DNA from: a virus
Taxonomy: Duplodnaviria; Heunggongvirae; Uroviricota; Caudoviricetes
DNA length: 64,000 bases
Strand: one strand, 5' to 3'
IMG/VR virus record: IMGVR_UViG_3300032007_000003
Span: 248,029-312,028 of that record
The first letter of the stretch is position 1. The number at the start of each line of letters is the position of its first letter. Shown here one piece after another: positions 1-64,000 of the stretch. The position numbers and the translations under genes were made by a program. Under the pieces are notes generated by a model. It had not been told where the DNA came from, did no database searches, and was given only the letters and a program-made list of their open reading frames with translations.

Positions 1-123
1 CTGAAGACACTTTCTAAGGACTTGAGTGGTATTTCTAAAATTATAGGTGTTGACCTTAACGATGGTATTAAAACAAATAGTTCAATATTTGATATGCTTA
101 AACTTTAAAATAAAATAAATAAA

Positions 124-546
124 ATGGCAATTGTAAATTTTCCAAAAGAAATTAATGGTGTAAGAGTTGTACAGAGTACTGAAGAGGTTGTAGAAGCCTT
201 GGCAAAAGGAGAAACTGTATGCCGCTATGAATGGGGAGATTCTATGACACCAGTGTTGAAGAATGGTGAGTATGCAAATCTTACGCCTATTAAGGATATT
301 AATGAGGTACAGAGGGGTGACGCAGTGTTCTGTAAGATGCCAGAGGGTTATTACATGACCCATATGGTATGGGAAATCTCTCGCTGTGGTCACAATGGAA
401 GACCTTGGTTTAAGATTGGTAGTACTGGAACTTCAATCTATGGTTGGACACAAGATATTCTTGCTATTGCAACTGGAACTGACCATTATCAGAAATTCAC
501 AAGAGAATATCGCAAAATGCTTAAAGGAAGTATTTGGAATCATTAA
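124..546 (+). CDS. S24/LexA-like serine peptidase domain protein
   Basis: 140-aa ORF. 'GDSMTPVLKNGE' resembles the S24 peptidase Ser motif (GDSM). A promoter box lies downstream of its stop. Confidence 0.45.
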   Translation: MAIVNFPKEINGVRVVQSTEEVVEALAKGETVCRYEWGDSMTPVLKNGEYANLTPIKDINEVQRGDAVFCKMPEGYYMTHMVWEISRCGHNGRPWFKIGSTGTSIYGWTQDILAIATGTDHYQKFTREYRKMLKGSIWNH

Positions 547-565
547 AAAACGTTAATTTATAGCG

Positions 566-604
566 AAAAATTTGGTTTTCTCAAATATTTTTCATATATT
601 TGCA
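566..604 (+). promoter_or_regulatory. Bacteroidota sigma-A-type promoter (AAAAATTTGG...TATATTTGCA)
   Basis: A -33 TTTGG box and a -7 TATATTTGCA box about 20 nt apart. This is one of about 28 copies in the window. Confidence 0.55.
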
Positions 605-885
605 ATATAAAACTTGAATTTTTTTAATTAAATACTATATTTATAATAAACAACAAAAATAGAGAATAATATTATGATTACATTTAGTCTACATATAGAA
701 GAGCAGCCTCGTGGTCTTGGATATGGTTATCCAAGATATGAAGGTGTGTCCATATTCTAATGTAGATTTACGTCATTTTATTATTATCATAAACCGAAGT
801 TTCATAGTGTTTATTAAAGATATAATAGGTGGGTAGTCTACGGATTATCCACCTTAAATTGTTTAAAGTTGTTAAAAGTTTGATA

Positions 886-924
886 AAAATTTGGTTATCT
901 CGATTTTTTTTCATATCTTTGCAT
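886..924 (+). promoter_or_regulatory. conserved promoter copy
   Basis: AAAATTTGGTTATCTCG-N-CATATCTTTGCA. Confidence 0.5.
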
Positions 925-1090
925 CGCTGAAGGGTTAAAACACTGATGGTTCAACAACAAGGCGAACAGTGTTTGAGATAAATAGCATAAAAAATTCAGT
1001 GATTACATGGTCGTTCAAATGTTAGGACAAAGCACTTAATACGTGTGGAAGAATGTAGGTACAAACTACCCACCTTCAATTTTTAAATAC

Positions 1091-1163
1091 GGCCCTATCC
1101 TCTAACTGGCTAGGAGGTCTGCCTCTCACGCAGAGAATGGGAGTTCGAGTCTCCCTAGGGCTA
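1091..1163 (+). tRNA. tRNA-Glu(CTC)
   Basis: Acceptor GGCCCTA/TAGGGCT. Anticodon stem TCTGC/GCAGA with loop CTCTCAC. T-arm GGGAG-TTCGAGT-CTCCC. Confidence 0.6.
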
Positions 1164-1314
1164 CAAAAAGATGTTAGAAAAGGTGTAGTTCGAAATGCAC
1201 CGAAGTATATTAAATGTGGAAAGTCGTACCCTTCCAAGCAGACGTGTTTTCCACGCCTCGTTTGGGCTAAAGTGGGCGAGAGATTCACGCCTCCAACACA
1301 GCATCTTTCTTTAA

Positions 1315-1388
1315 TGGCGCATTCGTCTAGTGGCAGGACACCACACTTTCGATGTGAGAACAGGGGTTCGATTCCCCTATGCGCTACT
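1315..1388 (+). tRNA. tRNA-Glu(TTC)
   Basis: Acceptor GGCGCAT/ATGCGCT. D-arm TCTAGTGGCAGGAC. Anticodon loop CTTTCGA. T-arm GGGGTTCGATTCCCC. Confidence 0.65.
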
Positions 1389-1391
1389 AGT

Positions 1392-1470
1392 GGGAACACA
1401 CAGCAAGTATTTCTATTAACAAGTAATTAATTTTGGGTTTTAAGAGTACGGTTAAAAAATGTTCCCTTAT
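1392..1470 (+). ncRNA. motif-initiated structured element (GGGAACACACAGCAAGTAT...TGTTCCC-TT)
   Basis: The 5' 7 nt GGGAACA pair with the downstream TGTTCCC, which is followed by a U-tract. It is one member of a family of at least 11 elements. Confidence 0.35.
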
Positions 1471-1582
1471 AACATAGTTGAAACTGCATTGATTGACTAA
1501 ATTGCCCCACGTCATGATGAGGTGGTGAGAATAGGTAAGGATGCTGCCATGATATGTTACTAGCTAGAGTTTCAACTTACAT

Positions 1583-1657
1583 TGGGGTTTAGTATAACGG
1601 TAGTACGCAAGATTCTGGTCCTTGGTCTGTGGGGGTTCGATTCCCTCAATCCCAACA
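1583..1657 (+). tRNA. tRNA-Gln(CTG)
   Basis: Acceptor TGGGGTT/AATCCCA. Anticodon loop TTCTGGT. T-arm GGGGGTTCGATTCCCTC. Confidence 0.6.
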
Positions 1658-1844
1658 ATTACACGTTACCAAAGGAATGGTTACGAAATGGGAATATTTT
1701 TCTAGAGTATATTCTCTCATAACTGGGACAAATGGGAACGCAGGTCAGTGAAATAAGGGGAATAGAAAGAGAAGACACTGACAACCTCTACCATAAACGT
1801 AATGGTTCTTAAACGAGTAGAATCGCCCTTATTAGATACGGTTC

Positions 1845-1918
1845 GGAAGGTATTGATGTAGTTGCAAATGCATTGGTACAATTACTTCCTTCGATGGGTT
1901 CGAATCCCTCACGTGTAA
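1845..1918 (+). tRNA. tRNA-like (unresolved fold)
   Basis: A GGGTTCGAATCCC T-loop motif is present, but no convincing acceptor or anticodon arm could be assigned by eye. Confidence 0.25.
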
Positions 1919-2115
1919 CATGGAGCTTACTAGTCCCTTAGAGTCGCCAAGCGTCACTAAAACTATGTAAGCCTTGTCGGAGAGCAAGTCTTTTTGAGAC
2001 GTACAATTTTGATACCTAGGGCTGAATGGTAAGTGAGAGATTGTATTATGGCAATAACAGCATATTGGCTTACTTGATTAGATACTGCTCTCCTTTTTTA
2101 GACAATATATAGGAT

Positions 2116-2535
2116 ATGAGTATAGAGAAAAGTTTCGATGGTGCTTTCAAACGAATGAGAGACCGCAATTGGGAGAAGATATATGTGTTGGTAGATATAC
2201 ACGACACCATATTAAAAGCTTGCTACAATGACGAGGAAACGCATCAGTGGTTTCCATATGCTAAAGAGGCTTTGGACATCATGAGTCATGCGCAGCAAAT
2301 ATCGCTCATTCTCTGGACATCAACCTATGATGACATCATCGCTGACTATCTCAAGCACTTTAAGGAGAATGGCATCACATTCGACATGGTGAACATAAAC
2401 CATGAGACAAAGAACACAGATTTGTCTTGTTTCGATGAAAAGACCTATTTCAATGTGGGTATCGATGCAGAAACAGATTGGGAAATATTGTATAACTACC
2501 TTGTTGAAGGAATTAGACTTGGTAAATTTAAGTAA
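2116..2535 (+). CDS. hypothetical protein
   Basis: 139-aa ORF in the gap between tRNA clusters. No confident motif was seen. Confidence 0.45.
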   Translation: MSIEKSFDGAFKRMRDRNWEKIYVLVDIHDTILKACYNDEETHQWFPYAKEALDIMSHAQQISLILWTSTYDDIIADYLKHFKENGITFDMVNINHETKNTDLSCFDEKTYFNVGIDAETDWEILYNYLVEGIRLGKFK

Positions 2536-2735
2536 TATGACTAGTAGTGACTTTGAAATAGCAAATACAAGAATTCATAGTATACTGACAGAGATTGATT
2601 TACATGAGAATAAAATTGTAGAGCTTAAACATGAATTAGAAGATATTAATAATTTCTTAAAAAAATAAAGCATACACAGCTCACCACTGTGGTCAATTCG
2701 AAAGGATTGTGGTTGAGAAACCTATGCTTTTAAAT

Positions 2736-2818
2736 TGTGGAGTTGGGGAGTAGACAAACCCAAGGGTCTGTAAAACCCTCGCCATTTGGCTTCGTAAGTG
2801 CAAATCTTACCTCCACAA
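2736..2818 (+). tRNA. tRNA-Tyr(GTA), type II
   Basis: Acceptor TGTGGAG/CTCCACA. Anticodon stem AGGGT/ACCCT with loop CTGTAAA. Variable arm GCCATTTGGC. T-arm GTAAG-TGCAAAT-CTTAC. Confidence 0.65.
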
Positions 2819-2828
2819 CAAAATAAAT

Positions 2829-2909
2829 CTAGGTGTAACTGGTAATAGGTTTCCAACTGCATTTGGAATGCAGGCGTAATGCATGGGGGTTCGAGTCCCT
2901 TCGCCTAGA
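2829..2909 (+). tRNA. non-canonical type-II tRNA-like gene (anticodon arm TTCCAA-CTGCAT-TTGGAA)
   Basis: Acceptor CTAGGTG/CGCCTAG, a canonical T-arm and a variable arm with a TGCA/TGCA stem. The anticodon arm is a 6-bp stem with a 6-nt loop, or alternatively a 5-bp stem with an 8-nt loop. A paralog lies at 3329-3410. Confidence 0.4.
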
Positions 2910-2942
2910 CAAAGGAATCTTGCAGCAATAGGTATAAGCATC

Positions 2943-3011
2943 AGGCATGTAGCTCAATGGTTAGAGCCTTGGATTTTACCAAGAGATTAGGGTTCGACTC
3001 CCTACGTATCT
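2943..3011 (+). tRNA. tRNA-Lys(TTT)
   Basis: D-arm TAGCTCAATGGTTAGAGC. Anticodon stem CTTGG/CCAAG with loop ATTTTAC. T-arm TAGGGTTCGACTCCCTA. Confidence 0.65.
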
Positions 3012-3039
3012 TTGTTTAAAGGATTCCGATTTTTAACAT

Positions 3040-3113
3040 GGTGGTTGTAGCTCAGTTGGTAGAGTACCAGATTGTGGCTCTGAGGGTCATGGGTTCGAAT
3101 CCCATCTTCCACC
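3040..3113 (+). tRNA. tRNA-His(GTG)
   Basis: An extra G-1 pairs with discriminator C73. D-arm GCTCAGTTGGTAGAGT. Anticodon loop TTGTGGC. T-arm ATGGGTTCGAATCCCAT. Confidence 0.65.
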
Positions 3114-3129
3114 CAAAAAAAAGTTATCA

Positions 3130-3167
3130 AAAAATTTGGAATTTAATTTTTTTTTGTATATCTTTGC
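3130..3167 (+). promoter_or_regulatory. conserved promoter copy upstream of the tRNA-like element
   Basis: AAAATTTGGAATTTAATTTTTTTTTTGTATATCTTTGCA. Confidence 0.5.
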
Positions 3168-3196
3168 AAAGTATTTCATAGGCAACAAATACTAAA

Positions 3197-3323
3197 GGAA
3201 ACATACAGCAAGTATTAATAGGTTATAGCATTAAACTGATAATTTAAGGGTCGTTGGTTCGAGTCCAACCCTCCCCACAAAAAATTAAACTTGGGGAGGT
3301 AGCTAAGATGGATAAATGTTTCC
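3197..3323 (+). ncRNA. permuted tRNA-like element (3' half Ile-GAT-like, then 5' acceptor, closed by GGAAACA...TGTTTCC)
   Basis: Order: motif GGAAACATACAGCAAGTAT; anticodon arm TTAAA-CTGATAA-TTTAA; T-arm GTTGGTTCGAGTCCAAC; 3' acceptor CCTCCCC. A 16-nt loop and the matching 5' acceptor GGGGAGG plus a D-arm-like TAGCTAAGATGG come next, before TGTTTCC. Confidence 0.35.
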
Positions 3324-3328
3324 GAAAA

Positions 3329-3410
3329 TAGGGGAGTAACTGGTAATCGGTTTCCAACTGCATTTGGGGTGCAGGCCTTAGTCGGCATGCGGGTTCGAGT
3401 CCCGTTTCCC
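3329..3410 (+). tRNA. non-canonical type-II tRNA-like gene, paralog of 2829-2909
   Basis: Acceptor AGGGGAG/TTCCCCT. The D-arm ACTGGTAATCGGT and anticodon arm TTCCAA-CTGCAT-TTGGGG match the first copy. T-arm GCGGGTTCGAGTCCCGT. Confidence 0.4.
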
Positions 3411-3465
3411 CTACAAGTTGATGTAAATCAATAAATTACATAAATAGTATAGAGTGTTTTGAATT

Positions 3466-4509
3466 TTGGTTGATTTTTATGAAAGTTCGGCTATATATTA
3501 TATAGAAATGTATAATTATATGGATGAATTAATAAGTAAAATCAGGAAAATGAAATTTGAACAAGGGTGTTCAAATTCTGATATTTCACTTGCGCTAGGT
3601 GTAACAATGGAGAAAATAAAAAGGGTTACTTGCAAGAGTTATGATGAAATACTCAAAAGAAAAGAAACAAAGGAAAAAGCAGAGGAAGAGTTTGTCGAAT
3701 TAGTCAAAAAATATCTTCCACTTTCAAACTCGTTAAATCATTTGTGTAATAACTTAGGTTTAAGAGGTGTGGATGGCTATTATAAGAAGTTAAAAAGAAT
3801 AATAAAAGAATATAACTTGTCAACAGAGCATTTTGGTAGTATTAAGCTATCTAATAATGGCGGTAGTAGAAATATGTACACTGCAATGTCTGATGACGAA
3901 TTCTTTGTAGAAAATTCTAATCGTTATGGAGCATCGATTATCAAAAGACTAGTAGATGGTGGCTATAAGGAATATAAATGCGAGGGAGAAAATTGTGGAA
4001 TTAACGAATGGAATGGAAAGCCATTAAGATTGCAAGTTCATCATATAAATGGAGACCATCACGATAATAGAATAGAAAATTTACAACTATTATGTCCTAA
4101 TTGCCATACACAAACAGATACTTATGCAAGAAACAATATTGCTAAAACAAATAGTTTTAAAATTACAGATAGGGTTAACGAAATATTAACTGGTTCTGAA
4201 AGTTCTTTTAAACCAAAAGATATTGAAGAAATAAAAAAGGAAATATTACCGCCAAAAGAAAAAAAATATTGTCAAAACTGTGGTAAAGAAATAAAAGGTG
4301 ATGGTGAAAAATATTGTTCTCCAGAATGTGCTGAAAAAGCTAGGAGAAAATTTGAAGTCACATCAGAGCAACTTATAAAGGATTTTAAAGAAATTAAGTC
4401 GTTTACTGGTGTTGGAAAAAAATACAATGTTAGTGATAATGCGATAAAAAGAAGAACCAAAAAACTTGGAATATATGATGAAATAAGGCAATTCATCACT
4501 CCAAGGTAA
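3466..4509 (+). CDS. HNH homing endonuclease (paralog 1)
   Basis: 'HHINGDHHDNRIENLQLLCPNCH' is an HNH motif. There are C-terminal CxxC pairs and an N-terminal HTH-like region. The true start is uncertain; the track starts at a TTG. Confidence 0.7.
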   Translation: MVDFYESSAIYYIEMYNYMDELISKIRKMKFEQGCSNSDISLALGVTMEKIKRVTCKSYDEILKRKETKEKAEEEFVELVKKYLPLSNSLNHLCNNLGLRGVDGYYKKLKRIIKEYNLSTEHFGSIKLSNNGGSRNMYTAMSDDEFFVENSNRYGASIIKRLVDGGYKEYKCEGENCGINEWNGKPLRLQVHHINGDHHDNRIENLQLLCPNCHTQTDTYARNNIAKTNSFKITDRVNEILTGSESSFKPKDIEEIKKEILPPKEKKYCQNCGKEIKGDGEKYCSPECAEKARRKFEVTSEQLIKDFKEIKSFTGVGKKYNVSDNAIKRRTKKLGIYDEIRQFITPR

Positions 4510-4523
4510 AGACATTTGATGTT

Positions 4524-4853
4524 ATGGGTGAATATAGGAAAATCACAAAGGAAGACATTAATTTTCCAAAATATTGTCTCTTTTTCATAAAAAAAATACA
4601 AGAGGCTATCGATAAGTCAAAAAATGACTTGAGTTATGTGGAATTCTTAAAGGTAGAAGTTGAGACAACTTATCCATATTGTTCTGATGCCTTTGATTTG
4701 ATAGCAAAGACATTTACTAGGAAGGGTCTTGAATTGAGAACTCCAACGTTTAAGATGGATAAGGTAGATGGAATACCACATTATCTATACAAGTGGGGCG
4801 TAAGGAAGGAGGTTGATTACGATGACCTCCCTTTTGACTATGATGATTGGTAA
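4524..4853 (+). CDS. hypothetical protein
   Basis: 109-aa ORF with an acidic C-terminus. Confidence 0.4.
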   Translation: MGEYRKITKEDINFPKYCLFFIKKIQEAIDKSKNDLSYVEFLKVEVETTYPYCSDAFDLIAKTFTRKGLELRTPTFKMDKVDGIPHYLYKWGVRKEVDYDDLPFDYDDW

Positions 4854-4868
4854 AGAAATAATATACTT

Positions 4869-4957
4869 GGGAACTCACAGCAAGTTTAAAATGGATAATT
4901 TTTTATTTGACCAAAATGAAAATAGATAGTTCGAGCCTATCAAAGTTATAGTTCCCT
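4869..4957 (+). ncRNA. motif-initiated structured element with a T-arm-like hairpin
   Basis: GGGAACTCACAGCAAGTTT ... GATAG-TTCGAGC-CTATC ... TATAGTTCCC-TTTT. The terminal stem is GGGAACT/AGTTCCC. It is homologous to 39308-39414. Confidence 0.35.
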
Positions 4958-5012
4958 TTTAATTGAATAACATTTATAATAATAAAATAGTGATTTTTTA
5001 AGAAAAAAAGTT

Positions 5013-6044
5013 ATGAAGAAAATTCTTTTAATGTTGGCACTGCTTAGTGCCGTAGTGAGTGCGAATGCACAGATTGCAACTGAGAATAGCAATGCTTTGG
5101 ATAACATTAGCTTTGGAGTGACAGCAGGTGTTTCTACACCGCTTGATTTCAACTCAATGTTTCCACTTAACACAAACGTTGGTTTGAAACTTCAGAAGGA
5201 TTTCACACCTTATTTTGGTTTGCAAGTTGAGGGCGTTGCTTTCCTTAACGACAACCATTTCAGTGACCTCAAAACCGCAGTAAAGGCTACTAATGTAGGC
5301 GTGAATGGTGTTTTCAACCTTTCTAATATCTTTGGTGGATATAGAGGTACTCCACGTGTATTCGAGGTTAGTACTGTGACTGGTATTGGTTGGCTACATA
5401 CATGGGACACACCAAACAACTTCTTGACAGCGAAGACTGGTCTTGACTTGGCTTTCAACCTTGGCAAGAAAAAGGCAAGTTCGATTGTAATTACTCCAGC
5501 AGTATATTGGAATCTGAACAAGTTCGGTAATATCTACTTTGATAAGCGTGGTTCACAGCTTGCTATCAATGTATCGTACATTTACCACTTCAAGACAAGC
5601 AATGGAACACATCACTTTAAGACTTATGACATTGGTGCAATGATTGGTGAGATTGACCGTTTGAATGGTGCATTGTCAGAGTGTGAGAGTAGAGAGTCAA
5701 AGGTGATTGAGAAGATTGTTGAGGTTCCAGTTACAAATGCTGAGACAGCAACAGTCGTAACTGATAACGGTGAAAAATGGGTTGTATCATTTGCAAACGC
5801 AAGTGCAAGTCTTACTGACGAAGCTAAGTTCGTTCTCAATGGTGTTGGTGAGGATGCTATCGTGGATATCGTAGCAACTGCATCACCAAGTGGTACAAAG
5901 GCTTTCAATCAGAAGCTTTCTGAGAAGCGTGCCGAGGCTGTTGCAAACTACTTAACCAATCGTGGTGTTAAAGTAAATAGCGCAATCGGTAAGGGCGTAG
6001 ATGCTACAGCTGGTAAAACTGCTGTTGTCACAACAGCACAGTAA
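5013..6044 (+). CDS. OmpA-family outer-membrane protein (signal peptide plus C-terminal OmpA peptidoglycan-binding domain)
   Basis: Signal peptide MKKILLMLALLSAVVSANAQ. The C-terminus 'NQKLSEKRAEAVANYLTNRGV...GKG' fits the OmpA-like domain pattern. Confidence 0.55.
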   Translation: MKKILLMLALLSAVVSANAQIATENSNALDNISFGVTAGVSTPLDFNSMFPLNTNVGLKLQKDFTPYFGLQVEGVAFLNDNHFSDLKTAVKATNVGVNGVFNLSNIFGGYRGTPRVFEVSTVTGIGWLHTWDTPNNFLTAKTGLDLAFNLGKKKASSIVITPAVYWNLNKFGNIYFDKRGSQLAINVSYIYHFKTSNGTHHFKTYDIGAMIGEIDRLNGALSECESRESKVIEKIVEVPVTNAETATVVTDNGEKWVVSFANASASLTDEAKFVLNGVGEDAIVDIVATASPSGTKAFNQKLSEKRAEAVANYLTNRGVKVNSAIGKGVDATAGKTAVVTTAQ

Positions 6045-6245
6045 TTTAGCCAAGTGGCGTTAGGAGAATAAGACTATGCTTTGACGGTGGACATGCAAAA
6101 AAACCGTAAGTTTATCAGTTATCAATTTGTCTACATTCTCCTTTTCTTCAGATAACTAGATAAACGGTTGCTGCGAAAGGTAAACAGCTCACGAACTAAT
6201 ACCAAACTAGATATTGAGTTAATATCACTAAGTTAGTTCACCATT

Positions 6246-6322
6246 GTGGGATTAGTGTAGCTGGAGGGGCACGGCAGACTTCCACTCTGCAAGCATCCGA
6301 GGGTTCGATTCCCTTATCCCAC
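6246..6322 (+). tRNA. tRNA-Gly(TCC)
   Basis: Acceptor GTGGGAT/ATCCCAC. Anticodon stem GCAGA/TCTGC with loop CTTCCAC. T-arm GAGGGTTCGATTCCCTT. Confidence 0.65.
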
Positions 6323-6404
6323 TCAAAATAAAAAAAAAATGTTAGTTCGACTTGATATTTTCGCACATTTCATTATATTTATATATAGGTAATGTATATA
6401 AATT

Positions 6405-7091
6405 ATGAAAAAAGAAGATTTAAGGAAAACTATAAATAAAAGCATTGGAGAACAAAAAAAAATAATTGAAAGTACTAATTCTATTAGTTATGCTGCAAGA
6501 GAAATTTTAGGCACAGATAGCACACTTGCTAGAACTATAATTAAAGAAATATGTGAAGAACAAGGTTGGGATATACCAACTTGGTATAATAGGGTTAGAT
6601 ATTGTTTACATTGTGGAAAACCAATCATAGGTGGGGATAGTAAAAAGAAATTTTGTAATAGTTCTTGTGCAGCATCATATAATAATAAGTTAAGAAGTAC
6701 AAAAAAACACTATTGTATTAATTGTGGTAAAGAAATAAAACGAGGTAAATTTTGTAACAATACTTGTTGTGCAGAATATAATGCAAAACAATATATTGAA
6801 CGTTGGAAAAATGGGGAGGAAAATGGGTTGAGTGGCAAATATGGAATTTCGCAATATGTTAGACATTATATTTTTGAGAAAAATGATAATAAATGCGAGG
6901 TTTGTGGGAAAAGCTATATAAACCCATATACTGGATTATCTGTACTTCAGATTCATCACAAAGATGGAGATTGTACAAATAATAAGGAAGAGAATCTTCA
7001 ACTATTATGCCCAACGCATCATGCAATGACAGAAAACTTTGGAAGTAGAAATCCAAATGCAACTAGAAAGGATAATAGAATGAGATATTAA
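6405..7091 (+). CDS. HNH homing endonuclease (paralog 2)
   Basis: 'IHHKDGDCTNNKEENLQLLCPTHH' plus multiple CxxC zinc-finger pairs. Confidence 0.7.
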   Translation: MKKEDLRKTINKSIGEQKKIIESTNSISYAAREILGTDSTLARTIIKEICEEQGWDIPTWYNRVRYCLHCGKPIIGGDSKKKFCNSSCAASYNNKLRSTKKHYCINCGKEIKRGKFCNNTCCAEYNAKQYIERWKNGEENGLSGKYGISQYVRHYIFEKNDNKCEVCGKSYINPYTGLSVLQIHHKDGDCTNNKEENLQLLCPTHHAMTENFGSRNPNATRKDNRMRY

Positions 7092-7092
7092 A

Positions 7093-7164
7093 TGACGGTG
7101 TAGCACAGTGGCTAGTGCGTCTGCTTGCCATGCAGAGGACGCCAGTTCGATTCTGGTCATCGTC
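7093..7164 (+). tRNA. tRNA-Gly(GCC)
   Basis: Acceptor GACGGTG/CATCGTC. D-arm GCACAGTGGCTAGTGC. Anticodon loop TTGCCAT. T-arm GCCAGTTCGATTCTGGT. Confidence 0.7.
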
Positions 7165-7198
7165 TCACAAACAGTTGTTAAACTGAGGAGTTGCACCA

Positions 7199-7241
7199 TG
7201 CCGTGTTAAAAGGTAATATTGGTTCGAATCCAATACACGGC
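7199..7241 (+). ncRNA. tRNA-like minihelix (acceptor stem plus T-arm only)
   Basis: GCCGTGT-TAAAAGGTAAT-ATTGGTTCGAATCCAAT-ACACGGC-T. The acceptor is a perfect 7 bp with a canonical T-arm, and there are no D or anticodon arms. The element at 26787-26827 is homologous. Confidence 0.3.
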
Positions 7242-7502
7242 TCAAATAAGAATTACATGAAAAGTTGGCGTAGTAAGCCATCTTCTAAAGAGTGGGCAGA
7301 AGCAATAGATAACTATTGTGAGTTGACATTGTAAACTCAATGGTCTGCCACCTATAATGGGGTAAAAGTCCACCCTAAGATAATAGGTGTTGGCAGTATG
7401 GCGAGGTTATGAACTCAGATTTCGGTAGGACACACGAGACTCCTTTGCCTTGAAAGGGACATCAAAGTAATTCTTTCATTAATTAAACTAAAATCTAACA
7501 AT

Positions 7503-7715
7503 ATGGAAAAATGTATGCGTTGTGGTCATGAACTTATCATTGGAGGTAATTTCATGCTCAGTGAAATCAACGGAGAAATTTTGGCAGAGGAGGATGATGC
7601 AATGGTAACAAATGCATCTTGTCCTTATTGCGGAGCAAGGTATGAACTATACGACACACCACAATCTGAAAAAAAGAATTATCCATATTGGAGAGACAAC
7701 AATTTGGAGGCTTAG
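7503..7715 (+). CDS. zinc-ribbon small protein
   Basis: CxxC ... CxxC pairs (MRCGHE ... SCPYCGARYELYD). Confidence 0.4.
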   Translation: MEKCMRCGHELIIGGNFMLSEINGEILAEEDDAMVTNASCPYCGARYELYDTPQSEKKNYPYWRDNNLEA

Positions 7716-7780
7716 TTCAGTAGGTTAGAGCACCAAGCTTATACCTTGGGAGTCGGTGGTTCAAGTCCATCAGCCTCTAC
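7706..7780 (+). tRNA. tRNA-Ile(TAT)
   Basis: Acceptor GGAGGCT/AGCCTCT. D-arm GTTCAGTAGGTTAGAGC. Anticodon stem CCAAG/CTTGG with loop CTTATAC. T-arm GGTGGTTCAAGTCCATC. Confidence 0.55.
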
Positions 7781-7785
7781 TGCAA

Positions 7786-7922
7786 GGAAACATCCAGCAA
7801 ATAAAGAGTTATTATTGTAAATTGCTACCGTAACGGTTTGTGGGTTCGACTCCCACACGTCTATCTTAACGAGGGCGTTGGTGAAATTGGTAAACACGGC
7901 TATTGGAGAATAAAATGTTTCC
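7786..7922 (+). ncRNA. permuted tRNA-like element (T-arm then a Leu/Ser-like 5' half; closed by GGAAACA...TGTTTCC)
   Basis: Motif variant GGAAACATCCAGCAAATAAAG, then T-arm TGTGGGTTCGACTCCCACA, then a type-II-like 5' half GAGGGCG-TT-GGTGAAATTGGTAAACAC, then AAAATGTTTCCG-TCTTTTT. Confidence 0.3.
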
Positions 7923-8453
7923 GTCTTTTTATATTATAGTATAGCTAGAAGCAAATAAAAAATAAAATAACTGTTAAACGGAAAGTTGAAAAGGTTTCCC
8001 TACACAATAGGTAAAGAAGTTATTCACCTTTACTGAGGGATTATACGCAAAGAGAAAACACCTCGACACACTCTCCTACAATAAAATTGGAAGACACGAA
8101 CCGTAACCGTATACCCAGATGTATACGCATCCGACTTTCCTTGTGAAAGTGGCAAAAGCTTGAATCGAAAATGCAACCGTTGTGTGCTTTGGAGCTTGAT
8201 ACCGAATCAAAAATAAGCAGTGTATGATTCTATGACTTAATTTCGCTTAACAGTAACTTGCGCCTATGGGGGAATAAGTAGACCCGTATGTCTTAGGAAC
8301 ATATGTTGAAATACACGTATCAGTGCAAGTCTGATTAGGCGCACAAAAAAAGGTGCTACGACAGACTGTGGAAGCCAATTTGATAGTGGCGAGTTCGTAG
8401 AACGCTGTAGTTAAATGGAATTTGATAAACAGCCTTTTTATTAATAATTCTTA

Positions 8454-8492
8454 AAAAATTTGGTTATTCCAAATATTTTTCGTATATTTGCA
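8454..8492 (+). promoter_or_regulatory. conserved promoter copy
   Basis: AAAAATTTGGTTATTCCAAATATTTTTCGTATATTTGCA. Confidence 0.5.
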
Positions 8493-8685
8493 CAGTAATT
8501 GAAAATGTTATGGGTAGAATACTTTTTATATTGTTCGTAGCTTTTATCATGACACTTGTTGTTGTAGTTATCAATAACTACCTCAATAAGAGAAATGGTA
8601 ATACGATGTCAAGGGAAGAGAAAAGAAAGTCTTTCAATGATGACATTGAGGCTGTAGCCAAGGAAATTAAAATGAGAAGAGAAGT

Positions 8686-8970
8686 ATGATTTTATGTTAT
8701 ATAATTGGTGGTCTCATTCTTGGTGGTTTTATAGTATCACTACTATTCTCCTACGAGATTAGACACGCAATAACAATTCTAGACACAGAGCCTTTCCTTA
8801 AAGGTGATTATGCGGAAGAAGAACCATATGTTAAGTATCATAATGTTTATTGCAAGAACTGTAAATTCTTCGATGGGACAGCAACATGCCTACATGAACA
8901 TAGTTTCGGTATCTTGAGCAATCATAATACAATTATATGCAAAACAGATGGGTTCTTTGAACCAAAATAA
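8686..8970 (+). CDS. small membrane protein with C-terminal Cys cluster
   Basis: A hydrophobic N-terminal segment, then CKNCKF...CLHEH. Confidence 0.35.
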   Translation: MILCYIIGGLILGGFIVSLLFSYEIRHAITILDTEPFLKGDYAEEEPYVKYHNVYCKNCKFFDGTATCLHEHSFGILSNHNTIICKTDGFFEPK

Positions 8971-8978
8971 AACTTAAT

Positions 8979-9005
8979 GGTGGGGTAGCTCAGTTGGATA
9001 GAGCA
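8979..9005 (+). pseudogene. orphan tRNA 5' half (acceptor plus D-arm) abutting an HNH gene
   Basis: GGTGGGG-TA-GCTCAGTTGGATAGAGC is followed by an A-run and the HNH gene at 9074. No matching 3' half was found. Confidence 0.4.
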
Positions 9006-9073
9006 AAAAAAAATGTACGAAAAGTCGTAACTTTCAAAAACTCATAATATTTATATACAAATGTACGAATATT

Positions 9074-9688
9074 ATGAAATGGATAAATAAAAAAAATGAG
9101 TTAGAGCGTTTAATTAATATAGAGCATATTTCTTACGAAGAAATAGGTAGACGTTATGGTGTAAGTGGTCAAGCAGTAAAAAAAGCTGCTCAAAGGTTAG
9201 GAGTTGTAATTCCGCAAAGAAGAGAAATTAATCCAAATGAACATTTTAATAAAGGAACAGCAGAAACTACAAAATGTGTTGAATGTGGTCGTGAATTTAT
9301 AAAATATAAAAGTCATTATGGCAATTTTTGTTCAACAGAATGTGCAAGTAAATATAAACATAAAAAAGCCTATAAAGATTTCTTGGAAAATAATGAGAAA
9401 TATTGTAGGGCTAATTACACACCAAAAGCATTTAAAAAAGAAATATTAGAAGAACAAGGTGGCATTTGTCCATTGTGTAAAGGTAAACCATTTCATAATG
9501 GAAAACCATTGGTCTTTATATTAGACCATATTGATGGTAATGCTGCTAATAACAAAAGAGAAAATCTTAGAATGATTTGTCCAAATTGTGATAGCCAATT
9601 GCCAACTTACAAATCAAAAAATAAAAATGGAGCGAGAAGTTATTATCGCTATCACAAATATGATGAAAACACTAAGATAGGCAAATAA
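9074..9688 (+). CDS. HNH homing endonuclease (paralog 3)
   Basis: 'LDHIDGNAANNKRENLRMICPNCD'. The N-terminal HTH-like 'EIGRRYGVSGQAVKKAAQRLGV' is shared with paralog 4. Confidence 0.7.
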   Translation: MKWINKKNELERLINIEHISYEEIGRRYGVSGQAVKKAAQRLGVVIPQRREINPNEHFNKGTAETTKCVECGREFIKYKSHYGNFCSTECASKYKHKKAYKDFLENNEKYCRANYTPKAFKKEILEEQGGICPLCKGKPFHNGKPLVFILDHIDGNAANNKRENLRMICPNCDSQLPTYKSKNKNGARSYYRYHKYDENTKIGK

Positions 9689-9691
9689 GAT

Positions 9692-9765
9692 GCTCCCATA
9701 GCTCAGTAGATAGTAGCAACTGCCTTCTAAGCAGTAGGTCGTAGGTGCAATTCCTACTGGGAGTA
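9692..9765 (+). tRNA. tRNA-Arg(TCT)
   Basis: Acceptor GCTCCCA/TGGGAGT. Anticodon stem ACTGC/GCAGT with loop CTTCTAA. T-arm GTAGGTGCAATTCCTAC. Confidence 0.65.
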
Positions 9766-9770
9766 CGAAT

Positions 9771-9800
9771 GCGGTTCGAGTCCGCTTCAGTGACCGAGAT
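9771..9800 (+). pseudogene. orphan tRNA T-arm/3' fragment
   Basis: GCGGTTCGAGTCCGC follows directly after tRNA-Arg, with no upstream acceptor or D-arm. Confidence 0.3.
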
Positions 9801-9942
9801 TAGGTAAATTCAACAAAGCAGTGTTCGATTCTTGCTTATCTCCACACTATGAGTTTCCAATGTTAACTCGTGGGGATTATGGTTAAGTTGAGGTCAAAAA
9901 ACGGTGTATCTAGGATGCCCAGTTGCGCCTAGCTGCATCAGT

Positions 9943-10095
9943 AGGAACGTACAGCAATCATTTACTTATTTTAAAACATTGTATTAGATTCGTAAATGAA
10001 GATAAGCGAAGCACTAAATCATAATTGCGAGGCACTTATCTATGCTCTTAGGGGCGAATGTCTAGTCATGACAGTAAATTGACCGTTCCTTTTTA
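9943..10095 (+). ncRNA. motif-initiated structured element
   Basis: AGGAACGTACAGCAATCA ... CGTTCCT-TTTTAT. The terminal stem is AGGAACG/CGTTCCT, followed by a U-tract. Confidence 0.3.
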
Positions 10096-10122
10096 TTTGA
10101 AGCAATTGACACTAAATATAAT

Positions 10123-10320
10123 GGAAGCGTACAGCATGTACTTAATCATCTTATTACTAACTTAAAAGGTTTCCAATTAAACACTTGCAAGGGCAACCAG
10201 TAAGCGTACCTTTTATAAAAATTAGGCAAAGGGCTAAGTACCACATGGTTAGCTGTGAAGACAGTAGCAGTGTACATGATTAAAGGGAAAAATAGTCATA
10301 ATAAACCTACGCTTCCTTTA
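10123..10320 (+). ncRNA. motif-initiated structured element
   Basis: GGAAGCGTACAGCATGTA ... ACGCTTCC-TTTAAAA. The terminal stem is 8 bp. Confidence 0.3.
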
Positions 10321-10437
10321 AAACCATTCACGGCAAGCAGGAGTGCAGAATAGGTGGGAGGCTACGAAAGATATGACAAATGCGCAAGCTTTATCTTGAG
10401 CCATCAGTGAGATACCACTCTCCTCATACCGTGAAAT

Positions 10438-10510
10438 GCACCCATAGCTCAATGGATTAGAGCACTTGTCTACGAAGCAGGGGGTTGTAGGTTCGAGTCC
10501 TACTGGGTGT
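10438..10510 (+). tRNA. tRNA-Arg(ACG)
   Basis: Acceptor GCACCCA/TGGGTGT. D-arm GCTCAATGGATTAGAGC. Anticodon loop CTACGAA, with A34 as expected for Arg-ACG. T-arm GTAGGTTCGAGTCCTAC. Confidence 0.6.
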
Positions 10511-10535
10511 ACATACTTTTTTTAAGGAGAATGTT

Positions 10536-10898
10536 ATGATAATAGAGATAAATAAGAAACTTATTCTAAATGTATTTGAACAATGTTTAGTTGTAAAAGA
10601 TGGTAAGTTGTTCAATACAAATACTAACGAGTACGAAGCCATTGAGGGTGATAAAGTTAAGTTTTGTTTCACCAATTATTTCGGAGTAGATTGTTGGGTT
10701 AGTGGAACAGTCGATGGATATACTTGTAATAGAAGAATCAAGTTAAGGGGTATCCATGATTTATATGCAATTAAATATGGTACTAAGAAAACCATCAAGC
10801 ATTTATCTGTAATAACAGACAGCGATTGCGAAGATGATGAAGCAGATGCTTATGAGGAAATGATGAAAGCTGAATGGGAAGCTGCTTTAAGTGAATGA
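10536..10898 (+). CDS. hypothetical protein (acidic C-terminus)
   Basis: 120-aa ORF with an RBS-like AGGAGA upstream. Confidence 0.4.
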   Translation: MIIEINKKLILNVFEQCLVVKDGKLFNTNTNEYEAIEGDKVKFCFTNYFGVDCWVSGTVDGYTCNRRIKLRGIHDLYAIKYGTKKTIKHLSVITDSDCEDDEADAYEEMMKAEWEAALSE

Positions 10899-10911
10899 AA
10901 AAAAGTTCTCA

Positions 10912-10951
10912 AAAAATTTGGAATTCTCAAAAATTATCTATATCTTTGCAA
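10912..10951 (+). promoter_or_regulatory. conserved promoter copy
   Basis: AAAAAATTTGGAATTCTCAAAAATTATCTATATCTTTGCA. Confidence 0.5.
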
Positions 10952-11341
10952 TGTTATAAGGTAATAATGAAGTAAGAAATTAAGAAAAATACAAAAAAAA
11001 TTCGTCAAAAACGAAACTTTTTAAAATTAAGTATATAATTATAGAAAAAAATCAATACATTTTATATTATGATTACAGTAGTTAAAAATATCGTCAAAGC
11101 CAATGCTAGTTCATTTACATCAAGTAAGTGGAATGATGCCATTGTATCTAATTTTGATACTATGGGGAGGCAACAGCTATGCGGTTATACTGAGATATAA
11201 GATGTAAGATATTAGGCACTTACTTCACTATATATTTCCCAAGCTGTTGAAGAACTCCAAGAAAGTCTTTAGCAGCTTTTTTTGTGCTCTTTACTTTTTT
11301 TAACTTAAAAAATTTGGATAATAAAAAAAATTTTAGTATCT

Positions 11342-11698
11342 TTGCAAAAAATTGTGTTCGGAATGAAAGTAGTAGTATGTATAGAGAAGTTTGAAGGGCA
11401 CGGTCTCACATTTAGAGAGGGGGAAACATACCTTGCTAACATGGTGAATCCAAACTATTGGGTTGTTGATTCAGTAGGTGTTAAGTCAGAGGACTTCATG
11501 CTTCATTTCGAGGTCGTAGAGGAGCTTGTAGAGGACAAGACTAGTGGAAGCACAGTTGAGGTAAATAAGAAGTTTGTAGAGGAAGAGAAGGACTTCAAGG
11601 AGTTTCTTAGGAACTTCGGTTTTAAGGATGAAGACACAGAAGAGAAAGAAGAAAAAGAGTCAATACTCGATAAAATAAGGGATTACATATTTGCGTAA
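11342..11698 (+). CDS. hypothetical acidic protein
   Basis: 118-aa ORF downstream of a promoter copy at 11307-11346. Confidence 0.4.
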   Translation: MQKIVFGMKVVVCIEKFEGHGLTFREGETYLANMVNPNYWVVDSVGVKSEDFMLHFEVVEELVEDKTSGSTVEVNKKFVEEEKDFKEFLRNFGFKDEDTEEKEEKESILDKIRDYIFA

Positions 11699-11705
11699 TC
11701 CATAT

Positions 11706-11779
11706 GGGTAGGTAGCAAAGATGGTCAATGCACCAGACTGAAAATCTGGCAATGGTGGTTCGAGTCCACCCCTACCCAC
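11706..11779 (+). tRNA. tRNA-Phe(GAA)
   Basis: Acceptor GGGTAGG/CCTACCC. Anticodon stem CCAGA/TCTGG with loop CTGAAAA. T-arm GGTGGTTCGAGTCCACC. Confidence 0.7.
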
Positions 11780-11881
11780 AAAGCCAACTTCATACAGATA
11801 ATCAATCCCACTACGTAGTGCTCTAGAGAATATGGGAGATAAAACTGTTTGGACAAACACTACTAAGGTTGGCTTTATAAT

Positions 11882-11955
11882 AGTGGCGTAGCTCAGTTGG
11901 TTAGAGTATTGGCCTGTCACGCCAAGGGTCGTGGGTTCGAACCCCATCGTCACTG
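11882..11955 (+). tRNA. tRNA-Asp(GTC)
   Basis: Acceptor AGTGGCG/CGTCACT. D-arm GCTCAGTTGGTTAGAGT. Anticodon loop CTGTCAC. T-arm GTGGGTTCGAACCCCAT. Confidence 0.7.
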
Positions 11956-11975
11956 CAAAAAAATAAAACTTGAAT

Positions 11976-12052
11976 AGCCTCTGGGGATGCTAGGTGTGTC
12001 CGTCACTCTGTCACAGTGTTCAACCAGGTGGGTTCGAATCCCATAGGGGCTG
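11976..12052 (+). tRNA. tRNA-like, anticodon loop CTGTCAC (GTC), atypical D-arm
   Basis: Acceptor AGCCTCT/AGGGGCT. T-arm GTGGGTTCGAATCCCAT. The anticodon stem is weak. Confidence 0.4.
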
Positions 12053-12217
12053 CAAAGTTGGAACTATACAAAGATAATAGGAAGTTAATTAGATAGGTCT
12101 CGCAAACCTATTATTCGTGGGAAGTCGTTGTATTTGACGTTAACTTATTAATCCCCTGAACGGTCCAAACAGGAGGGGTTTATCTGAGTATTACTTGCAA
12201 GAGTTTCAACTTTATAT

Positions 12218-12288
12218 GTGGGAGTAGCTGAGAGGTTTAGCGGTAGGTTGAAGCCCTACAGACGGTGGTTCGATTCCATCTTCTCACA
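12218..12288 (+). tRNA. tRNA-Phe(GAA)-like second copy
   Basis: Acceptor GTGGGAG/TTCTCAC with G-U pairs. Anticodon stem GTAGG/CCTAC with loop TTGAAGC. T-arm GGTGGTTCGATTCCATC. Confidence 0.5.
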
Positions 12289-12384
12289 CAAAGATTAGAT
12301 TCAGAGTGGGGCATTAGATACACTACATTGGGTAATCTATATAAGTCCGCATCTGTGAGTTGCAACATCTAGTCTTTACCAAAT

Positions 12385-12463
12385 GGATGGGTATGCAAGT
12401 GGTTGAAGCAACTAGTATTACAAACTAGCATTCCACACGTAGGTTCGAATCCTACCCCATCTA
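12385..12463 (+). tRNA. tRNA-Val(TAC)
   Basis: Acceptor GGATGGG/CCCATCT. Anticodon stem CTAGT/ACTAG with loop ATTACAA. T-arm GTAGGTTCGAATCCTAC. The variable region is longer than usual. Confidence 0.55.
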
Positions 12464-12537
12464 CTAAAAAAAAATTGGTTCGAATACTTGATTTTTTCGA
12501 ACTTTTCCTTATATTTATAATAAAGAAAGTTTGAATT

Positions 12538-13137
12538 ATGAAAGTAGATTGGATTAATGAAAAAGAGACTCTTGAGAAACTTATAAAAGAAGGAGTACCA
12601 TATGAGCGTATTGGAAGACATTATGATGTGTCTGGAACTGCTGTTAAAAAAGCAGCAAAAAAATTGGGTATTGAACTTGAGCAGAAGCGAAAGATAAATC
12701 CTAATGAACATTTTAACAAGGGTACAAGTAAAGTTTGTTACTGTCTGAATTGCGGTAAAGAATTAAGTGGTTCACAAGTTAAATATTGTTCGAATGAATG
12801 CCAAATGGAATATCAAAAAACAAAAAAAATAAACGAATGGAAAGAGCATCCAGAAAGATTTTCATCAGAAAATGGGTATTCATTTATTAGAAATTATCTG
12901 TTAGAGAAGTATAACTATAAATGTGAAAAATGCGGTTGGAATGAAGAAAATCCATACACTCATTCAATACCATTAGAGGTTCATCACATAGATGGCGATT
13001 GCACAAATAATAGAGAAGAAAATCTCCAGTTATTATGCCCTAACCATCATTCTTTGACAGAAAATTTTGGTAGTAGAAATAAAAATAATAGCAAAAGATA
13101 TAAATTAATGGAATATAAAAGAAAATTACGTGAATAA
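12538..13137 (+). CDS. HNH homing endonuclease (paralog 4)
   Basis: 'VHHIDGDCTNNREENLQLLCPNHH'. The N-terminus is near-identical to paralog 3. Confidence 0.7.
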   Translation: MKVDWINEKETLEKLIKEGVPYERIGRHYDVSGTAVKKAAKKLGIELEQKRKINPNEHFNKGTSKVCYCLNCGKELSGSQVKYCSNECQMEYQKTKKINEWKEHPERFSSENGYSFIRNYLLEKYNYKCEKCGWNEENPYTHSIPLEVHHIDGDCTNNREENLQLLCPNHHSLTENFGSRNKNNSKRYKLMEYKRKLRE

Positions 13138-13145
13138 ATAATAAT

Positions 13146-13220
13146 TGGGAGTTAGCTACAATGGTTAGAGCAGGGGCCTGTTAAGCCTCAGGTTGTGGGT
13201 TCGAGTCCCACACTCCCAGC
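13146..13220 (+). tRNA. tRNA-Asn(GTT)
   Basis: Acceptor TGGGAGT/ACTCCCA (perfect). Anticodon stem GGGGC/GCCTC with loop CTGTTAA. T-arm GTGGGTTCGAGTCCCAC. Confidence 0.7.
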
Positions 13221-13224
13221 ATAC

Positions 13225-13311
13225 GTTTGGATAGTCAAGAGGTCGAAGACAACAGACTGTTAATCTGTCGTGGCGTTGTCCCCATCGTAGGTTCGAATCC
13301 TACTCCAAACG
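13225..13311 (+). tRNA. tRNA with long variable arm, anticodon loop CTGTTAA (GTT?)
   Basis: Acceptor GTTTGGA/TCCAAAC. Anticodon stem ACAGA/TCTGT. An 18-nt variable region. T-arm GTAGGTTCGAATCCTAC. The identity is ambiguous. Confidence 0.4.
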
Positions 13312-13316
13312 CAATT

Positions 13317-13399
13317 AGGAGGCTGAGAGCACTGGAAAATAGTGTGCTATGCCATTGTTGAGGTGAGCATAGAAGATGGGTTCGATTCCCATAGCCCCC
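13317..13399 (+). tRNA. tRNA-like (unresolved interior)
   Basis: Acceptor GGAGGCT/AGCCCCC at 6 of 7 pairs. T-arm GATGGGTTCGATTCCCAT. Confidence 0.25.
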
Positions 13400-13520
13400 A
13401 CTCCTAGACGTAGGGGATAAAAAGCCTAAAGATGTACATATAGGCTGTTGAGATTTTAAGTATTTTGCAGATACTATTTTAATCAACCGCTTGGGAGCTG
13501 ATAGTCCTGCGATAGTGCGA

Positions 13521-13594
13521 CTAAATATGGGCCATGTAGTGTAACGGCTAGCACTTCACATTTGCAATGTGACAGAGGGGTTCAAATCCCACAT
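13521..13594 (+). tRNA. tRNA-like, anticodon loop TTTGCAA (TGC)
   Basis: Anticodon stem TCACA/TGTGA. T-loop GGTTCAAATCC. The acceptor pairing is weak (GCCATGT/ATGTGTC with G-U pairs). Confidence 0.3.
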
Positions 13595-13612
13595 GTGTCC
13601 ACTTAGAATTTT

Positions 13613-13707
13613 GGTGGGATACCCAAGTGGTTATAAGGGGGGAGACTTGAAATCTCTTAGTTCGGTTGAGATATATCGGAGCGTGGGTTCGAATCCTACT
13701 CCCACCG
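13613..13707 (+). tRNA. tRNA-Ser(TGA), type II
   Basis: Acceptor GGTGGGA/TCCCACC (perfect). D-arm CCCAAGTGGTTATAAGGGG. Anticodon loop CTTGAAA. Long variable arm. T-arm GTGGGTTCGAATCCTAC. Confidence 0.65.
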
Positions 13708-13731
13708 CAAGTTTAACTCATAAATTGAGAA

Positions 13732-14108
13732 TAATGATAACATTTAGAGAAAGTTGTAAAACAATTTTTGCATATGAAAATGATGTTTATTTAGGGGCAA
13801 TTGTTTTATCTGATGATATCGAATACGAGAGATATAAAGACAGATGCAATGGTGATAAACTATTAAAAATTGTTCGACTTGAAACATCTAATGAGTACAC
13901 CAACAAAGGTATTGGAAGTGCTCTTATTCGTAAAGCAATAGAATTGTATCCAGAGCACAATATGTATTTGTTGTGCCATCCAATGCCAAGAGGAAATTGT
14001 GATGCAAAACATAAAACAGTTAGTGATTTGAAAAGATTCTATAGTAAATTTGGTTTTGTTTCTTGTGGGGAACTATTACCAACAATGATTAGAAAAGCTA
14101 CAATATAA
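13732..14108 (+). CDS. GNAT-family N-acetyltransferase (start reassigned downstream of tRNAs)
   Basis: 'NKGIGSALIRKAIE' resembles GNAT motif A. The N-terminal part of the tracked ORF overlaps two tRNAs, so the first in-frame ATG after them was chosen. Confidence 0.45.
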
Positions 14109-14242
14109 TCGTTCTAGAAGGACACGCTAGGAATTAAACCACCTAGAGAAGTTATCGTAGGCAACGAGAGAGCTAGTATCATTCATCAAGGCTAGCTAGC
14201 TACAGTTGTACGAGATAGTGGAATGTAAGGAATCGATTTTAT

Positions 14243-14330
14243 GGAGAGTTACCCAAGTTGGTGAAGGGGGCACATTGCTAACGTGCTAGGTCTGTAACAA
14301 GGCGCAGGGGTTCGAGTCCCTTACTCTCCG
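14243..14330 (+). tRNA. tRNA-Ser(GCT), type II
   Basis: Acceptor GGAGAGT/ACTCTCC. D-arm CCCAAGTTGGTGAAGGGGG. Anticodon loop TTGCTAA. Long variable arm. T-arm AGGGGTTCGAGTCCCTT. Confidence 0.6.
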
Positions 14331-14351
14331 CTTTTATAGTATATTAATGTT

Positions 14352-14651
14352 ATGAATGAAGCAATACCGTTTATATCAATATTCATCGTGATGTTTGGTT
14401 TAGCAATCACCATGAGAAAAAACAAGGGGGTAGCGTCAATAGGATGGGTAATCGTGGCTATCGGTGTAGCAATAAACATGATACATTGTTTTATCCTTGG
14501 AAAAATCATACTTGGTATTTTTAATATGATTTTCTCAATACTTGATGGTTTAGCGGCAGTTGCAACATATAAGGCATATAAAGAGAGTCTTCTCGAAAAT
14601 AGGGAAAAGTTTTTAAACGAAATAATGAACTACAAGAAACAAACAATATGA
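14352..14651 (+). CDS. small integral membrane protein
   Basis: Two hydrophobic segments. Confidence 0.4.
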   Translation: MNEAIPFISIFIVMFGLAITMRKNKGVASIGWVIVAIGVAINMIHCFILGKIILGIFNMIFSILDGLAAVATYKAYKESLLENREKFLNEIMNYKKQTI

Positions 14652-14893
14652 TAGTACATGATATAAAGTCAATCGTGAAAGGTATTGCACAGCTTCAGTA
14701 TATCATGTCTGGAGGAATTGCAGTCTATCATATCACATCAGTTGATGATAAGAAATATCAACTTGAGATTGACCTTAGTGATAAGAAAGATGTTGGGGAA
14801 ACAGCAGCCTTTAAGCCAACTGAAAAAGCAATCCTTCTTATGAGGTGGATTAGAAAGGCAAACGAGAATGATACATTAATTGAAATAAAATAA
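14648..14893 (+). CDS. hypothetical protein
   Basis: 81-aa ORF whose start overlaps the previous stop (ATGA). Confidence 0.4.
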   Translation: MIVHDIKSIVKGIAQLQYIMSGGIAVYHITSVDDKKYQLEIDLSDKKDVGETAAFKPTEKAILLMRWIRKANENDTLIEIK

Positions 14894-15013
14894 AAGAAAT
14901 TTAAATAAGCATATGAGAATGGTTAAAGTCATAAAACGTAAAAAGCGAAAGTGACGCTCTATAAGTTTTCAACCACGTTGAGCTTAGAGCGTTATGGAAA
15001 GATACAAACAAAT

Positions 15014-15085
15014 GCGCTTGTAGCTTAGTGGTAGAGCACGTGTCTCTTAAACATGGGGTCAAGGGTTCGAATCCCTTCAGGCGCA
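15014..15085 (+). tRNA. tRNA-Lys(CTT)
   Basis: Acceptor GCGCTTG/CAGGCGC. Anticodon loop CTCTTAA. T-arm AAGGGTTCGAATCCCTT. Confidence 0.65.
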
Positions 15086-15118
15086 CACTAATATCCGTAT
15101 GTATCTTACATACAATTT

Positions 15119-15193
15119 GCGCCCATAGCTCAGTTGGTAGATGCACGAAACTTTTAATTTCGGGGTCGAGGGTTCGAGTCCCTCTGGGCGCAC
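15119..15193 (+). tRNA. tRNA-Lys(TTT)
   Basis: Acceptor GCGCCCA/TGGGCGC. Anticodon stem CGAAA/TTTCG with loop CTTTTAA. T-arm GAGGGTTCGAGTCCCTC. Confidence 0.7.
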
Positions 15194-15204
15194 TGATTTT
15201 CTAA

Positions 15205-15294
15205 CCTCCGTTAGTTCATCGGTGAGTGCTCGAAAGAGACGAGAACACTAGTCTTTTAAACTAGGTGTGGTTGGTTCGACTCCAACACGGAGGA
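15205..15294 (+). tRNA. tRNA-Lys(TTT)-like with a 25-nt D-loop carrying an extra hairpin
   Basis: Acceptor CCTCCGT/ACGGAGG (perfect). D-stem GTTC/GAAC encloses ATCGGTGAGTGCTCGAAAGAGACGA. Anticodon stem CTAGT/ACTAG with loop CTTTTAA. T-arm GTTGGTTCGACTCCAAC. Confidence 0.4.
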
Positions 15295-15306
15295 CAATTT
15301 TCATAT

Positions 15307-15378
15307 GCTCCTATGGCAGAAGGGTTCATGCACTAGACTCTTAATCTGGCTATCAAGGTTCGAGTCCTTGTGGGAGTA
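15307..15378 (+). tRNA. tRNA-Lys(CTT), second copy
   Basis: Acceptor GCTCCTA/TGGGAGT with G-U pairs. Anticodon stem CTAGA/TCTGG with loop CTCTTAA. T-arm CAAGGTTCGAGTCCTTG. Confidence 0.55.
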
Positions 15379-15401
15379 CGGAATTTATAAATGTTACGAT
15401 A

Positions 15402-15722
15402 ATGGGTAGATGTAAATGTAAAGTTTGTGGCAAAGAATTAGAATATTGTGGGGATAACTCGCCTATGCTTAAAGAAGATGTTTGGTACAAGATAGTTGGT
15501 TTCTATAACTTGGAAGAATACGAAAAAGAAGCTTCTAAACTATTTATGAAAGCTTACAAAAAATGGAGACGAGGAAGAAGCGAGTTCAATGATAAAGATG
15601 AGTATCATTTATATATTTGCACAGATTGTATGGAAAAAGCGTTGGGAAGAAAAATATTGAAATCTGAGTTAATAGGAGAAAATACCCCATTTAATGAAGG
15701 ATTTGAAAAAAATTATTTTTAA
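15402..15722 (+). CDS. zinc-finger small protein
   Basis: CKCKVCGK ... CTDCMEKA CxxC pairs. Confidence 0.45.
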   Translation: MGRCKCKVCGKELEYCGDNSPMLKEDVWYKIVGFYNLEEYEKEASKLFMKAYKKWRRGRSEFNDKDEYHLYICTDCMEKALGRKILKSELIGENTPFNEGFEKNYF

Positions 15723-15727
15723 CTGTT

Positions 15728-16210
15728 ATGATAATGGCTAATTGTGATAAAAACAATTGTAAATTAGAAGAAGGCTCTAACTCAAGGTGGTCAAAGGAAG
15801 AGATAGAGAAAACTTTGAAAGAGTATTGGTCACATGTTGACTATAAGGTCGGTGATTGGGTAGAGACTTGTAACTTCCTTCCAGGAATTGTACAGAAGAT
15901 AAACATTCGTTTCAACGATGACCCAAAGTACAATTGTTTTGAAGATGATGTGTTGATATTCTATCCACATTATGCTTTCACTGAAAAGGAAGGATGGAAA
16001 GGTAAGTATTGTGGTGGTAGCTGTTGTTCAGTAACGCATTGTGGGGTACATAAAATAACTCCAGAATATGCTTGCAAGCTTATGTCACTTGGATATGACC
16101 GTCTTGAGAAACTTTGGGATAAGGCTATTAAGAGCGATAACACTGATAAGAAGTGGTCGGAATACGTAGAAGAATTATATGCGAAAGAGTTCCCAAAGGG
16201 ATTTGAGTAG
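15728..16210 (+). CDS. hypothetical Cys-rich protein
   Basis: 160-aa ORF containing CGGSCCSVTHCG. Confidence 0.4.
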   Translation: MIMANCDKNNCKLEEGSNSRWSKEEIEKTLKEYWSHVDYKVGDWVETCNFLPGIVQKINIRFNDDPKYNCFEDDVLIFYPHYAFTEKEGWKGKYCGGSCCSVTHCGVHKITPEYACKLMSLGYDRLEKLWDKAIKSDNTDKKWSEYVEELYAKEFPKGFE

Positions 16211-16219
16211 CATACTCAT

Positions 16220-16292
16220 GCCTCGTTAGTTCAGTTGATAGAACGACTGATTTGTACTCAGTAGGTCGGGGGTTTGAATCCCTCACGAGGCT
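16220..16292 (+). tRNA. tRNA-Thr(TGT)
   Basis: Acceptor GCCTCGT/ACGAGGC (perfect). Anticodon stem ACTGA/TCAGT with loop TTTGTAC. Confidence 0.7.
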
Positions 16293-16427
16293 CGATGCTA
16301 GGAGAAGTCACATGGTAGATGTACAGACATAGTGCTATGTGGTGAAGAATCTAGAACAGAACATACTAGTCTGTAATAGTATGCCAAAGGTTCAATATCA
16401 GGGAAGGTTACTTTGGATTTTAATAGT

Positions 16428-16509
16428 GGGTACACACAGCAAGTATGAATTTACACTTCAAGCAGACTGTCAATTTGTGTAACGTGGGTTCGATTCCTAA
16501 CGGTGTATA
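16428..16509 (+). ncRNA. motif-initiated tRNA-like element
   Basis: GGGTACACACAGCAAGTAT ... T-arm GTGGGTTCGATTCCTAA. The acceptor-like pairing is GTACACA/GGTGTAT. Confidence 0.3.
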
Positions 16510-16573
16510 AAAAATGCACTTGTTTGTACAACATTTCAAAAGTTCGTGATATTTATATATAAATGTCGAACAA

Positions 16574-17491
16574 ATGAAACAATATAAATATAATTATTTC
16601 TACAGGATAGAAAATTTAATTGATGGTAAATTTTATTACGGAATCCACAGTACTGACAATATTGAAGATGGATATATGGGTTCTGGGCATCGTTTAGTAG
16701 AAGCGATGAAAATTTTTGGGAAAAATAATTTCAAAAAAGAGATATTAAAAAATTTTGAAACACGTGAGAAGGCTTCGGAATATGAGGCATTAATGGTGAC
16801 AGAAAATTTAGTTCACGATAGAAATTGTTATAACGTTAAATGTGGTGGCGATTATGGCACTACTAGTGGAACAATATTAGTAAAGGACAAAAACGGAAAA
16901 TGGTCTAGAGTGTCGGTTGAAGATGAACGTTATAAAAGTGGCGAACTAAAGAATATAATGGCTAGTTTAATATCAGTGTATGATAAAAAAGATAACGGTT
17001 ATAAGACAATAACACCAGACGAATTCCATAGCAATGGCGATAGATATATTGGGGTAACAAAAGGGAAAGTGGTTGTCAAGAATGACAAAGGTGAAATATT
17101 ACTTGTTGATGTTGAAGATGAACGTTATAAACGTGGTGAATTAACTGTGGTGTGGAAAGGAAAAAAACATTCAGAAGAAACAAAGATGAAAATTTCTGAG
17201 ACGCACAAAAGAAACCATCACCAACAAGGCGTAAGTAATTCACAATATGGAACGTGTTGGATAACAAAAAATGGAGAAAATAAAAAGGTAAAGAAAGAAG
17301 ATTTGAATATGTTTTTGTCTGATGGGTGGAAAAATGGTAGAAGTAATTTAAATGTTACAACACCTTCAGATTTAATAGATAAAAATAAAGTTATTAGTTT
17401 ATACAAGAAATATAATAATTGGGGTAAAGTCGCTGAAGAATTAGGAATTAGTAGAATGACAATAATGAGGTACAAGAAACGCAACCTATAA
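16574..17491 (+). CDS. GIY-YIG homing endonuclease with C-terminal HTH
   Basis: 'YFYRIENLIDGKFYYGIHS' is the GIY...YIG module. The C-terminal 'NWGKVAEELGISRMTIMRYKK' is HTH-like. Confidence 0.65.
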   Translation: MKQYKYNYFYRIENLIDGKFYYGIHSTDNIEDGYMGSGHRLVEAMKIFGKNNFKKEILKNFETREKASEYEALMVTENLVHDRNCYNVKCGGDYGTTSGTILVKDKNGKWSRVSVEDERYKSGELKNIMASLISVYDKKDNGYKTITPDEFHSNGDRYIGVTKGKVVVKNDKGEILLVDVEDERYKRGELTVVWKGKKHSEETKMKISETHKRNHHQQGVSNSQYGTCWITKNGENKKVKKEDLNMFLSDGWKNGRSNLNVTTPSDLIDKNKVISLYKKYNNWGKVAEELGISRMTIMRYKKRNL

Positions 17492-17535
17492 TTAAACTGG
17501 AGGGGTTGAAATGTTGGTTTTATGTACCCTTTTAT

Positions 17536-17618
17536 GCTGGGGTGGCTGAGAGGTTGAAAGCACTGGCTTTGTAACCCAGAGGCGAAAGCCCACGCAGGTT
17601 CGAATCCTGTCCCCAGCT
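17536..17618 (+). tRNA. type-II tRNA (Ser/Tyr-like D-arm), anticodon loop region CTTTGTAAC unresolved
   Basis: Acceptor GCTGGGG/CCCCAGC (perfect). D-arm GGCTGAGAGGTTGAAAGCA. Variable arm GGCGAAAGCC. T-arm GCAGGTTCGAATCCTGT. Confidence 0.5.
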
Positions 17619-17627
17619 CTAAAAAAT

Positions 17628-17754
17628 GGTGACGTAGCTCAGTCGGTAGAGCACTAAAAAATCAACGTGTTGCCTCGTGTGCGCAACCCACAGCAAATAT
17701 TATGATGAAAGGCTGTTAACCTAGGGGTCTGTGGTTCGAGTCCACACGTCACCG
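17628..17754 (+). tRNA. interrupted tRNA (about 55-nt insertion after the D-arm carrying the CCACAGCAAATAT motif)
   Basis: 5' GGTGACG-TA-GCTCAGTCGGTAGAGC and 3' TGTGGTTCGAGTCCACA-CGTCACC pair perfectly across 126 nt. An Asn-like CTGTTAA loop lies before the T-arm. Confidence 0.45.
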
Positions 17755-17760
17755 CAACTT

Positions 17761-17833
17761 GCCTCGTTAGCTCAGTTGGTAGAGCGTCACTTTAGTAATG
17801 TGAATGTCGGGGGTTCGAGTCCCTCACGAGGCT
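17761..17833 (+). tRNA. tRNA-Thr-like (anticodon loop TTAGTAA; AGT?)
   Basis: The acceptor GCCTCGT/ACGAGGC is identical to Thr(TGT) at 16220. D-arm GCTCAGTTGGTAGAGC. A34 is unusual. Confidence 0.45.
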
Positions 17834-18029
17834 CAATGGAAGAAAGGAAATGTTATTACGTCTGTTGCTTTATTGAGGGCATAGAGAAGACGATAGAAAT
17901 GCCTCCTAGGACTGGTCCTTTGACTTTACAAGAGGCAGAAGATGTTAGAAAGAGGAAAAGTAGTGGTAGGTATCGTAGAAAACTAAGATATAGGATTCTA
18001 GATGCAGAGAAAAATGAAATAGTAATATT

Positions 18030-18242
18030 ATGAATTTTTGGGTATTTTATATATTAGGTTGCTTAATTGCATTTATATGGGGTACAAGTGACTATTATGA
18101 ATTTAAAGTTAGAAATAAAACTTATAATGGTCGTATATTTGAGGATGCTAAGGATTTACTTAATATGATAGTATTCTCATTAGGCTCATGGTTTGCCGTT
18201 ATTATGCTTATTTTTAGCAACGATGATATTAATTTTTCTTAA
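18030..18242 (+). CDS. small membrane protein
   Basis: Two hydrophobic helices. Confidence 0.35.
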   Translation: MNFWVFYILGCLIAFIWGTSDYYEFKVRNKTYNGRIFEDAKDLLNMIVFSLGSWFAVIMLIFSNDDINFS

Positions 18243-18280
18243 AAAATTTGGATATTCCAATTATTTTCAGTATATTTGCA
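18241..18280 (+). promoter_or_regulatory. conserved promoter copy
   Basis: AAAAAATTTGGATATTCCAATTATTTTCAGTATATTTGCA. Confidence 0.5.
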
Positions 18281-18578
18281 TCATAATGGTGAAAATATGT
18301 TAGAAGTAACGGAAAAAATATTGGCTAGCATACATGCTGTACCAATGTCATATAATGAAATAAGTGCATTACCATATCTCAAAACAATATCTGATTATGG
18401 TATTAGTTTCTCAATTGAAGTTTTATTGAAGGATGATTTAATTGTAGAAAAGGTTATTGATAGGCATCCATTTCGCACAAAAGAGTATAGGGAGAAATAT
18501 GGCGAAGTAGTGAAAATAAAATATCGTGCAACAAAAAAAGGCGAAAGATACCTTATTGAGCATGGTTATTTGGACTAA
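18276..18578 (+). CDS. hypothetical protein
   Basis: 100-aa ORF immediately downstream of a promoter. Confidence 0.4.
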   Translation: MHHNGENMLEVTEKILASIHAVPMSYNEISALPYLKTISDYGISFSIEVLLKDDLIVEKVIDRHPFRTKEYREKYGEVVKIKYRATKKGERYLIEHGYLD

Positions 18579-18604
18579 TAATGTACTAAAAATATTTTAT
18601 TATA

Positions 18605-18732
18605 TGGAACATGTTAAATGTGTAAAATGTGGTAAGGAAACTGAGATTAATCTTCACAATGCATTAGATGAAGAGGGTGAGGTTTTCAAGTGTCAACATT
18701 GTGGGTATATGTTTAGATACACAAAAGAATAA
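18605..18732 (+). CDS. zinc-ribbon mini-protein
   Basis: CVKCGKE ... CQHCGY. The start was chosen at the internal ATG. Confidence 0.3.
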
Positions 18733-18735
18733 CTT

Positions 18736-19125
18736 ATGAAAGATTTGGAAAAGTTTTCGAAAGACGTTGCTATATCGTATAGTAATGCAGTAAAGGAGAG
18801 GATGAATACAAATGTAGATAATGTTGCCAATAAAATTATTGACTACATTTCTTCTAGGTATGAAGGTGTAATCAAGTCAGCGATTGACAATAATTTTAAC
18901 TGCAAGTCAGTTAAAATATCTTTACCAAGGTCATGTTCTCCTAAGAAACTTAGCTCTAATGAGGGTACTAGGAAAGATATTTTGAAAGAATTGAATGAGA
19001 CAGTGAACGCACATTTTAAGAACTTCGGTTTTGCTGTTTTTCTTACTGATGGCGGTTCTTGTAGATGCTTGTTTGATTGTCTGTGTAACCGAAAGGAATT
19101 TGTTGCAGAAATAATATGGGAGTGA
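18736..19125 (+). CDS. hypothetical protein
   Basis: 129-aa ORF. Its 3' end overlaps a tRNA-like minihelix. Confidence 0.4.
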   Translation: MKDLEKFSKDVAISYSNAVKERMNTNVDNVANKIIDYISSRYEGVIKSAIDNNFNCKSVKISLPRSCSPKKLSSNEGTRKDILKELNETVNAHFKNFGFAVFLTDGGSCRCLFDCLCNRKEFVAEIIWE

Positions 19126-19152
19126 ATGTGGGTTCAAGTCCCACTCTTCCAA
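19117..19152 (+). ncRNA. tRNA-like minihelix
   Basis: TGGGAGT-GAAT-GTGGGTTCAAGTCCCAC-TCTTCCA-A. Confidence 0.25.
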
Positions 19153-19226
19153 CACATAAGGCGTTTAATGAGACACTATGAATTGATATATCAGTTCTAG
19201 TTATAGAGATATATTGATTCGTCTCT

Positions 19227-19297
19227 TGTGCGGATAGTACAATGGTGAGTACAACTTCTTATACAAGTTAATTGGGGTTCGAGTCCCCACCGCATGC
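19227..19297 (+). tRNA. tRNA-Ile(TAT)-like second copy
   Basis: Anticodon stem AACTT/AAGTT with loop CTTATAC. T-arm TGGGGTTCGAGTCCCCA. The acceptor TGTGCGG/CCGCATG relies on G-U pairs. Confidence 0.4.
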
Positions 19298-19323
19298 TGA
19301 ATTTAAGAAAAAAAGAAGAAAAA

Positions 19324-19986
19324 ATGATAGTTGCTTTTGATACATACTACTATAACGGTTACTCATACACAGTGGCTGGAGTTTTTAAGTCATGGAATGA
19401 CAAAGAGGTAGCATATTACGCCACTAGTAAGAGGATGTGTATTGATGCAGACTATAAACCAGGTGAACTCTATAAGCGTGAGCTTCCATGCATTATGCAG
19501 TGTTTGGCACTATTACCACTTAAGGACATTACCCTTATCATGGTAGATGGCTTTGTATGGCTTTCTGAGGATGGAAAGACATTAACAAAGGGACTAGGTG
19601 CTCATCTTCAAGAGGCAATACTTGAGAAATATGGTGAGAAAATAACAGTTGTAGGCGTTGCCAAGAACAGATATCATGTGGAGATACCAGATTGCTATGA
19701 TATTGAGCGTGGTTTGGAATCAGCAAAGCCATTATTTGTGACATGCAGTGAACCTTGTCTTGCAGAACATTATTCAAATATGGTGAAAATCATGCATGGT
19801 GATTATAGAATACCATCAATATTGAAAGCTGTTGATACTAAAACAAGGGAACTTGGACATGAGGATAGTGATGAAATTGAAAAAGAACTTGAAGAAGAAT
19901 ATAATTCAAAGCCAATAGATATCTCAATGGGAGACATTGATGAATTCATGGCTACTTGTACTAAAAACGGATTTAAATATAGATAA
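19324..19986 (+). CDS. hypothetical protein
   Basis: The ORF is tracked from 19294, but that start lies within the tRNA 3' end, so the next ATG was used. Confidence 0.45.
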   Translation: MIVAFDTYYYNGYSYTVAGVFKSWNDKEVAYYATSKRMCIDADYKPGELYKRELPCIMQCLALLPLKDITLIMVDGFVWLSEDGKTLTKGLGAHLQEAILEKYGEKITVVGVAKNRYHVEIPDCYDIERGLESAKPLFVTCSEPCLAEHYSNMVKIMHGDYRIPSILKAVDTKTRELGHEDSDEIEKELEEEYNSKPIDISMGDIDEFMATCTKNGFKYR

Positions 19987-20109
19987 GAGAAATGAATAAT
20001 TATGATTGTAGGAAGGATAGCTGTGGATGTTGTAAATCAATTTTCATATTTTGCTTAATATTTGCCTTTTCTGTCTTCATGGCAGTATATGGTAGATAAA
20101 AGAAGATAT

Positions 20110-20183
20110 AGAGGTGTCGGCAATTGGTTAGTCAGTCGGTCTCCAAAACCGAATTAGTGGGGGTTCAAGTCCCTCCACCTCTG
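20110..20183 (+). tRNA. tRNA-Trp(CCA)
   Basis: Acceptor AGAGGTG/CACCTCT (perfect). Anticodon stem TCGGT/ACCGA with loop CTCCAAA. T-arm GGGGGTTCAAGTCCCTC. Confidence 0.7.
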
Positions 20184-20198
20184 CAATAAAAGAAATTT

Positions 20199-20426
20199 TT
20201 GATATTAACTATGGGAATAGAAGCTTTACTAGTTGTCTCATATTGTGTTATTGGATTCGCATTATCGTTTTATTGGTTCAAGCGTGATTACGAAGAGGAA
20301 TATGAGAAAGTAGACGAGGGCGATGAACCAATTGAAAAAGGAATGGCTGGATTATTACTTTTAGCATTTATTATATTCTGGCCTTTTGTATTAATAAAAA
20401 ACCTAATAAAACATAAAACGTTATGA
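20199..20426 (+). CDS. small membrane protein
   Basis: Two transmembrane-like segments. Confidence 0.4.
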   Translation: MILTMGIEALLVVSYCVIGFALSFYWFKRDYEEEYEKVDEGDEPIEKGMAGLLLLAFIIFWPFVLIKNLIKHKTL

Positions 20427-20595
20427 ATTTTCCAAAGTCATATATCAAAAATAGATTATTTGAGATTGGTAAAACAGTATTTGTAAGAAAAAGGAAAAAA
20501 TTAATTGAATTTTATCATAAAAAGTTGACTTGGTGGATTGATATTTATGGTGTCAGATTTAAACATATAGGATACTATATAATGTTCAAAAAGAA

Positions 20596-21192
20596 TTGTT
20601 TTTAATGGAGAATATCATATTTAATAAGAACCACATTAAGATAACCTATGCGGATATGGGCAAATCTTCTGAGAAATTCAGAGTTGCTTGGACAACATCT
20701 TATGAAACCATATATCCAAAAGGTATGACAATCACCGCCATTAATAAAAAATGGGAAAAGGTTATTAAGGAATCTCCATTGGGATTTTATTATAATTCAA
20801 TGGAAGAGGTTGAACATGAGGTAGAAACTCCAGTTAGTTCTAAGATACAATACCATGTAGTATATGTTTATCTTTATGACCATTATTATACAATCACATA
20901 TCCAGTATCATGTAATGATGTTAAGATAGGGTTTGACGCAAGACCTTGGGATATATGCATTGGTGATATGTCCATGAGGGAAAACTTTATAAAGGCATTA
21001 AATAAAATTCTTAATGATATCTTTGTATCTGGTGCCCCAATCAAGGGGATTGCTAGAACCAAGGACAAAGTTTACAAGGAGATATTTGGTAACACCAAAG
21101 GTTATAGCACAGTTGATAATGAGGTAAAGATTATATCTCATGGATTTGACCCAAAGGAATCCTTCAGAAAAGTTAAAAAGAAGAAGAAATGA
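20596..21192 (+). CDS. hypothetical protein
   Basis: 198-aa ORF. Confidence 0.45.
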   Translation: MFLMENIIFNKNHIKITYADMGKSSEKFRVAWTTSYETIYPKGMTITAINKKWEKVIKESPLGFYYNSMEEVEHEVETPVSSKIQYHVVYVYLYDHYYTITYPVSCNDVKIGFDARPWDICIGDMSMRENFIKALNKILNDIFVSGAPIKGIARTKDKVYKEIFGNTKGYSTVDNEVKIISHGFDPKESFRKVKKKKK

Positions 21193-21809
21193 AGCATACA
21201 AAGAGATACATGGTGATATTCGAGAAATGGGGCAGAATAGAATTTCACGAGGATAAGACAGAATTCGATACGCTTACTGAAGCGATAGAAGAAGCTCAAC
21301 TCCTAGAGGAATTCTATGCTGATACGCCAAGTCCGAAGAAACTATCTAGATACGATTGGCGTACTGGAAGACAGACTCCTTACCATGAGTGGGGTGAGCC
21401 ATATCTAGATGAATATCTCTGGGGTTATGTCATTCTAGACTTTGAGGAAGAAAAGGTGATAAAGTGGGGACATGACCAATTGAAGTATGTTAGCAAGAAT
21501 GAGGATATAAGGAAAGTCAAAGACAGATTCTTCAGAAAAGACGGTGAAGTACCAGAGGGCTACAAATGGGACGTGGGAGAATATGAAGGTTGGCTTCAGT
21601 TCCGTTGGGGCAATGGTAGAAACTCAGTTGAATTTGGAGAGGATGCTGTCATAGATAGCAATGATAACACTCAAAAATGTGTAAGACGTTGTAGTATTAA
21701 AAAGAAGAAGTACCGCAATTTCACATATGATGAAAGTGAAGAACTAGAACTTGATAAGCTCAACGAGGAAATATTGGCAGAATCTAAAGTTAGTGTAGAT
21801 GGAAATTGA
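21189..21809 (+). CDS. hypothetical protein
   Basis: 206-aa ORF whose start overlaps the previous stop. Confidence 0.45.
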   Translation: MKHTKRYMVIFEKWGRIEFHEDKTEFDTLTEAIEEAQLLEEFYADTPSPKKLSRYDWRTGRQTPYHEWGEPYLDEYLWGYVILDFEEEKVIKWGHDQLKYVSKNEDIRKVKDRFFRKDGEVPEGYKWDVGEYEGWLQFRWGNGRNSVEFGEDAVIDSNDNTQKCVRRCSIKKKKYRNFTYDESEELELDKLNEEILAESKVSVDGN

Positions 21810-22328
21810 TAAGACGCAACTCAATGACTTATATAAGATTAAGGGAAATATCTTAAATGATATTCTTAATCTTAATGAGCAACTTAGCAAAAAGAAAATG
21901 GCTCTTTCAATTGTCAATAAAAAAATAGAGGAGTTAGAAGACAAAAAATGTTAAAAGACTTGGAAATCTCATTTTTTATATATATCTTTGCATTGTCAAA
22001 CAAATTAAATAAGTAAATACTATGTTAGAGTTTATCATTGGTTTAGTTGGTGGTTGGTTTGCTTACAAGTATAAAGGTAAGGTAGGACTTTAACCAAAAG
22101 GAACAGTGGAACAAGAGAACTGTAATAGTGGAATCTTCGGAAACCTCAGGTCTTGTTGAAAGGTAGACTCACACTCAAAACAAACTATCTTCGATTTTCA
22201 AAGTAAAGTGGTTTGAACCACTCGTACCATGCATAGGTTAGTTATGGCGTATATTGGTCTTAGCAACGTTAGTGCAAGACAAGTGCTCGATGGGCTGTAA
22301 GTGATTATGGTTACAGAGTGCGAAACAT

Positions 22329-22417
22329 GCTTGAGAAGTTTAATAGGTATAAACGCAGACAGAGGCTGACAACAGCCAAACTGAGATAGAAGGTTCAAAT
22401 CCTATCCACAAGCACCA
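22329..22417 (+). tRNA. degenerate tRNA-like with encoded 3' CCA
   Basis: Acceptor GCTTGAG/CACAAGC at 6 of 7 pairs. D-arm GTTTAATAGGTATAAAC. T-loop GGTTCAAATCC. It ends ...A-CCA. Confidence 0.3.
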
Positions 22418-22418
22418 A

Positions 22419-22551
22419 GGAAACAGACAGCAATGGTTATTTTTTAATAAGCCTTGTAAGCAGTAGGTCATGGGTTCAAATCCCATCGAGGGGTGTAAGC
22501 TCCTTGTAGCTCAGTCTGGTTTAGAGCAACTTAAAATGTTAAAAACGTTTC
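22419..22551 (+). ncRNA. permuted tRNA-like element (T-arm, 3' acceptor, then 5' acceptor plus D-arm; GGAAACA...CGTTTCC)
   Basis: GGAAACAGACAGCAATGG ... CATGGGTTCAAATCCCATC-GAGGGGT-GTAA-GCTCCTT-GTAGCTCAGTCTGGTTTAGAGC ... CGTTTCCG-ATTTTTAA. Confidence 0.3.
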
Positions 22552-22577
22552 CGATTTTTAATTAAAACGAAATAGCA

Positions 22578-23138
22578 ATGGCAGTAGGCGTAATTATCGC
22601 AAGACTTCAGCCAATTCATAAGGGACACCTTGAGTTGGTTAGACAAGCTCTTAATGAGAATGACGAGGTTCTTATCCTTGTTGGTTCAGCAGATAAACTG
22701 AATAAGCGTAATCCAATTCCTATCGCAATGCGTTTGGATTTGGCAAACAAGGCTATTACTGAGGAGTTTGGTGAGGACGCTGGCAAAGTTAAAGTAATGC
22801 CACTTAATGACCTTACAGATGAATCAGATAATTCTCATGATTGGGGTTTTTATCTTTACAGTCATATAGTTGGAATCACTAAGTCACCTGAATTCACTAT
22901 TTATTATTCAGATGGATTTGAGATTATCATGCAGTGGTTTCCTCCATTCATTACGAGAGACTTCGTTTCTTTCAAGTTGAATGCTAGAGGCGCAATCCAC
23001 AACAACTTGTCTGCCACAAAGGTAAGACAGATGATTCTCAAAGGTGATGAAGAGGCTCTTGCAGAAGCCGTACCAACTTGTGTCGCTGAGAATGCGATGA
23101 TATTGAAACATTTCATTGAAGCATTTCAAGATGTATGA
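22578..23138 (+). CDS. nicotinamide-nucleotide adenylyltransferase (NadM/NMNAT-like cytidylyltransferase fold)
   Basis: 'VGVIIARLQPIHKGHLELV' is the (H/T)xGH nucleotidyltransferase motif. The protein is 186 aa. Confidence 0.6.
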   Translation: MAVGVIIARLQPIHKGHLELVRQALNENDEVLILVGSADKLNKRNPIPIAMRLDLANKAITEEFGEDAGKVKVMPLNDLTDESDNSHDWGFYLYSHIVGITKSPEFTIYYSDGFEIIMQWFPPFITRDFVSFKLNARGAIHNNLSATKVRQMILKGDEEALAEAVPTCVAENAMILKHFIEAFQDV

Positions 23139-23490
23139 ACTATGAATATGCAGAGCCATACTTGGAAATAGATTTCAGAGATGGCAATAAGACACGAATC
23201 AAAAGGAGTACAATTACTGATATTTACTCATACAAAGAAAATGGTGAGAATAAGGTAAAAGTAAACTTTAATAGAGGAAACAGTTCAACTTGGTATAAAT
23301 TCGCTGGAACACTAGAAGAATTTGAAGAAAACAGTAAGATTGTATATTTATAATAGCTAGTTCCGTAGTACGATATATAAATTGGCAAGCGTATATGCGT
23401 TGCTCCTACAACGAACTCATAGAATATTAGGAGGTTCAGAGAAACTTGTGTGGTGAAGAATCGGAAATCCACAGACTAGCTTTTTTTAAT

Positions 23491-23565
23491 GTTGGTGTAG
23501 CTCAGTTGGTTTAGAGCACTACGCTGATACCGTAGGGGTCAGGGGTTCAAGTCCCTTCACCAACA
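23491..23565 (+). tRNA. tRNA-Ile(GAT)
   Basis: Acceptor GTTGGTG/CACCAAC (perfect). D-arm GCTCAGTTGGTTTAGAGC. Anticodon stem CTACG/CGTAG with loop CTGATAC. T-arm AGGGGTTCAAGTCCCTT. Confidence 0.75.
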
Positions 23566-23984
23566 CAAACATAATGGGCTTGAAACGGTATAGATTGGCT
23601 GTAGTTTGGTAAGAGACAAGCAGTGGGCATACACTTTCAAATAGCAAAAAAATTAAACGCAGAGAACGTAGATTCTCCTGCTTACGAGTTCGCTATTGCA
23701 GCGTAAACGTGAGCCGAGAGGCTAGGCTCTTAGGAACAGAACATCCTAGCAAATTTTTTTTTGATTAGAAGAAAGGTTCCTGGTTCGAGACCTTGGGAGC
23801 ATTGCTTTAGTTCAAAACGCTTAGGTGTGTTGTAGCTGTTGACAGCTTGGTAGAACATTCTGATAATCAAATGGTGGAATCGGTGACTCTAGTCATCCCC
23901 TAGTGTAATGGCGATACACTTTAATAAAACGTTCTGAGGAAGAAAACCTCTTACCAAAAATTGAAAAGTTTGTATAATCTCTTA

Positions 23985-24027
23985 TGGGACGCAGAACAAG
24001 ACGTGGGTTCAACTCCCACCAGGTCCA
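23985..24027 (+). ncRNA. tRNA-like minihelix
   Basis: GGGAC-GCAGAACAAGA-CGTGGGTTCAACTCCCAC-CAGGTCC. Confidence 0.25.
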
Positions 24028-24045
24028 CTAACAATTAGTTACGTT

Positions 24046-24519
24046 ATGCATGGAGAACTATTTAGGGAATGGGTATTATTTTTAAAGGAAAGAAAACTAT
24101 ATTCCAAATTCATTATTCATTATAGAGCTGCAAGTGCAAGTTGCAGAACTTGGGGCAGAGAAAAGCTCAGTTTCAAGTTACTTAATGGAGGTGATTATAT
24201 AATGCCTAATAAGAATGACTCTCTTAGTTTTTCTGGACTTACGTCTTCTATGCAAGTAATGGATTGGTACTTACCATCCAATGTCACATCAAATTGGGTT
24301 TCTTTGGCAACTGAGTTTGGAGAACTTAACGGCTATATTGAGAAAAGAGATACTAGCAATTTATATAGTATCTATTTTGATGACGATGACGATGATGTTA
24401 AGCAATCAAGAAGTGCAACATATCGAGTGAAGAAAGCCGATAAGCAAGAAAGAGAGGCTTTTGGTAAATGGTATGATAGATTTTACGGTGTTAACGTAAA
24501 AAATCGTTATAGAAGATAA
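24046..24519 (+). CDS. hypothetical protein
   Basis: 157-aa ORF with a poly-Asp tract. Confidence 0.4.
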   Translation: MHGELFREWVLFLKERKLYSKFIIHYRAASASCRTWGREKLSFKLLNGGDYIMPNKNDSLSFSGLTSSMQVMDWYLPSNVTSNWVSLATEFGELNGYIEKRDTSNLYSIYFDDDDDDVKQSRSATYRVKKADKQEREAFGKWYDRFYGVNVKNRYRR

Positions 24520-24532
24520 AAAAGTTCTTTGA

Positions 24533-24570
24533 AAATTTGGAAATCTCAAAAATTATCTATATCTTTGCAC
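24533..24570 (+). promoter_or_regulatory. conserved promoter copy
   Basis: AAAATTTGGAAATCTCAAAAATTATCTATATCTTTGCA. Confidence 0.5.
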
Positions 24571-24591
24571 TGTTAAACAAAACAATACATT

Positions 24592-24843
24592 ATGAGTAAG
24601 ATATTAGAGAGCGAATTTAGAAAAGAGTTATATAAGTCTCTTACTGAGGCTGGCTACGAGAAGAAAGAAGCTCAAGCCATTGTAGGTAAGAAATACTATG
24701 AGGCACTTAAAGTTGACCTTATAGATAGAATGAAGAAACAGATTGCAAATATAGAGAGTGACAATTCTGAATTACTTCTAAGTGCGGATGAGTATAACAA
24801 TGCTCTTTCTGAATTAGAGAAATTGAAAGAATTTGCAAAGTAA
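24592..24843 (+). CDS. hypothetical coiled-coil protein
   Basis: 83-aa ORF with heptad-like K/E periodicity. Confidence 0.4.
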   Translation: MSKILESEFRKELYKSLTEAGYEKKEAQAIVGKKYYEALKVDLIDRMKKQIANIESDNSELLLSADEYNNALSELEKLKEFAK

Positions 24844-24999
24844 ATGAAAAAAGTTCCTAAAAAATTTGGAATTCTCAAAAAAAAGATATATCTTTGCAAA
24901 GTTGGAACGAAATAAATGAGGAAACTAACAGCAAACATTTAAACATCAAACTGCTAATTTGAACAACGTTTAAAAAGTTTCCGTTTTATATATAATATC

Positions 25000-25070
25000 G
25001 TGGAGTGGTGAAGTAGTATCATGCTAGGCTCATAACCTAGAGTTCGTAGGTGCAATCCCTACCTCCGCAA
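25000..25070 (+). tRNA. tRNA(CAT) Met/Ile2-like
   Basis: Anticodon stem CTAGG/CCTAG with loop CTCATAA. T-arm GTAGG-TGCAATC-CCTAC. The acceptor is about 6 of 7 pairs. It is a paralog of 27304-27381. Confidence 0.5.
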
Positions 25071-26164
25071 CAAATGTAACATAAATACTCAGGTGCAATC
25101 GGTAGTAAAGGTTGGCGAGGAAAGTGAGGTTGCGACAAACATACAACCGTATGAAATAAAGCGGATGTCCTTTACCATTAAATTGGTTCTGTAAAATGAA
25201 TCAGCCTTTACAATGTTACATACAATATACTTGGAAGATACCAGAGGAGAAACGGTAGTGTAACAACTAACGGTGTAGACAAATGGGCATCAAGTTCGTG
25301 CTTAGTGTGCTCTTTCGAGAGCTTCGGTGATTCAAATTCACCTCGTTCAACAACTCTCACATTGTAGGCTTCGGCTGAAAATGAGGAGTTTGGCTAGCTT
25401 TCGTAGCCAAATGAAGGATAATCCAGTGATGGGATTAAATGTGATGTGAAGTTGACCATAGTAGCATTACAGATATGTAGGGGCAACCCTATGTATTTCA
25501 CTGAAAAGCATATGGCACGGTCTACATTGGGGGTAACACCTTGGATGTAGGCTCTCAAGGGCTGAATGTCTTTGAGTGAGTGGTAACACAATAGATTGTC
25601 ATATGGAACTTGATGCAATAATCACCAGTTGGCGTGTTGGGTTCAGTTATGTGCTAGTCTTAAGTAGAAATGCTTGAGAACCGTAAGGCTGATAGTATGT
25701 AATAGCAATTGGACTTGTGGTGAGTCTTTGTAGGGAGGCGATTTCGTGGGTCGTGCTCAAAAGGCACGAATGCGATGGGTCGCACCTCGTCTTCCAATGG
25801 TCGCAGAAAAGGTTTGAAATTAATAGGGTTCAAAAGTTTACAAAGCAAAAGTGTGCGACACTAGGCAGCTAAAATGCACTTATCCTTCTGCAATATGAAG
25901 GGGTTGGGGACTCGCAAGGAATCCAACAAGAGAGTAAAAGTACTCGTCTGAGTTAGTAGGAGGCATCCTATGAATCCGCAAGAGCTTGGCGAAGAACTGA
26001 AATCTATGATGCTGTACCGAAAGGTTTAAACTAGTAAGTGTTTGGTTGTTTTCGCAAAACCTCCGTGCATGGTGTCTACGGCTATCGTAAGGTAGCGTGT
26101 GAACAACAACGTCCAACCGTTGTGAAATGGCATCAACAATAAGACAATGTTCTCAGTCTTTTTG

Positions 26165-26297
26165 TGTTTATATAGGGATATAGCTCAGTGGTAGAGTAAT
26201 TTTGTTGCGATTTAAGCTATACACAATACTAACTTCGGAACGTATTGATGCTTTAACTGATAATGAAACGGTCATTGGTTCGAATCCAGTTGTCCCT
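26165..26297 (+). tRNA. interrupted tRNA-Ile(GAT)-like (about 53-nt insertion between the D-arm and anticodon stem)
   Basis: 5' AGGGATA-TA-GCTCAGTGGTAGAGT; 3' TTTAA-CTGATAA-TGAAA-CGGTC-ATTGGTTCGAATCCAGT-TGTCCCT. The acceptor pairs across 133 nt. Confidence 0.4.
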
Positions 26298-26459
26298 GCG
26301 TACCGTGATTATGATGCTTCCACGTATGATAAGCATCTTACTTATTATAGTAGGTTAACATGCTATAGTAGATTGGAGAAGTTTTGGCTACTAATTGTGG
26401 CTAGTAAAATGAAAGTTTTCATCCAATCGTTTTTTATACGGCTTAATATTTAATTATAT

Positions 26460-26786
26460 ATGAGAGATTTTACTTATAGTGGTTTCGAAAACCAAGAAAC
26501 ATGTAACCATTTAAGAAACGGAGAAACATGTAAGGTTACTGGAATTGGAAACTCTATGACTCCCATATTAAAATCAAGGCAAGCAGTAATATGCGAACCA
26601 GTGAAAAATGATACTGAACTTAATAAAAAAGACATTGTGCTTTGTAAAGTTAGAGGTCATCACTATTTGCATTTAATACATGCAATCAAGAATGATAATG
26701 AATACCTTATTGGTAATAATCATGGTCATATGAATGGTTGGGTATCTAAAAAGCAAATCTATGGTAAAGTCGTAGAAGTTCTCTAA
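26460..26786 (+). CDS. S24/LexA-like peptidase-domain mini-protein (second copy)
   Basis: 'GIGNSMTPILKS' has the same G-x-SM-TP motif as 124-546. Confidence 0.4.
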   Translation: MRDFTYSGFENQETCNHLRNGETCKVTGIGNSMTPILKSRQAVICEPVKNDTELNKKDIVLCKVRGHHYLHLIHAIKNDNEYLIGNNHGHMNGWVSKKQIYGKVVEVL

Positions 26787-26827
26787 GGTCACAAAAGGCA
26801 AATGAGGGTTCGATTCCCTAGTGACTG
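26787..26827 (+). ncRNA. tRNA-like minihelix (homolog of 7199-7241)
   Basis: GGTCAC-AAAAGGCAAAT-GAGGGTTCGATTCCCTA-GTGACT. The linker AAAAGG(C/T)AAAT is shared with the first minihelix. Confidence 0.3.
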
Positions 26828-26964
26828 ACAATCATATTACGAGACAACAATCACATGTTTGGTAGATACCGCCAACTGAGTAGCAAATTGTACGATTCAT
26901 TCTAGATAGAGTACAAGATGTGAATGTGGTTCTAGGTAATATCTAGTTTAAATCGGTATCTTAT

Positions 26965-27038
26965 GGGGTCATAGCTCAGTTGGCTAGAGCACTTGCTTTG
27001 CAAGCAAGGGGTCGTGGGTTCGACTCCCACTGGCTCCA
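26965..27038 (+). tRNA. tRNA-Ala(TGC)
   Basis: Acceptor GGGGTCA/TGGCTCC with the G3-U70 Ala identity pair. Anticodon stem CTTGC/GCAAG with loop TTTGCAA. T-arm GTGGGTTCGACTCCCAC. Confidence 0.75.
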
Positions 27039-27303
27039 CATAAAACCTACGATGTAGGCGTAGATATGAAAGCGTGGGCACATTTGTCGCAAGGGTTCAC
27101 ACTAAGAAGAATGTAGGGAGAGATATGTAACAATGTCTATGCAGTACCACTAGCGTATAGAATACTATTTCTTTCGATGCTGCCTAATGGTGTGAGAAGC
27201 ACTCTGTGAAGTTCCTATGAGTGGATAGGTAAAAATAAGTCTTCAGCAGAGGTTAAGCTAGATTCCTGATAAATCATATCCGTAGGTTTTTTAAAGATTG
27301 TGG

Positions 27304-27381
27304 AGTAGAGAAGTAGTTAAACTCGCTAGGCTCATAACCTAGTCCCATGTGGTTCGTGGGTGCAAATCCCACCTCCGCTAC
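27304..27381 (+). tRNA. tRNA(CAT) Met/Ile2-like
   Basis: Anticodon stem CTAGG/CCTAG with loop CTCATAA. T-arm GTGGG-TGCAAAT-CCCAC. Acceptor AGTAGAG/CTCCGCT at 6 of 7 pairs. Confidence 0.45.
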
Positions 27382-27386
27382 AAATA

Positions 27387-27440
27387 GGAAGCTCACAGCA
27401 ATATTATATAGATTGCAACTCTAGGTTTAACATAGCTTCC
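27387..27440 (+). ncRNA. motif-initiated hairpin element
   Basis: GGAAGCTCACAGCAATATT ... AGCTTCC-GCTTTTT. The terminal stem is 7 bp. Confidence 0.3.
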
Positions 27441-27558
27441 GCTTTTTAATAACAATTTAAAAAATTAATTAATTATGAAGAAAATTAGTTTTTGGTAGAT
27501 TTTTGATTCTTTTTGGTAGCTAAAAAAGATTCGTGGTCCTGATGTATTCTTAATTTGG

Positions 27559-27936
27559 ATGGGAAAGGTAGTGAATAAATTAAAATCATTAGTTAATAAC
27601 AAACAAATTAAAGAATATATTAATATGGAAAAGAAAATTTTTACAGATAAGGAGACCACTAGAGAACAGTATCTTAAGTTTAAGGAATTCATTAAGTCAG
27701 ACGCATACAAAGACCATTCTGACTATGTAGCTTACTACATTTTTAAGCATCGTATTGAGGGTGCAGACCGTGACGCATATCTTGAGGATGAGGTTAGAAA
27801 CCGTTGTTACAAGATGTTGTACAGTGGTCGTTGGGGTGTAAGCGGTGGTGACATGACCGAGAGTTATGTTATCCCAGCATTCAAGAACGCAGTAATCAAG
27901 GTGTATAACAAGTATGCAGACCCAACAGAAGAGTAA
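27559..27936 (+). CDS. hypothetical protein
   Basis: 125-aa ORF. The true start may be the internal Met at about 27622. Confidence 0.4.
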   Translation: MGKVVNKLKSLVNNKQIKEYINMEKKIFTDKETTREQYLKFKEFIKSDAYKDHSDYVAYYIFKHRIEGADRDAYLEDEVRNRCYKMLYSGRWGVSGGDMTESYVIPAFKNAVIKVYNKYADPTEE

Positions 27937-28235
27937 TGGAGAAGAGAAAATTATACATTTTGATTGACAAGTCGCTCAAACCAGTGTACGGATGCGTACA
28001 AGGTGGTCATGCAGTTGCGCAATGGATGCTAGAACATCCTCACAGTAGAGAGTGGCAAAATGATTATTTGATTTACTTAAGTGCTGATGTGCCTAAGTGG
28101 AGGAAAAGACTAAAGGGTTTTGGTGTTGAGTATACAGAGTTCAAAGAACCTGACCTCGACTTTAAAACAACTGCTTTAGCGGTTTTCGGACACGAAGAGC
28201 TATTCAAAAGGTTGAAGGTTGTTACCGAAGACTAA
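27936..28235 (+). CDS. PTH2-family peptidyl-tRNA hydrolase-like protein
   Basis: 'LYILIDKSLKPVYGCVQGGHAVAQW' and '...TALAVFGHEE' resemble the PTH2 'GKxAAQxxHA' and 'TVLAIGP' blocks. The call is tentative. Confidence 0.35.
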   Translation: MEKRKLYILIDKSLKPVYGCVQGGHAVAQWMLEHPHSREWQNDYLIYLSADVPKWRKRLKGFGVEYTEFKEPDLDFKTTALAVFGHEELFKRLKVVTED

Positions 28236-28243
28236 AAACAATA

Positions 28244-28281
28244 TAAAAACGTCATAGGCTCTTCGCTTATGACGTTTTTTT
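28244..28281 (+). terminator. rho-independent terminator
   Basis: AACGTCATA...TATGACGTT stem followed by TTTTTTT. Confidence 0.6.
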
Positions 28282-28294
28282 ATTTAATTTACTT

Positions 28295-28334
28295 AAAAAA
28301 TTTGGTTATTTCAATTTTTTTCCATATATTTGCA
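28295..28334 (+). promoter_or_regulatory. conserved promoter copy
   Basis: AAAAAATTTGGTTATTTCAATTTTTTTCCATATATTTGCA. Confidence 0.5.
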
Positions 28335-28380
28335 GCATGAATGTGTTGGGGCTAAGATTGTATTAATTAAATAAAGTATA

Positions 28381-28456
28381 TGGGCATATGGCAGAGTGGT
28401 CGATTGCAACGGCTTCTAGGACCGTAAAAGGCGTGGGTTCGAATCCTACTATGCTC
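28381..28456 (+). tRNA. candidate amber-suppressor tRNA (anticodon CTA)
   Basis: Acceptor GGGCATA/TATGCTC. D-arm GGCAGAGTGGTCGATTGC. The anticodon stem ACGGC/ACCGT (C-A mismatch at 31-39) with loop TTCTAGG gives CTA. An alternative is a 4-bp stem with the 9-nt loop CTTCTAGGA. T-arm GTGGGTTCGAATCCTAC. Confidence 0.4.
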
Positions 28457-28840
28457 ACTACGGCTTGGCGTACCCATATTGGGTGCTGAAATAGGTTAGA
28501 CAAGCACAAGCCACGTAAGAAATGGCAGACATGCAGTAATGCGGTGCGAGGATTAGTCCCTTGCCCTAGTTCCTTGATGGTTAAGAGGATACCTTTATGG
28601 TTGGTATAGGCAAACCTATTTTATGTTATGGCAAGCGAAAATAAAAAGAAAAAAGCAAAGAATTCTTATTTAGCCAATGCTAATAAGACTACTGATAAAT
28701 TGAAGAGAATTAACTTTTACAATAAGATAAATAGAGCAGAAAATAAGTGTAAAGTTAAGGATTGTTAAAGTTGAATTAATCATTTGGTTGGTTCAACTTT
28801 TTTTCGTATCTTTACATCAGAAATTTAAAAACAAGGAAAT

Positions 28841-29326
28841 ATGAAGAAAGTAATTTTATTTACAGTGGCTTTGGTAACGATGTGTCTCACATCTTGTAAC
28901 CATGATGTTATTATGGCTGATTTTATGTATGCTTTTGCTGATTATGAATATCGTGAGAGCCAAATCAATTGTGAGTGTATCCAAAAGGTATATGATACAA
29001 AGGGTGAGTATAGACCAAATGCAAAGGAACTGAGTGATTCACTTACCTCTGTTTTCGAGAATGTTGTAACTGAATGCTTTGACTCACTGTATATCAAGTA
29101 TGGCGATAAGATAGTCGCAAAGATGGTATATAGGCAAAACGGTATTGTTCTTGAGAATAAGGAAATGTTGCATAAGTTCTACGTCAATAAATCCGTATCA
29201 AAGATAATGAACAACGTAGCTTTGCAGATTAAGACTCAAAGTATCCTTAACCCTTCTGAAGAGGACAAACTAGAGGCAATCAGAGAGGCTTTCGGAGAAG
29301 GTTGGTATAATTATTACAAAGACTAG
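28841..29326 (+). CDS. lipoprotein
   Basis: Signal peptide plus lipobox MKKVILFTVALVTMCLTSC. Confidence 0.5.
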   Translation: MKKVILFTVALVTMCLTSCNHDVIMADFMYAFADYEYRESQINCECIQKVYDTKGEYRPNAKELSDSLTSVFENVVTECFDSLYIKYGDKIVAKMVYRQNGIVLENKEMLHKFYVNKSVSKIMNNVALQIKTQSILNPSEEDKLEAIREAFGEGWYNYYKD

Positions 29327-29347
29327 ATTGTTAATGTCCTATAATTA

Positions 29348-29803
29348 ATGTTAATATTGAGTAAGGTATTTGCCTTTCTCAATTTTTTTTTATATATTTG
29401 CCAAAAATATTGTGTTGTTATGAAGGAAATAGAATACAAACTTGCCAAGAATTTTAATGAGATATTAAATACCAAGAGTAAAACTGATTTTTTTGAGGTG
29501 TTCGTTCTTACTCCTAGCGGTGCAACAGCAAAGAGAAGACTTGCTAGATGTAGGATAGAATATGGCTTTTATTGTAAACGTTTGACACTCGTGTATTTCG
29601 ATACATATGGCAGAATGACTACTAGTTTTACTTATCAAATAAATTCTAATAATAAGATAGATTCGAATGTCTTATATGATTATGAGATTGTAACAACATC
29701 ACGAGATTTCGCTTATAAGCATTGCATGGAAGAGATAAAGAAACAAATAAAGAGATTAAGAGGAAAAGAATGTCAATTGCATAAAACAATATATCATGTC
29801 TAG
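29348..29803 (+). CDS. hypothetical protein
   Basis: 151-aa ORF. The likely start is the MKEIEYK Met at about 29420. Confidence 0.4.
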   Translation: MLILSKVFAFLNFFLYICQKYCVVMKEIEYKLAKNFNEILNTKSKTDFFEVFVLTPSGATAKRRLARCRIEYGFYCKRLTLVYFDTYGRMTTSFTYQINSNNKIDSNVLYDYEIVTTSRDFAYKHCMEEIKKQIKRLRGKECQLHKTIYHV

Positions 29804-29857
29804 AGAAAAGAAAAAATAGATTATAAAACTACAAAACGAATTATATTCAGTAGAATA

Positions 29858-30349
29858 ATGGAAATAGAAGAATTGGCAAAGAGAGTAGCGTTTGCTCTTA
29901 TGGATAAGAACTATAAGATTGCAACTGCTGAAGAGTGTACTGCTGGACTTGTTGGCGCTGCTATTGCAAGTCAAGACTATGCTCAGAGGTGGTATAAGGG
30001 TACTATTGTTACATATGATGAAGCTAGTGCTTGTAAAGTTTTAGAAGTTCAAGACTACACCATTAAAAGGAATGACTTTGTTAGCACTCAAGTGGTGAGT
30101 CAAATGGCATTAACAACATTATATAGGTTTGATGTAAATATTGCATTGGCAATTAATGGGTATGTTGATGGATATGGAAGTACCAATGTTCCAGCTGGGG
30201 ATGTACAAATCTGTGTAGCAAAATTAGTTGGAAAATCAGTGTCTTTCAAAAATAAGAAGCTGTTAGTTAGAGGAAAGGATAGAGGGAAGAATATTGAAGA
30301 AGCAATTAAGGAGGCTCTTATCCTTATAATGGAATCAATTGTAGATTAA
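29858..30349 (+). CDS. CinA C-terminal domain protein (PncC-like NMN deamidase)
   Basis: 'IATAEECTAGLVGAAIAS ... GTIVTYDEASACKVL ... VVSQMA' matches the CinA_C pattern (AESCTGG...G.V.YS...VS..A). Confidence 0.55.
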   Translation: MEIEELAKRVAFALMDKNYKIATAEECTAGLVGAAIASQDYAQRWYKGTIVTYDEASACKVLEVQDYTIKRNDFVSTQVVSQMALTTLYRFDVNIALAINGYVDGYGSTNVPAGDVQICVAKLVGKSVSFKNKKLLVRGKDRGKNIEEAIKEALILIMESIVD

Positions 30350-30350
30350 T

Positions 30351-30734
30351 ATGGAAGGTTGCGCATTTTGTGATATAGAGAAAAGAATAGATGAATCGAG
30401 AATAATATATCAAGATTCAACTTGGATTGCGATATTAGATGGGTATCCAGTTTCAGAGGGGCATACATTATTAATACCAAAGAGACATTGTGAAACATAT
30501 TTTGATTTAAATTATCTTGAACTTGAATCTCTTGGCGTAACAATTGGTATTGTTAAAAGACTATTGGATACCAAATACCATCCAAATGGATATAATGTGG
30601 GAGTTAACTGTGGTGAGGCTGCTGGTCAAACCATCATGCATTGTCATGTACATATCATACCACGTTATAATGGTGATTGCGAAAATCCTAGAGGTGGTGT
30701 CAGAGGTGTTATACCAAATAAGATGTCATATTAG
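30351..30734 (+). CDS. HIT-family nucleotide hydrolase
   Basis: The histidine triad 'HCHVHIIPR' and an upstream 'HTLLIPKRH'. Confidence 0.65.
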   Translation: MEGCAFCDIEKRIDESRIIYQDSTWIAILDGYPVSEGHTLLIPKRHCETYFDLNYLELESLGVTIGIVKRLLDTKYHPNGYNVGVNCGEAAGQTIMHCHVHIIPRYNGDCENPRGGVRGVIPNKMSY

Positions 30735-30800
30735 GTTAAAAAGTATTAAATAATTTTGTTATATCAATCATTTTCCGTATATTTGCATGGTGAATGAATA

Positions 30801-30877
30801 GGACTCGTATCGGCTCTGTCTCATAAGCAGTTGAAACCGTAGTTGGTTACAGGTGGGTTCAAGCCCCTCCGAGTCCA
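30801..30877 (+). tRNA. tRNA-like (perfect acceptor and T-arm, interior unresolved)
   Basis: Acceptor GGACTCG/CGAGTCC. T-loop GGTTCAAGCCC. No clear anticodon arm. Confidence 0.35.
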
Positions 30878-31003
30878 CAATATACATTTGGTGGAGATAG
30901 AGCAAGTTGGTAATCAGGCCTTTACCTTCTTGAAGTTCATTAACACTGGGGTATATTCTAGACATGTTTAGGCTTTGCTTGTTGGGCGTTATCAATAAGT
31001 ACT

Positions 31004-31078
31004 TGCGGGGTGGCGCAGTTGGTTAGCGCACTAGGGGGCATGCCCTAGAGGTCAATGGTTCGAATCCATTCTCCGCTA
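31004..31078 (+). tRNA. tRNA with CAT in a 6-nt anticodon loop (CTAGGG-GGCATG-CCCTAG)
   Basis: D-arm GCGCAGTTGGTTAGCGC. The anticodon arm has a 6-bp stem and a 6-nt loop. T-arm AATGGTTCGAATCCATT. Acceptor TGCGGGG/CTCCGCT. Confidence 0.4.
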
Positions 31079-31094
31079 CATAAAAGATGAAGAA

Positions 31095-31505
31095 ATGAAT
31101 GTATTTGTTACAAAGGATGGATGTACGACATTACACAATGTAGATTTTTCCATCGGAGACGTTGTTAGGATAACTGACTATGGCTCTAGGGCAGCTAATC
31201 AAGCTAGTTGTGCAAGGGATACTTTATTTCCTACTGGTCGTACTGTTAACTTGGATGAAGTGATTGTTAATACTGAATATCACAAATGCAATGAACTATA
31301 TCATTCGATGTGGTGGAAAATTGTTGATGTTGGTTGTTTTAAAAGCGATATTCCAACAAACAATAGTCGTGTTATATTGAGACTTATGAATAGGACAAAG
31401 GGGGAATTGATTTTTATATATGACCCTAGAGAAACCAAACATGATATTGCTTTAGTGAGGAAAAGTAAGAAACAAATTGATACATACGACATTAACTTTT
31501 ATTAA
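31095..31505 (+). CDS. hypothetical protein
   Basis: 136-aa ORF. Confidence 0.4.
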   Translation: MNVFVTKDGCTTLHNVDFSIGDVVRITDYGSRAANQASCARDTLFPTGRTVNLDEVIVNTEYHKCNELYHSMWWKIVDVGCFKSDIPTNNSRVILRLMNRTKGELIFIYDPRETKHDIALVRKSKKQIDTYDINFY

Positions 31506-31588
31506 CTGAAATAATTTGGTTTTTCCAAATGTTTTTCATATATTTGCACCGAATTTAATATTAACTTTTAAATAGAGAATAAAATAGT

Positions 31589-32422
31589 ATGAAGAAGTTT
31601 TTAACAATGTTTTCATTCGTCATTATGTTGACGATGAGTATGACAATGACATCTTGTATCGGTTGCACAACAGCAAATGCTGACGAGGAAATTGTTTTGA
31701 TTGACAAGCCTTGGTTCTTAGGTCATGGTGGTGTACAAAGTGAACCAGTTGAAACTGGTCTTGAGTGGATTTGGTGGTCTACTGACACAGAGACTTTCAA
31801 GATTGTGCCTTTTAAGCATCAAGTGGATATGGATGATTTGTTCAGTGATGACAATACTCCGTTGGATTTCCATACCATTATAATTACACAGATTCAAAAG
31901 GGTAAATCACCAATTCTATTGCAGAACTACGGTACTGATTGGTTCAATACCAACCTTTATAATTACTACTGCAATCTTGTGCGAGACCATATTTCACAGC
32001 ATAGTCCATTTGACCTTATGTCGAATCGAGCGATTCTGAATGAGATTGATGCAAAGGTGCTTAAGCAGATGCAGAGTTATGTGGCTGAGTTATCCAAGGA
32101 GAAGGAGTTTCCAGTAACGGTTCGCCAAGTAACTATTGGTAAGGCAATTCCTAACAAGGAGCAGCTTGCGGAAATGAATAAGACAGCGAAGGCAGTGCAA
32201 GCAAAGCAGACTCAAGAGCGACAAGTTGAGGTTGAGTTGGCTCGTGAGAAAGCTGAGAGACAGAGAGCAAAGGCTGATAAGGCTTATAGGGAAGAGCTTG
32301 GTCTTAGTACGCAAGACTTCATTAGTTTGAAGTGGATTGAGACTATCGCAGCTAAGAATGGCGCAAATATTGATGTGATGGTTGGTGGTGGTTCTACCCC
32401 AATGTGGAATATCAAACATTAA
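31589..32422 (+). CDS. lipoprotein with C-terminal coiled coil
   Basis: Signal/lipobox ...MTSCIGC. The C-terminal K/E/Q/R-rich coiled coil is AKAVQAKQTQERQVEVELAREKAERQRAKADKAY. Confidence 0.45.
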   Translation: MKKFLTMFSFVIMLTMSMTMTSCIGCTTANADEEIVLIDKPWFLGHGGVQSEPVETGLEWIWWSTDTETFKIVPFKHQVDMDDLFSDDNTPLDFHTIIITQIQKGKSPILLQNYGTDWFNTNLYNYYCNLVRDHISQHSPFDLMSNRAILNEIDAKVLKQMQSYVAELSKEKEFPVTVRQVTIGKAIPNKEQLAEMNKTAKAVQAKQTQERQVEVELAREKAERQRAKADKAYREELGLSTQDFISLKWIETIAAKNGANIDVMVGGGSTPMWNIKH

Positions 32423-32631
32423 TAATACAAGGATGGGCGAGTTTTCCTTTTTTAACAAGACATTAGGGTGAAGTGTCTTTAAAAAACTCGTAAGATTGGC
32501 TTGTCTTAAGGAGCTGAGTGGGTTGTCGGAATTCGACTCTGTGGGGTGAACTAAACCGTCTCGTTAGCTGAGTACAGCCGTTGCCTTTGGGGAAGTGAGC
32601 AACATACTAGTTAAAATCATTTCCCCATTTT

Positions 32632-32718
32632 TATATCTCCTTCGTCTATCGGTTAGGACACCTAGGGGTAACTCACGTGGTAAGAGAGGTTCGATTCCTC
32701 TAGGAGATTCTATAGCAG
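32632..32718 (+). tRNA. tRNA-like (perfect acceptor and T-arm, interior unresolved)
   Basis: Acceptor ATCTCCT/AGGAGAT. T-arm AGAGGTTCGATTCCTCT. It is 87 nt long. Confidence 0.3.
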
Positions 32719-32992
32719 TCTTGTAGGTCAAGATATAAGGGAAATACCCAATTATCTTTGCGAGGTGGAAAAACATTCACAAAGGATGTCATTTTCGCAA
32801 TGCCGATTCATAAATTAGAATAACAACTACTAGTGAGTGAGTCAAAGGGTAAAGTAACGAAAGACTTGGGTAACGCCAAAGCGCTGCTAGCAGCATAAAA
32901 GTCATGGTGGTGTAGCACGTGATACTTAATAAGACTTCGGTTGACCATCATAGTTCGTGAGACATGCGTATATCGTTTATAGCGAACATCAT

Positions 32993-33129
32993 GTGCGGTT
33001 CGTCTAGTGGTTCAGGACAACGTTTAAAAAAGTTTTTTAACGTTTCCGTTAGGAAATAGACAGCAGATGTATTATTGAAAAATTATGCATTCCAAGCCGT
33101 AAACAGAGGTTCGAATCCTCTACCGCACT
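32993..33129 (+). tRNA. interrupted tRNA (Glu-like D-arm; about 70-nt insertion with ...CGTTTCC-GTTA-GGAAATAGACAGCAG...)
   Basis: 5' GTGCGGT-TC-GTCTAGTGGTTCAGGAC; 3' AGAGGTTCGAATCCTCT-ACCGCAC. The acceptor pairs perfectly. The insertion holds a hairpin and the motif pair. Confidence 0.4.
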
Positions 33130-33151
33130 CTAATCATTTATTTTATTAATA

Positions 33152-34120
33152 ATGGCAGAATTAACAGACATCTTTAGTGCAATGACAGCCAACGAGACAA
33201 TCGAGGTGGCGAAAGAGCAGAAGAATCCAAAGAAGCTCTATAAGGAGTTCTGGTTTGAGAATGAGGTGTGCTGCTTATTTGCAGATGCTAATGTTGGTAA
33301 GAGTATTCTTGCCGTACAGATTAGCAATGCTATTGCTGAAAAGCTACCAAAGAATGAATATATATTATATTATGACTTTGAGTTAAGCAAGAAGCAGTTT
33401 GAGCTTCGTTACACTGACGAGAAGAATAAGAGTACTTTTAAGTTCAATGATAGATTTATTCGAGTTGAGCTTAATACAGATAAGGTAAAAGAGTATTGTG
33501 AATCTTCAAAAGCTAGCTTTGATGACATCATCATGGATGCTATTGAAGCCAATATTCAGAAATACAACTCAAAGATTCTGATTGTTGATAACCTCAGTTG
33601 GTTGGTTAATATGAAAGACACCGCTACTACTGCTGGTAAACTCATGCAGAAGCTTTGCACTATCAAAAAGAAATATGGTGCTAGCGTTCTAGTACTTTCT
33701 CATACACCGAAGAGAAACTTGGGTTCTCCATTAACTCAGAATAGCCTTAGTGGTAGCAAGAAATTGACTAACTTCTTTGATGCAATGTTCGCAGTTGGAA
33801 TGAGTATTAAAGACCCTTCAGTGAGATACATCAAGCAGATTAAGGTGCGTACTGGTGAGTTCAAGTATGGCGCTAACCATGTTTACCTCTGTAAGATTGA
33901 GAAGAGTGGTAGTTTCTTAGGGTTCACACACATTGGTTTCTCAAGTGAGGATGAACAGCTTAAGAAAGATAGTGTTTCTAGAGGAACAAAAGCTGTAAAG
34001 GCTCACAAGGGTAAAAGGGGACGTAAGTCTAGAAGGATGTATAGAAGTGTATTAGCGTCAGCACAGATAGACTTAGTAAGCCAAATGGCAAATGAAGCTT
34101 TTGAAACATTTTATAAATAA
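33152..34120 (+). CDS. RecA-like P-loop NTPase (DnaB/RepA-like AAA_25 family)
   Basis: Walker A 'ADANVGKS'. Walker B-like 'ILIVDNLSW'. 'VLVLSHTPK' is typical of RecA-fold helicase/RepA proteins. Confidence 0.5.
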   Translation: MAELTDIFSAMTANETIEVAKEQKNPKKLYKEFWFENEVCCLFADANVGKSILAVQISNAIAEKLPKNEYILYYDFELSKKQFELRYTDEKNKSTFKFNDRFIRVELNTDKVKEYCESSKASFDDIIMDAIEANIQKYNSKILIVDNLSWLVNMKDTATTAGKLMQKLCTIKKKYGASVLVLSHTPKRNLGSPLTQNSLSGSKKLTNFFDAMFAVGMSIKDPSVRYIKQIKVRTGEFKYGANHVYLCKIEKSGSFLGFTHIGFSSEDEQLKKDSVSRGTKAVKAHKGKRGRKSRRMYRSVLASAQIDLVSQMANEAFETFYK

Positions 34121-34123
34121 GGT

Positions 34124-34744
34124 ATGAAAAAAAATTTTACATTATACGGCTGTTTGGGAAAATTACTGTTTGCGGTAATCCTATTGATGGGATTTGTTTG
34201 GGGATTTTCCAAGTTATTTCCAAGAGCATACGATACTTTGGAAACAAAAGCACTAGGTATAAAAGAAGACAGTGTTATAGCAATAATTCAGAAAAAGGAT
34301 AGTGTACCAAAGAAATGTAATCTAAACGATAGTATACAATGGGCACAAGTAGACAGTCCGAAGTTAGCGGTTAAATTGGAACATGAAGACAATTGTTACA
34401 TCGTTCCAGTAAAACTCAACGGAATACCAATGAAGATGATGCTTGATACTGGTGCAGCAAACATATCAATCTCAATAATAGAATATGAATTCTTCAAAAA
34501 ACAGAATCTATTGTCTGAAAAATGTGTTGGCGAAACTGAATGTTCCATTGCTGATGGCAGTATAGTGAAAGCATATACAACTAAGATTGCCGAAGTAGAG
34601 CTTGGAGGAGAGGTTGTTAATGACATTGAATGCGTTGTGATGCCTCAATCAGATGCTCCATTACTCCTTGGAATGAATGTTTTGCGCAAGTTTGGTAATA
34701 TTCGCATTGATTATAACCGAAATCTTCTGATTTTAAAGGAATAA
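34124..34744 (+). CDS. membrane-anchored retropepsin-like aspartyl protease
   Basis: An N-terminal TM helix; 'MMLDTGAANISIS' (DTGA catalytic motif); C-terminal 'LLLGMNVL'. Confidence 0.45.
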   Translation: MKKNFTLYGCLGKLLFAVILLMGFVWGFSKLFPRAYDTLETKALGIKEDSVIAIIQKKDSVPKKCNLNDSIQWAQVDSPKLAVKLEHEDNCYIVPVKLNGIPMKMMLDTGAANISISIIEYEFFKKQNLLSEKCVGETECSIADGSIVKAYTTKIAEVELGGEVVNDIECVVMPQSDAPLLLGMNVLRKFGNIRIDYNRNLLILKE

Positions 34745-34771
34745 TCAATAATTTTACAAAAGTTAACATTT

Positions 34772-34809
34772 AAAATTTGGAAGTTACGAAAATTATCTAT
34801 ATCTTTGCA
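34772..34809 (+). promoter_or_regulatory. conserved promoter copy (first of a tandem pair; the second is at 34905-34942)
   Basis: AAAATTTGGAAGTTACGAAAATTATCTATATCTTTGCA. A second copy lies about 130 nt downstream. Confidence 0.5.
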
Positions 34810-35012
34810 TTGTCAATGAGACAATTGTGAGAAACACATTATCTAATACTGTGGAAAACACAAAAGATAAATTCCTTAAGAGATTTTAACAAAAAAAACT
34901 TCTCAAAAATTTGGAAATAAGAAAAAAAGGATATATCTTTGCAATGTCAATGAGACAAACAACAAACATATAAAATTACAGTTCACATTATTAACTTTTA
35001 AACTTAAACAAA

Positions 35013-35366
35013 ATGGGAAAGTTTTTACAGATGATGAGTCAGAATGACTCAAAGGCTCTTGTAGCACGTGCGTCACAGATTAACATGCAGGCTTCAATTG
35101 CACAAGCAAACATCGTTCAGAAGCTGAAGAACGATATTGCTGAGGTGGAGATTGAGATTCAGAATCTCACTGATTTCGCACCAGACACAACTCAGTCACT
35201 CCGTCCAGGTGTAAAGGGTTGGCAGCCAGCTAAGTGGGCATCTGACCTTCAGGATGCTAAGACTCGTCTTTACGAGTTGAACATCGAGTTGAAGATTGCT
35301 GAGGCTACTCAGAAGGAGTTCTTCGGTGATGATGAGGATGCAGCTCTTGCTCCTACTGAGGACTAA
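35013..35366 (+). CDS. hypothetical protein
   Basis: 117-aa ORF downstream of the tandem promoters. Confidence 0.4.
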   Translation: MGKFLQMMSQNDSKALVARASQINMQASIAQANIVQKLKNDIAEVEIEIQNLTDFAPDTTQSLRPGVKGWQPAKWASDLQDAKTRLYELNIELKIAEATQKEFFGDDEDAALAPTED

Positions 35367-35474
35367 GAACTAGTGATAGCTCTTATTACTGAGTGAAAAC
35401 AAGGTGGGTGTTCAGCCTTGAGCACCCACCTTTAGTCTAAAATTAAGTATTAACAAAAAAACACAAAGAGACTT

Positions 35475-36008
35475 ATGTGGAATTACAGAAAACTTAGTCG
35501 CAGAGAGAGTCCTATGGCAGAGATTCTTGCCAAGTGCTCTTGCAAAGCTAACATTAATCTAGTGATTTACCACCTCTCTGAGAATCATGTGGAGTGTGCG
35601 ACAGTTCCTAACGTTGACCAGTTCCGTTTAGGTGAGACTGCACGTACTATTAAGGCTGATTCACAGCACAATCACGCAATTCTTGCATACGACCTTGGTA
35701 CTAACGAGGTTTACAAGATTGAGGATGTACCAGAACTGCCAGTAGCATCTGCGGTATTGCTTTGCGTAGTTACCGAGTTGATGAATGGCGCAGTTATGCC
35801 TCGTGAGAATCAGTATGGCGCTCCAGTTGCAGCTCGTAAGGTTGCAGCTCCTACAAACAACGTTGCTCGTGCAGCAAACGGACGTTTCGTAAGACAAGAG
35901 CCTCAGTACGAAGAGAGGTTTGAAGAGCCAGCACCAAGACCTACTAGAGTCGTTGACGAGGGCGCACCCCTCATCAGAGGTCATCGCTTCCGTCTTGGTA
36001 AGCACTAA
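35475..36008 (+). CDS. hypothetical protein
   Basis: 177-aa ORF with higher GC and an Ala/Pro-rich C-terminus. Confidence 0.4.
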   Translation: MWNYRKLSRRESPMAEILAKCSCKANINLVIYHLSENHVECATVPNVDQFRLGETARTIKADSQHNHAILAYDLGTNEVYKIEDVPELPVASAVLLCVVTELMNGAVMPRENQYGAPVAARKVAAPTNNVARAANGRFVRQEPQYEERFEEPAPRPTRVVDEGAPLIRGHRFRLGKH

Positions 36009-36018
36009 AAATCTAAAC

Positions 36019-36066
36019 AAAGGTTTATCATTTCGGAGAATGGATGATAAACCTTTTATTTTTTAC
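36019..36066 (+). terminator. rho-independent terminator
   Basis: AAGGTTTATCAT...ATGATAAACCTT stem followed by TTATTTTTT. Confidence 0.55.
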
Positions 36067-36077
36067 GGTTGGGTGGC

Positions 36078-36140
36078 TGAACTGAATTAGGCACAGCTCT
36101 CCTAAAGCTGTTTATATGGGTTTGAGTCCCATCCCAATCA
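36078..36140 (+). tRNA. tRNA-Arg(CCT)
   Basis: Acceptor GGTTGGG/CCCAATC. Anticodon stem CAGCT/AGCTG with loop CTCCTAA. T-arm ATGGGTTTGAGTCCCAT. Confidence 0.55.
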
Positions 36141-36141
36141 C

Positions 36142-36327
36142 ATGGATAGATTATTTGGAGAAGAATTTCAGAAATACTTATGGAATATGCACTGTAATGG
36201 TGACATATTTGCTGAATATTGGAGACCATTTACATATGATGAATGGATAAGGAACGGTAAGCCAATTGAAGATGGTGGCGTTAAATTAGATGATAACACA
36301 GAACATCTTAAGACATTTCGTTATTAA
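36142..36327 (+). CDS. hypothetical protein
   Basis: 61-aa ORF. Confidence 0.3.
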   Translation: MDRLFGEEFQKYLWNMHCNGDIFAEYWRPFTYDEWIRNGKPIEDGGVKLDDNTEHLKTFRY

Positions 36328-36344
36328 TATTTCAGTATATTTAT

Positions 36345-36647
36345 ATGAGTAAAAAAAGAGGTAGAGCTTATAGAAGGTGGAAAACCTTCACAAAGTATGT
36401 GGCCAAACTTAAGGAACGTATGGGTTGGCTTGTAGATGACCCAAACGCACCAAGAGGGCATAGGCATCCAAACAGTTGGAAAGAACTAGATGTGGATGAA
36501 AACAATAACTATGTTAAGATGCTCAAGAAAACATCTACGAAGTGGTCTTCTAAGTGGGAAGATTCAGATGACCATATACGCATTAAGAAGATGCGTAGAG
36601 ACAATAAGAACCTTATAGACAATGAATTAAAGGGTGAGGAAAAATAA
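36345..36647 (+). CDS. hypothetical basic protein
   Basis: 100-aa ORF, K/R-rich. Confidence 0.4.
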   Translation: MSKKRGRAYRRWKTFTKYVAKLKERMGWLVDDPNAPRGHRHPNSWKELDVDENNNYVKMLKKTSTKWSSKWEDSDDHIRIKKMRRDNKNLIDNELKGEEK

Positions 36648-36830
36648 CACGCTTAAAATCTAATTCTAATGATTATTTGCAACGAAACTTGTCAGTTATA
36701 TAACAGATGCGATTGTAGGGATTTACGTCAAAGATGTATTTTTGATACTGGTATACCATCCGAGAAGAAAGATGATGATAATGAGGCATATATAGATAGA
36801 TTTACATATTAATTTAAAAATACAACTGTT

Positions 36831-37076
36831 ATGTTAAAACTTATTTCTAAGTTATTATTACCAATTGCAATGGTATTTGCTGCTTTATTTGGGGTTTCAT
36901 GGTCACAAGGTTGTCCTCAGTATTGGTATCTAGTTGGTATCGTGATTCTTTTTGTGATGAGTTGTGCTATCGACTATGTTATTGACAAATTGGGTAGTGT
37001 TGAATTCTATAAAGATTGCAGATTAACAGTATGGAAATTTGCTAATAAAATAAAAATAAGAAAAAAGAAAGATTAA
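36831..37076 (+). CDS. small membrane protein
   Basis: Two hydrophobic helices. Confidence 0.4.
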   Translation: MLKLISKLLLPIAMVFAALFGVSWSQGCPQYWYLVGIVILFVMSCAIDYVIDKLGSVEFYKDCRLTVWKFANKIKIRKKKD

Positions 37077-37080
37077 AGAC

Positions 37081-38382
37081 ATGAAGAAAATTGTTTTTTG
37101 TTTAATTTCTGTGTTAGCAATGGTTGGATGTCACCCATCATTTCAAACCATCAGTTATCAAGAGCAGCAGAAGCAAGATTTTAATTACAGATTTGAGAGA
37201 AGATTTGGAACACCAGCTTCTGACCAAGATTGGGGTTTTGATGGACTTGAAATCGTAGATTTATCTCTTAAGGCTACTACACGTAGTCACGATGTCAATC
37301 GCAATCAATGGAAGGATAAGTTTGTTGTTCCATCTAATGTTACAGCTAATGAACATGATTTAGTAGTTGCTGAATTTAGTAAAGAGCGTGTTGGTGCAGT
37401 TAATGAGGAAAACATAAATTGGACTGACTATTTCATTTATGAAGTATATAAAGGTGAAGATGTTTATCCAGACGGAAATGGACAAGATGTGAAGGGTTCA
37501 GACCACATGAATCATCTTCAAGTAAAGTATGCTGAAGGTACATTAGCACCACCTAATAATGCTTGTTGGGAGCATGCTAATGATTTCAATAATGGAACAT
37601 CTAGTGGTAATTGGGAAACAATTGAGGGGGCTACCTTAATGGTTAATAGTGGTACATTAGATTTTGCATATCATAATAGTACTGATAGTAAATACCATAG
37701 TGAATATATTATCATTGCTGGAGCAGACATTGACCCTTCTCTTGATGGGTACTACTATGTAGGCTTTGATTTCTATGCAACACATCCAGAGGGACAAGAA
37801 GCAAATAAGAATATGGATGTCGAGCGAAATTGGGTATTCAATGATTGGATTGTAAGAATTAGTCCAGCAACGTTTAAGAATGCCAAACGTATTATTGCTG
37901 AAGACTTGGCAAGCAGTAGTGGTAGTGATTTCGATTATAACGATGTTGTATTTGATGCTACTTTGGCTAACGAATGGATACCTAGTATGAATGACAATAA
38001 ATTGGTAGCGCATATTACGTTAAGAGCAGCTGGAGGAACAATGCCTTTATATGTGGCAGATAGAGAGGTTCACGAACTATTTGGTATTGATACAAGAATA
38101 ATGGTTAACACTGGACAATACTCTCTACCATGTGTTCAGTTTACTGCTATACTTGGTGATGCTGATTGGAATAACACAAAGACAATAAAGGATATTCCAG
38201 TTAAGGTAGTAACCTATAATGGAACTATTACACTTGAGAGTAATAAGGGTGAAGCTTCTGAAAAACTATGTGTTGATAAAACATATGAATGGTGTCTAGA
38301 GCGTGAACCAATTCAAGAGAAATATCCTGACTTTGTAAGATATGTCAGTGATAGAAATGTACAATGGTATCAAGTCCAATAA
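37081..38382 (+). CDS. lipoprotein (large, secreted)
   Basis: MKKIVFCLISVLAMVGC lipobox. 433 aa. Confidence 0.5.
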   Translation: MKKIVFCLISVLAMVGCHPSFQTISYQEQQKQDFNYRFERRFGTPASDQDWGFDGLEIVDLSLKATTRSHDVNRNQWKDKFVVPSNVTANEHDLVVAEFSKERVGAVNEENINWTDYFIYEVYKGEDVYPDGNGQDVKGSDHMNHLQVKYAEGTLAPPNNACWEHANDFNNGTSSGNWETIEGATLMVNSGTLDFAYHNSTDSKYHSEYIIIAGADIDPSLDGYYYVGFDFYATHPEGQEANKNMDVERNWVFNDWIVRISPATFKNAKRIIAEDLASSSGSDFDYNDVVFDATLANEWIPSMNDNKLVAHITLRAAGGTMPLYVADREVHELFGIDTRIMVNTGQYSLPCVQFTAILGDADWNNTKTIKDIPVKVVTYNGTITLESNKGEASEKLCVDKTYEWCLEREPIQEKYPDFVRYVSDRNVQWYQVQ

Positions 38383-38478
38383 ATAACAAGCCACAATGAA
38401 TATTTTATAAACATTGTGGCTTACATTATATTTATTATATACAATTGGGTAAATAATAAGTATAAAAAGTAAGGCAAA

Positions 38479-39078
38479 ATGGTAATAGGTTCAACTAGTT
38501 CATTAACTTACCAACAGCCAAAAAATTGGTGGAAACACTTAATTTGGAGGTTTACAAGACATCAAGAAGTTGATTATGAAATTCAATATAAATTCTATGG
38601 TGTTAGGCTGTTTGAACTAAAATTGTATGTAAACAATAAGAATAAACTAGTTATCAAAAATAAGGGTATGACATATAATGTATTCTCACTATATCAAATT
38701 TTAGATTTTTTTGATAAAATGGGTGATGTGTCAGTATTAGTTACTCTTGATGAAAGTTTTGAGGATTACGTTTATCATGGGGACATACACTCAGTGGAGA
38801 AAAAATTCATAGATAGTTGTAAAGCATTTGAAACAATCTATGAGAATATTATGTTTTATGGCGGCTATAGAGAGTTTGATAAAAAGCAACTATTTAAGTT
38901 TACTTGGGAAGAAGAACATGATGAAATTAGTGTGATAAAACCAGATGATTGGTCTATTATATATAGATTAGCTCAAAGGTTCTGCCCTTTCTTAGTAAGA
39001 AAACTGAATAAAGCATATATAAAGAAATATGATAAATTAAAAGGTTTCTTAATGCTTAGTTATGTAAATAGGCGTTGA
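38479..39078 (+). CDS. hypothetical protein
   Basis: 199-aa ORF. Confidence 0.4.
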   Translation: MVIGSTSSLTYQQPKNWWKHLIWRFTRHQEVDYEIQYKFYGVRLFELKLYVNNKNKLVIKNKGMTYNVFSLYQILDFFDKMGDVSVLVTLDESFEDYVYHGDIHSVEKKFIDSCKAFETIYENIMFYGGYREFDKKQLFKFTWEEEHDEISVIKPDDWSIIYRLAQRFCPFLVRKLNKAYIKKYDKLKGFLMLSYVNRR

Positions 39079-39087
39079 GAAATAACT

Positions 39088-39199
39088 AGGGAGATAGTGT
39101 AACGGTAACACGCTGTAGTTTCCGTTACCTTTGAGGTAACATTACAGCAGTCGTTAGGAAAATAGCTTGTGGTGCCAGTATTGGAGGTTCGAATCCTTC
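39088..39199 (+). tRNA. interrupted tRNA (insertion carrying TTTCCGTTACC-TTTGA-GGTAACATTACAGCAG)
   Basis: 5' AGGGAGA-TA-GTGTAACGGTAACAC; 3' GGAGGTTCGAATCCTTC-TCTCCCT. The acceptor is perfect. GCTGT...ACAGC flank the inserted hairpin. Confidence 0.35.
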
Positions 39200-39212
39200 T
39201 CTCCCTACAAAA

Positions 39213-39305
39213 TGGCGAGGTGGCAGAGTGGTCTATCGCACTTCTCTCATAAGGAAGCGGGTTTAAACTATACCCACCGTTGGTTCAAATCCAACCCTCG
39301 CTACC
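39213..39305 (+). tRNA. type-II-bodied tRNA with anticodon CAT and encoded CCA
   Basis: Acceptor GGCGAGG/CCTCGCT. The D-arm GGCAGAGTGGTCTATCGCA is shared with the CTA tRNA at 28381. Anticodon stem CTTCT/GGAAG with loop CTCATAA. Long variable arm. T-arm GTTGGTTCAAATCCAAC. It ends A-CCA. Confidence 0.45.
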
Positions 39306-39307
39306 AA

Positions 39308-39414
39308 GGGAACTTACAGCAAGTATAACTCGTGAAGGAATGGTCTACTTGAAAGTCTAGAAAACTTTTGCGCATTTGCGCTTGTGGGTTCGAATCCCAC
39401 CGACTATAGTTCTC
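39308..39414 (+). ncRNA. motif-initiated tRNA-like element (type-II-like)
   Basis: GGGAACTTACAGCAAGTATAA ... AAAGT-CTAGAAA-ACTTT ... GCGCATTTGCGC ... GTGGGTTCGAATCCCAC-CGACTAT-AGTTCTC-GTTTT. Confidence 0.3.
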
Positions 39415-39523
39415 GTTTTAGAAAGGAGTATCCAGATAATGGGTGCTCCATTTTTATGTAAATTGATTTTAATCAAAACTATGATATATGTCAAGATAGA
39501 GTGTGTTTTTTATGTTTTTTCTT

Positions 39524-39563
39524 GAAAAATTTTGGGTAAATGATTTTTTTTCCATATCTTTGC
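39524..39563 (+). promoter_or_regulatory. conserved promoter copy
   Basis: AAAATTTTGGGTAAATGATTTTTTTTCCATATCTTTGCA. Confidence 0.45.
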
Positions 39564-39881
39564 ATCGTTAAACAAAAACAATGTGTTCGCACACAGTTCA
39601 AATTGACATATGTCAAAATAGAATGGTCTTTAGATAAAAAATAGTATTTAAATACTTGATAAAGAATAAAATAATAATATATATTAAATGAAGTGCAAGA
39701 CCAAATGTATGATTAACGGCTTGGGAAATTAATAGTCTAGGCTAAAATAAGTAAGTGCATTGTGGTTGGTTATCGGTTAAAATCGGAAGTAAGTGTACCG
39801 ATTTCGACCACAATAAAAAAAAAGAAGTGAGTAAGTAAAATAAGTGAGTGTAAAATTAAAAAAAAAGAAAGGGAAATTATT

Positions 39882-40250
39882 ATGAAGAAGTATTTGATTA
39901 TGTTGGTGATGTTGTTCACCATGAGCGTTAATATGTTCGCAGAGGATAATAACGCAGCAGAGATTGAGCGTATCGAGAGATACAATGTTAAGGTTAATAC
40001 CAATAAGTTGGCTGATTACCTTCAGTTAACTAGTGACCAGTTTGATGCAGTAGAAACTATTACTGATGAGTTTTCAAACGATTTGATGTTTGCTGCTGTA
40101 CAGAACAGTGATTCAACTCGTAGCATGATTACTAAGAACTTGATTGAGAAGAATGTTAAGTATATGTCTTACATTCTTAACAAGAATCAGATGCGTAAGT
40201 ATTTGGTTGTTCTTAATGCAACTATGAACAATAGAGAAATTTTGAAGTAA
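39882..40250 (+). CDS. secreted small protein
   Basis: Signal peptide MKKYLIMLVMLFTMSVNMFA. There is a long structured 5' UTR. Confidence 0.45.
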   Translation: MKKYLIMLVMLFTMSVNMFAEDNNAAEIERIERYNVKVNTNKLADYLQLTSDQFDAVETITDEFSNDLMFAAVQNSDSTRSMITKNLIEKNVKYMSYILNKNQMRKYLVVLNATMNNREILK

Positions 40251-40470
40251 ATAATTGTTATGGGATTGATAAAAAAATGTATCAAATGGTATTTTAAAGC
40301 GTTTGGAGACGCTTACAATACAGAAAAAGGCTATAGGTACTATAGATTATATTAAAATTTCTTTTCAATGGCCGGTGTTGTGAAACACTGACCATTTTAT
40401 AGGTTAAAGTGTGTTAATTAATTTGGATATCTCATTTTTTTTATGTATCTTTGCATAAACTAATAAGTGT

Positions 40471-41016
40471 GTGATGAAAGAACATAGTGCAGTACAAACC
40501 CATCTATATTTCATCTTTAATAGTTTTGATGTTGTAAAGAAAGACAATGAGTTCTGGGCAGAGAGACTTAAAAAAGAGTACGATATTAGGGAAAAGCAAA
40601 AAGGTACACCATACACCAAATGGCTAAAGTACTTGAAGGAAAAGCATTTGTACTGTGAATATGTGAAGGATATTAAGATACTTATGAAAGAATGCTGTAG
40701 TAAGGGTGGTTATTTTGACCAATTCATATCTCAAGTGGTCTTTACCCCTTGTACAATGCATCAAGTAGAAGAAGTCGCAATGCATTTGGATAGTCATGTT
40801 CCTTTTAGGTATTATAATGGGGGATATTGGAAATCAAAATTCAATGACTTTGAAGCTGAAGGAAACCTTGAGGTAAGAAAGAGATTATTGGCAAATAGAC
40901 TCTATCACATGAATACCCCAAGTGTTACACATCACAAGTATCTTGGTAGTGTTAAGCCAACATCACATTTTTTGGACGATTTAATAGACAAAATATTTTT
41001 TATTAAGAGAAAATAA
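40471..41016 (+). CDS. hypothetical protein
   Basis: 181-aa ORF downstream of the promoter at 40420-40455. Confidence 0.45.
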   Translation: MMKEHSAVQTHLYFIFNSFDVVKKDNEFWAERLKKEYDIREKQKGTPYTKWLKYLKEKHLYCEYVKDIKILMKECCSKGGYFDQFISQVVFTPCTMHQVEEVAMHLDSHVPFRYYNGGYWKSKFNDFEAEGNLEVRKRLLANRLYHMNTPSVTHHKYLGSVKPTSHFLDDLIDKIFFIKRK

Positions 41017-41018
41017 GA

Positions 41019-41573
41019 ATGGATAAGAAATTGGTTAACCAACCTTGTTATGACAAAGAAGGAAACCTTATTGGGTGGTTTAGCCGTTCAATGGCATCTG
41101 CAATCTTCATCTATTGTAGAGACAAAGATGGCGATTGGTGTGTTCTTGCGTCAGAACGAGGTGAAGAAGCTGCTGATTTTAGAGGCTTTTGGAATTGCAC
41201 ATGTGGTTATTTAGATTTTAATGAAACAACCAAAGATTGTGCAATGAGAGAACTTTATGAGGAAACTGGACTTCTTATAGATGAAGGGTTAGTTAAACTA
41301 GTAGGTTATGAGGACAGCCCAGAAGCTAACAGACAGAATGTCACATTCCGTTTTGCAGCTTTCATTGAGGATGCTATTACAGATGAATTTACATTCTCTA
41401 GGAAGAATAACGAAGGAAAAGAAGTTGGAGAGATTAAGTGGATTAAAATGTCAGATGTTGATAAATACATGTGGGCATTTAACCATGATAAGCGTATTAA
41501 GGAAATCTTTGAAACTAGAGAGGTGAAACCCACATTGGTTGATAAGTTAAAGCGTTGGATTAGAAACAAGTAA
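41019..41573 (+). CDS. Nudix hydrolase
   Basis: The Nudix box 'GGYLDFNETTKDCAMRELYEETGL' fits GX5EX7REUXEEXGU. Confidence 0.65.
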   Translation: MDKKLVNQPCYDKEGNLIGWFSRSMASAIFIYCRDKDGDWCVLASERGEEAADFRGFWNCTCGYLDFNETTKDCAMRELYEETGLLIDEGLVKLVGYEDSPEANRQNVTFRFAAFIEDAITDEFTFSRKNNEGKEVGEIKWIKMSDVDKYMWAFNHDKRIKEIFETREVKPTLVDKLKRWIRNK

Positions 41574-41575
41574 TT

Positions 41576-41935
41576 ATGAGGACGTTTGAATTTGCAATGC
41601 CATCAATTTCTATTATTGAACAAGCTAGAAAGAATTCCAAGTACAACACTAGGAAAAGTGGTCTTAATAAGAAGTGGGCTAGGTACTTAAAGAACAGAAA
41701 ACTGTTTGATGAGTATATGGTTTATCTTGCAGGGCACGATGCCATTGGAGTTGAGCCAAAGACATATAAGCATATTTCCAATATCTGTTATAATATGAAT
41801 GGAAAAGTATTTGCCGTTCATTCTAGTGACAGAAGTATTACTGTTGACTGGATTAAGGAATTCTGTCAGTTCTTTAAGGAAACTGTGAAGTGGTATGACA
41901 TTAAAAATAAACTCTGGTTTAAATCAAATTTTTAA
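41576..41935 (+). CDS. hypothetical protein
   Basis: 119-aa ORF. Confidence 0.4.
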   Translation: MRTFEFAMPSISIIEQARKNSKYNTRKSGLNKKWARYLKNRKLFDEYMVYLAGHDAIGVEPKTYKHISNICYNMNGKVFAVHSSDRSITVDWIKEFCQFFKETVKWYDIKNKLWFKSNF

Positions 41936-42045
41936 AAAATAAGCAAATATTTATTGAAACATTTGGAATTCTCAAATATTTTATATATCTTTGCAAACGA
42001 CAAATGGAAATTAATAAAATAATAAATTAAAAAAAGAAGAAAGAA

Positions 42046-42219
42046 ATGAAGAAGTTAGTTTATGCTTTCATTGCTACTGTGGCAATGACATTTGCAGCTT
42101 GCGGTGGTCAGACTGCATCAAATCAGACTGCAAAGGATTCTGATAGTATTGCAGTAGTTGACTCTATCGATTCAATCGCAGTTGATTCTGCTGTTGTTGA
42201 TAGTGTTGTTGCAAAGTAA
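42046..42219 (+). CDS. small lipoprotein (57 aa; not in the ORF track)
   Basis: MKKLVYAFIATVAMTFAACGG lipobox. Repeated (S/A)I(A/D)VVDS units. Promoter at 41959-41995 and a hairpin after the stop. Confidence 0.4.
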   Translation: MKKLVYAFIATVAMTFAACGGQTASNQTAKDSDSIAVVDSIDSIAVDSAVVDSVVAK

Positions 42220-42304
42220 TCTAGATTAAGACTACAAACACAACTAAAAAACGCTAGCTGATGGTATGGAACATATTATCAACTAGCGTTTAATCGTTTA
42301 ATAT

Positions 42305-43057
42305 ATGACTAAAAAAAAGATAGATAAATCCCAGAGGATTGGAACTACTGAGGTTGGTGAGATTGCTTTTAACTTGGATGCATTCGACCATTTATACGAG
42401 GGCAATATTATTATTACAAAAAGGTTAAGCAATGGCTTAATTGAAAAACTTATCGAATATCAAGATAAGGTAATATTACATCTTTCTTGCACTGGTTTTG
42501 GCGGTTCTCGCATTGAACCATTTGTGCCAAAGTCCGATGAGACATATAAGAAGCTAGTAGAATTACTTGAGAAAGGGTTTCCCGTATCTCATGTTGTTCT
42601 TAGGGTTGACCCAATAGTTCCCACAGAGAAAGGAATAGAGACTGCTCTAGGCATTATAGTAGCCTTTAGTGGGCTTGGTATCAAAAGGCTTAGATTCTCC
42701 TTCCTAGATAACTATAAACACGTTAAGAAACGTTTTAAGGAAGAGGGAATAGAGGAACTATATGGTGGCGAGTTCCATGCTCCATTGGAATTAAGAAAGG
42801 AATATGCAGCTAAAATTGAAAAAGTTGCTAATGATGGAGGCTTTGAAAGTGTAGAAGCTTGTGGGGAACCAGGAATTGAAAGTGTTTCTTGCCTCTCACA
42901 GAAAGATATTGATATATTAGGACTTACAGACAAAATAACCCTTGAAGGTTCAGCAGAACAAAGGGATAGCTGTGGTTGTCCAGCGAACAAATCGGAACTA
43001 ATTAGAATAAGACCACATAGGTGCGAACACAAGTGTCTATATTGTTATTGGAGGTAA
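42305..43057 (+). CDS. hypothetical protein with C-terminal CxxxCxxC Fe-S-type motif
   Basis: C-terminus 'CGCPANKSE...RCEHKCLYCYW'. This looks radical-SAM-like but sits in an atypical position. DUF1848-like is only a guess. Confidence 0.3.
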   Translation: MTKKKIDKSQRIGTTEVGEIAFNLDAFDHLYEGNIIITKRLSNGLIEKLIEYQDKVILHLSCTGFGGSRIEPFVPKSDETYKKLVELLEKGFPVSHVVLRVDPIVPTEKGIETALGIIVAFSGLGIKRLRFSFLDNYKHVKKRFKEEGIEELYGGEFHAPLELRKEYAAKIEKVANDGGFESVEACGEPGIESVSCLSQKDIDILGLTDKITLEGSAEQRDSCGCPANKSELIRIRPHRCEHKCLYCYWR

Positions 43058-43060
43058 CTT

Positions 43061-43855
43061 ATGAAAATTATAACACGAGGAAAAATCAAGGATTTTTATG
43101 ACTATCTAATGGGTGTTTTGGGACAAGATGAATTGGTTGTATATGACCGTAGAGAGTGTTTCCCAATTGACCCAACAAAGAAATGGGATAACTGCTATGG
43201 TAGCAAACATTGTTATCCTTGTTCTAGTTCTGACTATCAGAACAGTAATGTAGAGAAATGGTTTAGTAAGAATCGTGTTTACGGTGATAAGAAAAGAGAA
43301 ACTATTCACAGATGGTCTACAAAGAAAGTTCTTGAATATAAGGAACAGAACGATGCAACTGAAGGACTAAGCTGGCGAAAGAAAGACAGCGTTAGAAACT
43401 CTTGGCAAGACATTAAGGAAGGAGAGGTGCTTCATTTCGTTCTTGAAGTAGGCTACCACCATTATTATTTCGAGGTGGAAAGATACATTGACGATGAGGA
43501 TGAAAACAGAATACACCTTAATTATGGGCTTGTAGAAAAGAAGGATATTAATAAGGAAGATAAGATTTCGTATGCTCCAATATGTCTTTGTCCTATAACC
43601 CATCATAAGTATTGGTATGCTGGTAGCAATGACCGTTTTGAGGTTAGTGAAAGGGATAAAGAACAAGCAATTCATAATCCTATTCTTTATTCTACATACA
43701 TTCCTAAGTTCATTGATGCATACGAAATGTGGAATAACCTGTATGAGTATATTTCATCATTGAGGGATAAGGATTTTGAAGATACAAGAACAAACGAACA
43801 ACACATAGAATCACATGGATTTGATAAAAAAATCAGCTTCCGTCACAGAAAATGA
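43061..43855 (+). CDS. hypothetical protein
   Basis: 264-aa ORF. Confidence 0.45.
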   Translation: MKIITRGKIKDFYDYLMGVLGQDELVVYDRRECFPIDPTKKWDNCYGSKHCYPCSSSDYQNSNVEKWFSKNRVYGDKKRETIHRWSTKKVLEYKEQNDATEGLSWRKKDSVRNSWQDIKEGEVLHFVLEVGYHHYYFEVERYIDDEDENRIHLNYGLVEKKDINKEDKISYAPICLCPITHHKYWYAGSNDRFEVSERDKEQAIHNPILYSTYIPKFIDAYEMWNNLYEYISSLRDKDFEDTRTNEQHIESHGFDKKISFRHRK

Positions 43856-44258
43856 CTATAAACGTGTAACCATATTATTTTTTAGAGAAATAAAGGTATT
43901 GAAATATTGGTATGATTATACTAATACATATGAATATGAGAAACATGTTAAATGCTATCTCAAAAATAATAAGAATAGAACAGTTAAATGGTATGATAGA
44001 GGTGGATGCATGAAAATTCTAGGAATGTGTAGCTTTGGTGATTATCTCAAAGATAGAGGAATTATTCATGTATCTGACGTTTATAATTTATATGCTGCCT
44101 TCTTAGCTATTTTTTGGGAAGATGAATATTACAAGTGGACTATAGAATTTGGTGATGACAAAACACCACTAGAGCACATTAATTGGGTTGGGCGTTTTAG
44201 TAAACAAAACGAAAAATTAATAGACAATTGGATTAAACTTAAAAATACTTTAGAATGA
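43815..44258 (+). CDS. hypothetical protein
   Basis: 147-aa ORF that overlaps the previous gene by 41 nt. The start is uncertain. Confidence 0.35.
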   Translation: MDLIKKSASVTENDYKRVTILFFREIKVLKYWYDYTNTYEYEKHVKCYLKNNKNRTVKWYDRGGCMKILGMCSFGDYLKDRGIIHVSDVYNLYAAFLAIFWEDEYYKWTIEFGDDKTPLEHINWVGRFSKQNEKLIDNWIKLKNTLE

Positions 44259-44539
44259 ATATTAACATTGAACTTGATGATAGATATGTCGCATCATTGC
44301 TTGATATGTTTGATTATACAACTGAAAAGGTGCTTGTATGGTACAATAAATTAGATGATTGCTGCCGTGTTGAAGAGTTGGGTAATTATTGGAAAACTGT
44401 TGTTTATCCAAAGTATCATAGACCAGATGTTCTTGATAAGGAAAGGGTTATGTTTGATGATGTTAAGGATATGGGAATGACAGAAGTTGTTAATCGTCTC
44501 TTCAACGAATTACTGATGAATAGATTATTTAAAAATTAA
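44255..44539 (+). CDS. hypothetical protein
   Basis: 94-aa ORF. Confidence 0.4.
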   Translation: MNINIELDDRYVASLLDMFDYTTEKVLVWYNKLDDCCRVEELGNYWKTVVYPKYHRPDVLDKERVMFDDVKDMGMTEVVNRLFNELLMNRLFKN

Positions 44540-44547
44540 CATTAATT

Positions 44548-44580
44548 AACGTGAGATATTTGCTTATCTCACGTTTTTTT
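44548..44580 (+). terminator. terminator hairpin fused to the next promoter
   Basis: AACGTGAGATATTTGCTTATCTCACGTT followed by TTTTTTTT, then TATATATTTGCA. The same module recurs at 54681-54722 and 63146-63190. Confidence 0.5.
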
Positions 44581-44617
44581 TATATATTTGCACAAACGTT
44601 TAATATAAAAAACATTT

Positions 44618-45151
44618 ATGACCAATTTTAAAATTATTGCTTGCATTAACCAAAAGAGAGTTTTAGGTAATGAGGGTAAACTTTTGTATCACATTGGTAA
44701 TGACTTAGCCAATTTTAAACGTATGACTGTTGGTAATGTCGTAATCATGGGTAGGAAAACATTTGATTCATTACCGAATGGTGAACCATTAAAGGACAGA
44801 GTTAACATTATTATTACTGCTGATGAGGAGTATAGTATTGATGCAAAGTTCGATAATGTTTACATCGTACACTCAGTGGAAGATGCTGTAGAGTTATGTG
44901 ATGCTTTCTTCTCAGATAAGGAAGTATTCGTTATTGGAGGTGAAAGTATTTACCGTCAGTTTATGGAAAAAGACCTTATTAATGAAATGAGGCTGACTAT
45001 TGTTAATGATAGTGCTGATGGTGATGTAGTGTTTCCAGAGTATGACGAAGAGGATTGGTATGTATATTACAAGTCAATGGCTCAAGTTAGCTCATGGGAA
45101 GGTGTTGACAAATCATTCTATTTTGAGATTTTACTTAAGAAAAGGGTATAA
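44618..45151 (+). CDS. folA: dihydrofolate reductase
   Basis: 'IIACINQKRVLGNEGKLLYHIGNDLANFKRMTVGNVVIMGRKTFDSLP' is the DHFR N-terminal signature. 177 aa. Confidence 0.75.
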   Translation: MTNFKIIACINQKRVLGNEGKLLYHIGNDLANFKRMTVGNVVIMGRKTFDSLPNGEPLKDRVNIIITADEEYSIDAKFDNVYIVHSVEDAVELCDAFFSDKEVFVIGGESIYRQFMEKDLINEMRLTIVNDSADGDVVFPEYDEEDWYVYYKSMAQVSSWEGVDKSFYFEILLKKRV

Positions 45152-45510
45152 TGGCTGAACACAATGAAAACGTAGAAACATTATTGTCACGTGAGTCCAT
45201 TGTAAGTAGGGCAAAAGAAAAATGGGATGCCAAGCCAAGTGCTGAGAAAGTTCGTTCAAGTCATAAGTATAAGCATATTTTCGAAAAACTTAAACTTCCA
45301 TCTGTTAATTGGGACAACGAATTTTCAAAACTCTCAAAAAGTCAAACTAATATCTTAATAAAGGGTGAGTTGATTCGTACATATGATTCAATGCCCAATA
45401 GAGAAAAGACAAAAATTAAAAACCATTTTGGATTATCGTCTTTCTCAAGCAAATGGTTTAGATTATCCCCTAGTGACAAAAAGATTTTGCTTAATTCGAT
45501 ATTAAAATGA
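45151..45510 (+). CDS. hypothetical protein
   Basis: 119-aa ORF. Confidence 0.4.
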   Translation: MAEHNENVETLLSRESIVSRAKEKWDAKPSAEKVRSSHKYKHIFEKLKLPSVNWDNEFSKLSKSQTNILIKGELIRTYDSMPNREKTKIKNHFGLSSFSSKWFRLSPSDKKILLNSILK

Positions 45511-45851
45511 AACTGAGCAAAAAAGAAAAGTTCCAAAGAGATTATAGGGATATATGTTACTTCGTTGACCATGTTCGTAATATAGATTTTAGAATTAGTC
45601 TTATAAGAAGTCTTGGATATAAGATAGGTGTTAATATTGTTACATCAAAAGACGATAAGGAAAAGTCAATTACAATTGGAAAACGAAAAGAATATAGAAT
45701 ACAGATTGCTCCAGTGTTGCCACGTTCACAGATAGTGCAATGTGCAATTGTGGAATGACTTGTATTAATAAATGTTAAAGTTTAAGCAATATTTTGGTTT
45801 AATTAAAAAAATACTATATCTTTGCAAAAAATAATCAAACGTATATTAGAA

Positions 45852-47384
45852 ATGAATGACTCTAAAGATTTAAATGAGAAGAAAGAGGGTATCGTTGATA
45901 CTACTCCAAAAGTGGACAATAACTCTAGTGAGGACAATAACATCAAATCTGGTGTGATTGTCGCATTGATTCTTAACCAAGAAGTCACTGTCAAATTTGA
46001 TGGTGATAAGGAATGTGGTACATTGCCTTATGACAAATTCGAAAACGCTCCTCTGGTTGGTGACATTGTAAAGGTTCGCCTTGAGGAAAAAAATGGCGAA
46101 ATGGTAATCACTGAGATTGTGGCGCATGAAAAGCCCCATGAAGAGGCAGAGTCTGAAATCTCTAATGAAGAGGATGATGTGGAAGAAGTTGAAGTAGAGA
46201 CTGACCCCATCGATGATGAAATGGATTTGGCTTATTTGGATAAGAACTTTGTCCTTGAAACCATGTCTGTTCCTAGCGATAGCCATAACGAATTCCGTTT
46301 GGTGGTTTATGTCATTCAGTTTGCAAGACGCAATGGCATTAAGTATGAATTTGATGATTACGGAAACGTATATCTTACAAAGGGTGAACTCGCAGAGGGT
46401 GAGTATTATCCTTGTGTAACCTCTCACCTTGATAGTGTTCAACACAAACAGCAGCCTTATATCTATGCTGGTGTAAACCTCGACCTTAAGTGTGAACGCA
46501 CTAAGGATAATGAGCATAAGGTATATGTTGATACCAAGGGACAAGATAAGATTGGTATTGGTGCTGATGATAAGGGTGGTGTATGTATCTGTCTTTCAAT
46601 GTTTGAGCACCTTGAGAAACTTAAGGCTTGTTTCTTCCTCTGTGAAGAGATTGGTTGCTGTGGTTCTAAGGAACTCAACAAGGAATGGTTCAATGACGTT
46701 GGTTACTGCATTGGTTATGACTCTCCAGACTTGATTCGTGCCGCATGGTCATGTGCAGGTGTTAAACTCTTCTCATATGAGTTCTATGAGAAGTGGATGA
46801 AACCAGTATGTGACGAGTGGGGTCTCAAGGATTGTTTCTACTCAGAGCCAATCACTGATGTAATGGAGATTCGTAAGCAGACTGGAGTTATGTGTATGAA
46901 CTTTGGTAATGGTGGTTATAACGCTCACTGCGAAAGTGAATACATTATTCTAGAGCACATGGACCACGCTTGTGGCATGGGTCTTGCCCTCATAGACCAT
47001 ATTGGTTGCACACGTCATTACTTAAAGCACACCTCTACTACTTGGAGTGCATCTAAGGGTACATATAGAAAGGAGAATGGTTTGCTAATCCGTACTGATG
47101 TGGATGATACCAAGCAGTTAGAGAGCCTTGGTGATTGCAAACGTAGAGGTAGTAGCACCTACTATGGTGGCAGTTACAATACATCTAAGACTACTGCAAC
47201 TAAGGATGAACAGCTTGGCTTTGAGATTGTTAAGTATATCGTCAATCGTTATGATGGTCACATCTTGGCGATTAAGGACGAGGTTCTTGAAACAATCAAG
47301 GGAATCTGTGAGAAGTCTGGTGTTGATTTCTCATTATTCGAGACAGAGGTAAGTGAAAAGTTCAGTAATGATATTAAATTTTAA
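45852..47384 (+). CDS. M20/M28/M42-family zinc metallopeptidase-like protein with acidic N-terminal extension
   Basis: Metal ligand pattern 'SHLDSV', 'GADDKGG' and 'CEEIGCCGS' (EE), with a C-terminal His. The N-terminal 130 aa are D/E-rich. The start was set at the first ATG after the promoter at 45792-45825. Confidence 0.45.
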   Translation: MNDSKDLNEKKEGIVDTTPKVDNNSSEDNNIKSGVIVALILNQEVTVKFDGDKECGTLPYDKFENAPLVGDIVKVRLEEKNGEMVITEIVAHEKPHEEAESEISNEEDDVEEVEVETDPIDDEMDLAYLDKNFVLETMSVPSDSHNEFRLVVYVIQFARRNGIKYEFDDYGNVYLTKGELAEGEYYPCVTSHLDSVQHKQQPYIYAGVNLDLKCERTKDNEHKVYVDTKGQDKIGIGADDKGGVCICLSMFEHLEKLKACFFLCEEIGCCGSKELNKEWFNDVGYCIGYDSPDLIRAAWSCAGVKLFSYEFYEKWMKPVCDEWGLKDCFYSEPITDVMEIRKQTGVMCMNFGNGGYNAHCESEYIILEHMDHACGMGLALIDHIGCTRHYLKHTSTTWSASKGTYRKENGLLIRTDVDDTKQLESLGDCKRRGSSTYYGGSYNTSKTTATKDEQLGFEIVKYIVNRYDGHILAIKDEVLETIKGICEKSGVDFSLFETEVSEKFSNDIKF

Positions 47385-47393
47385 TCTAATATT

Positions 47394-49925
47394 ATGATAG
47401 GTACAAGCATTAGAAGCGTCAGACACTTATTCAGAGTGTCTGATGCCTCTTTGAAAACAATTCTAGTTAAATTCAAAGATAACGCATGGGATATTTGTAA
47501 GGTAGTAAAATTCCCTAAAGATAGTTCATTTGGAGAAACGATGTTTATCTTCAATAACTATTATCGTCAAAGTCATTGGAACTTTGATACAATTCTTTTG
47601 TCTAATGACTTTAGAAATAATTTCAAAACAGAAGATGTAACTAATTATGCTTGTAGAGTGATGTCTATCAATAGTAATGAACTTTCATCTTTTGGCGGTT
47701 ATTTCCAAGAAATTACCTTACTTCCAGATTCTTTCAATAAGGATTATGACAAATTCTTGAAAGACAACAATAAGATGGTAAGGAACTTGGTTGATAAGTT
47801 CGGTTTATCAACAAACGACATAAGACTAAAGAGATTATATATCTATTCTGATGGTTCTAAGAATTTCTTTCAGTGGGCAGTTACATCTTGTTATCAGAAT
47901 GGCACATCTATCTCCGTTCTAAAGAATATTTTCATTTGGAATGAGTCTTATAAACAGCTTGCAAAGAATCTTTCAAAGGGCACAATCACAGCATATACTT
48001 CGAGAGAATCTATTTATAAACTTCTCAGTGAGTTAAGCGAATTAAGAAAAGAAAAGAGAATTAACGACTCTATTAATTCGTTTAATACAGCCCAAAAGAA
48101 ACTATTCAAAAGCAACGAATTGTCTGAAAACGACAAGCAAGCTCTCTGGCGTCTTTATCGTCTTTCAGAAGCAAAAAGATTGAATTTCGTTAAAAAGGTA
48201 TCTTCAATTACCGATTTCAATGAACTATTAAGACAGCTTCGTTTCGTGACTAGTGTACATTTCTCATGGAGCAAGGAATCGTTTATGGATTTTCTTGAGA
48301 ATGTAGATGGCATTAAGTACGAAAAGATTTGTGAAAATGAAAAGGTTGTTTTAGTTAAGGTTCTTGATTATGAAACCATTAAACAGCTTGGTAAAACTAC
48401 CAACTGGTGTATTTCAAAGAACAAGACCTATTGGAATAATTACATTGAGGGATATCATGGTGCTACAACACAATATATGATTTTTGATTTCTCTAAATTG
48501 GAGGATGATAAATTGTCTATTGTTGGTTTCACAACAACACGTAATAAGGGTATTACTTCAGCACATAATTTTGTGAATGAAAACCTTATGGGCGGTGATG
48601 AAGGTGAACAAGTTTTCCTTAACTCATTCATATCTAGATTCAAGGATATTAAAAATATTTATTCGATACTTGCTGATGATGGTATTGATATTACCCTTGT
48701 GGTACAGTATGATATGCCACCTTATAAGTGGGATGAGAACAGTCTTATGGATTACTTATATGAGTGTGTAAATCCAGAAAATGTAGACATTATCAAGAAG
48801 AAAGATGGAAAAATCGTTCTTTCTATAATGGATGAAAACATTCGTTATTTCCTTGGTGATACCTATTATGACAATATCTCTTCTGAATATTGGAGTTATC
48901 AGCACATCCTATTTATTGATTTCAATAAGAGCCTATACGATATTAATAAGCTACAGTTTGCAATTATTGAAGAAACTGGTGGTGACGAAGACTATTGTGT
49001 CGGTTTATATAATGAAAGGTCACTTAATTCTAATCAAAACTTCGATACGAAACTTATTGAGTTTGGTTTGCCTTATAACACAATAAGGAGAACAAATGAC
49101 CCATATGTGAGGTTAAGAAACGGTTTGTACTCATATAACACTCCTATGATTAAAGATAGTATCAAAGAGTGTGGTAGTACCGTATTGAGGAACATGATTA
49201 AGAGTGACATAGGAACTGATACATTCTATGATATGGTTCTGAGGACTGTAAGACAACACATGTCATTTGACTATTTACATTTGATTTACGATAATGGTCT
49301 CAAACTTACAGATATATTCTCTGCCTCATATGTGGGAGATATTATTAAGCAGTTTGCCCATGATATGAGAAACATGAGTAGAGCAACTACAACATTCACC
49401 AAACTTGAAGGTATTAATGAAGATAACATTAAAAACTTCTATGATGGTAACTATGGAAGGGATGATACCAAGTATATTGGTTTCTTCGAGGCAATTAGAA
49501 TGATTGTTAAGAACGAAGAGGGACTGTCAAAGAAAGACTACCAAGCTATGTTCAGAAGACTGTTTAACTTCCTAGGAAATGATGGCAAAACTGCTCAAGT
49601 ATATGACCAACTGTTTGATATGGTTAAGGATAAACTAGATTATTCATTGTCAGATGATACAAATTATTCTCTTGCTAAGTTTGCAATTTACTTTGGTAAC
49701 GATGAGACTAAGAAATTTGTTGAGAATAAATCCAAGGAATATAGCGGTTTTAGAAAATGTTATGAAGCCATTTCTAAGGAATATGAAAAATACCTTACTT
49801 TTATTGGTAAACAGAACCAAAAGAATAATAATGCTGGGGTATATACAGTAAGAATTGATGACAACCATGTCAACAATGTTGATTTTGAATATGCCATTGC
49901 CCCAAATGATGAACACGTCTTTTAA
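47394..49925 (+). CDS. large hypothetical protein (843 aa), paralog of 50214-52277
   Basis: Shared block 'TNWCISKNKTYWNNY...YMIFDFSK...GFTTTRNKG...MGG' versus 'TKWCIAREESYFSQY...YFLFDFSR...GFTMENGRG...MGG'. Confidence 0.5.
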   Translation: MIGTSIRSVRHLFRVSDASLKTILVKFKDNAWDICKVVKFPKDSSFGETMFIFNNYYRQSHWNFDTILLSNDFRNNFKTEDVTNYACRVMSINSNELSSFGGYFQEITLLPDSFNKDYDKFLKDNNKMVRNLVDKFGLSTNDIRLKRLYIYSDGSKNFFQWAVTSCYQNGTSISVLKNIFIWNESYKQLAKNLSKGTITAYTSRESIYKLLSELSELRKEKRINDSINSFNTAQKKLFKSNELSENDKQALWRLYRLSEAKRLNFVKKVSSITDFNELLRQLRFVTSVHFSWSKESFMDFLENVDGIKYEKICENEKVVLVKVLDYETIKQLGKTTNWCISKNKTYWNNYIEGYHGATTQYMIFDFSKLEDDKLSIVGFTTTRNKGITSAHNFVNENLMGGDEGEQVFLNSFISRFKDIKNIYSILADDGIDITLVVQYDMPPYKWDENSLMDYLYECVNPENVDIIKKKDGKIVLSIMDENIRYFLGDTYYDNISSEYWSYQHILFIDFNKSLYDINKLQFAIIEETGGDEDYCVGLYNERSLNSNQNFDTKLIEFGLPYNTIRRTNDPYVRLRNGLYSYNTPMIKDSIKECGSTVLRNMIKSDIGTDTFYDMVLRTVRQHMSFDYLHLIYDNGLKLTDIFSASYVGDIIKQFAHDMRNMSRATTTFTKLEGINEDNIKNFYDGNYGRDDTKYIGFFEAIRMIVKNEEGLSKKDYQAMFRRLFNFLGNDGKTAQVYDQLFDMVKDKLDYSLSDDTNYSLAKFAIYFGNDETKKFVENKSKEYSGFRKCYEAISKEYEKYLTFIGKQNQKNNNAGVYTVRIDDNHVNNVDFEYAIAPNDEHVF

Positions 49926-50213
49926 TTATGCTAAAGATAATATTACTTTTTATAGCAATAGGTCTTACTGTTTTCTCAGTAAACTATAAATTCAGTAAAG
50001 CAGTAAGGCTTATTGCTTATAACGAAGAAGAAACACAAGCTGGTGCCTATGCAGACATCTTTCTAATGCTTGGTATTACAATTTTATGGACATTATATTT
50101 TTCGTTATTTTAAGAATTGTTAACATGAAAAATTTGTTATTCAATTTTTTTTTGTATAACTTTGCATCGAAAAACATAATTTGAATTTAAAACATACTTA
50201 ATAGAATAAAAAA

Positions 50214-52277
50214 ATGACTTACAACAAGAAACAAATGCAGCCTTTGATTGATAAGTATGCTATCAATCCTGAAACCAACAAGCTGTTTACTGATGTGTGC
50301 GAAATGTTTGACGGTCAGCCAAACTATCAGATTTGGGCAGTGAAGATGGTTTTCTCCAAATCTTTATCTATTGAACAGCTTGAGACAATTCACGAATGGG
50401 TTGGAAAGAACCAGACATTAGTGAAATCACTTGAGAAGCAGAACATCGTATCTTATTCATCAAAGAATGCTATTTCTCAGTTATTTAAGGAAATGGAAGG
50501 TCTTGATAATCTTTCAATCATCAAGAATACCATTAATCACTTTAATACTGACCAGCGTAAGATGCTTACTAGTAGTTTGCTCCCAAAAGAGTATACTGCT
50601 TTGGAAGGGTATAATAATGGAAACGTTAAAAAGTGGGCTGACATTTTCAGAAAGTTCAACCGTCTTCCTCTTGACCGTAAGAATAAGTTCTATAGCAACT
50701 GTTCTAAGTTGAGAGACCTCAACGATTTACAGTCTGCCATTAAGAGTTGTCTTGAGACCACTTACGACTGGAATAAGGAAGATTTATTGGCATACGTGGC
50801 AAACGTTACAACTGATTGTGAGGTTATTCTTGATAACGGTAACTTCGTAATCGTACATGTACCTTCATTTAAATCAAGTAAACTTCTTTGTGGTAACGGA
50901 CGTACAAAGTGGTGTATCGCACGTGAGGAAAGTTATTTCTCTCAGTATGTAACTGGTCAGAACAACCGTGACCAATACTTCTTGTTCGATTTCAGCCGTA
51001 AGGAAAGTGATGCATTCGCACACATTGGTTTCACTATGGAGAATGGACGTGGTTTCTATTGCGCTCAGACTTGTAACAACAACAGTATGATGGGTGGCTA
51101 TACTCAGAATGGCGAGACTATGAACATAAATCAAGCACTTGAAAAAGCTGGATGTAAGATGTCTCTCTTCTTGCGTCTTAACGCTCTCACGAATTATAAG
51201 TGGGAACTTGAGTCTATTTTGAAGCTTGTTAAGAATAAGCCAAACGACTTTGCTATAGCATATGAGAAAGATGGACGTTTAATTATTAATGTCCTCAATT
51301 CACAAGCAATAAAGACCCTTATCTCTCATTCACTTATTAACTTGGGCAACTTCATGGTTGACAATAACAATAAGGTGTATGTGTTCATCGATACCAATGT
51401 TAAGTATAACGATGAGAGAGCACTCATTGCAATGCACTATCAGAAAGACCAATATGGTACGCTTTCATTGAAGAGAATGAATGACCCATTCAACACTGAT
51501 ATTACCAAGTTGGGTTATCTCTCAAAGGTAGGTATTACCACTGACAACTATCTCAACCGTGAGGCTATTGACCCACAAGTATTGCTTCATAAGCTTATCG
51601 ATGAAAACGATGAGATTGGCGCAATCAAGTTGCTTGAGAAAGAGGGTAAGGACTTCAATGTTAACTATGAATTCAACCAGAGAGTTCCTATTATCTCTGC
51701 CGTAAATAACAAGATGTACACCTTGTTTGAGAAGATTGTAAGTCATCCTAAGTTTGACTCTTCAATTGAGGATGGTTTCGGTGAGACACTTCTTGAATCA
51801 CTTATCTACCTCTATGGTAGTGACGAGATTTCAGCTTCTAAGGAAGAAGAGAAGTCTCTCAAGAGAATGATTATTGCAATCTTGAAGTCTGATACATATG
51901 ACTTCAATGCAAAAGACCTTAACTCTGACACTGCAATCAACATTGCATGTGAGTATCCTAAGATGCTTTGGATTGTTGAGGCTCTTGCATCAAAGAAGAA
52001 CGTTGACATCAATATTGTGAATGATTTCGAGTGTGCTGCACTTGGTGATTGTATTCGTAACAAGAACCTTGAGGCATTGAAGATAATCGGTAAGAGACCT
52101 GATGTAAAGGTGAGAGAAGAGGATAAGAAACTCGCTAAGACCTATGGTATCAACTTGAGTGATTACATTAAGCCAGATGAGAAAATCTTTGGCAGCTTCA
52201 AGTTTGAAGAGGTTGCGGATGAGGCTGAAACCAAATCTACATCAGAAATGGAAATGGCTATGGCTGCTGCATTCTAA
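50214..52277 (+). CDS. large hypothetical protein (687 aa) with C-terminal ankyrin-like repeats
   Basis: Paralogous N-terminal domain; see 47394. The C-terminal repeats '...TLLESLIYLYG...', '...DTAINIACEYP...' and '...ALGDCIRNKNLEALKIIG' are ankyrin-like. Confidence 0.5.
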   Translation: MTYNKKQMQPLIDKYAINPETNKLFTDVCEMFDGQPNYQIWAVKMVFSKSLSIEQLETIHEWVGKNQTLVKSLEKQNIVSYSSKNAISQLFKEMEGLDNLSIIKNTINHFNTDQRKMLTSSLLPKEYTALEGYNNGNVKKWADIFRKFNRLPLDRKNKFYSNCSKLRDLNDLQSAIKSCLETTYDWNKEDLLAYVANVTTDCEVILDNGNFVIVHVPSFKSSKLLCGNGRTKWCIAREESYFSQYVTGQNNRDQYFLFDFSRKESDAFAHIGFTMENGRGFYCAQTCNNNSMMGGYTQNGETMNINQALEKAGCKMSLFLRLNALTNYKWELESILKLVKNKPNDFAIAYEKDGRLIINVLNSQAIKTLISHSLINLGNFMVDNNNKVYVFIDTNVKYNDERALIAMHYQKDQYGTLSLKRMNDPFNTDITKLGYLSKVGITTDNYLNREAIDPQVLLHKLIDENDEIGAIKLLEKEGKDFNVNYEFNQRVPIISAVNNKMYTLFEKIVSHPKFDSSIEDGFGETLLESLIYLYGSDEISASKEEEKSLKRMIIAILKSDTYDFNAKDLNSDTAINIACEYPKMLWIVEALASKKNVDINIVNDFECAALGDCIRNKNLEALKIIGKRPDVKVREEDKKLAKTYGINLSDYIKPDEKIFGSFKFEEVADEAETKSTSEMEMAMAAAF

Positions 52278-52421
52278 CCAATTCCAATGCATAAATGAAA
52301 AAAGTGATATGAACGACAAACATATCACTTTTTTTATACCCAAAAGTTTGGAAATTAACAAAAATTTATATATCTTTGCATATATGATATATTTTATGTT
52401 AAACTTTAAACCTAATAAATT

Positions 52422-53903
52422 ATGAATGTTTATAATTTTAAGAAAATTGAGAAATGTTATGTATTCGGTAATATAGATAGAAATATGGATAGATTTATCA
52501 AGAATCTAACATCTAACATTTCTAAGTTTAAGAAAGAAGAACATCCAAAGGAAATTGAAAGACAAGAGAGATTAAAGAAGCGTGAGGAAGAAATGCATAA
52601 TATTGGCATTGGTGGTATTGGGCATTTACATAATCCGTTTGATGGTGGTCCTGGTCGCCCTATGCGCAGAGCCGATAGAGTTGGAGACGATATGCGTATT
52701 GCACAAGCACCGACATTTGCTTCGACTTGGGATGATGGAAGAACCTTCTTGAAGAAAGGTAATAATAAGATAGACTCTACCTATAATGATAGCGTAATTA
52801 TTGTTAGTGGTAACTGTGGTATCGGTAATAAGAGTAAGAAATATTACGATGAGACATTTGGAAAACTAGATAAAATTCTTGGCGATAATAATTGTTTCAT
52901 CTTATTCGTAAGAGGTAATAATGACAATCCTTCTATCTTCAATAATAGAGAAATTGACTTTGAACATATAAAGGCAATTCCAGATTATTCAGTGGTTGCT
53001 CTTAAGACATTTAATTGCTTATGCATTGGAGGTAGTGTTTCAATGGATAAGGAATGGAAACTAGCTCAAGAGGAACTTTACGGAAAAAAGTTATATTGGG
53101 AAGATGAAGCACCTCAGTATGATGAAGATAAACTCAACGAGATTCTTGAGGCATATAACATCAATTGCGTTATTACAAGCACATGTCCAAGCTTTGCATA
53201 TCCTGGAACCAACGCCTTTAAAAAAAGCAAATGGTTCTATCGTGATAAGAAGATTATTAATGAGTTTTCAAATGAAAGGAAGATAATGGACAAAATCTAT
53301 GAGAAAATAATGGATTCAGATTCAAAACCGTATATGTGGGTTTATGGTAGATTTAAGATGTCCAATACCAACAAACTTAATGATATGGTATTCATTTCAT
53401 TATCTGCCTACAACATGATACAAGTTAATTCTCAACTTGAAGCATTCTTTGGATTGGACACATCAAAGAAAGTAGATATCAATGCATATACATTTGATAA
53501 CATTATCACAGATGGAATAAATAGGGTATCATATGATGAGCATTACGACGATGCGATGGAAATGGGAGAACCTGAAATGGATGAGGAAGAATTCGAAGAT
53601 TTTGATGATGAACCAAAAGAAGAGGAACATGAGGGAATAGAAGAAGAGGCAGCTACACCAATTCAAGGTTTAAATACTAGAAGAGAAACATTAGATAGAT
53701 TTGATAGAATGATACAAGAATTAACAGCAGTGGATAACGCCACGTTAAGGGGTTATGCTGATTATGCTAGATTGTATGATGCAGGTGTTTATGCAACACA
53801 AAATGAACCAATGGCTGTAAATTATGGAGAACTAAGAGCTATAACACTAGAAGACATAAATAGAGCTGCTACGCTTGTTACAAACAGAACTACCAATGGC
53901 TAA
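52422..53903 (+). CDS. hypothetical protein (weak metallophosphoesterase-like GNxD motifs), acidic C-terminus
   Basis: 'VRGNNDNP' and 'VIIVSGNCGIG'. The assignment is tentative. Confidence 0.35.
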   Translation: MNVYNFKKIEKCYVFGNIDRNMDRFIKNLTSNISKFKKEEHPKEIERQERLKKREEEMHNIGIGGIGHLHNPFDGGPGRPMRRADRVGDDMRIAQAPTFASTWDDGRTFLKKGNNKIDSTYNDSVIIVSGNCGIGNKSKKYYDETFGKLDKILGDNNCFILFVRGNNDNPSIFNNREIDFEHIKAIPDYSVVALKTFNCLCIGGSVSMDKEWKLAQEELYGKKLYWEDEAPQYDEDKLNEILEAYNINCVITSTCPSFAYPGTNAFKKSKWFYRDKKIINEFSNERKIMDKIYEKIMDSDSKPYMWVYGRFKMSNTNKLNDMVFISLSAYNMIQVNSQLEAFFGLDTSKKVDINAYTFDNIITDGINRVSYDEHYDDAMEMGEPEMDEEEFEDFDDEPKEEEHEGIEEEAATPIQGLNTRRETLDRFDRMIQELTAVDNATLRGYADYARLYDAGVYATQNEPMAVNYGELRAITLEDINRAATLVTNRTTNG

Positions 53904-54663
53904 TACAAATAGTAAATTCTTCTCTGTAATGGTTATAGGAGAAAACCACAGAGAATTGATGTCTAAATATTCACTTGATTTAGAGGTTGATTCCTATGTC
54001 AAATACGAATATCTTAAGGCTGATAAATACCTAAACAATTCAATCAAGGCTCTAGATAATATCTTATCCAATGCTGATAAGATAGGTCTGGAACCTTCAG
54101 TGAAGGAAAGTCTATCGAATAGGATTAAAACCCTTAATCAGATGACACCATTTGAATACTACAGAGAGTTGACAGATGGTATGTACTATGATGAGAATGG
54201 CAATGCTCTTTCAACAGAGAATAAAGAGGGACATTGGAAGACTGCTAGGATAGGTAGGAATTTCTCACTACCACTTAAGCTAAAGGATGGCAGTGAGGTA
54301 TATTCAGCAAAAGTTGGTGATGTTGATTGGGAAACCATGAATGAACCACCAAGACTATACGAGGCTGCATGGGAAATGGTAATGGAAGGACGAGAACCTA
54401 CTGACGAAGAGGAAGAACAAGTCTATAATTCCATGAAGGATAAGACAGTCTATTTCTCTAAGTTCAAAAGCAAGGAAGATTACGTCACATACAGTACCTC
54501 TTACTGGAATTATGCCTTTGTAGACGAAAACGGATGGGTAGATGTAGATAGTGATAAGGATGGGGAGCAACATTGGATTGCAACATTCAATGATAGGTTT
54601 ATAAAGAACTTAGACCCTAACCAATTGGTCACAATCTATGAATGTAGTGTTAATAATGGTTAA
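53875..54663 (+). CDS. hypothetical protein
   Basis: 262-aa ORF. Confidence 0.45.
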   Translation: MLQTELPMANTNSKFFSVMVIGENHRELMSKYSLDLEVDSYVKYEYLKADKYLNNSIKALDNILSNADKIGLEPSVKESLSNRIKTLNQMTPFEYYRELTDGMYYDENGNALSTENKEGHWKTARIGRNFSLPLKLKDGSEVYSAKVGDVDWETMNEPPRLYEAAWEMVMEGREPTDEEEEQVYNSMKDKTVYFSKFKSKEDYVTYSTSYWNYAFVDENGWVDVDSDKDGEQHWIATFNDRFIKNLDPNQLVTIYECSVNNG

Positions 54664-54742
54664 TTTTATTTAAGGGAATGGGATAACGTTTTGTTATCTC
54701 ATTTTTTTTTCATATATTTGCATAGAGGAATATTGTAGTGAA

Positions 54743-55123
54743 ATGGAAAAATTGTCAGAATATGGTGAACAGTATAGGAGAATCCTAACATACTTCCTTA
54801 AAAAGAATGGAATATACAAGATTTTTGTAGCTAATACCAAATATCAACACAGTGTAATTGACAAGCACAGCGTGTTTTTCAAAAGGCAATATTACAATGG
54901 TATATTCAATCAAGCTGCATGGGACAATAATGGTCTTGTAAATCTTTTCGGTAACTTCTTTGCTTTCACGAGTACTAAATATCCAGAAACAATAAGACTA
55001 TTTGATGGTACTTTCGTAGATTCAAACATATTCTCTAGATATGAATTTTGGGTTATGAAACGTAGTCAATGGGAAGATTTCATATATAAAAGAGAATACG
55101 AAGAAATAACAACATTAAAATAA
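54743..55123 (+). CDS. hypothetical protein
   Basis: 126-aa ORF after a terminator/promoter module. Confidence 0.4.
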   Translation: MEKLSEYGEQYRRILTYFLKKNGIYKIFVANTKYQHSVIDKHSVFFKRQYYNGIFNQAAWDNNGLVNLFGNFFAFTSTKYPETIRLFDGTFVDSNIFSRYEFWVMKRSQWEDFIYKREYEEITTLK

Positions 55124-56074
55124 ATGGAATTAATACTTAAACAATTAAGGGGACGATTCATAGAAGACAATCAACTGCCCATTACAACAGTTGAAGACCC
55201 CTATTTCGATGAAAGAATTAAGATGCTTGAGGGTGAATGCGGTGCTAAAACCAAATATCTATCTCTTATGGAAGTAATTAGAGATAGATTTGATGGCAAC
55301 ATGCAGAAATTCCTTGAGCATAGACATAGCGTTAAAGACCAAATTTTAGCCCATATTCTTAATTCTGATGGTTATAAAGCAATGTTGGCTGATAAATCCC
55401 CATTGGAGGATTATAAGCCCATTGTAGGCTCAAATGAACTATATACGGAACAGCAAGATGGCGGTTTGTTTATATCATTCGATATGATTAAGGCAAACTT
55501 CCAAGCCTTACGTTATGTTGACCCAAGCATTGTATGTGATTGTAATACTTGGGAAGAATTCGTGGCTCGTTTTAGTGATGTAGAATACCTCGCTTCTGCA
55601 AAACAAGTAAGACAAGAGGTATTGGGCAAACTCAATGGTAAGAGATTGGCAGCAATTGAAAAAAGGGCTTCAAATGATTTTGGAAAAGAGTTCAAATATA
55701 GATTAAGTATATATGGTTTCTCATTGTTCTCAATCAAAACTGATGAAATAATCTTCAAGTTTGAAGGTACTGAGAAGGAATTTGAGTCATTCCACGCTGG
55801 AGACCAAGAGTATAATGGTTTCAAGTTCCGTGTGAACAAATTCAAACTCAACATGAGAACCTTCAAGAGAGCATTCTCAGATAAGCGCATAAATATCTTT
55901 GAGAAGGAAGACTTCTTAGATGGTCATAGACGCAATTTAAAGTGCGTTCCTGCCACTTATTACCCTCAAGTGTATAAACTACTCAATGGGATAAAAATAA
56001 ACGATTCTGACCTAGTTTTTACTAGTGACCATGAATTATGTTCTTATATGAAACCATTGGAGTTAGTAAAATGA
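55124..56074 (+). CDS. hypothetical protein
   Basis: 316-aa ORF. Confidence 0.45.
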   Translation: MELILKQLRGRFIEDNQLPITTVEDPYFDERIKMLEGECGAKTKYLSLMEVIRDRFDGNMQKFLEHRHSVKDQILAHILNSDGYKAMLADKSPLEDYKPIVGSNELYTEQQDGGLFISFDMIKANFQALRYVDPSIVCDCNTWEEFVARFSDVEYLASAKQVRQEVLGKLNGKRLAAIEKRASNDFGKEFKYRLSIYGFSLFSIKTDEIIFKFEGTEKEFESFHAGDQEYNGFKFRVNKFKLNMRTFKRAFSDKRINIFEKEDFLDGHRRNLKCVPATYYPQVYKLLNGIKINDSDLVFTSDHELCSYMKPLELVK

Positions 56075-56302
56075 CGAAGGAATTAGGAATAAGTAAGGAC
56101 TTTGCGTACTACCTCAAAGAGAAAGGTTTGTATTCAAACTATATCGCCAAGCTTAAAAAATATGGCTATAAAAAGGCTGCGGTCATCTATTTTGGCGCAT
56201 GGAATGATAACGAACAAAAAGAGTTTTGGAAGGGAGTATATATTGGTTTTTTCGAATACTTGAAAAAGAAATATCCATGTGAAATAATAACATATAATTA
56301 GA

Positions 56303-57697
56303 ATGGAATTATTCAAAGAAGATAAACATAAAAAGCTTTTAAAGAAGTTACAAGATTGCATTAAGGGCACTGCATTTGAAAATAACGTCTATCTTGTAGG
56401 TGGTTGTGTGAGAGACGCTTTGCTAAATGAACCCATTAAGGATTTTGATATTGTGGTATCAATAAAAAATGGTGGCATTATGCTTGCTAACCTATTGGCT
56501 GCAAAGGAAAAGTGCTATAAATTGGGTAGCAATCCAGTGGTATATCCCAAATACGGTACTGCAAAGGTTACTCTGTATAATGATGAAGACCTTAAGGACT
56601 TGGACATTGAGTTTGTTCAGACTCGTAAGGAGCAATATCATGAGGATAGTAGAAATCCAGAACAAGTATTTGGTACAGTTGAAGAGGATGCAAAACGCAG
56701 AGATTTAACCATCAATTCATTGTATTATAATATAAGTGATGAAAAGATATATGATTTTAACTTAGGTATTGATGACTTGGTTAATCAAGTTATTAAAACA
56801 CCGACTGACCCAGATATCACATTCAATGATGACCCATTACGTATATTGAGGGTTATCAGATTCTCTTGTCGTTATGGATGGGGTATTGAAAAGAATACTT
56901 GGTTAGGTATGGTTAAGAATGCTCATCGTATTAAAATTATCTCACAAGAGAGAATCACTGATGAAATTTCAAAGATTATAACTAGTCCAAACCCTTCAGT
57001 TGGTATAAGGAAAATGTTGTTCTGTGGTCTTCTGAATAAGGTGATGCCAGACATATATGACTTAACCAATGCATATGAATCAAGGAATCCAATGCTAACG
57101 TCATTTGACCATACCATGATGGTTCTTGATAAGGTACAGCCTTATATTGAGACTAGATTGGCTGCGTTATTCCATGATGTTGGTAGAATCGCAAGTGAAG
57201 CCAATAGAGGAATCTCACAAGATTTGTTTAGTGCTGATGTGGCTGTTTGTGACTTGAAACTCATGAAGTTCCCAAATGCAATAGCAGATTCTGTTGAGAA
57301 TTCAATTAAGTATCATAGATTCTTTAGAAACTATGCTGATGGTACTGTTCCACCAGATAAGAAGATAAGAAAGTTCATCAACTTATGTGGTGACAACATT
57401 GGGAACGTTGTTGACTTGATGAATGCCAACAACTTGTGTCAAACTTATGACAAGAAAAAGAGACAAGCATTGGACATTCTGAATAGGATTGAAGAACTTG
57501 ATGAGCTTGAAGAGGCTAAGAATGTTAAACTACCCATCGATGGAAAAGATATCATGAAGGAGTTTAATCTTAAGTCTGGACCTCATATTGGTAAACTTAT
57601 GGATTGTTTGAAGGAAGCTTACTTTGATAATCCTAAAATTACTAAAGAAGAGTGCTTTAAGTTGATAGAGGAAAAGATAAAGGTCTTGGCGGTATGA
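56303..57697 (+). CDS. cca: CCA-adding tRNA nucleotidyltransferase with HD domain
   Basis: 'VYLVGGCVRDALLNEPIKDFDIVV' is the class-II nucleotidyltransferase head. An 'LFHDVGR' HD motif is present. Confidence 0.75.
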   Translation: MELFKEDKHKKLLKKLQDCIKGTAFENNVYLVGGCVRDALLNEPIKDFDIVVSIKNGGIMLANLLAAKEKCYKLGSNPVVYPKYGTAKVTLYNDEDLKDLDIEFVQTRKEQYHEDSRNPEQVFGTVEEDAKRRDLTINSLYYNISDEKIYDFNLGIDDLVNQVIKTPTDPDITFNDDPLRILRVIRFSCRYGWGIEKNTWLGMVKNAHRIKIISQERITDEISKIITSPNPSVGIRKMLFCGLLNKVMPDIYDLTNAYESRNPMLTSFDHTMMVLDKVQPYIETRLAALFHDVGRIASEANRGISQDLFSADVAVCDLKLMKFPNAIADSVENSIKYHRFFRNYADGTVPPDKKIRKFINLCGDNIGNVVDLMNANNLCQTYDKKKRQALDILNRIEELDELEEAKNVKLPIDGKDIMKEFNLKSGPHIGKLMDCLKEAYFDNPKITKEECFKLIEEKIKVLAV

Positions 57698-57859
57698 CAA
57701 CTGCCAAGTCTTTTTTCTTTAATATATTTCTTTTTTAAGTATATAATATTATTATATATTAATTAAAATATATTATAATATATTAAAAAATAATAAATAT
57801 CTCAATAATATTTTTTATTTAGGAAAATTTTTCGTATATTTGCAAAAAGTATAAACAAC

Positions 57860-58090
57860 ATGGGAACATTATGTAAGAATTGTCCCGTAAGGGATATACG
57901 TAAGAAAACTGGAGAACCTTGTACCATTGCTTTTGCAACTAGGTACGGAAATAGTTGTGTTAACCTCGACATAACAGAACAATTGTTCAATAAAGAGTTA
58001 GAGGAATTCTCCAAGAAGAAAAAGACTGAAGCCAAAAAGGTTAATAAACCTAAGACAACAAAGAAAAAAGAAACTATTAAAACAGAATAA
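57860..58090 (+). CDS. Cys-rich small protein with basic K-rich tail
   Basis: CKNCPV ... CTIAF ... C, then a KKKKTEAKKVNKPKTTKKK tail. Confidence 0.35.
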   Translation: MGTLCKNCPVRDIRKKTGEPCTIAFATRYGNSCVNLDITEQLFNKELEEFSKKKKTEAKKVNKPKTTKKKETIKTE

Positions 58091-58093
58091 AAT

Positions 58094-58669
58094 ATGGGAA
58101 GAAAAATTTTAATTATCGTTGATGGTCAATACAGCTTTATTGAGGGTGGCTCTTTAGCAGTAGAGGGGGGCAGAAAAGCATTAGATAATCTTGTAGAGTT
58201 CATAAAGAACCATTATAAAGAATATGATGGTATATTCTTAACTGCCGATTGGCATCCAATTACCCACTGTTCTTTCAAAGATAACGGTGGTATCTGGCCT
58301 CCTCACTGTGTACAGTTCTCACAAGGTGCAGCGATATATCAACCAATTCTTGATGTATTAGATGAATTAAGGATTGATTATGATGTTCTCACCAAGGGTT
58401 GTGATGAAGACCATGAAGAGTATTCAATCTTCAAGAATGTTACTTCTGAGGCATACCTTAAGGCAATGAATAAACACAATGAGATTGGGGTTGTTGACAT
58501 TGCTGGAATTGCTGGTGATTATTGTGTCCTTGATACAATAAAGGATGGACTCATGGAATTTCCAAATACTGAGTTCCATGTTATCAATGAGTGTGTTGCA
58601 TCCATTGATGGTGGAGCAACTTTAAGTAAATTCGTTGATGAAAACGAGAGAGTATTATGGCACGAATAG
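58094..58669 (+). CDS. pncA: nicotinamidase / isochorismatase-family hydrolase (PncA-like)
   Basis: 'ILIIVDGQYSF', 'TADWHPITHCSF' and 'WPPHCVQFSQGAAI' match PncA signature blocks. Confidence 0.7.
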   Translation: MGRKILIIVDGQYSFIEGGSLAVEGGRKALDNLVEFIKNHYKEYDGIFLTADWHPITHCSFKDNGGIWPPHCVQFSQGAAIYQPILDVLDELRIDYDVLTKGCDEDHEEYSIFKNVTSEAYLKAMNKHNEIGVVDIAGIAGDYCVLDTIKDGLMEFPNTEFHVINECVASIDGGATLSKFVDENERVLWHE

Positions 58670-58878
58670 AAGTTGATTTAGCGGAATATCAAGGCATGAG
58701 AAACAAGATTAAGAGCTTGGAATCTGCCTTGAATTCTGTATCTGTTGAGGCTGCTACCAATAAGGAGATTATCGAAAATATCAAAGCTTTGGTAGTTGAC
58801 CTTGAGAAAGAAGGATTTTTAAATCGTTTATTTGCTTGGAAAAATGTCATTAAACCATTTAAAGAATTATTAACATAA

Positions 58879-58916
58879 AATTTTTGGTAGATTTGATATT
58901 TTTTCGTATCTTTGCA
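58879..58916 (+). promoter_or_regulatory. conserved promoter copy
   Basis: TTTTTGGTAGATTTGATATTTTTTCGTATCTTTGCA. Confidence 0.45.
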
Positions 58917-59392
58917 TGGAGAAATTAACATTAGATGTATTTAAGCATTTTAGGTTCTTCTTGAAAAAGAACAAGATATATGACCTATTTATGCGGAATT
59001 TCAGAAGCCAACCATATGAGAAGATTCATAATGTAGATGCATTCTTACCTAATTACATAAACATAATGAGAGAGTATTCTACAACACGTATGGGTAAAGA
59101 ATATCTCAGTGTATATGGAGCGATGTATCTAACGTTTAGGTCTTTTTGTTGGGCGAATAGAGCAGCATATAAGACACCAAATTCATGGAGCAAGTATTGG
59201 GCTACTATTTGTTTAAAATGGGCACTATATTGCATTAGGCATAATATTGAGATATGCACAGACGAAGACCTTGGCAGACTTATAGAATATTGGGATTCAT
59301 GCAAGTGGATTGACATAAGCAAATTATCATTTCAAGATAGAATAGTTATACAACAATTAAAGTGTAAACACAATAATGGAGACATATACTAA
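58916..59392 (+). CDS. hypothetical protein
   Basis: 158-aa ORF. Confidence 0.4.
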   Translation: MEKLTLDVFKHFRFFLKKNKIYDLFMRNFRSQPYEKIHNVDAFLPNYINIMREYSTTRMGKEYLSVYGAMYLTFRSFCWANRAAYKTPNSWSKYWATICLKWALYCIRHNIEICTDEDLGRLIEYWDSCKWIDISKLSFQDRIVIQQLKCKHNNGDIY

Positions 59393-60323
59393 AATAGATA
59401 CAATGCTAAAAAGATATATCTTTGATGGCAAGGAGTGTCCGAATAAGGATTGGTTGAAGTTCAAGAATAAGATTATCCTTGGCGAGTTCTCATTTAATGA
59501 GGCTGAGTATTTGTTCAATTGTCTTTGGGAAGCCACAAGTAAAATAGACGGTACAAATTCCAAGATTGCTTTCTTTCCTTCAGATGGACACATCGAAGTA
59601 GGTGGCAAGACCGACAAAGCTAGTTCACAGCATGGACAGTTTGAAATGCTCCAAGAGATTGGTGAGCGTATCAAGCCACAACTCTGCGCTATGTTCCCCA
59701 AGGAGTCAGCACGTTTTGTTCCAGTTAAGGGAAATGACAATAAGGTACAGTATTATGACGTACATGCTGATTTTAACGAGTATGACGAAAAGACTATGAT
59801 TGCTAAGTTGCAAGCCAAGTTCGATAAGAAGGATACTGTTATATCAGAAGGCTTATATGGTGTGGAACTTGAGGAAGTTCCTATCTACATCTACGGTGAG
59901 TATTTCGGTACTGGTATTCAGAAGTGTGGTTCTCGTTACATTCAGAATGGTAACGGCTTCCGTGTATTCGACATCAAGCAGCAAGGTTGGTGGTTGCCAA
60001 AGGAAAATCGTGATGCAATGTGCAAAGGTCTTGGTCTTGAGCAAGTACCATTCTTGGGCGTTATGACCTTGCGTGACATTGAGGATATGGTTCGTAGTGG
60101 TTTCACCACAAAGTTTGAGGGGGCTGCTGACCCAACCATGATTGAAGAGGGTATTGTAGCACGTCCTATCATTCCTCTTTGTAGTGGTAATGGTAATCGT
60201 ATTATCGTTAAGGTAAAGTATTGCGATTACATTGAGTATGACACTGTTCGCAAACAGTTCTCTGATGAAGAGTTTGCTGAGTTCGATAAGTGGTATCATG
60301 AGAATATTGAAAATAAGAAATAG
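59376..60323 (+). CDS. ATP-dependent RNA ligase (Rnl2-like nucleotidyltransferase)
   Basis: Motif I 'SKIDGTN' (KxDG without the Arg typical of DNA ligases). Motif IV-like 'EGIVARP'. Motif V 'VKVKY'. Confidence 0.5.
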   Translation: METYTKIDTMLKRYIFDGKECPNKDWLKFKNKIILGEFSFNEAEYLFNCLWEATSKIDGTNSKIAFFPSDGHIEVGGKTDKASSQHGQFEMLQEIGERIKPQLCAMFPKESARFVPVKGNDNKVQYYDVHADFNEYDEKTMIAKLQAKFDKKDTVISEGLYGVELEEVPIYIYGEYFGTGIQKCGSRYIQNGNGFRVFDIKQQGWWLPKENRDAMCKGLGLEQVPFLGVMTLRDIEDMVRSGFTTKFEGAADPTMIEEGIVARPIIPLCSGNGNRIIVKVKYCDYIEYDTVRKQFSDEEFAEFDKWYHENIENKK

Positions 60324-60595
60324 TATATGAGAGATTTAACAAGGGTACTATTAAGGTCACTCATGTTTATTTTCCTACTTGTTGGATGTGGTGGTAACAT
60401 CTACTATATGTCTAGCATAACTAGTGATAACCAGTATGCTAGATATAATAGTAGAAGAACCCATTCAACTGTTACGTATGATGAAAATGGATATAATGAG
60501 TACCAACAGCCTCAGTCAGACACAATCAGTATTAATTCAGATGATGACGAGAGAGAATATTTAGATTCAAGACCTACTAGGCAATTTTACTACTG

Positions 60596-61033
60596 ATGAT
60601 ATATGTCGTTTGTAAATTAGGCAATGGGGAAACATTACACACAAATTCCAAATATGGCATTGGAGATTATGTGGAGATAGTTGATGGTGGTCATCAATAT
60701 AGTGGTTATACTGCTGCCTATCAATATTTTTGGGGCGGTGTTGAACGTTATTATATCAATTACAATTTTGATAATGGAGAACCACATAAGGAAGTTCCTA
60801 AATATTGGAAGATTATCAATATGGCACTTGACCCTTCAGGAAGAACCATCTTATACCACATAAGAAGTGTTGATGGGAAAAATAGTGTGGTCGATGAAGG
60901 CGCTATTAAGTTATCTAATTTTCATAGTAGAAACAGAATACCGATTGGTGACGTTAAGATTAATCAACTGCCTTTCAATGGTAATGTTATGCCACATAAA
61001 TGGACAGATAAACTATATAAGGTTCTAACATGA
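60596..61033 (+). CDS. hypothetical protein
   Basis: 145-aa ORF. Confidence 0.4.
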   Translation: MIYVVCKLGNGETLHTNSKYGIGDYVEIVDGGHQYSGYTAAYQYFWGGVERYYINYNFDNGEPHKEVPKYWKIINMALDPSGRTILYHIRSVDGKNSVVDEGAIKLSNFHSRNRIPIGDVKINQLPFNGNVMPHKWTDKLYKVLT

Positions 61034-61455
61034 AACTCATAATTGAAAATTTTGGAACAGTTGAAGTACCTATCAAGATAGGCTATATCGTCACAATTAA
61101 AAAAGGTAGATATGGTTCAGCATTCTATTGGGATTACGTTCAGACATTACCTAAACTGTTAAAGGTTTGTCCATATCAATATGGCGAAGGAATGTACTCA
61201 TTCTATGTTGATGAGCATGGTAATAGAAAAGCGCATGTTCCAAAGGAATGGAAAATTAAACATATTTTTTTCAATGGTGGTAGTATTCATCATCTTTCTC
61301 TTATTGTGGTGTTGGTAAGTAGGTTTAAGGACACATTATCCGTATCCTATATGATGAATCACTCAAACGGTGTATGGGAAGAATATAATTCACCTTTCGA
61401 AGTAATTAACAGAGATAGGAAAGGATTGGAAGAAATTAAAGTGGAAAGGGTTTAA
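61030..61455 (+). CDS. hypothetical protein
   Basis: 141-aa ORF. Possible distant paralog of 61472-61855, with similar W/Y-rich blocks. Confidence 0.4.
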   Translation: MKLIIENFGTVEVPIKIGYIVTIKKGRYGSAFYWDYVQTLPKLLKVCPYQYGEGMYSFYVDEHGNRKAHVPKEWKIKHIFFNGGSIHHLSLIVVLVSRFKDTLSVSYMMNHSNGVWEEYNSPFEVINRDRKGLEEIKVERV

Positions 61456-61471
61456 AATAATAAAAAAAAAC

Positions 61472-61855
61472 ATGCTTGCTAATGTTTTTACATTTCATTG
61501 TATAAAAGACTTTGGTATTGTCTGGAATTACCAATTTCGTGTTGGTGATATTGTAACTGTTAAAAACTGGGGAAATAGATACACATATTACCCATCAGCA
61601 CACAATTATTTTAAAAGAAAACTTGGTATTCCTTATTATAATTCTGATGAATATTACAGTTGGAAACCAAATGACCTCTTCAAAATTAGAGCGATTGCTA
61701 GGCATCATAGGATGGAAAATAGGCTTCTTGCACTTATTGAAGATAGAAATAAAAGAGGAGTAATAATCAACATGGATGGTTTGAGTTTAGCCAAACAATA
61801 CCCATTAAGAAAGGACGAGAAATTAAATAAAAACATTGAAATAATAAAATATTAA
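61472..61855 (+). CDS. hypothetical protein
   Basis: 127-aa ORF. Confidence 0.4.
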   Translation: MLANVFTFHCIKDFGIVWNYQFRVGDIVTVKNWGNRYTYYPSAHNYFKRKLGIPYYNSDEYYSWKPNDLFKIRAIARHHRMENRLLALIEDRNKRGVIINMDGLSLAKQYPLRKDEKLNKNIEIIKY

Positions 61856-61859
61856 AAAA

Positions 61860-63104
61860 ATGGGAAAAATTAAGCAAATTGTTACGCATTTTACTGACAA
61901 TGACCTCTACACTTTTACGTGCCAGTATTACATTTTACACACGTATCCACGTGCAGAGGTGAGGTATGCATTCTTTGACCGTAATCACACTCGTTATCCG
62001 AAAGGATTTGGCGAGTTGCTTCAAGAGCAGATTAACGGCATGAAGGATGTTATTATCACAGAGGAAGAGATTGCCTTTATGAAAAGAAAAATTTACTTCC
62101 TTCCAGATTGGTATTACAATTTCCTTCGTGGATTCAGATTCAATCCCTCTGAGGTGCATATTTCACAAGACCAAAGTGGCTACTTATCAATCGTTATTGA
62201 GGGTAAATGGTATTCCACTATTATGTGGGAAATGCCAATTCTTTCTACAATATCTGAATTGATGCATGTCATCAATGGTGATATTGAGAAAGTGGATTGG
62301 GAAGCAGAATGGAACAGAGCATACGATAAGTGTTTTAAATGCCTTGAAAATGGTATTAGGGTTTCAGACATGGGCACTAGGAGAAGGTTTTGTTTCTATA
62401 ATCAACAAGTGGTTCTTGAGGCTTTTAAGCAAGCAAGACATGACATTGATTTGAAATCAGTTGCAAACGTTAGGACTGGAGATTTCATAGGTACATCAAA
62501 TGTTTGGTTTGCCAAGGGATTTGACCTTACACCTATTGGAACAATGTCCCATCAGTTATGTTCATTTGAAGAGTGTGTAAGTGGTGTGTTCGAGTGTAAC
62601 CATCAGTTAATGAAAAAGTGGTCAGACGTGTATTCTGGAGACCTTGGTATTTTCCTTCCAGATTGTTTTGGAAGTAAGGTATTCCTTTCCAATTTCTCTA
62701 AGGACATGGCTAAGATGTTCGATGGTATCCGAATTGACAGTGGTGATGAAAGGGAGGAAACCGAAAAGATGATTGAGAAATATCGTTCTCTTGGTATTGA
62801 CCCATCTACAAAGTCAATTGTTTATTCAAATGCCCTTACCATCGATAAAGCCATAGAACTTCATGAGTGGCTTGACGGACGTATGAAAGATTCATATGGT
62901 ATTGGTACGCACCTCATGGCTGATGTGACTAACACAGAAACCAAAGAAAAGTTCCCATACTCAAATATTGTTATCAAGCTTGTTGGTATGAGAATAACAG
63001 AGTCTCGTGAATGGCATGATTGTATTAAGCTGTCAAACGACAAGGGTAAAACATTGGGTGATAAGACTAAGTGTGAATATCTAGTGAAACAAATAGGGGA
63101 ATAA
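61860..63104 (+). CDS. pncB: nicotinate phosphoribosyltransferase
   Basis: N-terminal 'FTDNDLYTFTCQYYIL' corresponds to the NAPRTase 'TDxYKxTM' block. 414 aa. Confidence 0.7.
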   Translation: MGKIKQIVTHFTDNDLYTFTCQYYILHTYPRAEVRYAFFDRNHTRYPKGFGELLQEQINGMKDVIITEEEIAFMKRKIYFLPDWYYNFLRGFRFNPSEVHISQDQSGYLSIVIEGKWYSTIMWEMPILSTISELMHVINGDIEKVDWEAEWNRAYDKCFKCLENGIRVSDMGTRRRFCFYNQQVVLEAFKQARHDIDLKSVANVRTGDFIGTSNVWFAKGFDLTPIGTMSHQLCSFEECVSGVFECNHQLMKKWSDVYSGDLGIFLPDCFGSKVFLSNFSKDMAKMFDGIRIDSGDEREETEKMIEKYRSLGIDPSTKSIVYSNALTIDKAIELHEWLDGRMKDSYGIGTHLMADVTNTETKEKFPYSNIVIKLVGMRITESREWHDCIKLSNDKGKTLGDKTKCEYLVKQIGE

Positions 63105-63122
63105 CTCTCCCCTATTTTTTTT
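63092..63122 (+). terminator. rho-independent terminator
   Basis: ATAGGGGA...TCCCCTAT stem followed by TTTTTTTT. Confidence 0.55.
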
Positions 63123-63169
63123 GTTGTATTTGTATTAAATAAAATTAACGTGGGATATTTGGTTATCTC

Positions 63170-63553
63170 ATGTTTTTTTCATATCTTTGCAATATGGTAT
63201 TGGAGAAAGACAAAGTTTATAAGATAAAACATGAAAGCCAAGAACATCACCATGTCTATGCTTGGAGGACTTATATAATATGTTCTCCAATGAGAAGCAT
63301 TGACATTGATAATTTAGAGTGTATTAATCTCTCAAAAATAGAAAGATATACTCAGTTTGACTGCCATTTCGTAGTATGCTTTGATGGCGAGATTAGGACT
63401 AATAGAGAAGGTAAAGATAGTCAAACTGCTTTCTTCGAAAGTTGTGAGGTTATGCCCTTGGAGGAAGAAGACCTTAACGATGTGAGAAAGGCAGTAACTA
63501 TGATGGGAGCAAAATATAACAGAAAATTAAATAAATTAATACTAAATGCTTAA
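63170..63553 (+). CDS. hypothetical protein, tandem paralog 1 of 3
   Basis: Shares a 'YI(I/M)(C/F)SP' block and a C-terminal 'KYNRKLNKLIL' with the next two ORFs. Confidence 0.4.
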   Translation: MFFSYLCNMVLEKDKVYKIKHESQEHHHVYAWRTYIICSPMRSIDIDNLECINLSKIERYTQFDCHFVVCFDGEIRTNREGKDSQTAFFESCEVMPLEEEDLNDVRKAVTMMGAKYNRKLNKLILNA

Positions 63554-63881
63554 ACGAGAACATATATATAAAGCAATATATAGTAGTGTTGGAAGAAGTT
63601 GTTTGAGAAACTATATTATTTTTTCTCCAAAACGTGATATTGAGAATATACTTCTTTTTAATAAAAGTATGGTAAATTCTTTTAATATATTTCAGATAAA
63701 TTTAGCTGGCGATATTTCTCGTGGCATGTGTATCGGCTTTGGTAATTTAGTTAAACTTACCAAATCATTTACTGAACAAGATTTATGCGAAATAGAAAGG
63801 GCAATGAAGAAGTATGGTTGGAAATACGATAGAAAATTAAATAAGATAATATTAGATGTTGAAACGAGGACACGTATATAA
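63546..63881 (+). CDS. hypothetical protein, tandem paralog 2 of 3
   Basis: 'RNYIIFSPKRD' ... 'KYDRKLNKIILD'. Confidence 0.4.
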   Translation: MLKREHIYKAIYSSVGRSCLRNYIIFSPKRDIENILLFNKSMVNSFNIFQINLAGDISRGMCIGFGNLVKLTKSFTEQDLCEIERAMKKYGWKYDRKLNKIILDVETRTRI

Positions 63882-63915
63882 AGGTATATTCAATGTGCCT
63901 AGTCGTGGTCTTTCC

Positions 63916-64000
63916 ATGACTGGAAGACAATTTCGAAATTATATGATTTTCTCACCAAGAGAAGATACAATGAATCTTTCCATTTTTGGAAAGACATACG
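63916..64000 (+). CDS. hypothetical protein, tandem paralog 3 (truncated by the window end)
   Basis: 'MTGRQFRNYMIFSPREDTMNLSIFGKTY' continues past the window. Confidence 0.3.
   Translation, partial: MTGRQFRNYMIFSPREDTMNLSIFGKTY

What the first reader, a model, noticed from the sequence alone, without database searches (positions are those of the whole stretch)
3197..3323. tRNA halves in apparently circularly permuted order, closed by a conserved GGAAACA...TGTTTCC stem
At 3197-3323 the sequence holds a tRNA 3' half: anticodon arm TTAAA-CTGATAA-TTTAA, variable loop, T-arm GTTGGTTCGAGTCCAAC and 3' acceptor CCTCCCC. The matching 5' acceptor GGGGAGG and a D-arm-like stretch follow it, separated by a 16-nt loop. 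The whole unit is bracketed by GGAAACA (the start of the recurrent motif) and its complement TGTTTCC, then a U-tract. The same architecture recurs at 22419-22551: T-arm, GAGGGGT, GTAA, GCTCCTT plus D-arm GCTCAGTCTGGTTTAGAGC, then CGTTTCC. A looser version lies at 7786-7922. This resembles permuted tRNA genes that are processed through a circular intermediate. That would be unexpected in a phage, and an RNA ligase gene (59376-60323) sits in the same window. The alternative is rearranged pseudogene debris.
Basis: partly seen in the sequence, partly recalled or inferred. Interest (0 to 1): 0.85.

Follow-up and report, generated by a model that had tools for sequence, protein, structure and literature searches.

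The report
Permuted tRNA look-alike: phage Y-like RNA
The flagged stretch really is a tRNA-shaped RNA gene with its two halves in swapped order. It belongs to a large, apparently undescribed family of phage small RNAs that share a conserved "handle" and sit next to genes for a Ro60-like protein, so it is more likely a Y-RNA-type tRNA mimic than a working tRNA gene.

Summary
Observation confirmed. Window 3197-3323 encodes a complete tRNA-Ile-like cloverleaf in circularly permuted order. The acceptor stem is capped by a 16-nt loop. The RNA ends leave the D loop as a 7-bp clamp (GGAAACA/TGTTTCC) followed by UA-CAGCAA. Eight orthologues keep all 28 pairs, with compensatory changes in the anticodon, T and acceptor stems. 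It is not debris.

It is one of at least 10 open-handle RNAs and 4 un-permuted twins (open acceptor, closed handle) in this window. The family extends across rumen, marine and other phage contigs.

The archaeal/algal route (BHB motif, splicing endonuclease, circular intermediate) is not supported. There is no BHB, the anticodons drift among orthologues, canonical isoacceptors exist, and some members carry only an anticodon-like hairpin or a UUCG-capped acceptor.

The architecture matches YrlA-type Y RNAs (Rfam YrlA 30-44 bits, below the gathering score). Handle RNAs lie directly upstream of DUF2828+vWA genes in 6 of 6 independently sampled phage loci. That protein models as a Ro60 fold: the top six PDB matches are all Ro60/TROVE. 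The source genome encodes it 12.3 kb upstream of the window, with RtcB in between.

Best reading: a new Y-RNA-like family. Binding and function remain inferred.

The parts
3161..3171 (+). Promoter-like motif TCTTTGCAAAG (Bacteroidota-type -7 box TAnnTTTG), 26 nt upstream of the element
   Evidence: The motif (allowing one mismatch) occurs 11 times in the window against 2.15 expected, and 0 of 100 shuffles reach 11. The same motif precedes the element at 24920 and the DUF2828 genes of relatives. Promoter function is inferred.
3197..3203 (+). Handle, 5' strand GGAAACA. It pairs with 3317-3323.
   Evidence: it forms in the MFE structure. The stem co-varies across the family, with at least 12 stem types each matched by its own complement.
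3204..3212 (+). Conserved single-stranded handle motif TA-CAGCAA-G. This is the candidate protein-binding site.
   Evidence: Family logo: A9 is 92% conserved without being required by the search; CAGCAA was required. The same motif follows unrelated stem sequences (AGRCNCN) next to DUF2828 genes.
3226..3229 (+). D-stem 3' strand TAGC, preceded by GGTTA (G18 G19 .. A21-like). It pairs with GCTA at 3302-3305.
   Evidence: Paired in 31 of 31 cells across orthologues, but invariant (helix 2).
3231..3247 (+). Anticodon arm TTAAA-CTGATAA-TTTAA (GAU, Ile-like)
   Evidence: Two compensatory pairs (TTTGA/TCAAA in L096). The loop differs among orthologues.
3248..3269 (+). Variable loop GGGTC plus T arm GTTGG-TTCGAGT-CCAAC
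   Evidence: Rfam tRNA partial hit at 3212-3270, 31.3 bits, model positions 7-64. Two compensatory pairs in the T stem.
3270..3299 (+). Closed acceptor-like hairpin: CCTCCCC, a 16-nt loop ACAAAAAATTAAACTT, then GGGGAGG
   Evidence: Three pairs change on both sides among orthologues (CCTCCCC/GGGGAGG, TCACGCT/GGCGTGA, TCACGCC/GGTGTGA, TCACATC/GGTGTGA). The loop begins N73-C74 like the 3' trailers of the phage's real tRNAs.
3300..3316 (+). U8-A9, D-stem 5' strand GCTA, and D-loop part AGATGGATAAA
   Evidence: The closest canonical tRNA in the window is tRNA-Phe at 11706, which has the same D-arm type.
3317..3323 (+). Handle, 3' strand TGTTTCC
1392..1466 (+). Family member, open handle (GGGAACA/TGTTCCC), with no tRNA-like core
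2914..3027 (+). Family member whose handle (GGAATC/GATTCC) frames a whole tRNA-like unit with a 6-nt anticodon loop (2943-3012)
4869..4956 (+). Family member: open handle, hairpin and T arm
7786..7922 (+). Family member, permuted tRNA-like (T arm, closed acceptor, class-II-type D arm).
9943..10090 (+). Family member with a long, conserved interior that is not tRNA-like (AGGAACG/CGTTCCT handle)
22419..22552 (+). Family member, permuted tRNA-Thr(UGU)-like with junction at 29/30.
   Evidence: Rfam YrlA hit of 29.5 bits.
24920..24982 (+). Family member: handle plus an anticodon-stem-loop-like hairpin only
27387..27440 (+). Smallest family member in the window (54 nt; GGAAGCT/AGCTTCC)
39308..39414 (+). 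Family member: open handle, hairpins and T arm
17628..17754 (+). Un-permuted twin: tRNA-Asn(GUU)-like with a closed handle (GTTGC-loop-GCAAC-CCA-CAGCAA) inserted in the anticodon-stem 5' strand
   Evidence: Rfam tRNA hit of 47.1 bits over 127 nt. The orthologue in L002 has a compensatory GTTAC/GTAAC stem.
26174..26298 (+). tRNA-Ile(GAU)-like with a 52-nt insert after the D arm (a degenerate closed handle), directly after a GOLLD-like RNA
32993..33129 (+). Un-permuted twin: open acceptor GTGCGGT/ACCGCAC, D arm, closed handle GTTTCC-gtta-GGAAAT-aga-CAGCAG, T arm
   Evidence: After rotation it aligns collinearly with open-handle homologues.
39088..39207 (+). Un-permuted twin: acceptor AGGGAGA/TCTCCCT, closed handle GTTACC-tttga-GGTAAC-atta-CAGCAG

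Best explanation
Window 3197-3323 is a roughly 127-nt small-RNA gene. It belongs to a widespread phage family built from two modules.

**Module 1, the constant handle.** The RNA's own 5' and 3' ends pair in a 7-bp clamp. On the 5' strand the clamp is followed by the single-stranded motif (U)A-CAGCAA. On the 3' strand it is preceded by an A-rich tract.

**Module 2, the variable cargo.** It is derived from tRNA. Here it is a complete tRNA-Ile-like cloverleaf in circularly permuted order. The acceptor stem is closed by a 16-nt loop and the D loop opens into the handle.

**Proposed working.**
1. The RNA is transcribed with the neighbouring tRNAs. A promoter-like box lies 26 nt upstream.
2. Its ends are set by ordinary tRNA end-processing of its neighbours. 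RNase P at tRNA-Pro (3330) would set the 3' end.
3. It folds into an L-shaped tRNA look-alike.
4. The acceptor loop may additionally be nicked by RNase P and completed to CCA, as shown for M. smegmatis YrlA. That would give a two-piece RNA held together by the handle.
5. The handle docks a Ro60-fold protein (DUF2828 + vWA). The source genome encodes this protein 12.3 kb upstream of the window, on the same strand, with RtcB in between.
6. The tRNA-like module presents a tRNA shape to tRNA-recognising factors.

The element is therefore a Y-RNA-like (YrlA-like) tRNA mimic, not a decoding tRNA gene that needs a circular splicing intermediate.

**Shown:** the fold and its covariation; the family; both circular permutations; the genomic linkage to DUF2828 genes; the Ro60 fold of the model.

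**Inferred:** transcription, end processing, protein binding, and the biological role (RNA surveillance or repair, or bait for tRNA-targeting nucleases).
For: **Fold.** 28 pairs are 100% paired in 8 orthologues, with 7 double-sided changes. 0 of 500 shuffles reach this.

**Handle stem.** It co-varies family-wide: 72 of 167 against 2.9 expected.

**Closed acceptor hairpin.** 60 of 75 elements have 7/7 pairs against a 1.5% control rate, with 46 distinct stems.

**Both permutations exist in one subfamily.** The window carries 32993-33129 with a closed handle and open acceptor. Relatives carry the open-handle, closed-acceptor form. Further un-permuted twins lie at 17628, 39088 and 26174.

**Spread.** Members occur in rumen, marine (TARA) and other metagenomes, and in MAG contigs.

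**Layout equals YrlA.** The layout is a terminal stem with a 5'-strand motif, then T arm, closed acceptor, D arm. Rfam YrlA is the only non-tRNA family that hits members repeatedly, at 29.5-44 bits. The best E-value is 1.5e-6 in a 55-kb search. Family features are taken from PMC4201824.

**Linkage to DUF2828 genes.**
- In handle-selected loci, DUF2828 genes lie within 0.1-0.4 kb of handle RNAs (L224, L311, L266, L091).
- In 6 of 6 DUF2828 loci chosen from protein hits alone, 3-8 handle RNAs fill the intergenic space directly upstream on the same strand. There are 41 hits on the gene strand against 4 on the other.

**Ro60 fold.** The DUF2828+DUF7788 model (pLDDT 82, pTM 0.72) has as its six best PDB matches only Ro60/TROVE structures, aligned over the full length. 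These are 9KOP (E=1.2e-9, TM 0.55), 9L5Y, 2NVO, 9NFA and 1YVP. The following hits match only the vWA domain. A sequence profile also ranks Ro60 first.

**Source genome.** The source contig itself encodes the protein at contig positions 227,752-229,425, which is window -13,982 to -12,309. RtcB lies at window -5,655 to -4,297.
Against: - There are no expression, end-mapping or binding data.
- In this genome the Ro60-like gene is 15.5 kb from the element. It is not within 4 kb, as is usual for YrlA.
- The YrlA motif GNCGAAN0-1G is absent; the handle has ACAGCAA instead.
- All YrlA hits are below the gathering score of 69, and the flagged element itself gets no YrlA hit.
- DUF2828 genes, handle RNAs and tRNA arrays all co-localise. 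Linkage could therefore partly reflect a shared "tRNA neighbourhood".
- The cargo has a canonical 7-nt anticodon loop. 39 of 43 long acceptor loops keep the N73-C74 trailer signature of real tRNAs (p=4e-35). This fits continued tRNA-type processing and leaves room for aminoacylation.
Confidence: 0.6

Rival explanations
1. It is a true circularly permuted tRNA gene. The handle would act as a splice signal. It would be excised, the ends joined by RtcB or the Rnl-type ligase into a circular intermediate, the acceptor loop opened by RNase P and 3' trimming, and CCA added. The product would be a decoding tRNA-Ile(GAU).
For: - A complete cloverleaf with covariation in three stems.
- A canonical anticodon loop.
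- The junction lies in the D loop, like type I permuted tRNAs of C. merolae.
- Long acceptor loops look like trailer plus leader of real tRNAs.
- Un-permuted twins carry the handle as an intron-like insert.
- RtcB, RNA ligase and CCA-adding enzyme are encoded nearby.
Against: - There is no bulge-helix-bulge motif. The junction is an unbroken 7-bp helix.
- No splicing endonuclease was seen in the window.
- There is no conserved exon boundary.
- The anticodon differs among near-identical orthologues (GAU, AAU, CAU, UUAUGGU).
- The element is redundant with canonical tRNA-Ile(GAU) at 23491, and the same holds for the Thr and Asn twins.
- Many members cannot give a tRNA: some carry only an anticodon-like hairpin, and some acceptors are capped by UUCG or 4-nt loops.
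- Handle sequence conservation and the linkage to a Ro60-fold gene are unexplained by this model.
Confidence: 0.15
2. It is a two-piece functional tRNA. RNase P and CCA addition would open the acceptor loop, and the two chains would stay together through the handle, as in two-piece tmRNA from permuted ssrA genes. The RNA would then be aminoacylated and used, or would otherwise act through a charged CCA end.
For: - A 7-bp acceptor stem, which is the feature that makes M. smegmatis YrlA an RNase P substrate in vivo.
- The N73-C74 signature is present in 39 of 43 long loops.
- A phage CCA-adding enzyme lies at 56303-57697.
- The un-permuted twins have free acceptor ends.
Against: - Orthologues of this very element have loops of 4-9 nt (ATTA, ACTAGATT). 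Other members have UUCG or TACC caps, so an open CCA end is not required by the family.
- A helix protruding from the D loop or anticodon stem should hinder ribosome use (inference).
- The Rfam tmRNA_permuted hit is only 20.8 bits against a gathering score of 47, and there is no tag reading frame.
Confidence: 0.12
3. It is rearranged tRNA pseudogene debris, or a small mobile or terminator cassette whose inverted ends happen to flank tRNA fragments.
For: - tRNA arrays here are highly dynamic and full of HNH and GIY-YIG genes.
- A decayed copy exists at about 16429.
- Many copies end in a T-run.
Against: - Compensatory changes occur in all variable stems, and 100% pairing is kept in orthologues.
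- The clamp co-varies instead of being a fixed terminal repeat.
- The family is conserved from rumen to marine phages.
- The flagged copy has no T-run.
Confidence: 0.04

Closest known systems
YrlA-type bacterial/phage Y RNAs bound by Ro60 (Rsr) (Chen et al. 2014, PMC4201824; Rfam RF02553)
   Same: - A terminal stem made by the 5' and 3' ends, with a conserved 5'-strand motif.
- A tRNA-like domain in the order T arm, closed acceptor-like stem, D arm.
- Several different RNAs per genome sharing the protein-binding module.
- Co-transcription with tRNAs.
- Linkage on the same strand to a Ro60-fold gene and to RtcB, as in the Salmonella rsr-yrlBA-rtcBA operon.
- A 7-bp acceptor, as in M. smegmatis YrlA, which is cut by RNase P and receives CA.
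   Different: - The motif is ACAGCAA, not GNCGAAN0-1G.
- The partner is a DUF2828+DUF7788 protein rather than a Pfam-TROVE Ro60.
- There are many copies per genome (at least 14 in 40 kb here), embedded in tRNA arrays.
- Cargoes include full cloverleaves with anticodon arms, anticodon hairpins alone, and non-tRNA inserts.
- Both circular permutations occur.
- Rfam scores are below the gathering threshold.
Circularly permuted tRNA genes of red/green algae and Thermofilum pendens (Soma 2014, PMC3978253)
   Same: - The 3' half lies upstream of the 5' half.
- An intervening sequence closes the acceptor stem.
- The junction is in the D loop (type I) or the anticodon stem.
- A complete cloverleaf can be reconstituted.
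   Different: - No BHB motif and no known splicing endonuclease.
- The host is a bacteriophage.
- The anticodon is not conserved.
- A conserved sequence-specific handle replaces the BHB.
- Family members exist that cannot become tRNAs.
Two-piece tmRNA from permuted ssrA genes (Rfam RF04321)
   Same: It is a bacterial precedent for a permuted tRNA-like gene. The acceptor-closing segment is removed, and the two chains stay paired without ligation.
   Different: There is no mRNA-like tag module. The Rfam hit is only 20.8 bits. The window has its own one-piece tmRNA at 23576-24030.

Membership tests
Circularly permuted tRNA genes (Soma type) | The 3' half lies upstream of the 5' half, linked by an intervening sequence that closes the acceptor stem. 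The halves rebuild a full cloverleaf. | tested here: met
   Sequence. 28 pairs are 100% paired with 7 compensatory pairs. ARAGORN calls the un-permuted constructs tRNA-Ile(gat), but 65 of 200 shuffled controls also pass, so that test is weak.
Circularly permuted tRNA genes (Soma type) | Leader and trailer form a bulge-helix-bulge motif (3-nt bulge, 4-bp helix, 3-nt bulge) at the junction. | tested here: not met
   The junction is an uninterrupted 7-bp helix followed by an asymmetric loop in all 88 curated copies.
Circularly permuted tRNA genes (Soma type) | tRNA splicing endonuclease and ligase are available. | tested here: inconclusive
   No endonuclease family appeared in any + strand ORF of at least 70 aa in the window. 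Ligases are present: RNA_ligase at 59376-60323 and RtcB upstream. The rest of the 412-kb genome was not scanned.
Circularly permuted tRNA genes (Soma type) | A circular RNA intermediate and an aminoacylated mature tRNA. | not testable with these tools
   This needs RNase R +/- sequencing, RT-PCR across the junction, and acid-gel Northern blots.
YrlA / Y RNA | A stem formed by the 5' and 3' ends, plus a tRNA-like domain (T arm, closed acceptor-like stem, D arm). | tested here: met
   The core aligns to the YrlA model.
YrlA / Y RNA | The Ro60-binding motif GNCGAAN0-1G near the 5' end. | tested here: not met
   The family consensus is GGRAACN-(U)A-CAGCAA. Next to DUF2828 genes it is AGRCNCN-(U/A)A-CAGCAA.
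YrlA / Y RNA | Reaches the Rfam RF02553 gathering score of 69 bits. | tested here: not met
   Members score 29.5-44 bits. There is no YrlA hit for 3197-3323 itself.
YrlA / Y RNA | Encoded within about 4 kb of a Ro60 (TROVE) gene on the same strand. | tested here: inconclusive
   - There is no Pfam-TROVE gene in the window.
- A Ro60-fold DUF2828+vWA gene lies 15.5 kb upstream on the same strand in the source contig.
- In 6 of 6 other lineages the handle RNAs directly abut that gene.
- The Ro60 fold is supported by Foldseek.
YrlA / Y RNA | Bound by the Ro60 protein. | not testable with these tools
   This needs RIP or EMSA with the DUF2828 protein.
tRNA (Rfam RF00005) | A contiguous cloverleaf scoring over the gathering threshold along the full model. 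| tested here: not met
   Only a partial hit at 3212-3270, model positions 7-64, 31.3 bits. ARAGORN finds nothing in the native order.
Two-piece (permuted) tmRNA | A tRNA-like domain from permuted pieces, plus a tag-encoding mRNA-like domain. | tested here: not met
   RF04321 gives 20.8 bits against a gathering score of 47, covering only the T arm and acceptor. There is no tag module.

The most novel reading that the evidence does not exclude
The handle RNAs and the DUF2828 (Ro60-fold) protein may form a widespread, undescribed phage ribonucleoprotein system. Dozens of permuted or handle-tagged tRNA look-alikes with drifting anticodons would be displayed on a Ro60-like ring. Two roles are possible. 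They could serve as baits or sponges for host anticodon nucleases and other tRNA-targeting defences. Alternatively they could serve as guides or substrates for an RtcB-coupled tRNA repair and quality-control machine. A subset, including 3197-3323, might be opened at the acceptor loop into CCA-ended two-piece tRNAs.
Probability: 0.2. Interest if true: 0.9.

Novelty: new variant of a known kind. Interest (0 to 1): 0.8.

Why it matters
- It would be the first natural case of circularly permuted tRNA-shaped genes in bacteriophages. Both permutations of one RNA occur side by side, which shows permutation by duplication in action.
- It gives a concrete, testable RNA partner and a Ro60-like function to DUF2828+DUF7788. 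This is a very large family of unknown function, with more than 7,900 hits at E<=1e-10.
- It extends the Ro60-Y RNA principle (constant protein handle, variable effector module, tRNA mimicry, RtcB neighbourhood) to a second protein family. It also places that principle in phage tRNA arrays, which are currently discussed as counter-defence loci.
- It warns annotators that tRNA scanners miss these genes, or mislabel them as long, "intron-containing" or odd tRNAs.

Tried and rejected
- **ARAGORN on un-permuted constructs.** All six were called tRNA, but 65 of 200 constructs with a shuffled 5' half also passed. This is only weak support.
- **GGAAACA heptamer count.** Not significant on its own.
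- **T-arm pattern scan of viral contigs.** Far too generic. It mostly found ordinary tRNAs and wasted one scan.
- **Generic search for closed-handle hairpins with 5-6 bp stems.** Swamped by chance hits. Only hand-checked cases were kept.
- **Table of anticodon-like loops.** ASL-like hairpins occur in 79 of 192 members against 34 in shuffles. The enrichment is too weak for any statement on which anticodons are mimicked.
- **All-against-all clustering of flanking ORFs.** It recovered mainly clade-specific HNH, OmpA and NMNAT genes and no partner. The DUF2828 link appeared only when ORFs from distant lineages were read.
- **Single-sequence phmmer of DUF2828 against PDB.** No Ro60 hit. The profile and the fold search were needed.
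- **Pfam and PDB searches of the large unannotated window proteins.** No Ro60-like protein.
- **Ideas considered for the handle and dropped.**
  - Sigma-54 promoter: the spacing is wrong, and the 3' complement co-varies.
  - CRISPR-repeat or RNA anti-CRISPR mimic, K-turn, loop E: the defining residues are absent.
  - Retron-like ncRNA: no reverse transcriptase in the window, though one DUF2828 locus (L377) has an RVT_1 gene next door.
  - Known self-cleaving ribozymes: no Rfam hit at E<=5.
- **Megablast of 12 kb against the phage collection.** No match.
Full report
**What is at the coordinates.**

The window is part of a 412,231-bp phage-like contig (ENA ERZ27256887 k141_847008). ARAGORN finds 42 tRNA genes on the + strand, all within the first 40 kb, and Rfam adds a tmRNA.

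- GGAAACA, then TA-CAGCAAG
- 14 nt ending in GGTTA
- TAGC (D-stem 3' strand), then A
- TTAAA-CTGATAA-TTTAA (anticodon arm)
- GGGTC (variable loop)
- GTTGG-TTCGAGT-CCAAC (T arm)
- CCTCCCC, a 16-nt loop, GGGGAGG
- TA-GCTA-AGATGGATAAA
- TGTTTCC

Only the "U-tract" is wrong for this copy. It is followed by GAAAAT and then tRNA-Pro at 3330.

ARAGORN sees no gene here in the native order. Rfam tRNA gives a partial hit (3212-3270, model positions 7-64, 31.3 bits). The minimum-free-energy fold contains the clamp, the T arm and the capped acceptor.

**It is one member of a family.**

All copies lie on the + strand. The window holds at least ten elements that start with GGRAAYN-NA-CAGCAA and end with the complement of their own first seven bases. 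Their starts are 1392, 2914, 3197, 4869, 7786, 9943, 22419, 24920, 27387 and 39308.

The clamp co-varies: GGGAACA/TGTTCCC, GGAAGCT/AGCTTCC, AGGAACG/CGTTCCT, GGAATC/GATTCC. I ran an unbiased test on everything fetched. Of 167 distinct 5'-motif hits, 72 had their own perfect 7-nt complement within 220 nt downstream. The mean was 2.9 (maximum 7) for the complement of another member's stem.

The interior is variable. It can be:
- an anticodon-stem-loop-like hairpin alone (52-68 nt)
- hairpins plus a T arm
- a T arm, closed acceptor hairpin and D arm
- a whole tRNA-like unit
- a longer insert that is not tRNA-like

The 3' side of the loop is A-rich, and most copies end in G/T plus a T-run.

**The permuted cloverleaf is under selection.**

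Seven orthologues of the flagged element were found in related phage contigs. More appeared in metagenomes.

On the eight-sequence alignment A1, I counted the structure I specified: clamp, split D stem, anticodon stem, T stem and acceptor stem.
- It is 100% paired in 223 cells.
- Seven pairs change on both sides (two in the anticodon stem, two in the T stem, three in the acceptor stem).
- No shuffle out of 500 reaches the observed values.
- Sliding the partners drops pairing to 34-54%.

Acceptor versions include CCTCCCC/GGGGAGG, TCACGCT/GGCGTGA, TCACGCC/GGTGTGA and TCACATC/GGTGTGA. The closing loop ranges from 4 to 17 nt.

Family-wide, I took 75 elements anchored only by a T loop and a D-arm motif. 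Of these, 60 have 7/7 and 7 have 6/7 acceptor pairs. The 7/7 rate is 1.5% when strands are swapped. There are 46 different stems.

A genuinely decayed copy does exist near 16429.

The second site, 22419-22552, is a complete permuted tRNA-Thr(UGU)-like cloverleaf. After the D arm come A27-C28-U29. The handle intervenes. Then come G30-C31, CUUGUAA, GC and AGU. 7786-7922 is also a member.

**Both circular permutations occur.**

The window also contains un-permuted twins, with an open acceptor end and the handle closed by a short loop:
- 32993-33129: GTGCGGT/ACCGCAC acceptor, with GTTTCC-gtta-GGAAAT-aga-CAGCAG
- 39088-39207: GTTACC-tttga-GGTAAC-atta-CAGCAG
- 17628-17754: tRNA-Asn(GUU)-like, with GTTGC-loop-GCAAC-CCA-CAGCAA in the anticodon-stem 5' strand. 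A relative has the compensatory GTTAC/GTAAC.
- 26174-26298: a degenerate case

When rotated in silico, 32993-33129 aligns collinearly with open-handle homologues of the same "GCATTCCAAGC" subtype in relatives.

Long acceptor loops look like a tRNA trailer followed by a leader. 39 of 43 loops longer than 10 nt have C at position 2 (N73-C74), p=4e-35. This matches the phage's real tRNAs, almost all of which are followed by N73-C-(A/T)-A. That fits an origin by tandem duplication. It is also compatible with RNase P and CCA processing.

Short loops, however, are plain caps (UUCG, TACC, GTTATC, TGTAAG, ATTA). Some of these occur in orthologues of the flagged element itself. The family therefore does not need an open CCA end.

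**Why it is probably not a decoding permuted tRNA gene.**

Defining features of algal and archaeal permuted tRNA genes are a BHB motif at the junction, cleavage by the splicing endonuclease, and a circular intermediate (PMC3978253). Against that model here:
- The junction is an unbroken 7-bp helix with an asymmetric loop.
- No such endonuclease appeared in Pfam scans of all + strand ORFs of at least 70 aa.
- Close orthologues differ in the anticodon loop: CUGAUAA, CUAAUAA, UUCAUAA, UUAUGGU, CUAGGGG.
- Canonical tRNA-Ile(GAU), Thr(UGU) and Asn(GUU) genes are present.
- Many members could never give a tRNA.

**What it resembles.**

The only non-tRNA Rfam family that hits members repeatedly is YrlA (RF02553).
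- 29.5 bits at 22440-22549.
- 30-44 bits for members from other metagenomes. The best is L278 722-829, at 44 bits and E=1.5e-6.
- All hits are below the gathering score of 69.
- The aligned part is the tRNA-like core, not the Ro60-binding stems.

Chen et al. 2014 (PMC4201824) define YrlA by four features:
- a 5' GNCGAAN0-1G motif
- a tRNA-like domain in the order T arm, acceptor-like stem-loop, D arm
- location within about 4 kb of Ro60 on the same strand
- several Y RNAs per genome sharing the Ro-binding module

M. smegmatis YrlA has a 7-bp acceptor. It is cut by RNase P and receives CA in vivo.

**The protein link.**

No TROVE protein is encoded in the window.

Reading ORFs next to handle RNAs in distant lineages revealed DUF2828+DUF7788 (vWA) proteins. 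They lie 0.1-0.4 kb from handle RNAs in L224, L311, L266 and L091. A miniature handle sits in the 5' UTR in L016 and L017.

I then reversed the test. Six DUF2828 proteins were taken from a protein search and located on contigs.
- In all six loci, the intergenic 0.1-1.8 kb directly upstream of the gene, on the same strand, carries 3-8 handle RNAs.
- Their clamp sequences are unrelated (AGRCNCN), but the (U/A)A-CAGCAA motif is the same.
- They include permuted tRNA-like and closed-handle forms.
- There are 41 hits on the gene strand against 4 on the other.

tRNA arrays are also nearby, so a three-way neighbourhood cannot be fully separated.

An AlphaFold model of one member (pLDDT 82, pTM 0.72) has as its six best PDB matches only Ro60/TROVE structures, aligned over the full length:
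- Thermus phage phiLo Ro60: 9KOP (E=1.2e-9, TM 0.55) and 9L5Y
- D. radiodurans Rsr: 2NVO
- human Ro60: 9NFA
- Xenopus Ro: 1YVP

The hits that follow match the vWA domain only. A sequence profile also ranks Ro60 first, weakly (E=0.038).

The source contig itself encodes this protein (557 aa) at 227,752-229,425. That is window -13,982 to -12,309, on the same strand. The two 412-kb relatives have it in synteny. RtcB lies at window -5,655 to -4,297. The order Ro60-like gene, RtcB, tRNA-mimic RNAs recalls the Salmonella rsr-yrlBA-rtcBA operon (my own knowledge).

**Conclusion.**

The best-supported reading is that 3197-3323 is a Y-RNA-like tRNA mimic. The handle is the docking module for the DUF2828-type Ro60 paralogue. 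The permuted tRNA-Ile-like body is the effector module. The break in the chain can sit at either end of the structure.

Transcription, processing, binding and biological role are inferred. A functional split or spliced tRNA remains possible for a subset.

I found no paper in the held library that links DUF2828 to Y RNAs, or that describes permuted tRNA-like genes in phages. Absence from that library is not proof of novelty.

Noticed in passing
window 25733-26159: GOLLD-like RNA (RF02032, 79.1 bits, E=5e-19, below the gathering score of 150). It lies immediately upstream of the odd insert-bearing tRNA-Ile-like gene at 26174-26298.
   Followed up: no
window 23576-24030: Phage-encoded one-piece tmRNA (RF00023, 56.9 bits), directly after tRNA-Ile(GAU). 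Relatives carry it too, with the tag peptide ...SPAYEYAIAA.
   Followed up: no
window 28382-28458: Suppressor tRNA with anticodon CUA (ARAGORN labels it 'Pyl'), conserved in relatives. This hints at TAG recoding in part of the genome. ORFs in this window read well with the standard code.
   Followed up: no
window 2943-3012 (inside 2914-3027): A tRNA-like unit with a 6-nt anticodon loop (AUUUUA), framed by a GGAATC/GATTCC handle. It scores 45.6 bits on Rfam tRNA and is conserved in relatives.
   Followed up: partly
L016 18246-18300, L017, L364 4935-4976: Miniature handles (5-7 bp clamp plus CAGCAA or CAGCAT) sit in the 5' UTR, 25-70 nt before the DUF2828 start codon. This could be autoregulation of the protein by a mimic of its RNA ligand.
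   Followed up: no
source contig upstream of the window (L351, L381): The gene order upstream of the tRNA array is: sigma-70 factor, DUF2828 (Ro60 fold), tyrosyl-tRNA synthetase, NAD synthase, radical SAM, RtcB, SSB, TelA.
   Followed up: partly
window 22578-23138, 29858-30734, 41019-41573, 58094-58669, 61860-63104: An NAD+ salvage and repair set: NMN adenylyltransferase-like, CinA, HIT, NUDIX, isochorismatase and NAPRTase. A NADAR gene lies downstream in L001.
   Followed up: no
window 3466-4509, 6405-7091, 9074-9688, 12538-13137, 16574-17491: Four HNH and one GIY-YIG homing-endonuclease-like genes are interspersed in the tRNA/handle array. HNH was the commonest neighbour of handle RNAs within this clade (39 of 99 loci).
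   Followed up: partly
window 9943-10090; L007, L012, L049 (148-173 nt): A handle subfamily (AGGAACG/CGTTCCT) with a long interior that is conserved but not tRNA-like (GAAGCGTTAAT..CGAAAGGGGCGTGA..). It matches no Rfam family.
   Followed up: no
window 3161, 10943, 11339, 24891, 34936, 41988, 45819: A recurrent TCTTTGCAAAG box (Bacteroidota-type -7 element). It occurs 11 times against 2.15 expected, and also precedes the DUF2828 gene in relatives.
   Followed up: partly
L377 3324-4358: A reverse transcriptase gene (RVT_1) lies immediately upstream of the handle-RNA cluster and the DUF2828 gene in one lineage.
   Followed up: no
L364/L365 2228-3133: A sigma-54 activator-type AAA+ protein (RtcR-like domain set) lies 2 kb upstream of a DUF2828 gene.
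   Followed up: no

Follow-up and report, generated by a model that had tools for sequence, protein, structure and literature searches.

Five nuclease genes within the tRNA gene island of a 412-kb phage, four of them encoding HNH proteins and one a SegB-like GIY-YIG protein, are very probably free-standing homing endonuclease genes, as judged by comparing their sequences with those of related phages. What is directly established is the presence or absence of these genes at fixed sites, the exact junctions, the ancestral state, the replacement of flanking alleles and homology to characterised enzymes; from these observations we infer that the proteins are active nucleases, which sites they target and that homing takes place when relatives co-infect, with the putative target sites deduced entirely from insertion points and homology.

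Nuclease genes of the tRNA island

The window (the whole 64-kb stretch of DNA that was analysed) carries all five nuclease reading frames on the + strand, which is also the strand of the tRNA genes and of every feature described below. The original prediction of four paralogous HNH genes and one GIY-YIG gene embedded in a tRNA island was borne out for all five reading frames, and at the positions it gave, except that HNH1 (3466..4509) probably starts at ATG 3520 rather than at TTG 3466; the gene call on the source contig is 3520-4509, encoding 329 amino acids. It is also correct that tRNA genes flank every one of the five, and the gap between the end of the nuclease gene and the next tRNA is 2 nt for HNH2 (6405..7091), 3 nt for HNH3 (9074..9688) and 8 nt for HNH4 (12538..13137).

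The four HNH genes were assigned by comparison with Pfam and PHROGs. Scores against Pfam HNH_3 were 24.8, 20.0, 20.7 and 24.0 bits for HNH1 to HNH4, at or slightly under the cut-off of 24.8 bits, and there were strong matches to the PHROGs HNH-endonuclease families phrog_10822 (7e-45, 1.3e-17) and phrog_1271 (9e-19, 7e-21). In addition, searching the PDB with a profile built from the four proteins gave matches to McrA, Cas9 and a group II intron maturase, in each case in the HNH domain. Their paralogy is real, with pairwise identities of 50.8% for HNH2 and HNH4 (128 amino acids), 40.4% for HNH3 and HNH4 (193 amino acids) and 40-43% for HNH1 and the other three, restricted to the HNH core, and searching the six-frame translation of the 64 kb with a profile gave four copies and no more. 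The core HH(I/K)DGDxxNNxxENLQLLCP that they were said to share is exact in HNH2 and HNH4, whereas HNH1 reads VHHINGDHHDNRIENLQLLCP and HNH3 reads LDHIDGNAANNKRENLRMICP. In HNH3 the last metal-binding H is replaced by D (CPNCD) and HH by DH, changes that could have weakened the enzyme. The N-terminal module of these proteins, a helix-turn-helix (HTH) plus zinc-ribbon, is common to a DUF559 nuclease of one relative, and in HNH1 the C-terminus carries another zinc-ribbon and HTH module.

Interruption of a tRNA-Arg(TCT) gene by HNH3

Alignment with relatives identifies 8979..9006 as the orphan 5′ end of an ancestral tRNA-Arg(TCT), comprising the acceptor 5′ strand and the D-arm (28 nt). This 5′ half, which had been predicted at 8979-9005, is real and unique in the window, extends to 9006, and would not be expected by chance, as 100 shuffles gave 0 matches. 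In relatives whose site is free of nuclease genes (L085/L039 and L086), the tRNA-Arg(TCT) is intact and begins with the 28 nt of the window fragment (28/28 identical in L086). Because the nuclease-free allele is intact and the window lacks the 3′ two-thirds of that tRNA, the empty state is ancestral, and insertion of a nuclease gene did leave the 5′ half behind as a scar, in agreement with the endonuclease-linked disruption proposed originally. The HNH3 neighbourhood is the same in three independent assemblies (ENA and two Logan runs).

Downstream of the stub are an A-run and a leader or promoter-like segment (9007..9073), recognised by its similarity to the GIY-YIG leader (17/19 positions of the core TAATATTTATATACAAATG are shared) and to L090, then HNH3, and then a complete substitute tRNA-Arg(TCT) (9692..9766; ARAGORN, Rfam 61 bits). 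The substitute has the anticodon arm of the ancestral gene and differs in acceptor stem, D-loop and T-arm (T-loop TGCAATT). Its identity to the nuclease-free alleles is 72-74%, compared with 91-96% in the flanking sequence. An HNH3 ortholog in L090, 84% identical, also lies immediately upstream of a tRNA-Arg(TCT), and the window and L090 share 81% DNA identity over the cassette (the 9007-9073 segment plus the reading frame), with flanks that scarcely align. At the same site L084/L063 have the first 21 nt of the tRNA-Arg, an unrelated C2H2 zinc-finger nuclease reading frame and a third version of tRNA-Arg(TCT), so two unrelated nuclease genes occupy this one tRNA gene, with the breakpoint at nt 28 for one and at nt 21 for the other, and downstream of each is a separate version of tRNA-Arg(TCT). 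The left junction is unlike the product of clean homologous repair and would need an illegitimate join, a point against the homing explanation.

The T-arm-like hairpin and tail at 9771..9800 lie outside the HNH3 event. This segment (hairpin GCGG-TTCGAGT-CCGC at 9771-9785, followed by TTCAGTGACC) had been read as an orphan T-arm consistent with endonuclease-driven disruption, a reading to be abandoned if the same fragment occurred without an adjacent endonuclease. It is found 3′ of tRNA-Arg(TCT), with identical sequence, in nuclease-free L085 and L086 and in L084; as it is part of every allele, the empty ones included, it is no HNH3 scar. A search for an acceptor strand complementary to this T-arm found none.

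A SegB-like gene within a tRNA-mimic RNA

The GIY-YIG cassette (16498..17491), identified by Pfam, PHROGs and tblastn, consists of a 76-nt leader and a reading frame at 16574-17491 that encodes a GIY-YIG domain (20.1 bits; Pfam cut-off 22.6 bits), NUMOD3 and a C-terminal HTH. The protein matches phrog_314 ‘homing endonuclease’ (7.5e-27) and, by tblastn, annotated segB genes (32.7% identity, E = 3e-24), which identifies it from sequence similarity as a homolog of T4 SegB.

This cassette interrupts a tRNA-mimic RNA element, of which the 5′ part (16427..16497) ends immediately after the T-loop motif GGTTCGATTCC and the 3′ tail (GGAGGGG ... UGUACCC; 17492..17535) is collinear with L085 16317-16363. 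The element is uninterrupted in L084 and L085 (...GGTTCGATTCC-CACCCCCTCCGCA-linker-GGAGGGG...), and the cassette stands in place of 27 nt of it. Such elements form a repeated, conserved family of structured RNAs with covarying helices, a conserved 5′ motif of their own (ACAGCAAGUAU) and at least 11 copies in this one window, one of which retains a complete anticodon arm.

The proposal that endonuclease activity could explain the many fragmentary tRNA-like loci is not supported by this comparison: many of these loci are parts of the conserved RNA family rather than debris. Another, the 3′ remnant of a tRNA-Asn (T-arm and acceptor 3′ strand, 19127..19151), was recognised by comparison with L085, which has intact tRNA-Ala and tRNA-Asn at this locus, and L084, which shares the deletion with the window; no endonuclease gene adjoins the remnant in either genome that carries it.

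Presence, absence and allele replacement in related phages

Four related contigs with 75-97% DNA identity to the window were compared, all of them metagenome assemblies of a repeat-rich region. Comparison with relatives lacking individual endonuclease genes, the check that accompanied the original prediction, shows that HNH1, HNH3, HNH4 and the GIY-YIG gene vary between near-identical genomes: HNH1 is missing in L084, HNH3 in L085 and L086, HNH4 in L084, L085 and L086, and the GIY-YIG gene in L084 and L085. HNH2 is the sole nuclease gene of the five found in all four contigs, so the evidence for mobility covers the other four genes and not HNH2. Relatives have further nuclease genes at other tRNA-side sites, of the DUF559 and C2H2 zinc-finger types, together with an additional HNH gene and an HTH/zinc-ribbon reading frame of 268 amino acids.

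Identity to the corresponding tRNAs of relatives is 50-84% for tRNAs that adjoin a polymorphic nuclease gene and 97-100% for other tRNAs. For example, immediately upstream of HNH1 is an aberrant, 85-nt tRNA-Pro(TGG) allele (3330..3414; ARAGORN, only 32 bits with the Rfam tRNA model), where L084 has a canonical 74-nt tRNA-Pro followed by the next reading frame after about 30 nt; the HNH1 ortholog of L085 is 66.6% identical in amino acid sequence. Similarly, HNH4 is confined to the window lineage and lies between a replaced tRNA-Val(TAC) allele (12385..12464; 64-67% identity to L084, L085 and L086) and a diverged tRNA-Asn(GTT) allele (13146..13220; 60-84% identity to relatives), genes that in L084, L085 and L086 are separated by 6-11 nt. 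HNH2, identified also in relatives, is always flanked by two tRNA-Gly genes (TCC and GCC in the window), with amino acid identities of 96.5% in L084 and L086, 68% in L085 and 55% in L058, and L031 and L051, two unrelated contigs, have homologs with 46-49% identity that adjoin tRNA-Gly.

The predicted duplication of tRNA genes is also seen: the duplicated tRNA-Asp/Phe and tRNA-Thr(TGT) genes of the window are alleles of two different relatives placed side by side, which fits duplication driven by recombination. Some tRNA alleles were replaced where no compared genome has a nuclease gene, such as tRNA-Ser(TGA) at 13613, and this counts against homing.

An association with tRNA genes extends across the HNH family, as these genes are present at 58 of the 60 best viral HNH loci and at only 4/20 of the weakest HNH matches (L064-L083). 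Among the 60 best loci, 41 have a same-strand tRNA ending ≤150 nt upstream and 16 have a tRNA starting ≤15 nt from the stop codon. The same pairing of sub-lineage and isoacceptor also recurs across contigs that are unrelated: HNH2-like genes with Gly, HNH3-like genes with Arg-TCT and HNH1-like genes with Leu-TAA.

Proposed mechanism and alternative explanations

Most likely, the target that each nuclease would cut or nick is a tRNA or tRNA-like gene of a relative that infects the same cell and is without the nuclease gene, and the break would be repaired with the gene-carrying genome as template. Repair would bring along the nuclease gene, a leader of roughly 70 nt and the adjoining tRNA allele, which is unlike the cut allele and presumably immune. 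At tRNA-Arg(TCT), the left junction would have formed inside the resident gene after position 28, leaving a dead 5′ stub, and the lost function would have passed to the different, complete tRNA-Arg(TCT) 3 nt past the HNH3 stop codon, while the GIY-YIG gene would have entered immediately after a T-loop motif of the kind that T4 SegB recognises. Repeated events between diverged relatives could produce the observed mosaic of replaced and duplicated tRNA alleles.

It is possible, though doubtful, that the nuclease genes have been domesticated, such that breaks at tRNA genes drive tRNA amplification and turnover and allow the phage to escape tRNA-targeting host nucleases. There is a precedent in phage T6, in which SegB-driven amplification of a tRNA-Tyr segment permits escape from Septu (PMC13096335), and both the retention of HNH2 and the duplicated isoacceptors near nuclease genes (two each for Pro, Asp, Phe, Asn, Lys-CTT and Thr-TGT) are in keeping with such a role. 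However, variation of 4/5 genes among near-identical genomes resembles the gain and loss of selfish elements more than a conserved function, and the duplicates are juxtaposed divergent alleles instead of tandem amplifications of one segment. Domestication is also compatible with selfish elements and is not an exclusive alternative.

Less probable is that the nuclease genes are passengers in a dispensable region and that the tRNA changes reflect ordinary recombination at the short conserved D-arm and T-arm motifs common to all tRNA genes. Genes are sparse in tRNA islands and insertions are tolerated there, and the tRNA-Asn remnant and several replaced alleles have no adjoining nuclease gene, yet the tRNA association is very tight and specific to this HNH clade, sub-lineages recur beside the same isoacceptor in unrelated contigs, two different nuclease genes entered one tRNA gene ≤7 nt apart, and the GIY-YIG junction coincides with a known SegB recognition motif. 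That the 5′ half and a downstream piece are exons of one tRNA, with HNH3 encoded by a group I intron or within a split tRNA, is highly improbable: nuclease genes are often intron-encoded, the break is close to the junction of D-arm and anticodon stem, and two tRNA-like genes (17628-17754, 26174-26298) each contain roughly 50 nt of inserted sequence there, but the tRNA-Arg(TCT) downstream is a complete gene whose own acceptor stem (GCTCCCA/TGGGAGT) is unable to pair with the stub (GGTGGGG), the tail of the T-arm (TTCAGTG) is likewise non-complementary, and no Rfam intron family matched at E ≤ 1.

Comparison with known systems

The RNA elements, to which many of the orphan T-arms belong, resemble YrlA and other bacterial Y RNA-like tRNA mimics (Rfam RF02553; PMC4201824) in layout, as in both the two ends form an outer helix around a T-arm, a loop-closed acceptor-like stem and a D-arm. 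They differ from YrlA in their best Rfam score (29.5 bits versus a gathering score of 69) and in the 5′ motif, copy number and complete anticodon arm described above, and a non-exhaustive search of the 64-kb window revealed no Ro60 gene.

Like T5 F-TflIV, the HNH proteins are His-Me/HNH nucleases encoded by free-standing genes among tRNA genes, as described in 2004 work that is cited in PMC2330249 and PMC5714182. HNH4 matches, by tblastn, an F-TflIV-annotated gene (hegA) of the T5-like phage EH7 that lies between tRNA-Ser and tRNA-Tyr (91% of the query, E = 2e-6), and by this similarity it is a homolog of F-TflIV, although identity is only 28.6%. The window proteins also differ in having the HTH and zinc-ribbon N-terminal module and in being encoded by four paralogs within 10 kb.

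SegB is the GIY-YIG homing endonuclease of the T4 tRNA gene cluster, recognises GGTTCRANTCC and cleaves at the 3′ ends of tRNA genes (PMC2330249). The window protein has the same N-terminal GIY-YIG domain, NUMOD3 and C-terminal HTH, and its gene likewise belongs to a tRNA cluster, shares the strand of the tRNA genes and is missing in close relatives; moreover, GGTTCGATTCC at the insertion junction matches the SegB core motif. Unlike segB, the window gene interrupts a tRNA-mimic RNA, where cleavage is putative, instead of sitting between tRNA genes, and belongs to a 412-kb phage with what appear to be Bacteroidota-type promoter motifs.

The arrangement as a whole recalls intronless homing with co-conversion by T4 mobE and the seg genes (PMC2790892, PMC10448857), with the nuclease gene beside its presumed target, a diverged carrier allele, flanking genes replaced together with the nuclease gene, and nuclease genes at the borders of exchanged segments. 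It differs in that the flanking markers are tRNA genes and that, at one site, the target gene is truncated and functionally replaced. HNH3 at tRNA-Arg clearly adds a new case to a kind of behaviour that phages T4 and T5 were already known to show.

An allelic series at one tRNA-Arg(TCT) gene

Scanning IMG/VR with the HNH alignment gave 80 loci, 3 of them from syntenic 401-413-kb contigs; a 94-aa ORF (8686-8970), used as an anchor, gave 20-kb stretches of two of these, L084 and L085, and a scan of JGI metagenomes for the same ORF upstream of tRNA-Arg yielded a single new relative, L086. Occupancy was scored from pairwise blastn and profile searches. In L085 and L086, an intact tRNA-Arg(TCT) gene, GGTGGGGTAGCTCAGTTGGATAGAGCAACTGCC...CCTCATCA, lies directly 3' of the anchor ORF, and in L058, another related viral contig, the tRNA directly follows a short ORF. 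The window carries at this site an orphan tRNA 5' half (8979-9006) that is the exact first 28 nt of the intact gene (28/28 against L086), followed by an A-run, a 67-nt leader and the endonuclease gene HNH3 (9074-9688). A complete substitute tRNA-Arg(TCT) (9692-9766) begins 3 nt past the HNH3 stop codon; it shares its anticodon arm with the empty allele and differs in acceptor stem, D-loop and T-arm. In L084, this tRNA is cut down to its first 21 nt, which precede a C2H2 zinc-finger nuclease ORF (phrog_15137, 'endonuclease') and yet another, third tRNA-Arg(TCT) version. Because the occupied alleles do not retain the 3' two-thirds of the ancestral tRNA, the empty allele must be ancestral and the stub is the scar of an insertion. 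The main idea of the original prediction, that the tRNA 5' half marks a nuclease insertion, is thus confirmed by the empty alleles of L085 and L086.

The same prediction linked an orphan T-arm (9771-9800) to HNH3. This element, CGAAT-GCGGTTCGAGTCCGC-TTCAGTGACC, lies 3' of tRNA-Arg(TCT) in the window, L084, L085 and L086, and since it is identical in all four alleles, the empty ones included, it is not a product of HNH3; no acceptor strand complementary to it occurs nearby. Reading the 5' half and the T-arm as halves of one split tRNA fails because their acceptor strands are not complementary. A group I intron encoding the endonuclease, whose exons would have to join into one functional tRNA, is likewise rejected: no Rfam intron model scored, the tRNA behind HNH3 needs no further exon to be complete, and the stub pairs with no downstream acceptor strand.

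HNH3 and its leader are 81% identical to a cassette in the contig L090, which also sits directly 5' of tRNA-Arg(TCT) and whose flanks hardly align with the window. The 670 nt between tRNA-Arg(TCT) and tRNA-Arg(ACG) (9767-10437) contain no ORF, hold the T-arm hairpin and two ACAGCAA elements, and are 91-96% conserved in L084, L085 and L086 and shrunk to 191 nt in L058.

Five nuclease genes, four of them polymorphic

All five nuclease ORFs that were first recognized exist, and the four HNH genes, the only HNH copies in the 64 kb, are indeed paralogs: HNH2 and HNH4 are 50.8% identical, HNH3 and HNH4 40.4%, and HNH1 (3466-4509, probably starting at the ATG at 3520) is alike in the core only. They score at or slightly below the Pfam HNH_3 cut-off, match PHROGs HNH families (7e-45 to 1e-17), and give a profile that, in the PDB, matches McrA, Cas9 and a group II intron maturase at their HNH domains. 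HNH (His-Me finger) endonucleases contain a beta-beta-alpha metal motif with a catalytic His and a structural Asn, in which a further His or Asn binds the metal and which two Cys/His pairs usually brace. The invariant positions of the alignment (H193, N201, E204-N205-L206 and C210-P211) place the four proteins in this class, with HNH3 departing from the pattern (DH...N...CPNCD).

HNH4 (12538-13137) is 28.6% identical over 91% of the query to the F-TflIV/hegA gene of phage EH7 (E = 2e-6), which has tRNA genes on both sides, and, by this homology and its location, belongs with the T5 F-Tfl-type enzymes; the F-TflIV/hegA gene of T5-like phages, like HNH4, lies inside a tRNA cluster. The GIY-YIG ORF (16574-17491) falls short of the Pfam cut-off for the N-terminal catalytic domain (20.1 against 22.6 bits), but it contains NUMOD3 and C-terminal HTH_50/HTH_7 modules, matches phrog_314 ('homing endonuclease', 7.5e-27), and is 32.7% identical to annotated SegB proteins (tblastn, E = 3e-24); these modules and the Seg homology identify it as Seg-type (SegB-like).

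Comparison with relatives that lack individual endonuclease genes, which had been proposed as the way to define the insertion sites, found four of the five genes to be polymorphic. HNH1 is present in the window and L085 and replaced by ~30 nt in L084; the tRNA-Arg(TCT) site holds HNH3, the zinc-finger ORF or, in L085, L086 and L058, no nuclease gene; HNH4 is absent from L084, L085 and L086, where the gap from tRNA-Val to tRNA-Asn is 6-11 nt; and the GIY-YIG gene is absent from L084 and L085. Therefore HNH1, HNH3, HNH4 and the GIY-YIG gene show the same-site presence and absence in collinear relatives that is characteristic of homing genes, and HNH2 (6405-7091), carried by all five genomes (the window, L084, L085, L086 and L058), does not.

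The relatives also encode nucleases that are missing from the window: a DUF559 type ahead of tRNA-Gln (L084 and L085), a 157-aa HNH protein ahead of tRNA-Leu (L085), and a nuclease-type, 268-aa HTH/zinc-ribbon ORF behind tRNA-Asn (L084). An HTH plus zinc-ribbon module is common to the DUF559 protein, HNH3 and HNH4, so that this DNA-binding module has evidently been exchanged between different kinds of nuclease. At its C-terminus, the zinc-finger ORF of L084 has a motif, 'FEYDEPKH', that resembles DUF559/Vsr, but the pairwise comparison was not significant, and the ORF is classed here only by its phrog_15137 match. The five cassettes in the window all start with an A-run and have a ATATTTATA box 15-25 nt ahead of the ATG, and the leader cores of HNH3 and the GIY-YIG gene match at 17/19 positions.

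Replaced and duplicated tRNA alleles

The tRNAs beside polymorphic nuclease genes are 50-84% identical to their counterparts, versus 97-100% for many other tRNAs. The replaced alleles are tRNA-Pro (3330), tRNA-Arg-TCT, tRNA-Val (12385; 64-67% identical), tRNA-Asn (13146; 60-84% identical) and both tRNA-Thr-TGT genes. These travelling flanks, with a carrier allele unlike the empty allele, and the 81% identity of the HNH3 cassette to that of L090 despite poorly alignable flanks, are the signature of co-conversion. In addition, the duplicated tRNA-Asp and tRNA-Phe genes comprise one L085/L086-type pair beside one L084-type pair, and the two tRNA-Thr(TGT) genes comprise one L085-like and one L084-like allele; the duplications are therefore juxtaposed divergent alleles.

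The GIY-YIG cassette (16498-17491) takes the place of 27 nt in an RNA element that is otherwise conserved, with its break point immediately after GGTTCGATTCC. SegB, the GIY-YIG homing endonuclease of T4, recognises GGTTCRANTCC and cleaves tRNA genes at their 3' ends (PMC2330249). Non-canonical T-loops that disrupt this motif of SegB-type enzymes were noted in tRNA-Arg(TCT) alleles, namely TGCAATT, TTAGAGT and TTGGAAT (window, 9692-9766; L090, 2100-2174; L058, 9680-9755), and the empty-site genes of L085 and L086 have a canonical T-loop. The odd loops could provide immunity to T-arm-targeting nucleases, although L058, which lacks a nuclease gene here, does not fit the pattern cleanly.

Disruption and duplication of tRNA genes by endonucleases is thus supported by the tRNA-Arg(TCT) scar and the replaced flanking alleles, but it does not account for the T-arm, for a tRNA-Asn remnant, or for 'fragments' that belong to an RNA family. 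The tRNA-Asn 3' remnant (19127-19151), directly 3' of the stop codon of an ORF (18736-19125), has no adjacent nuclease gene in the window or L084; L085 has intact tRNA-Ala and tRNA-Asn genes at this site, and the deletion is common to the window and L084.

A conserved family of tRNA-mimic RNAs

The abundant fragmentary tRNA-like loci had been suggested to result from the nucleases, an account that fails for many 'orphan T-arms', which are parts of conserved, repeated, structured RNAs. Members have an outer helix, GGRAAC/GUUYCC, formed by the two ends and followed by a U-run, with ACAGCAAGUAU behind the 5' strand; the helix sequences covary between copies. The interior is variable, and several copies contain a T-arm, a loop-closed acceptor-like stem and a D-arm, in the layout of YrlA, the bacterial Y RNA-like tRNA mimic. 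Together, the window and the loci contain 53 instances of the motif with its pairing partner, versus 3-10 in shuffles. The window has at least 11 copies (1392-1475, 3197-3325, 4869-4960, 7785-7935, 9944-10095, 10123-10320, 16427-16497 plus 17492-17535, 22419-22560, 24920-24985, 27387-27440 and 39308-39415), and others occur in L041 (five, 2198-3460), L056, L058 and L090. These elements are conserved and are not debris, and one of them, the copy split between 16497 and 17492, is the landing site of the GIY-YIG cassette.

The copy at 3197-3325 (L084 5221-5345, L085 4635-4760) retains a full anticodon arm and resembles a whole tRNA-Ile(GAU) with both ends relocated. Its order is anticodon arm (CUGAUAA), T-arm, acceptor 3' strand, linker, acceptor 5' strand, then U8-A9 and D-stem, closed by an 8-bp helix, GGAAACAU/AUGUUUCC. 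All 7 of its 7 acceptor pairs covary (CCUCCCC/GGGGAGG in the window versus UCACGCU/GGCGUGA in L084/L085), and a TTTG...TAnnTTTG promoter-like box lies directly upstream. A circularly permuted tRNA gene, as in algae or archaea, was considered and rejected, as the layout is that of YrlA-type mimics, with which this copy shares the loop-closed acceptor and ends that emerge beside the anticodon arm.

The architecture is YrlA-like, but the Rfam score is lower than the gathering score: the best YrlA match is 29.5 bits (22440-22549, in the copy at 22419-22560) against 69, with 15 bits at 3246-3321, and no Rfam family reached threshold on these elements. Of the two YrlA hallmarks, the 69-bit score was not reached, and a nearby Ro60/TROVE gene was not found in the window by tblastn with the L041 protein described next. 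In L041, an unrelated viral contig, a DUF2828/DUF7788 protein (3474-4886) is encoded just downstream of the five ACAGCAA elements; a sequence search of the PDB gave no match to it, and tblastn with it as query found no homolog and no Ro60-like ORF in the window. A generic scan for a T-arm plus a closed acceptor hairpin gave 22 matches versus ~10 in controls, a count confounded by tandem paralogous tRNAs with a common acceptor stem, a pitfall to which the YrlA authors also point.

Content of the tRNA island

The window comes from a metagenomic contig of 412,231 bp (ENA ERZ27256887), and the HNH3 neighbourhood is reproduced in two independent Logan assemblies. Megablast of positions 3000-18000 against 50,697 phage records gave zero matches. 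ARAGORN called 42 tRNA genes in the window, every one on the + strand, and Rfam added a tmRNA (23576-24030; 56.9 bits, above the gathering score), a sub-threshold GOLLD-like RNA (25733-26159; 79 bits against 150, E = 5e-19) and several long tRNA-like genes. Two of these, uncalled by ARAGORN, carry ~50-nt inserts: one at 17628-17754 (Rfam tRNA, 47 bits), whose insert lies between the D-arm and anticodon arm and ends in an ACAGCAA motif, and one at 26174-26298 (42 bits), immediately after the GOLLD-like RNA. A possible tRNA minihelix (7203-7247) follows tRNA-Gly(GCC), with a 7-bp acceptor stem (GCCGUGU/ACACGGC) and a T-arm (AUUGG-UUCGAAU-CCAAU) and without a D-arm or anticodon arm.

A tRNA with a CUA anticodon (28382-28458), an amber suppressor labelled 'Pyl' by ARAGORN, led us to check for recoding of TAG as a sense codon, of which ORF statistics of the window gave no clear signal. 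The island also encodes an OmpA-family protein whose signal peptide is Bacteroidota-style (5013-6044) and an endonuclease V homolog (19294-19986; Pfam, 30 bits). Since TTTG or TAnnTTTG promoter-like boxes precede several units, the host is probably a member of the Bacteroidota.

Association with tRNA genes across the family

Among the best viral loci, 58/60 contain tRNA genes, versus 4/20 of the weakest HNH matches (L064-L083), and the nuclease strand carries 589 of the 640 tRNAs. At 41/60 loci, the ORF is preceded by a tRNA whose end lies no more than 150 nt upstream, and at 16/60 a tRNA overlaps the stop codon or begins at most 15 nt from it. For segB and the T5 enzymes, a tRNA next to the stop codon has been discussed as limiting expression via tRNA processing (PMC2330249).

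Neighbours of the same isoacceptor recur for HNH sub-lineages in unrelated contigs, with HNH2-like genes beside tRNA-Gly, HNH3-like genes beside tRNA-Arg(TCT) (L060, L068, L057 and L090) and HNH1-like genes after tRNA-Leu(TAA), a pairing that is no more than suggestive in this set of contigs, which had not been de-replicated. We tentatively raise the possibility, which we consider rather unlikely, that these F-TflIV-like sub-lineages each home to one isoacceptor gene, fused to or beside a cleavage-resistant substitute tRNA, and would thus be chiefly responsible for the turnover, duplication and expansion of tRNA alleles in the very large tRNA islands that huge phages carry, with the undescribed YrlA-like tRNA-mimic family, GGRAAC-ACAGCAAGUAU...GUUYCC, providing extra landing sites.

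Comparison with known tRNA-associated endonucleases

The arrangement first noticed is confirmed, its interpretation is partly supported, and homing activity of the enzymes is predicted from sequence. Annotators should be wary of 'tRNA fragments' in such islands, many of which are conserved, structured RNAs and not debris. For one tRNA gene, empty, HNH-broken and unrelated-nuclease-broken alleles form a natural before-and-after series, which gives a direct view of the truncation, replacement and duplication that selfish nucleases cause among the tRNA genes of a huge phage. According to a 2026 report (PMC13096335), SegB commonly accompanies tRNAs and brings about the amplification of tRNA segments. 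The phenomenon itself is already established by T4 SegB and the T5 enzymes, so what is added here is an especially clear allelic series, which extends the T4 SegB/T5 F-Tfl paradigm to 400-kb phages, probably of Bacteroidota, and hints that, in contrast to SegB, HNH lineages may be specific to one isoacceptor.
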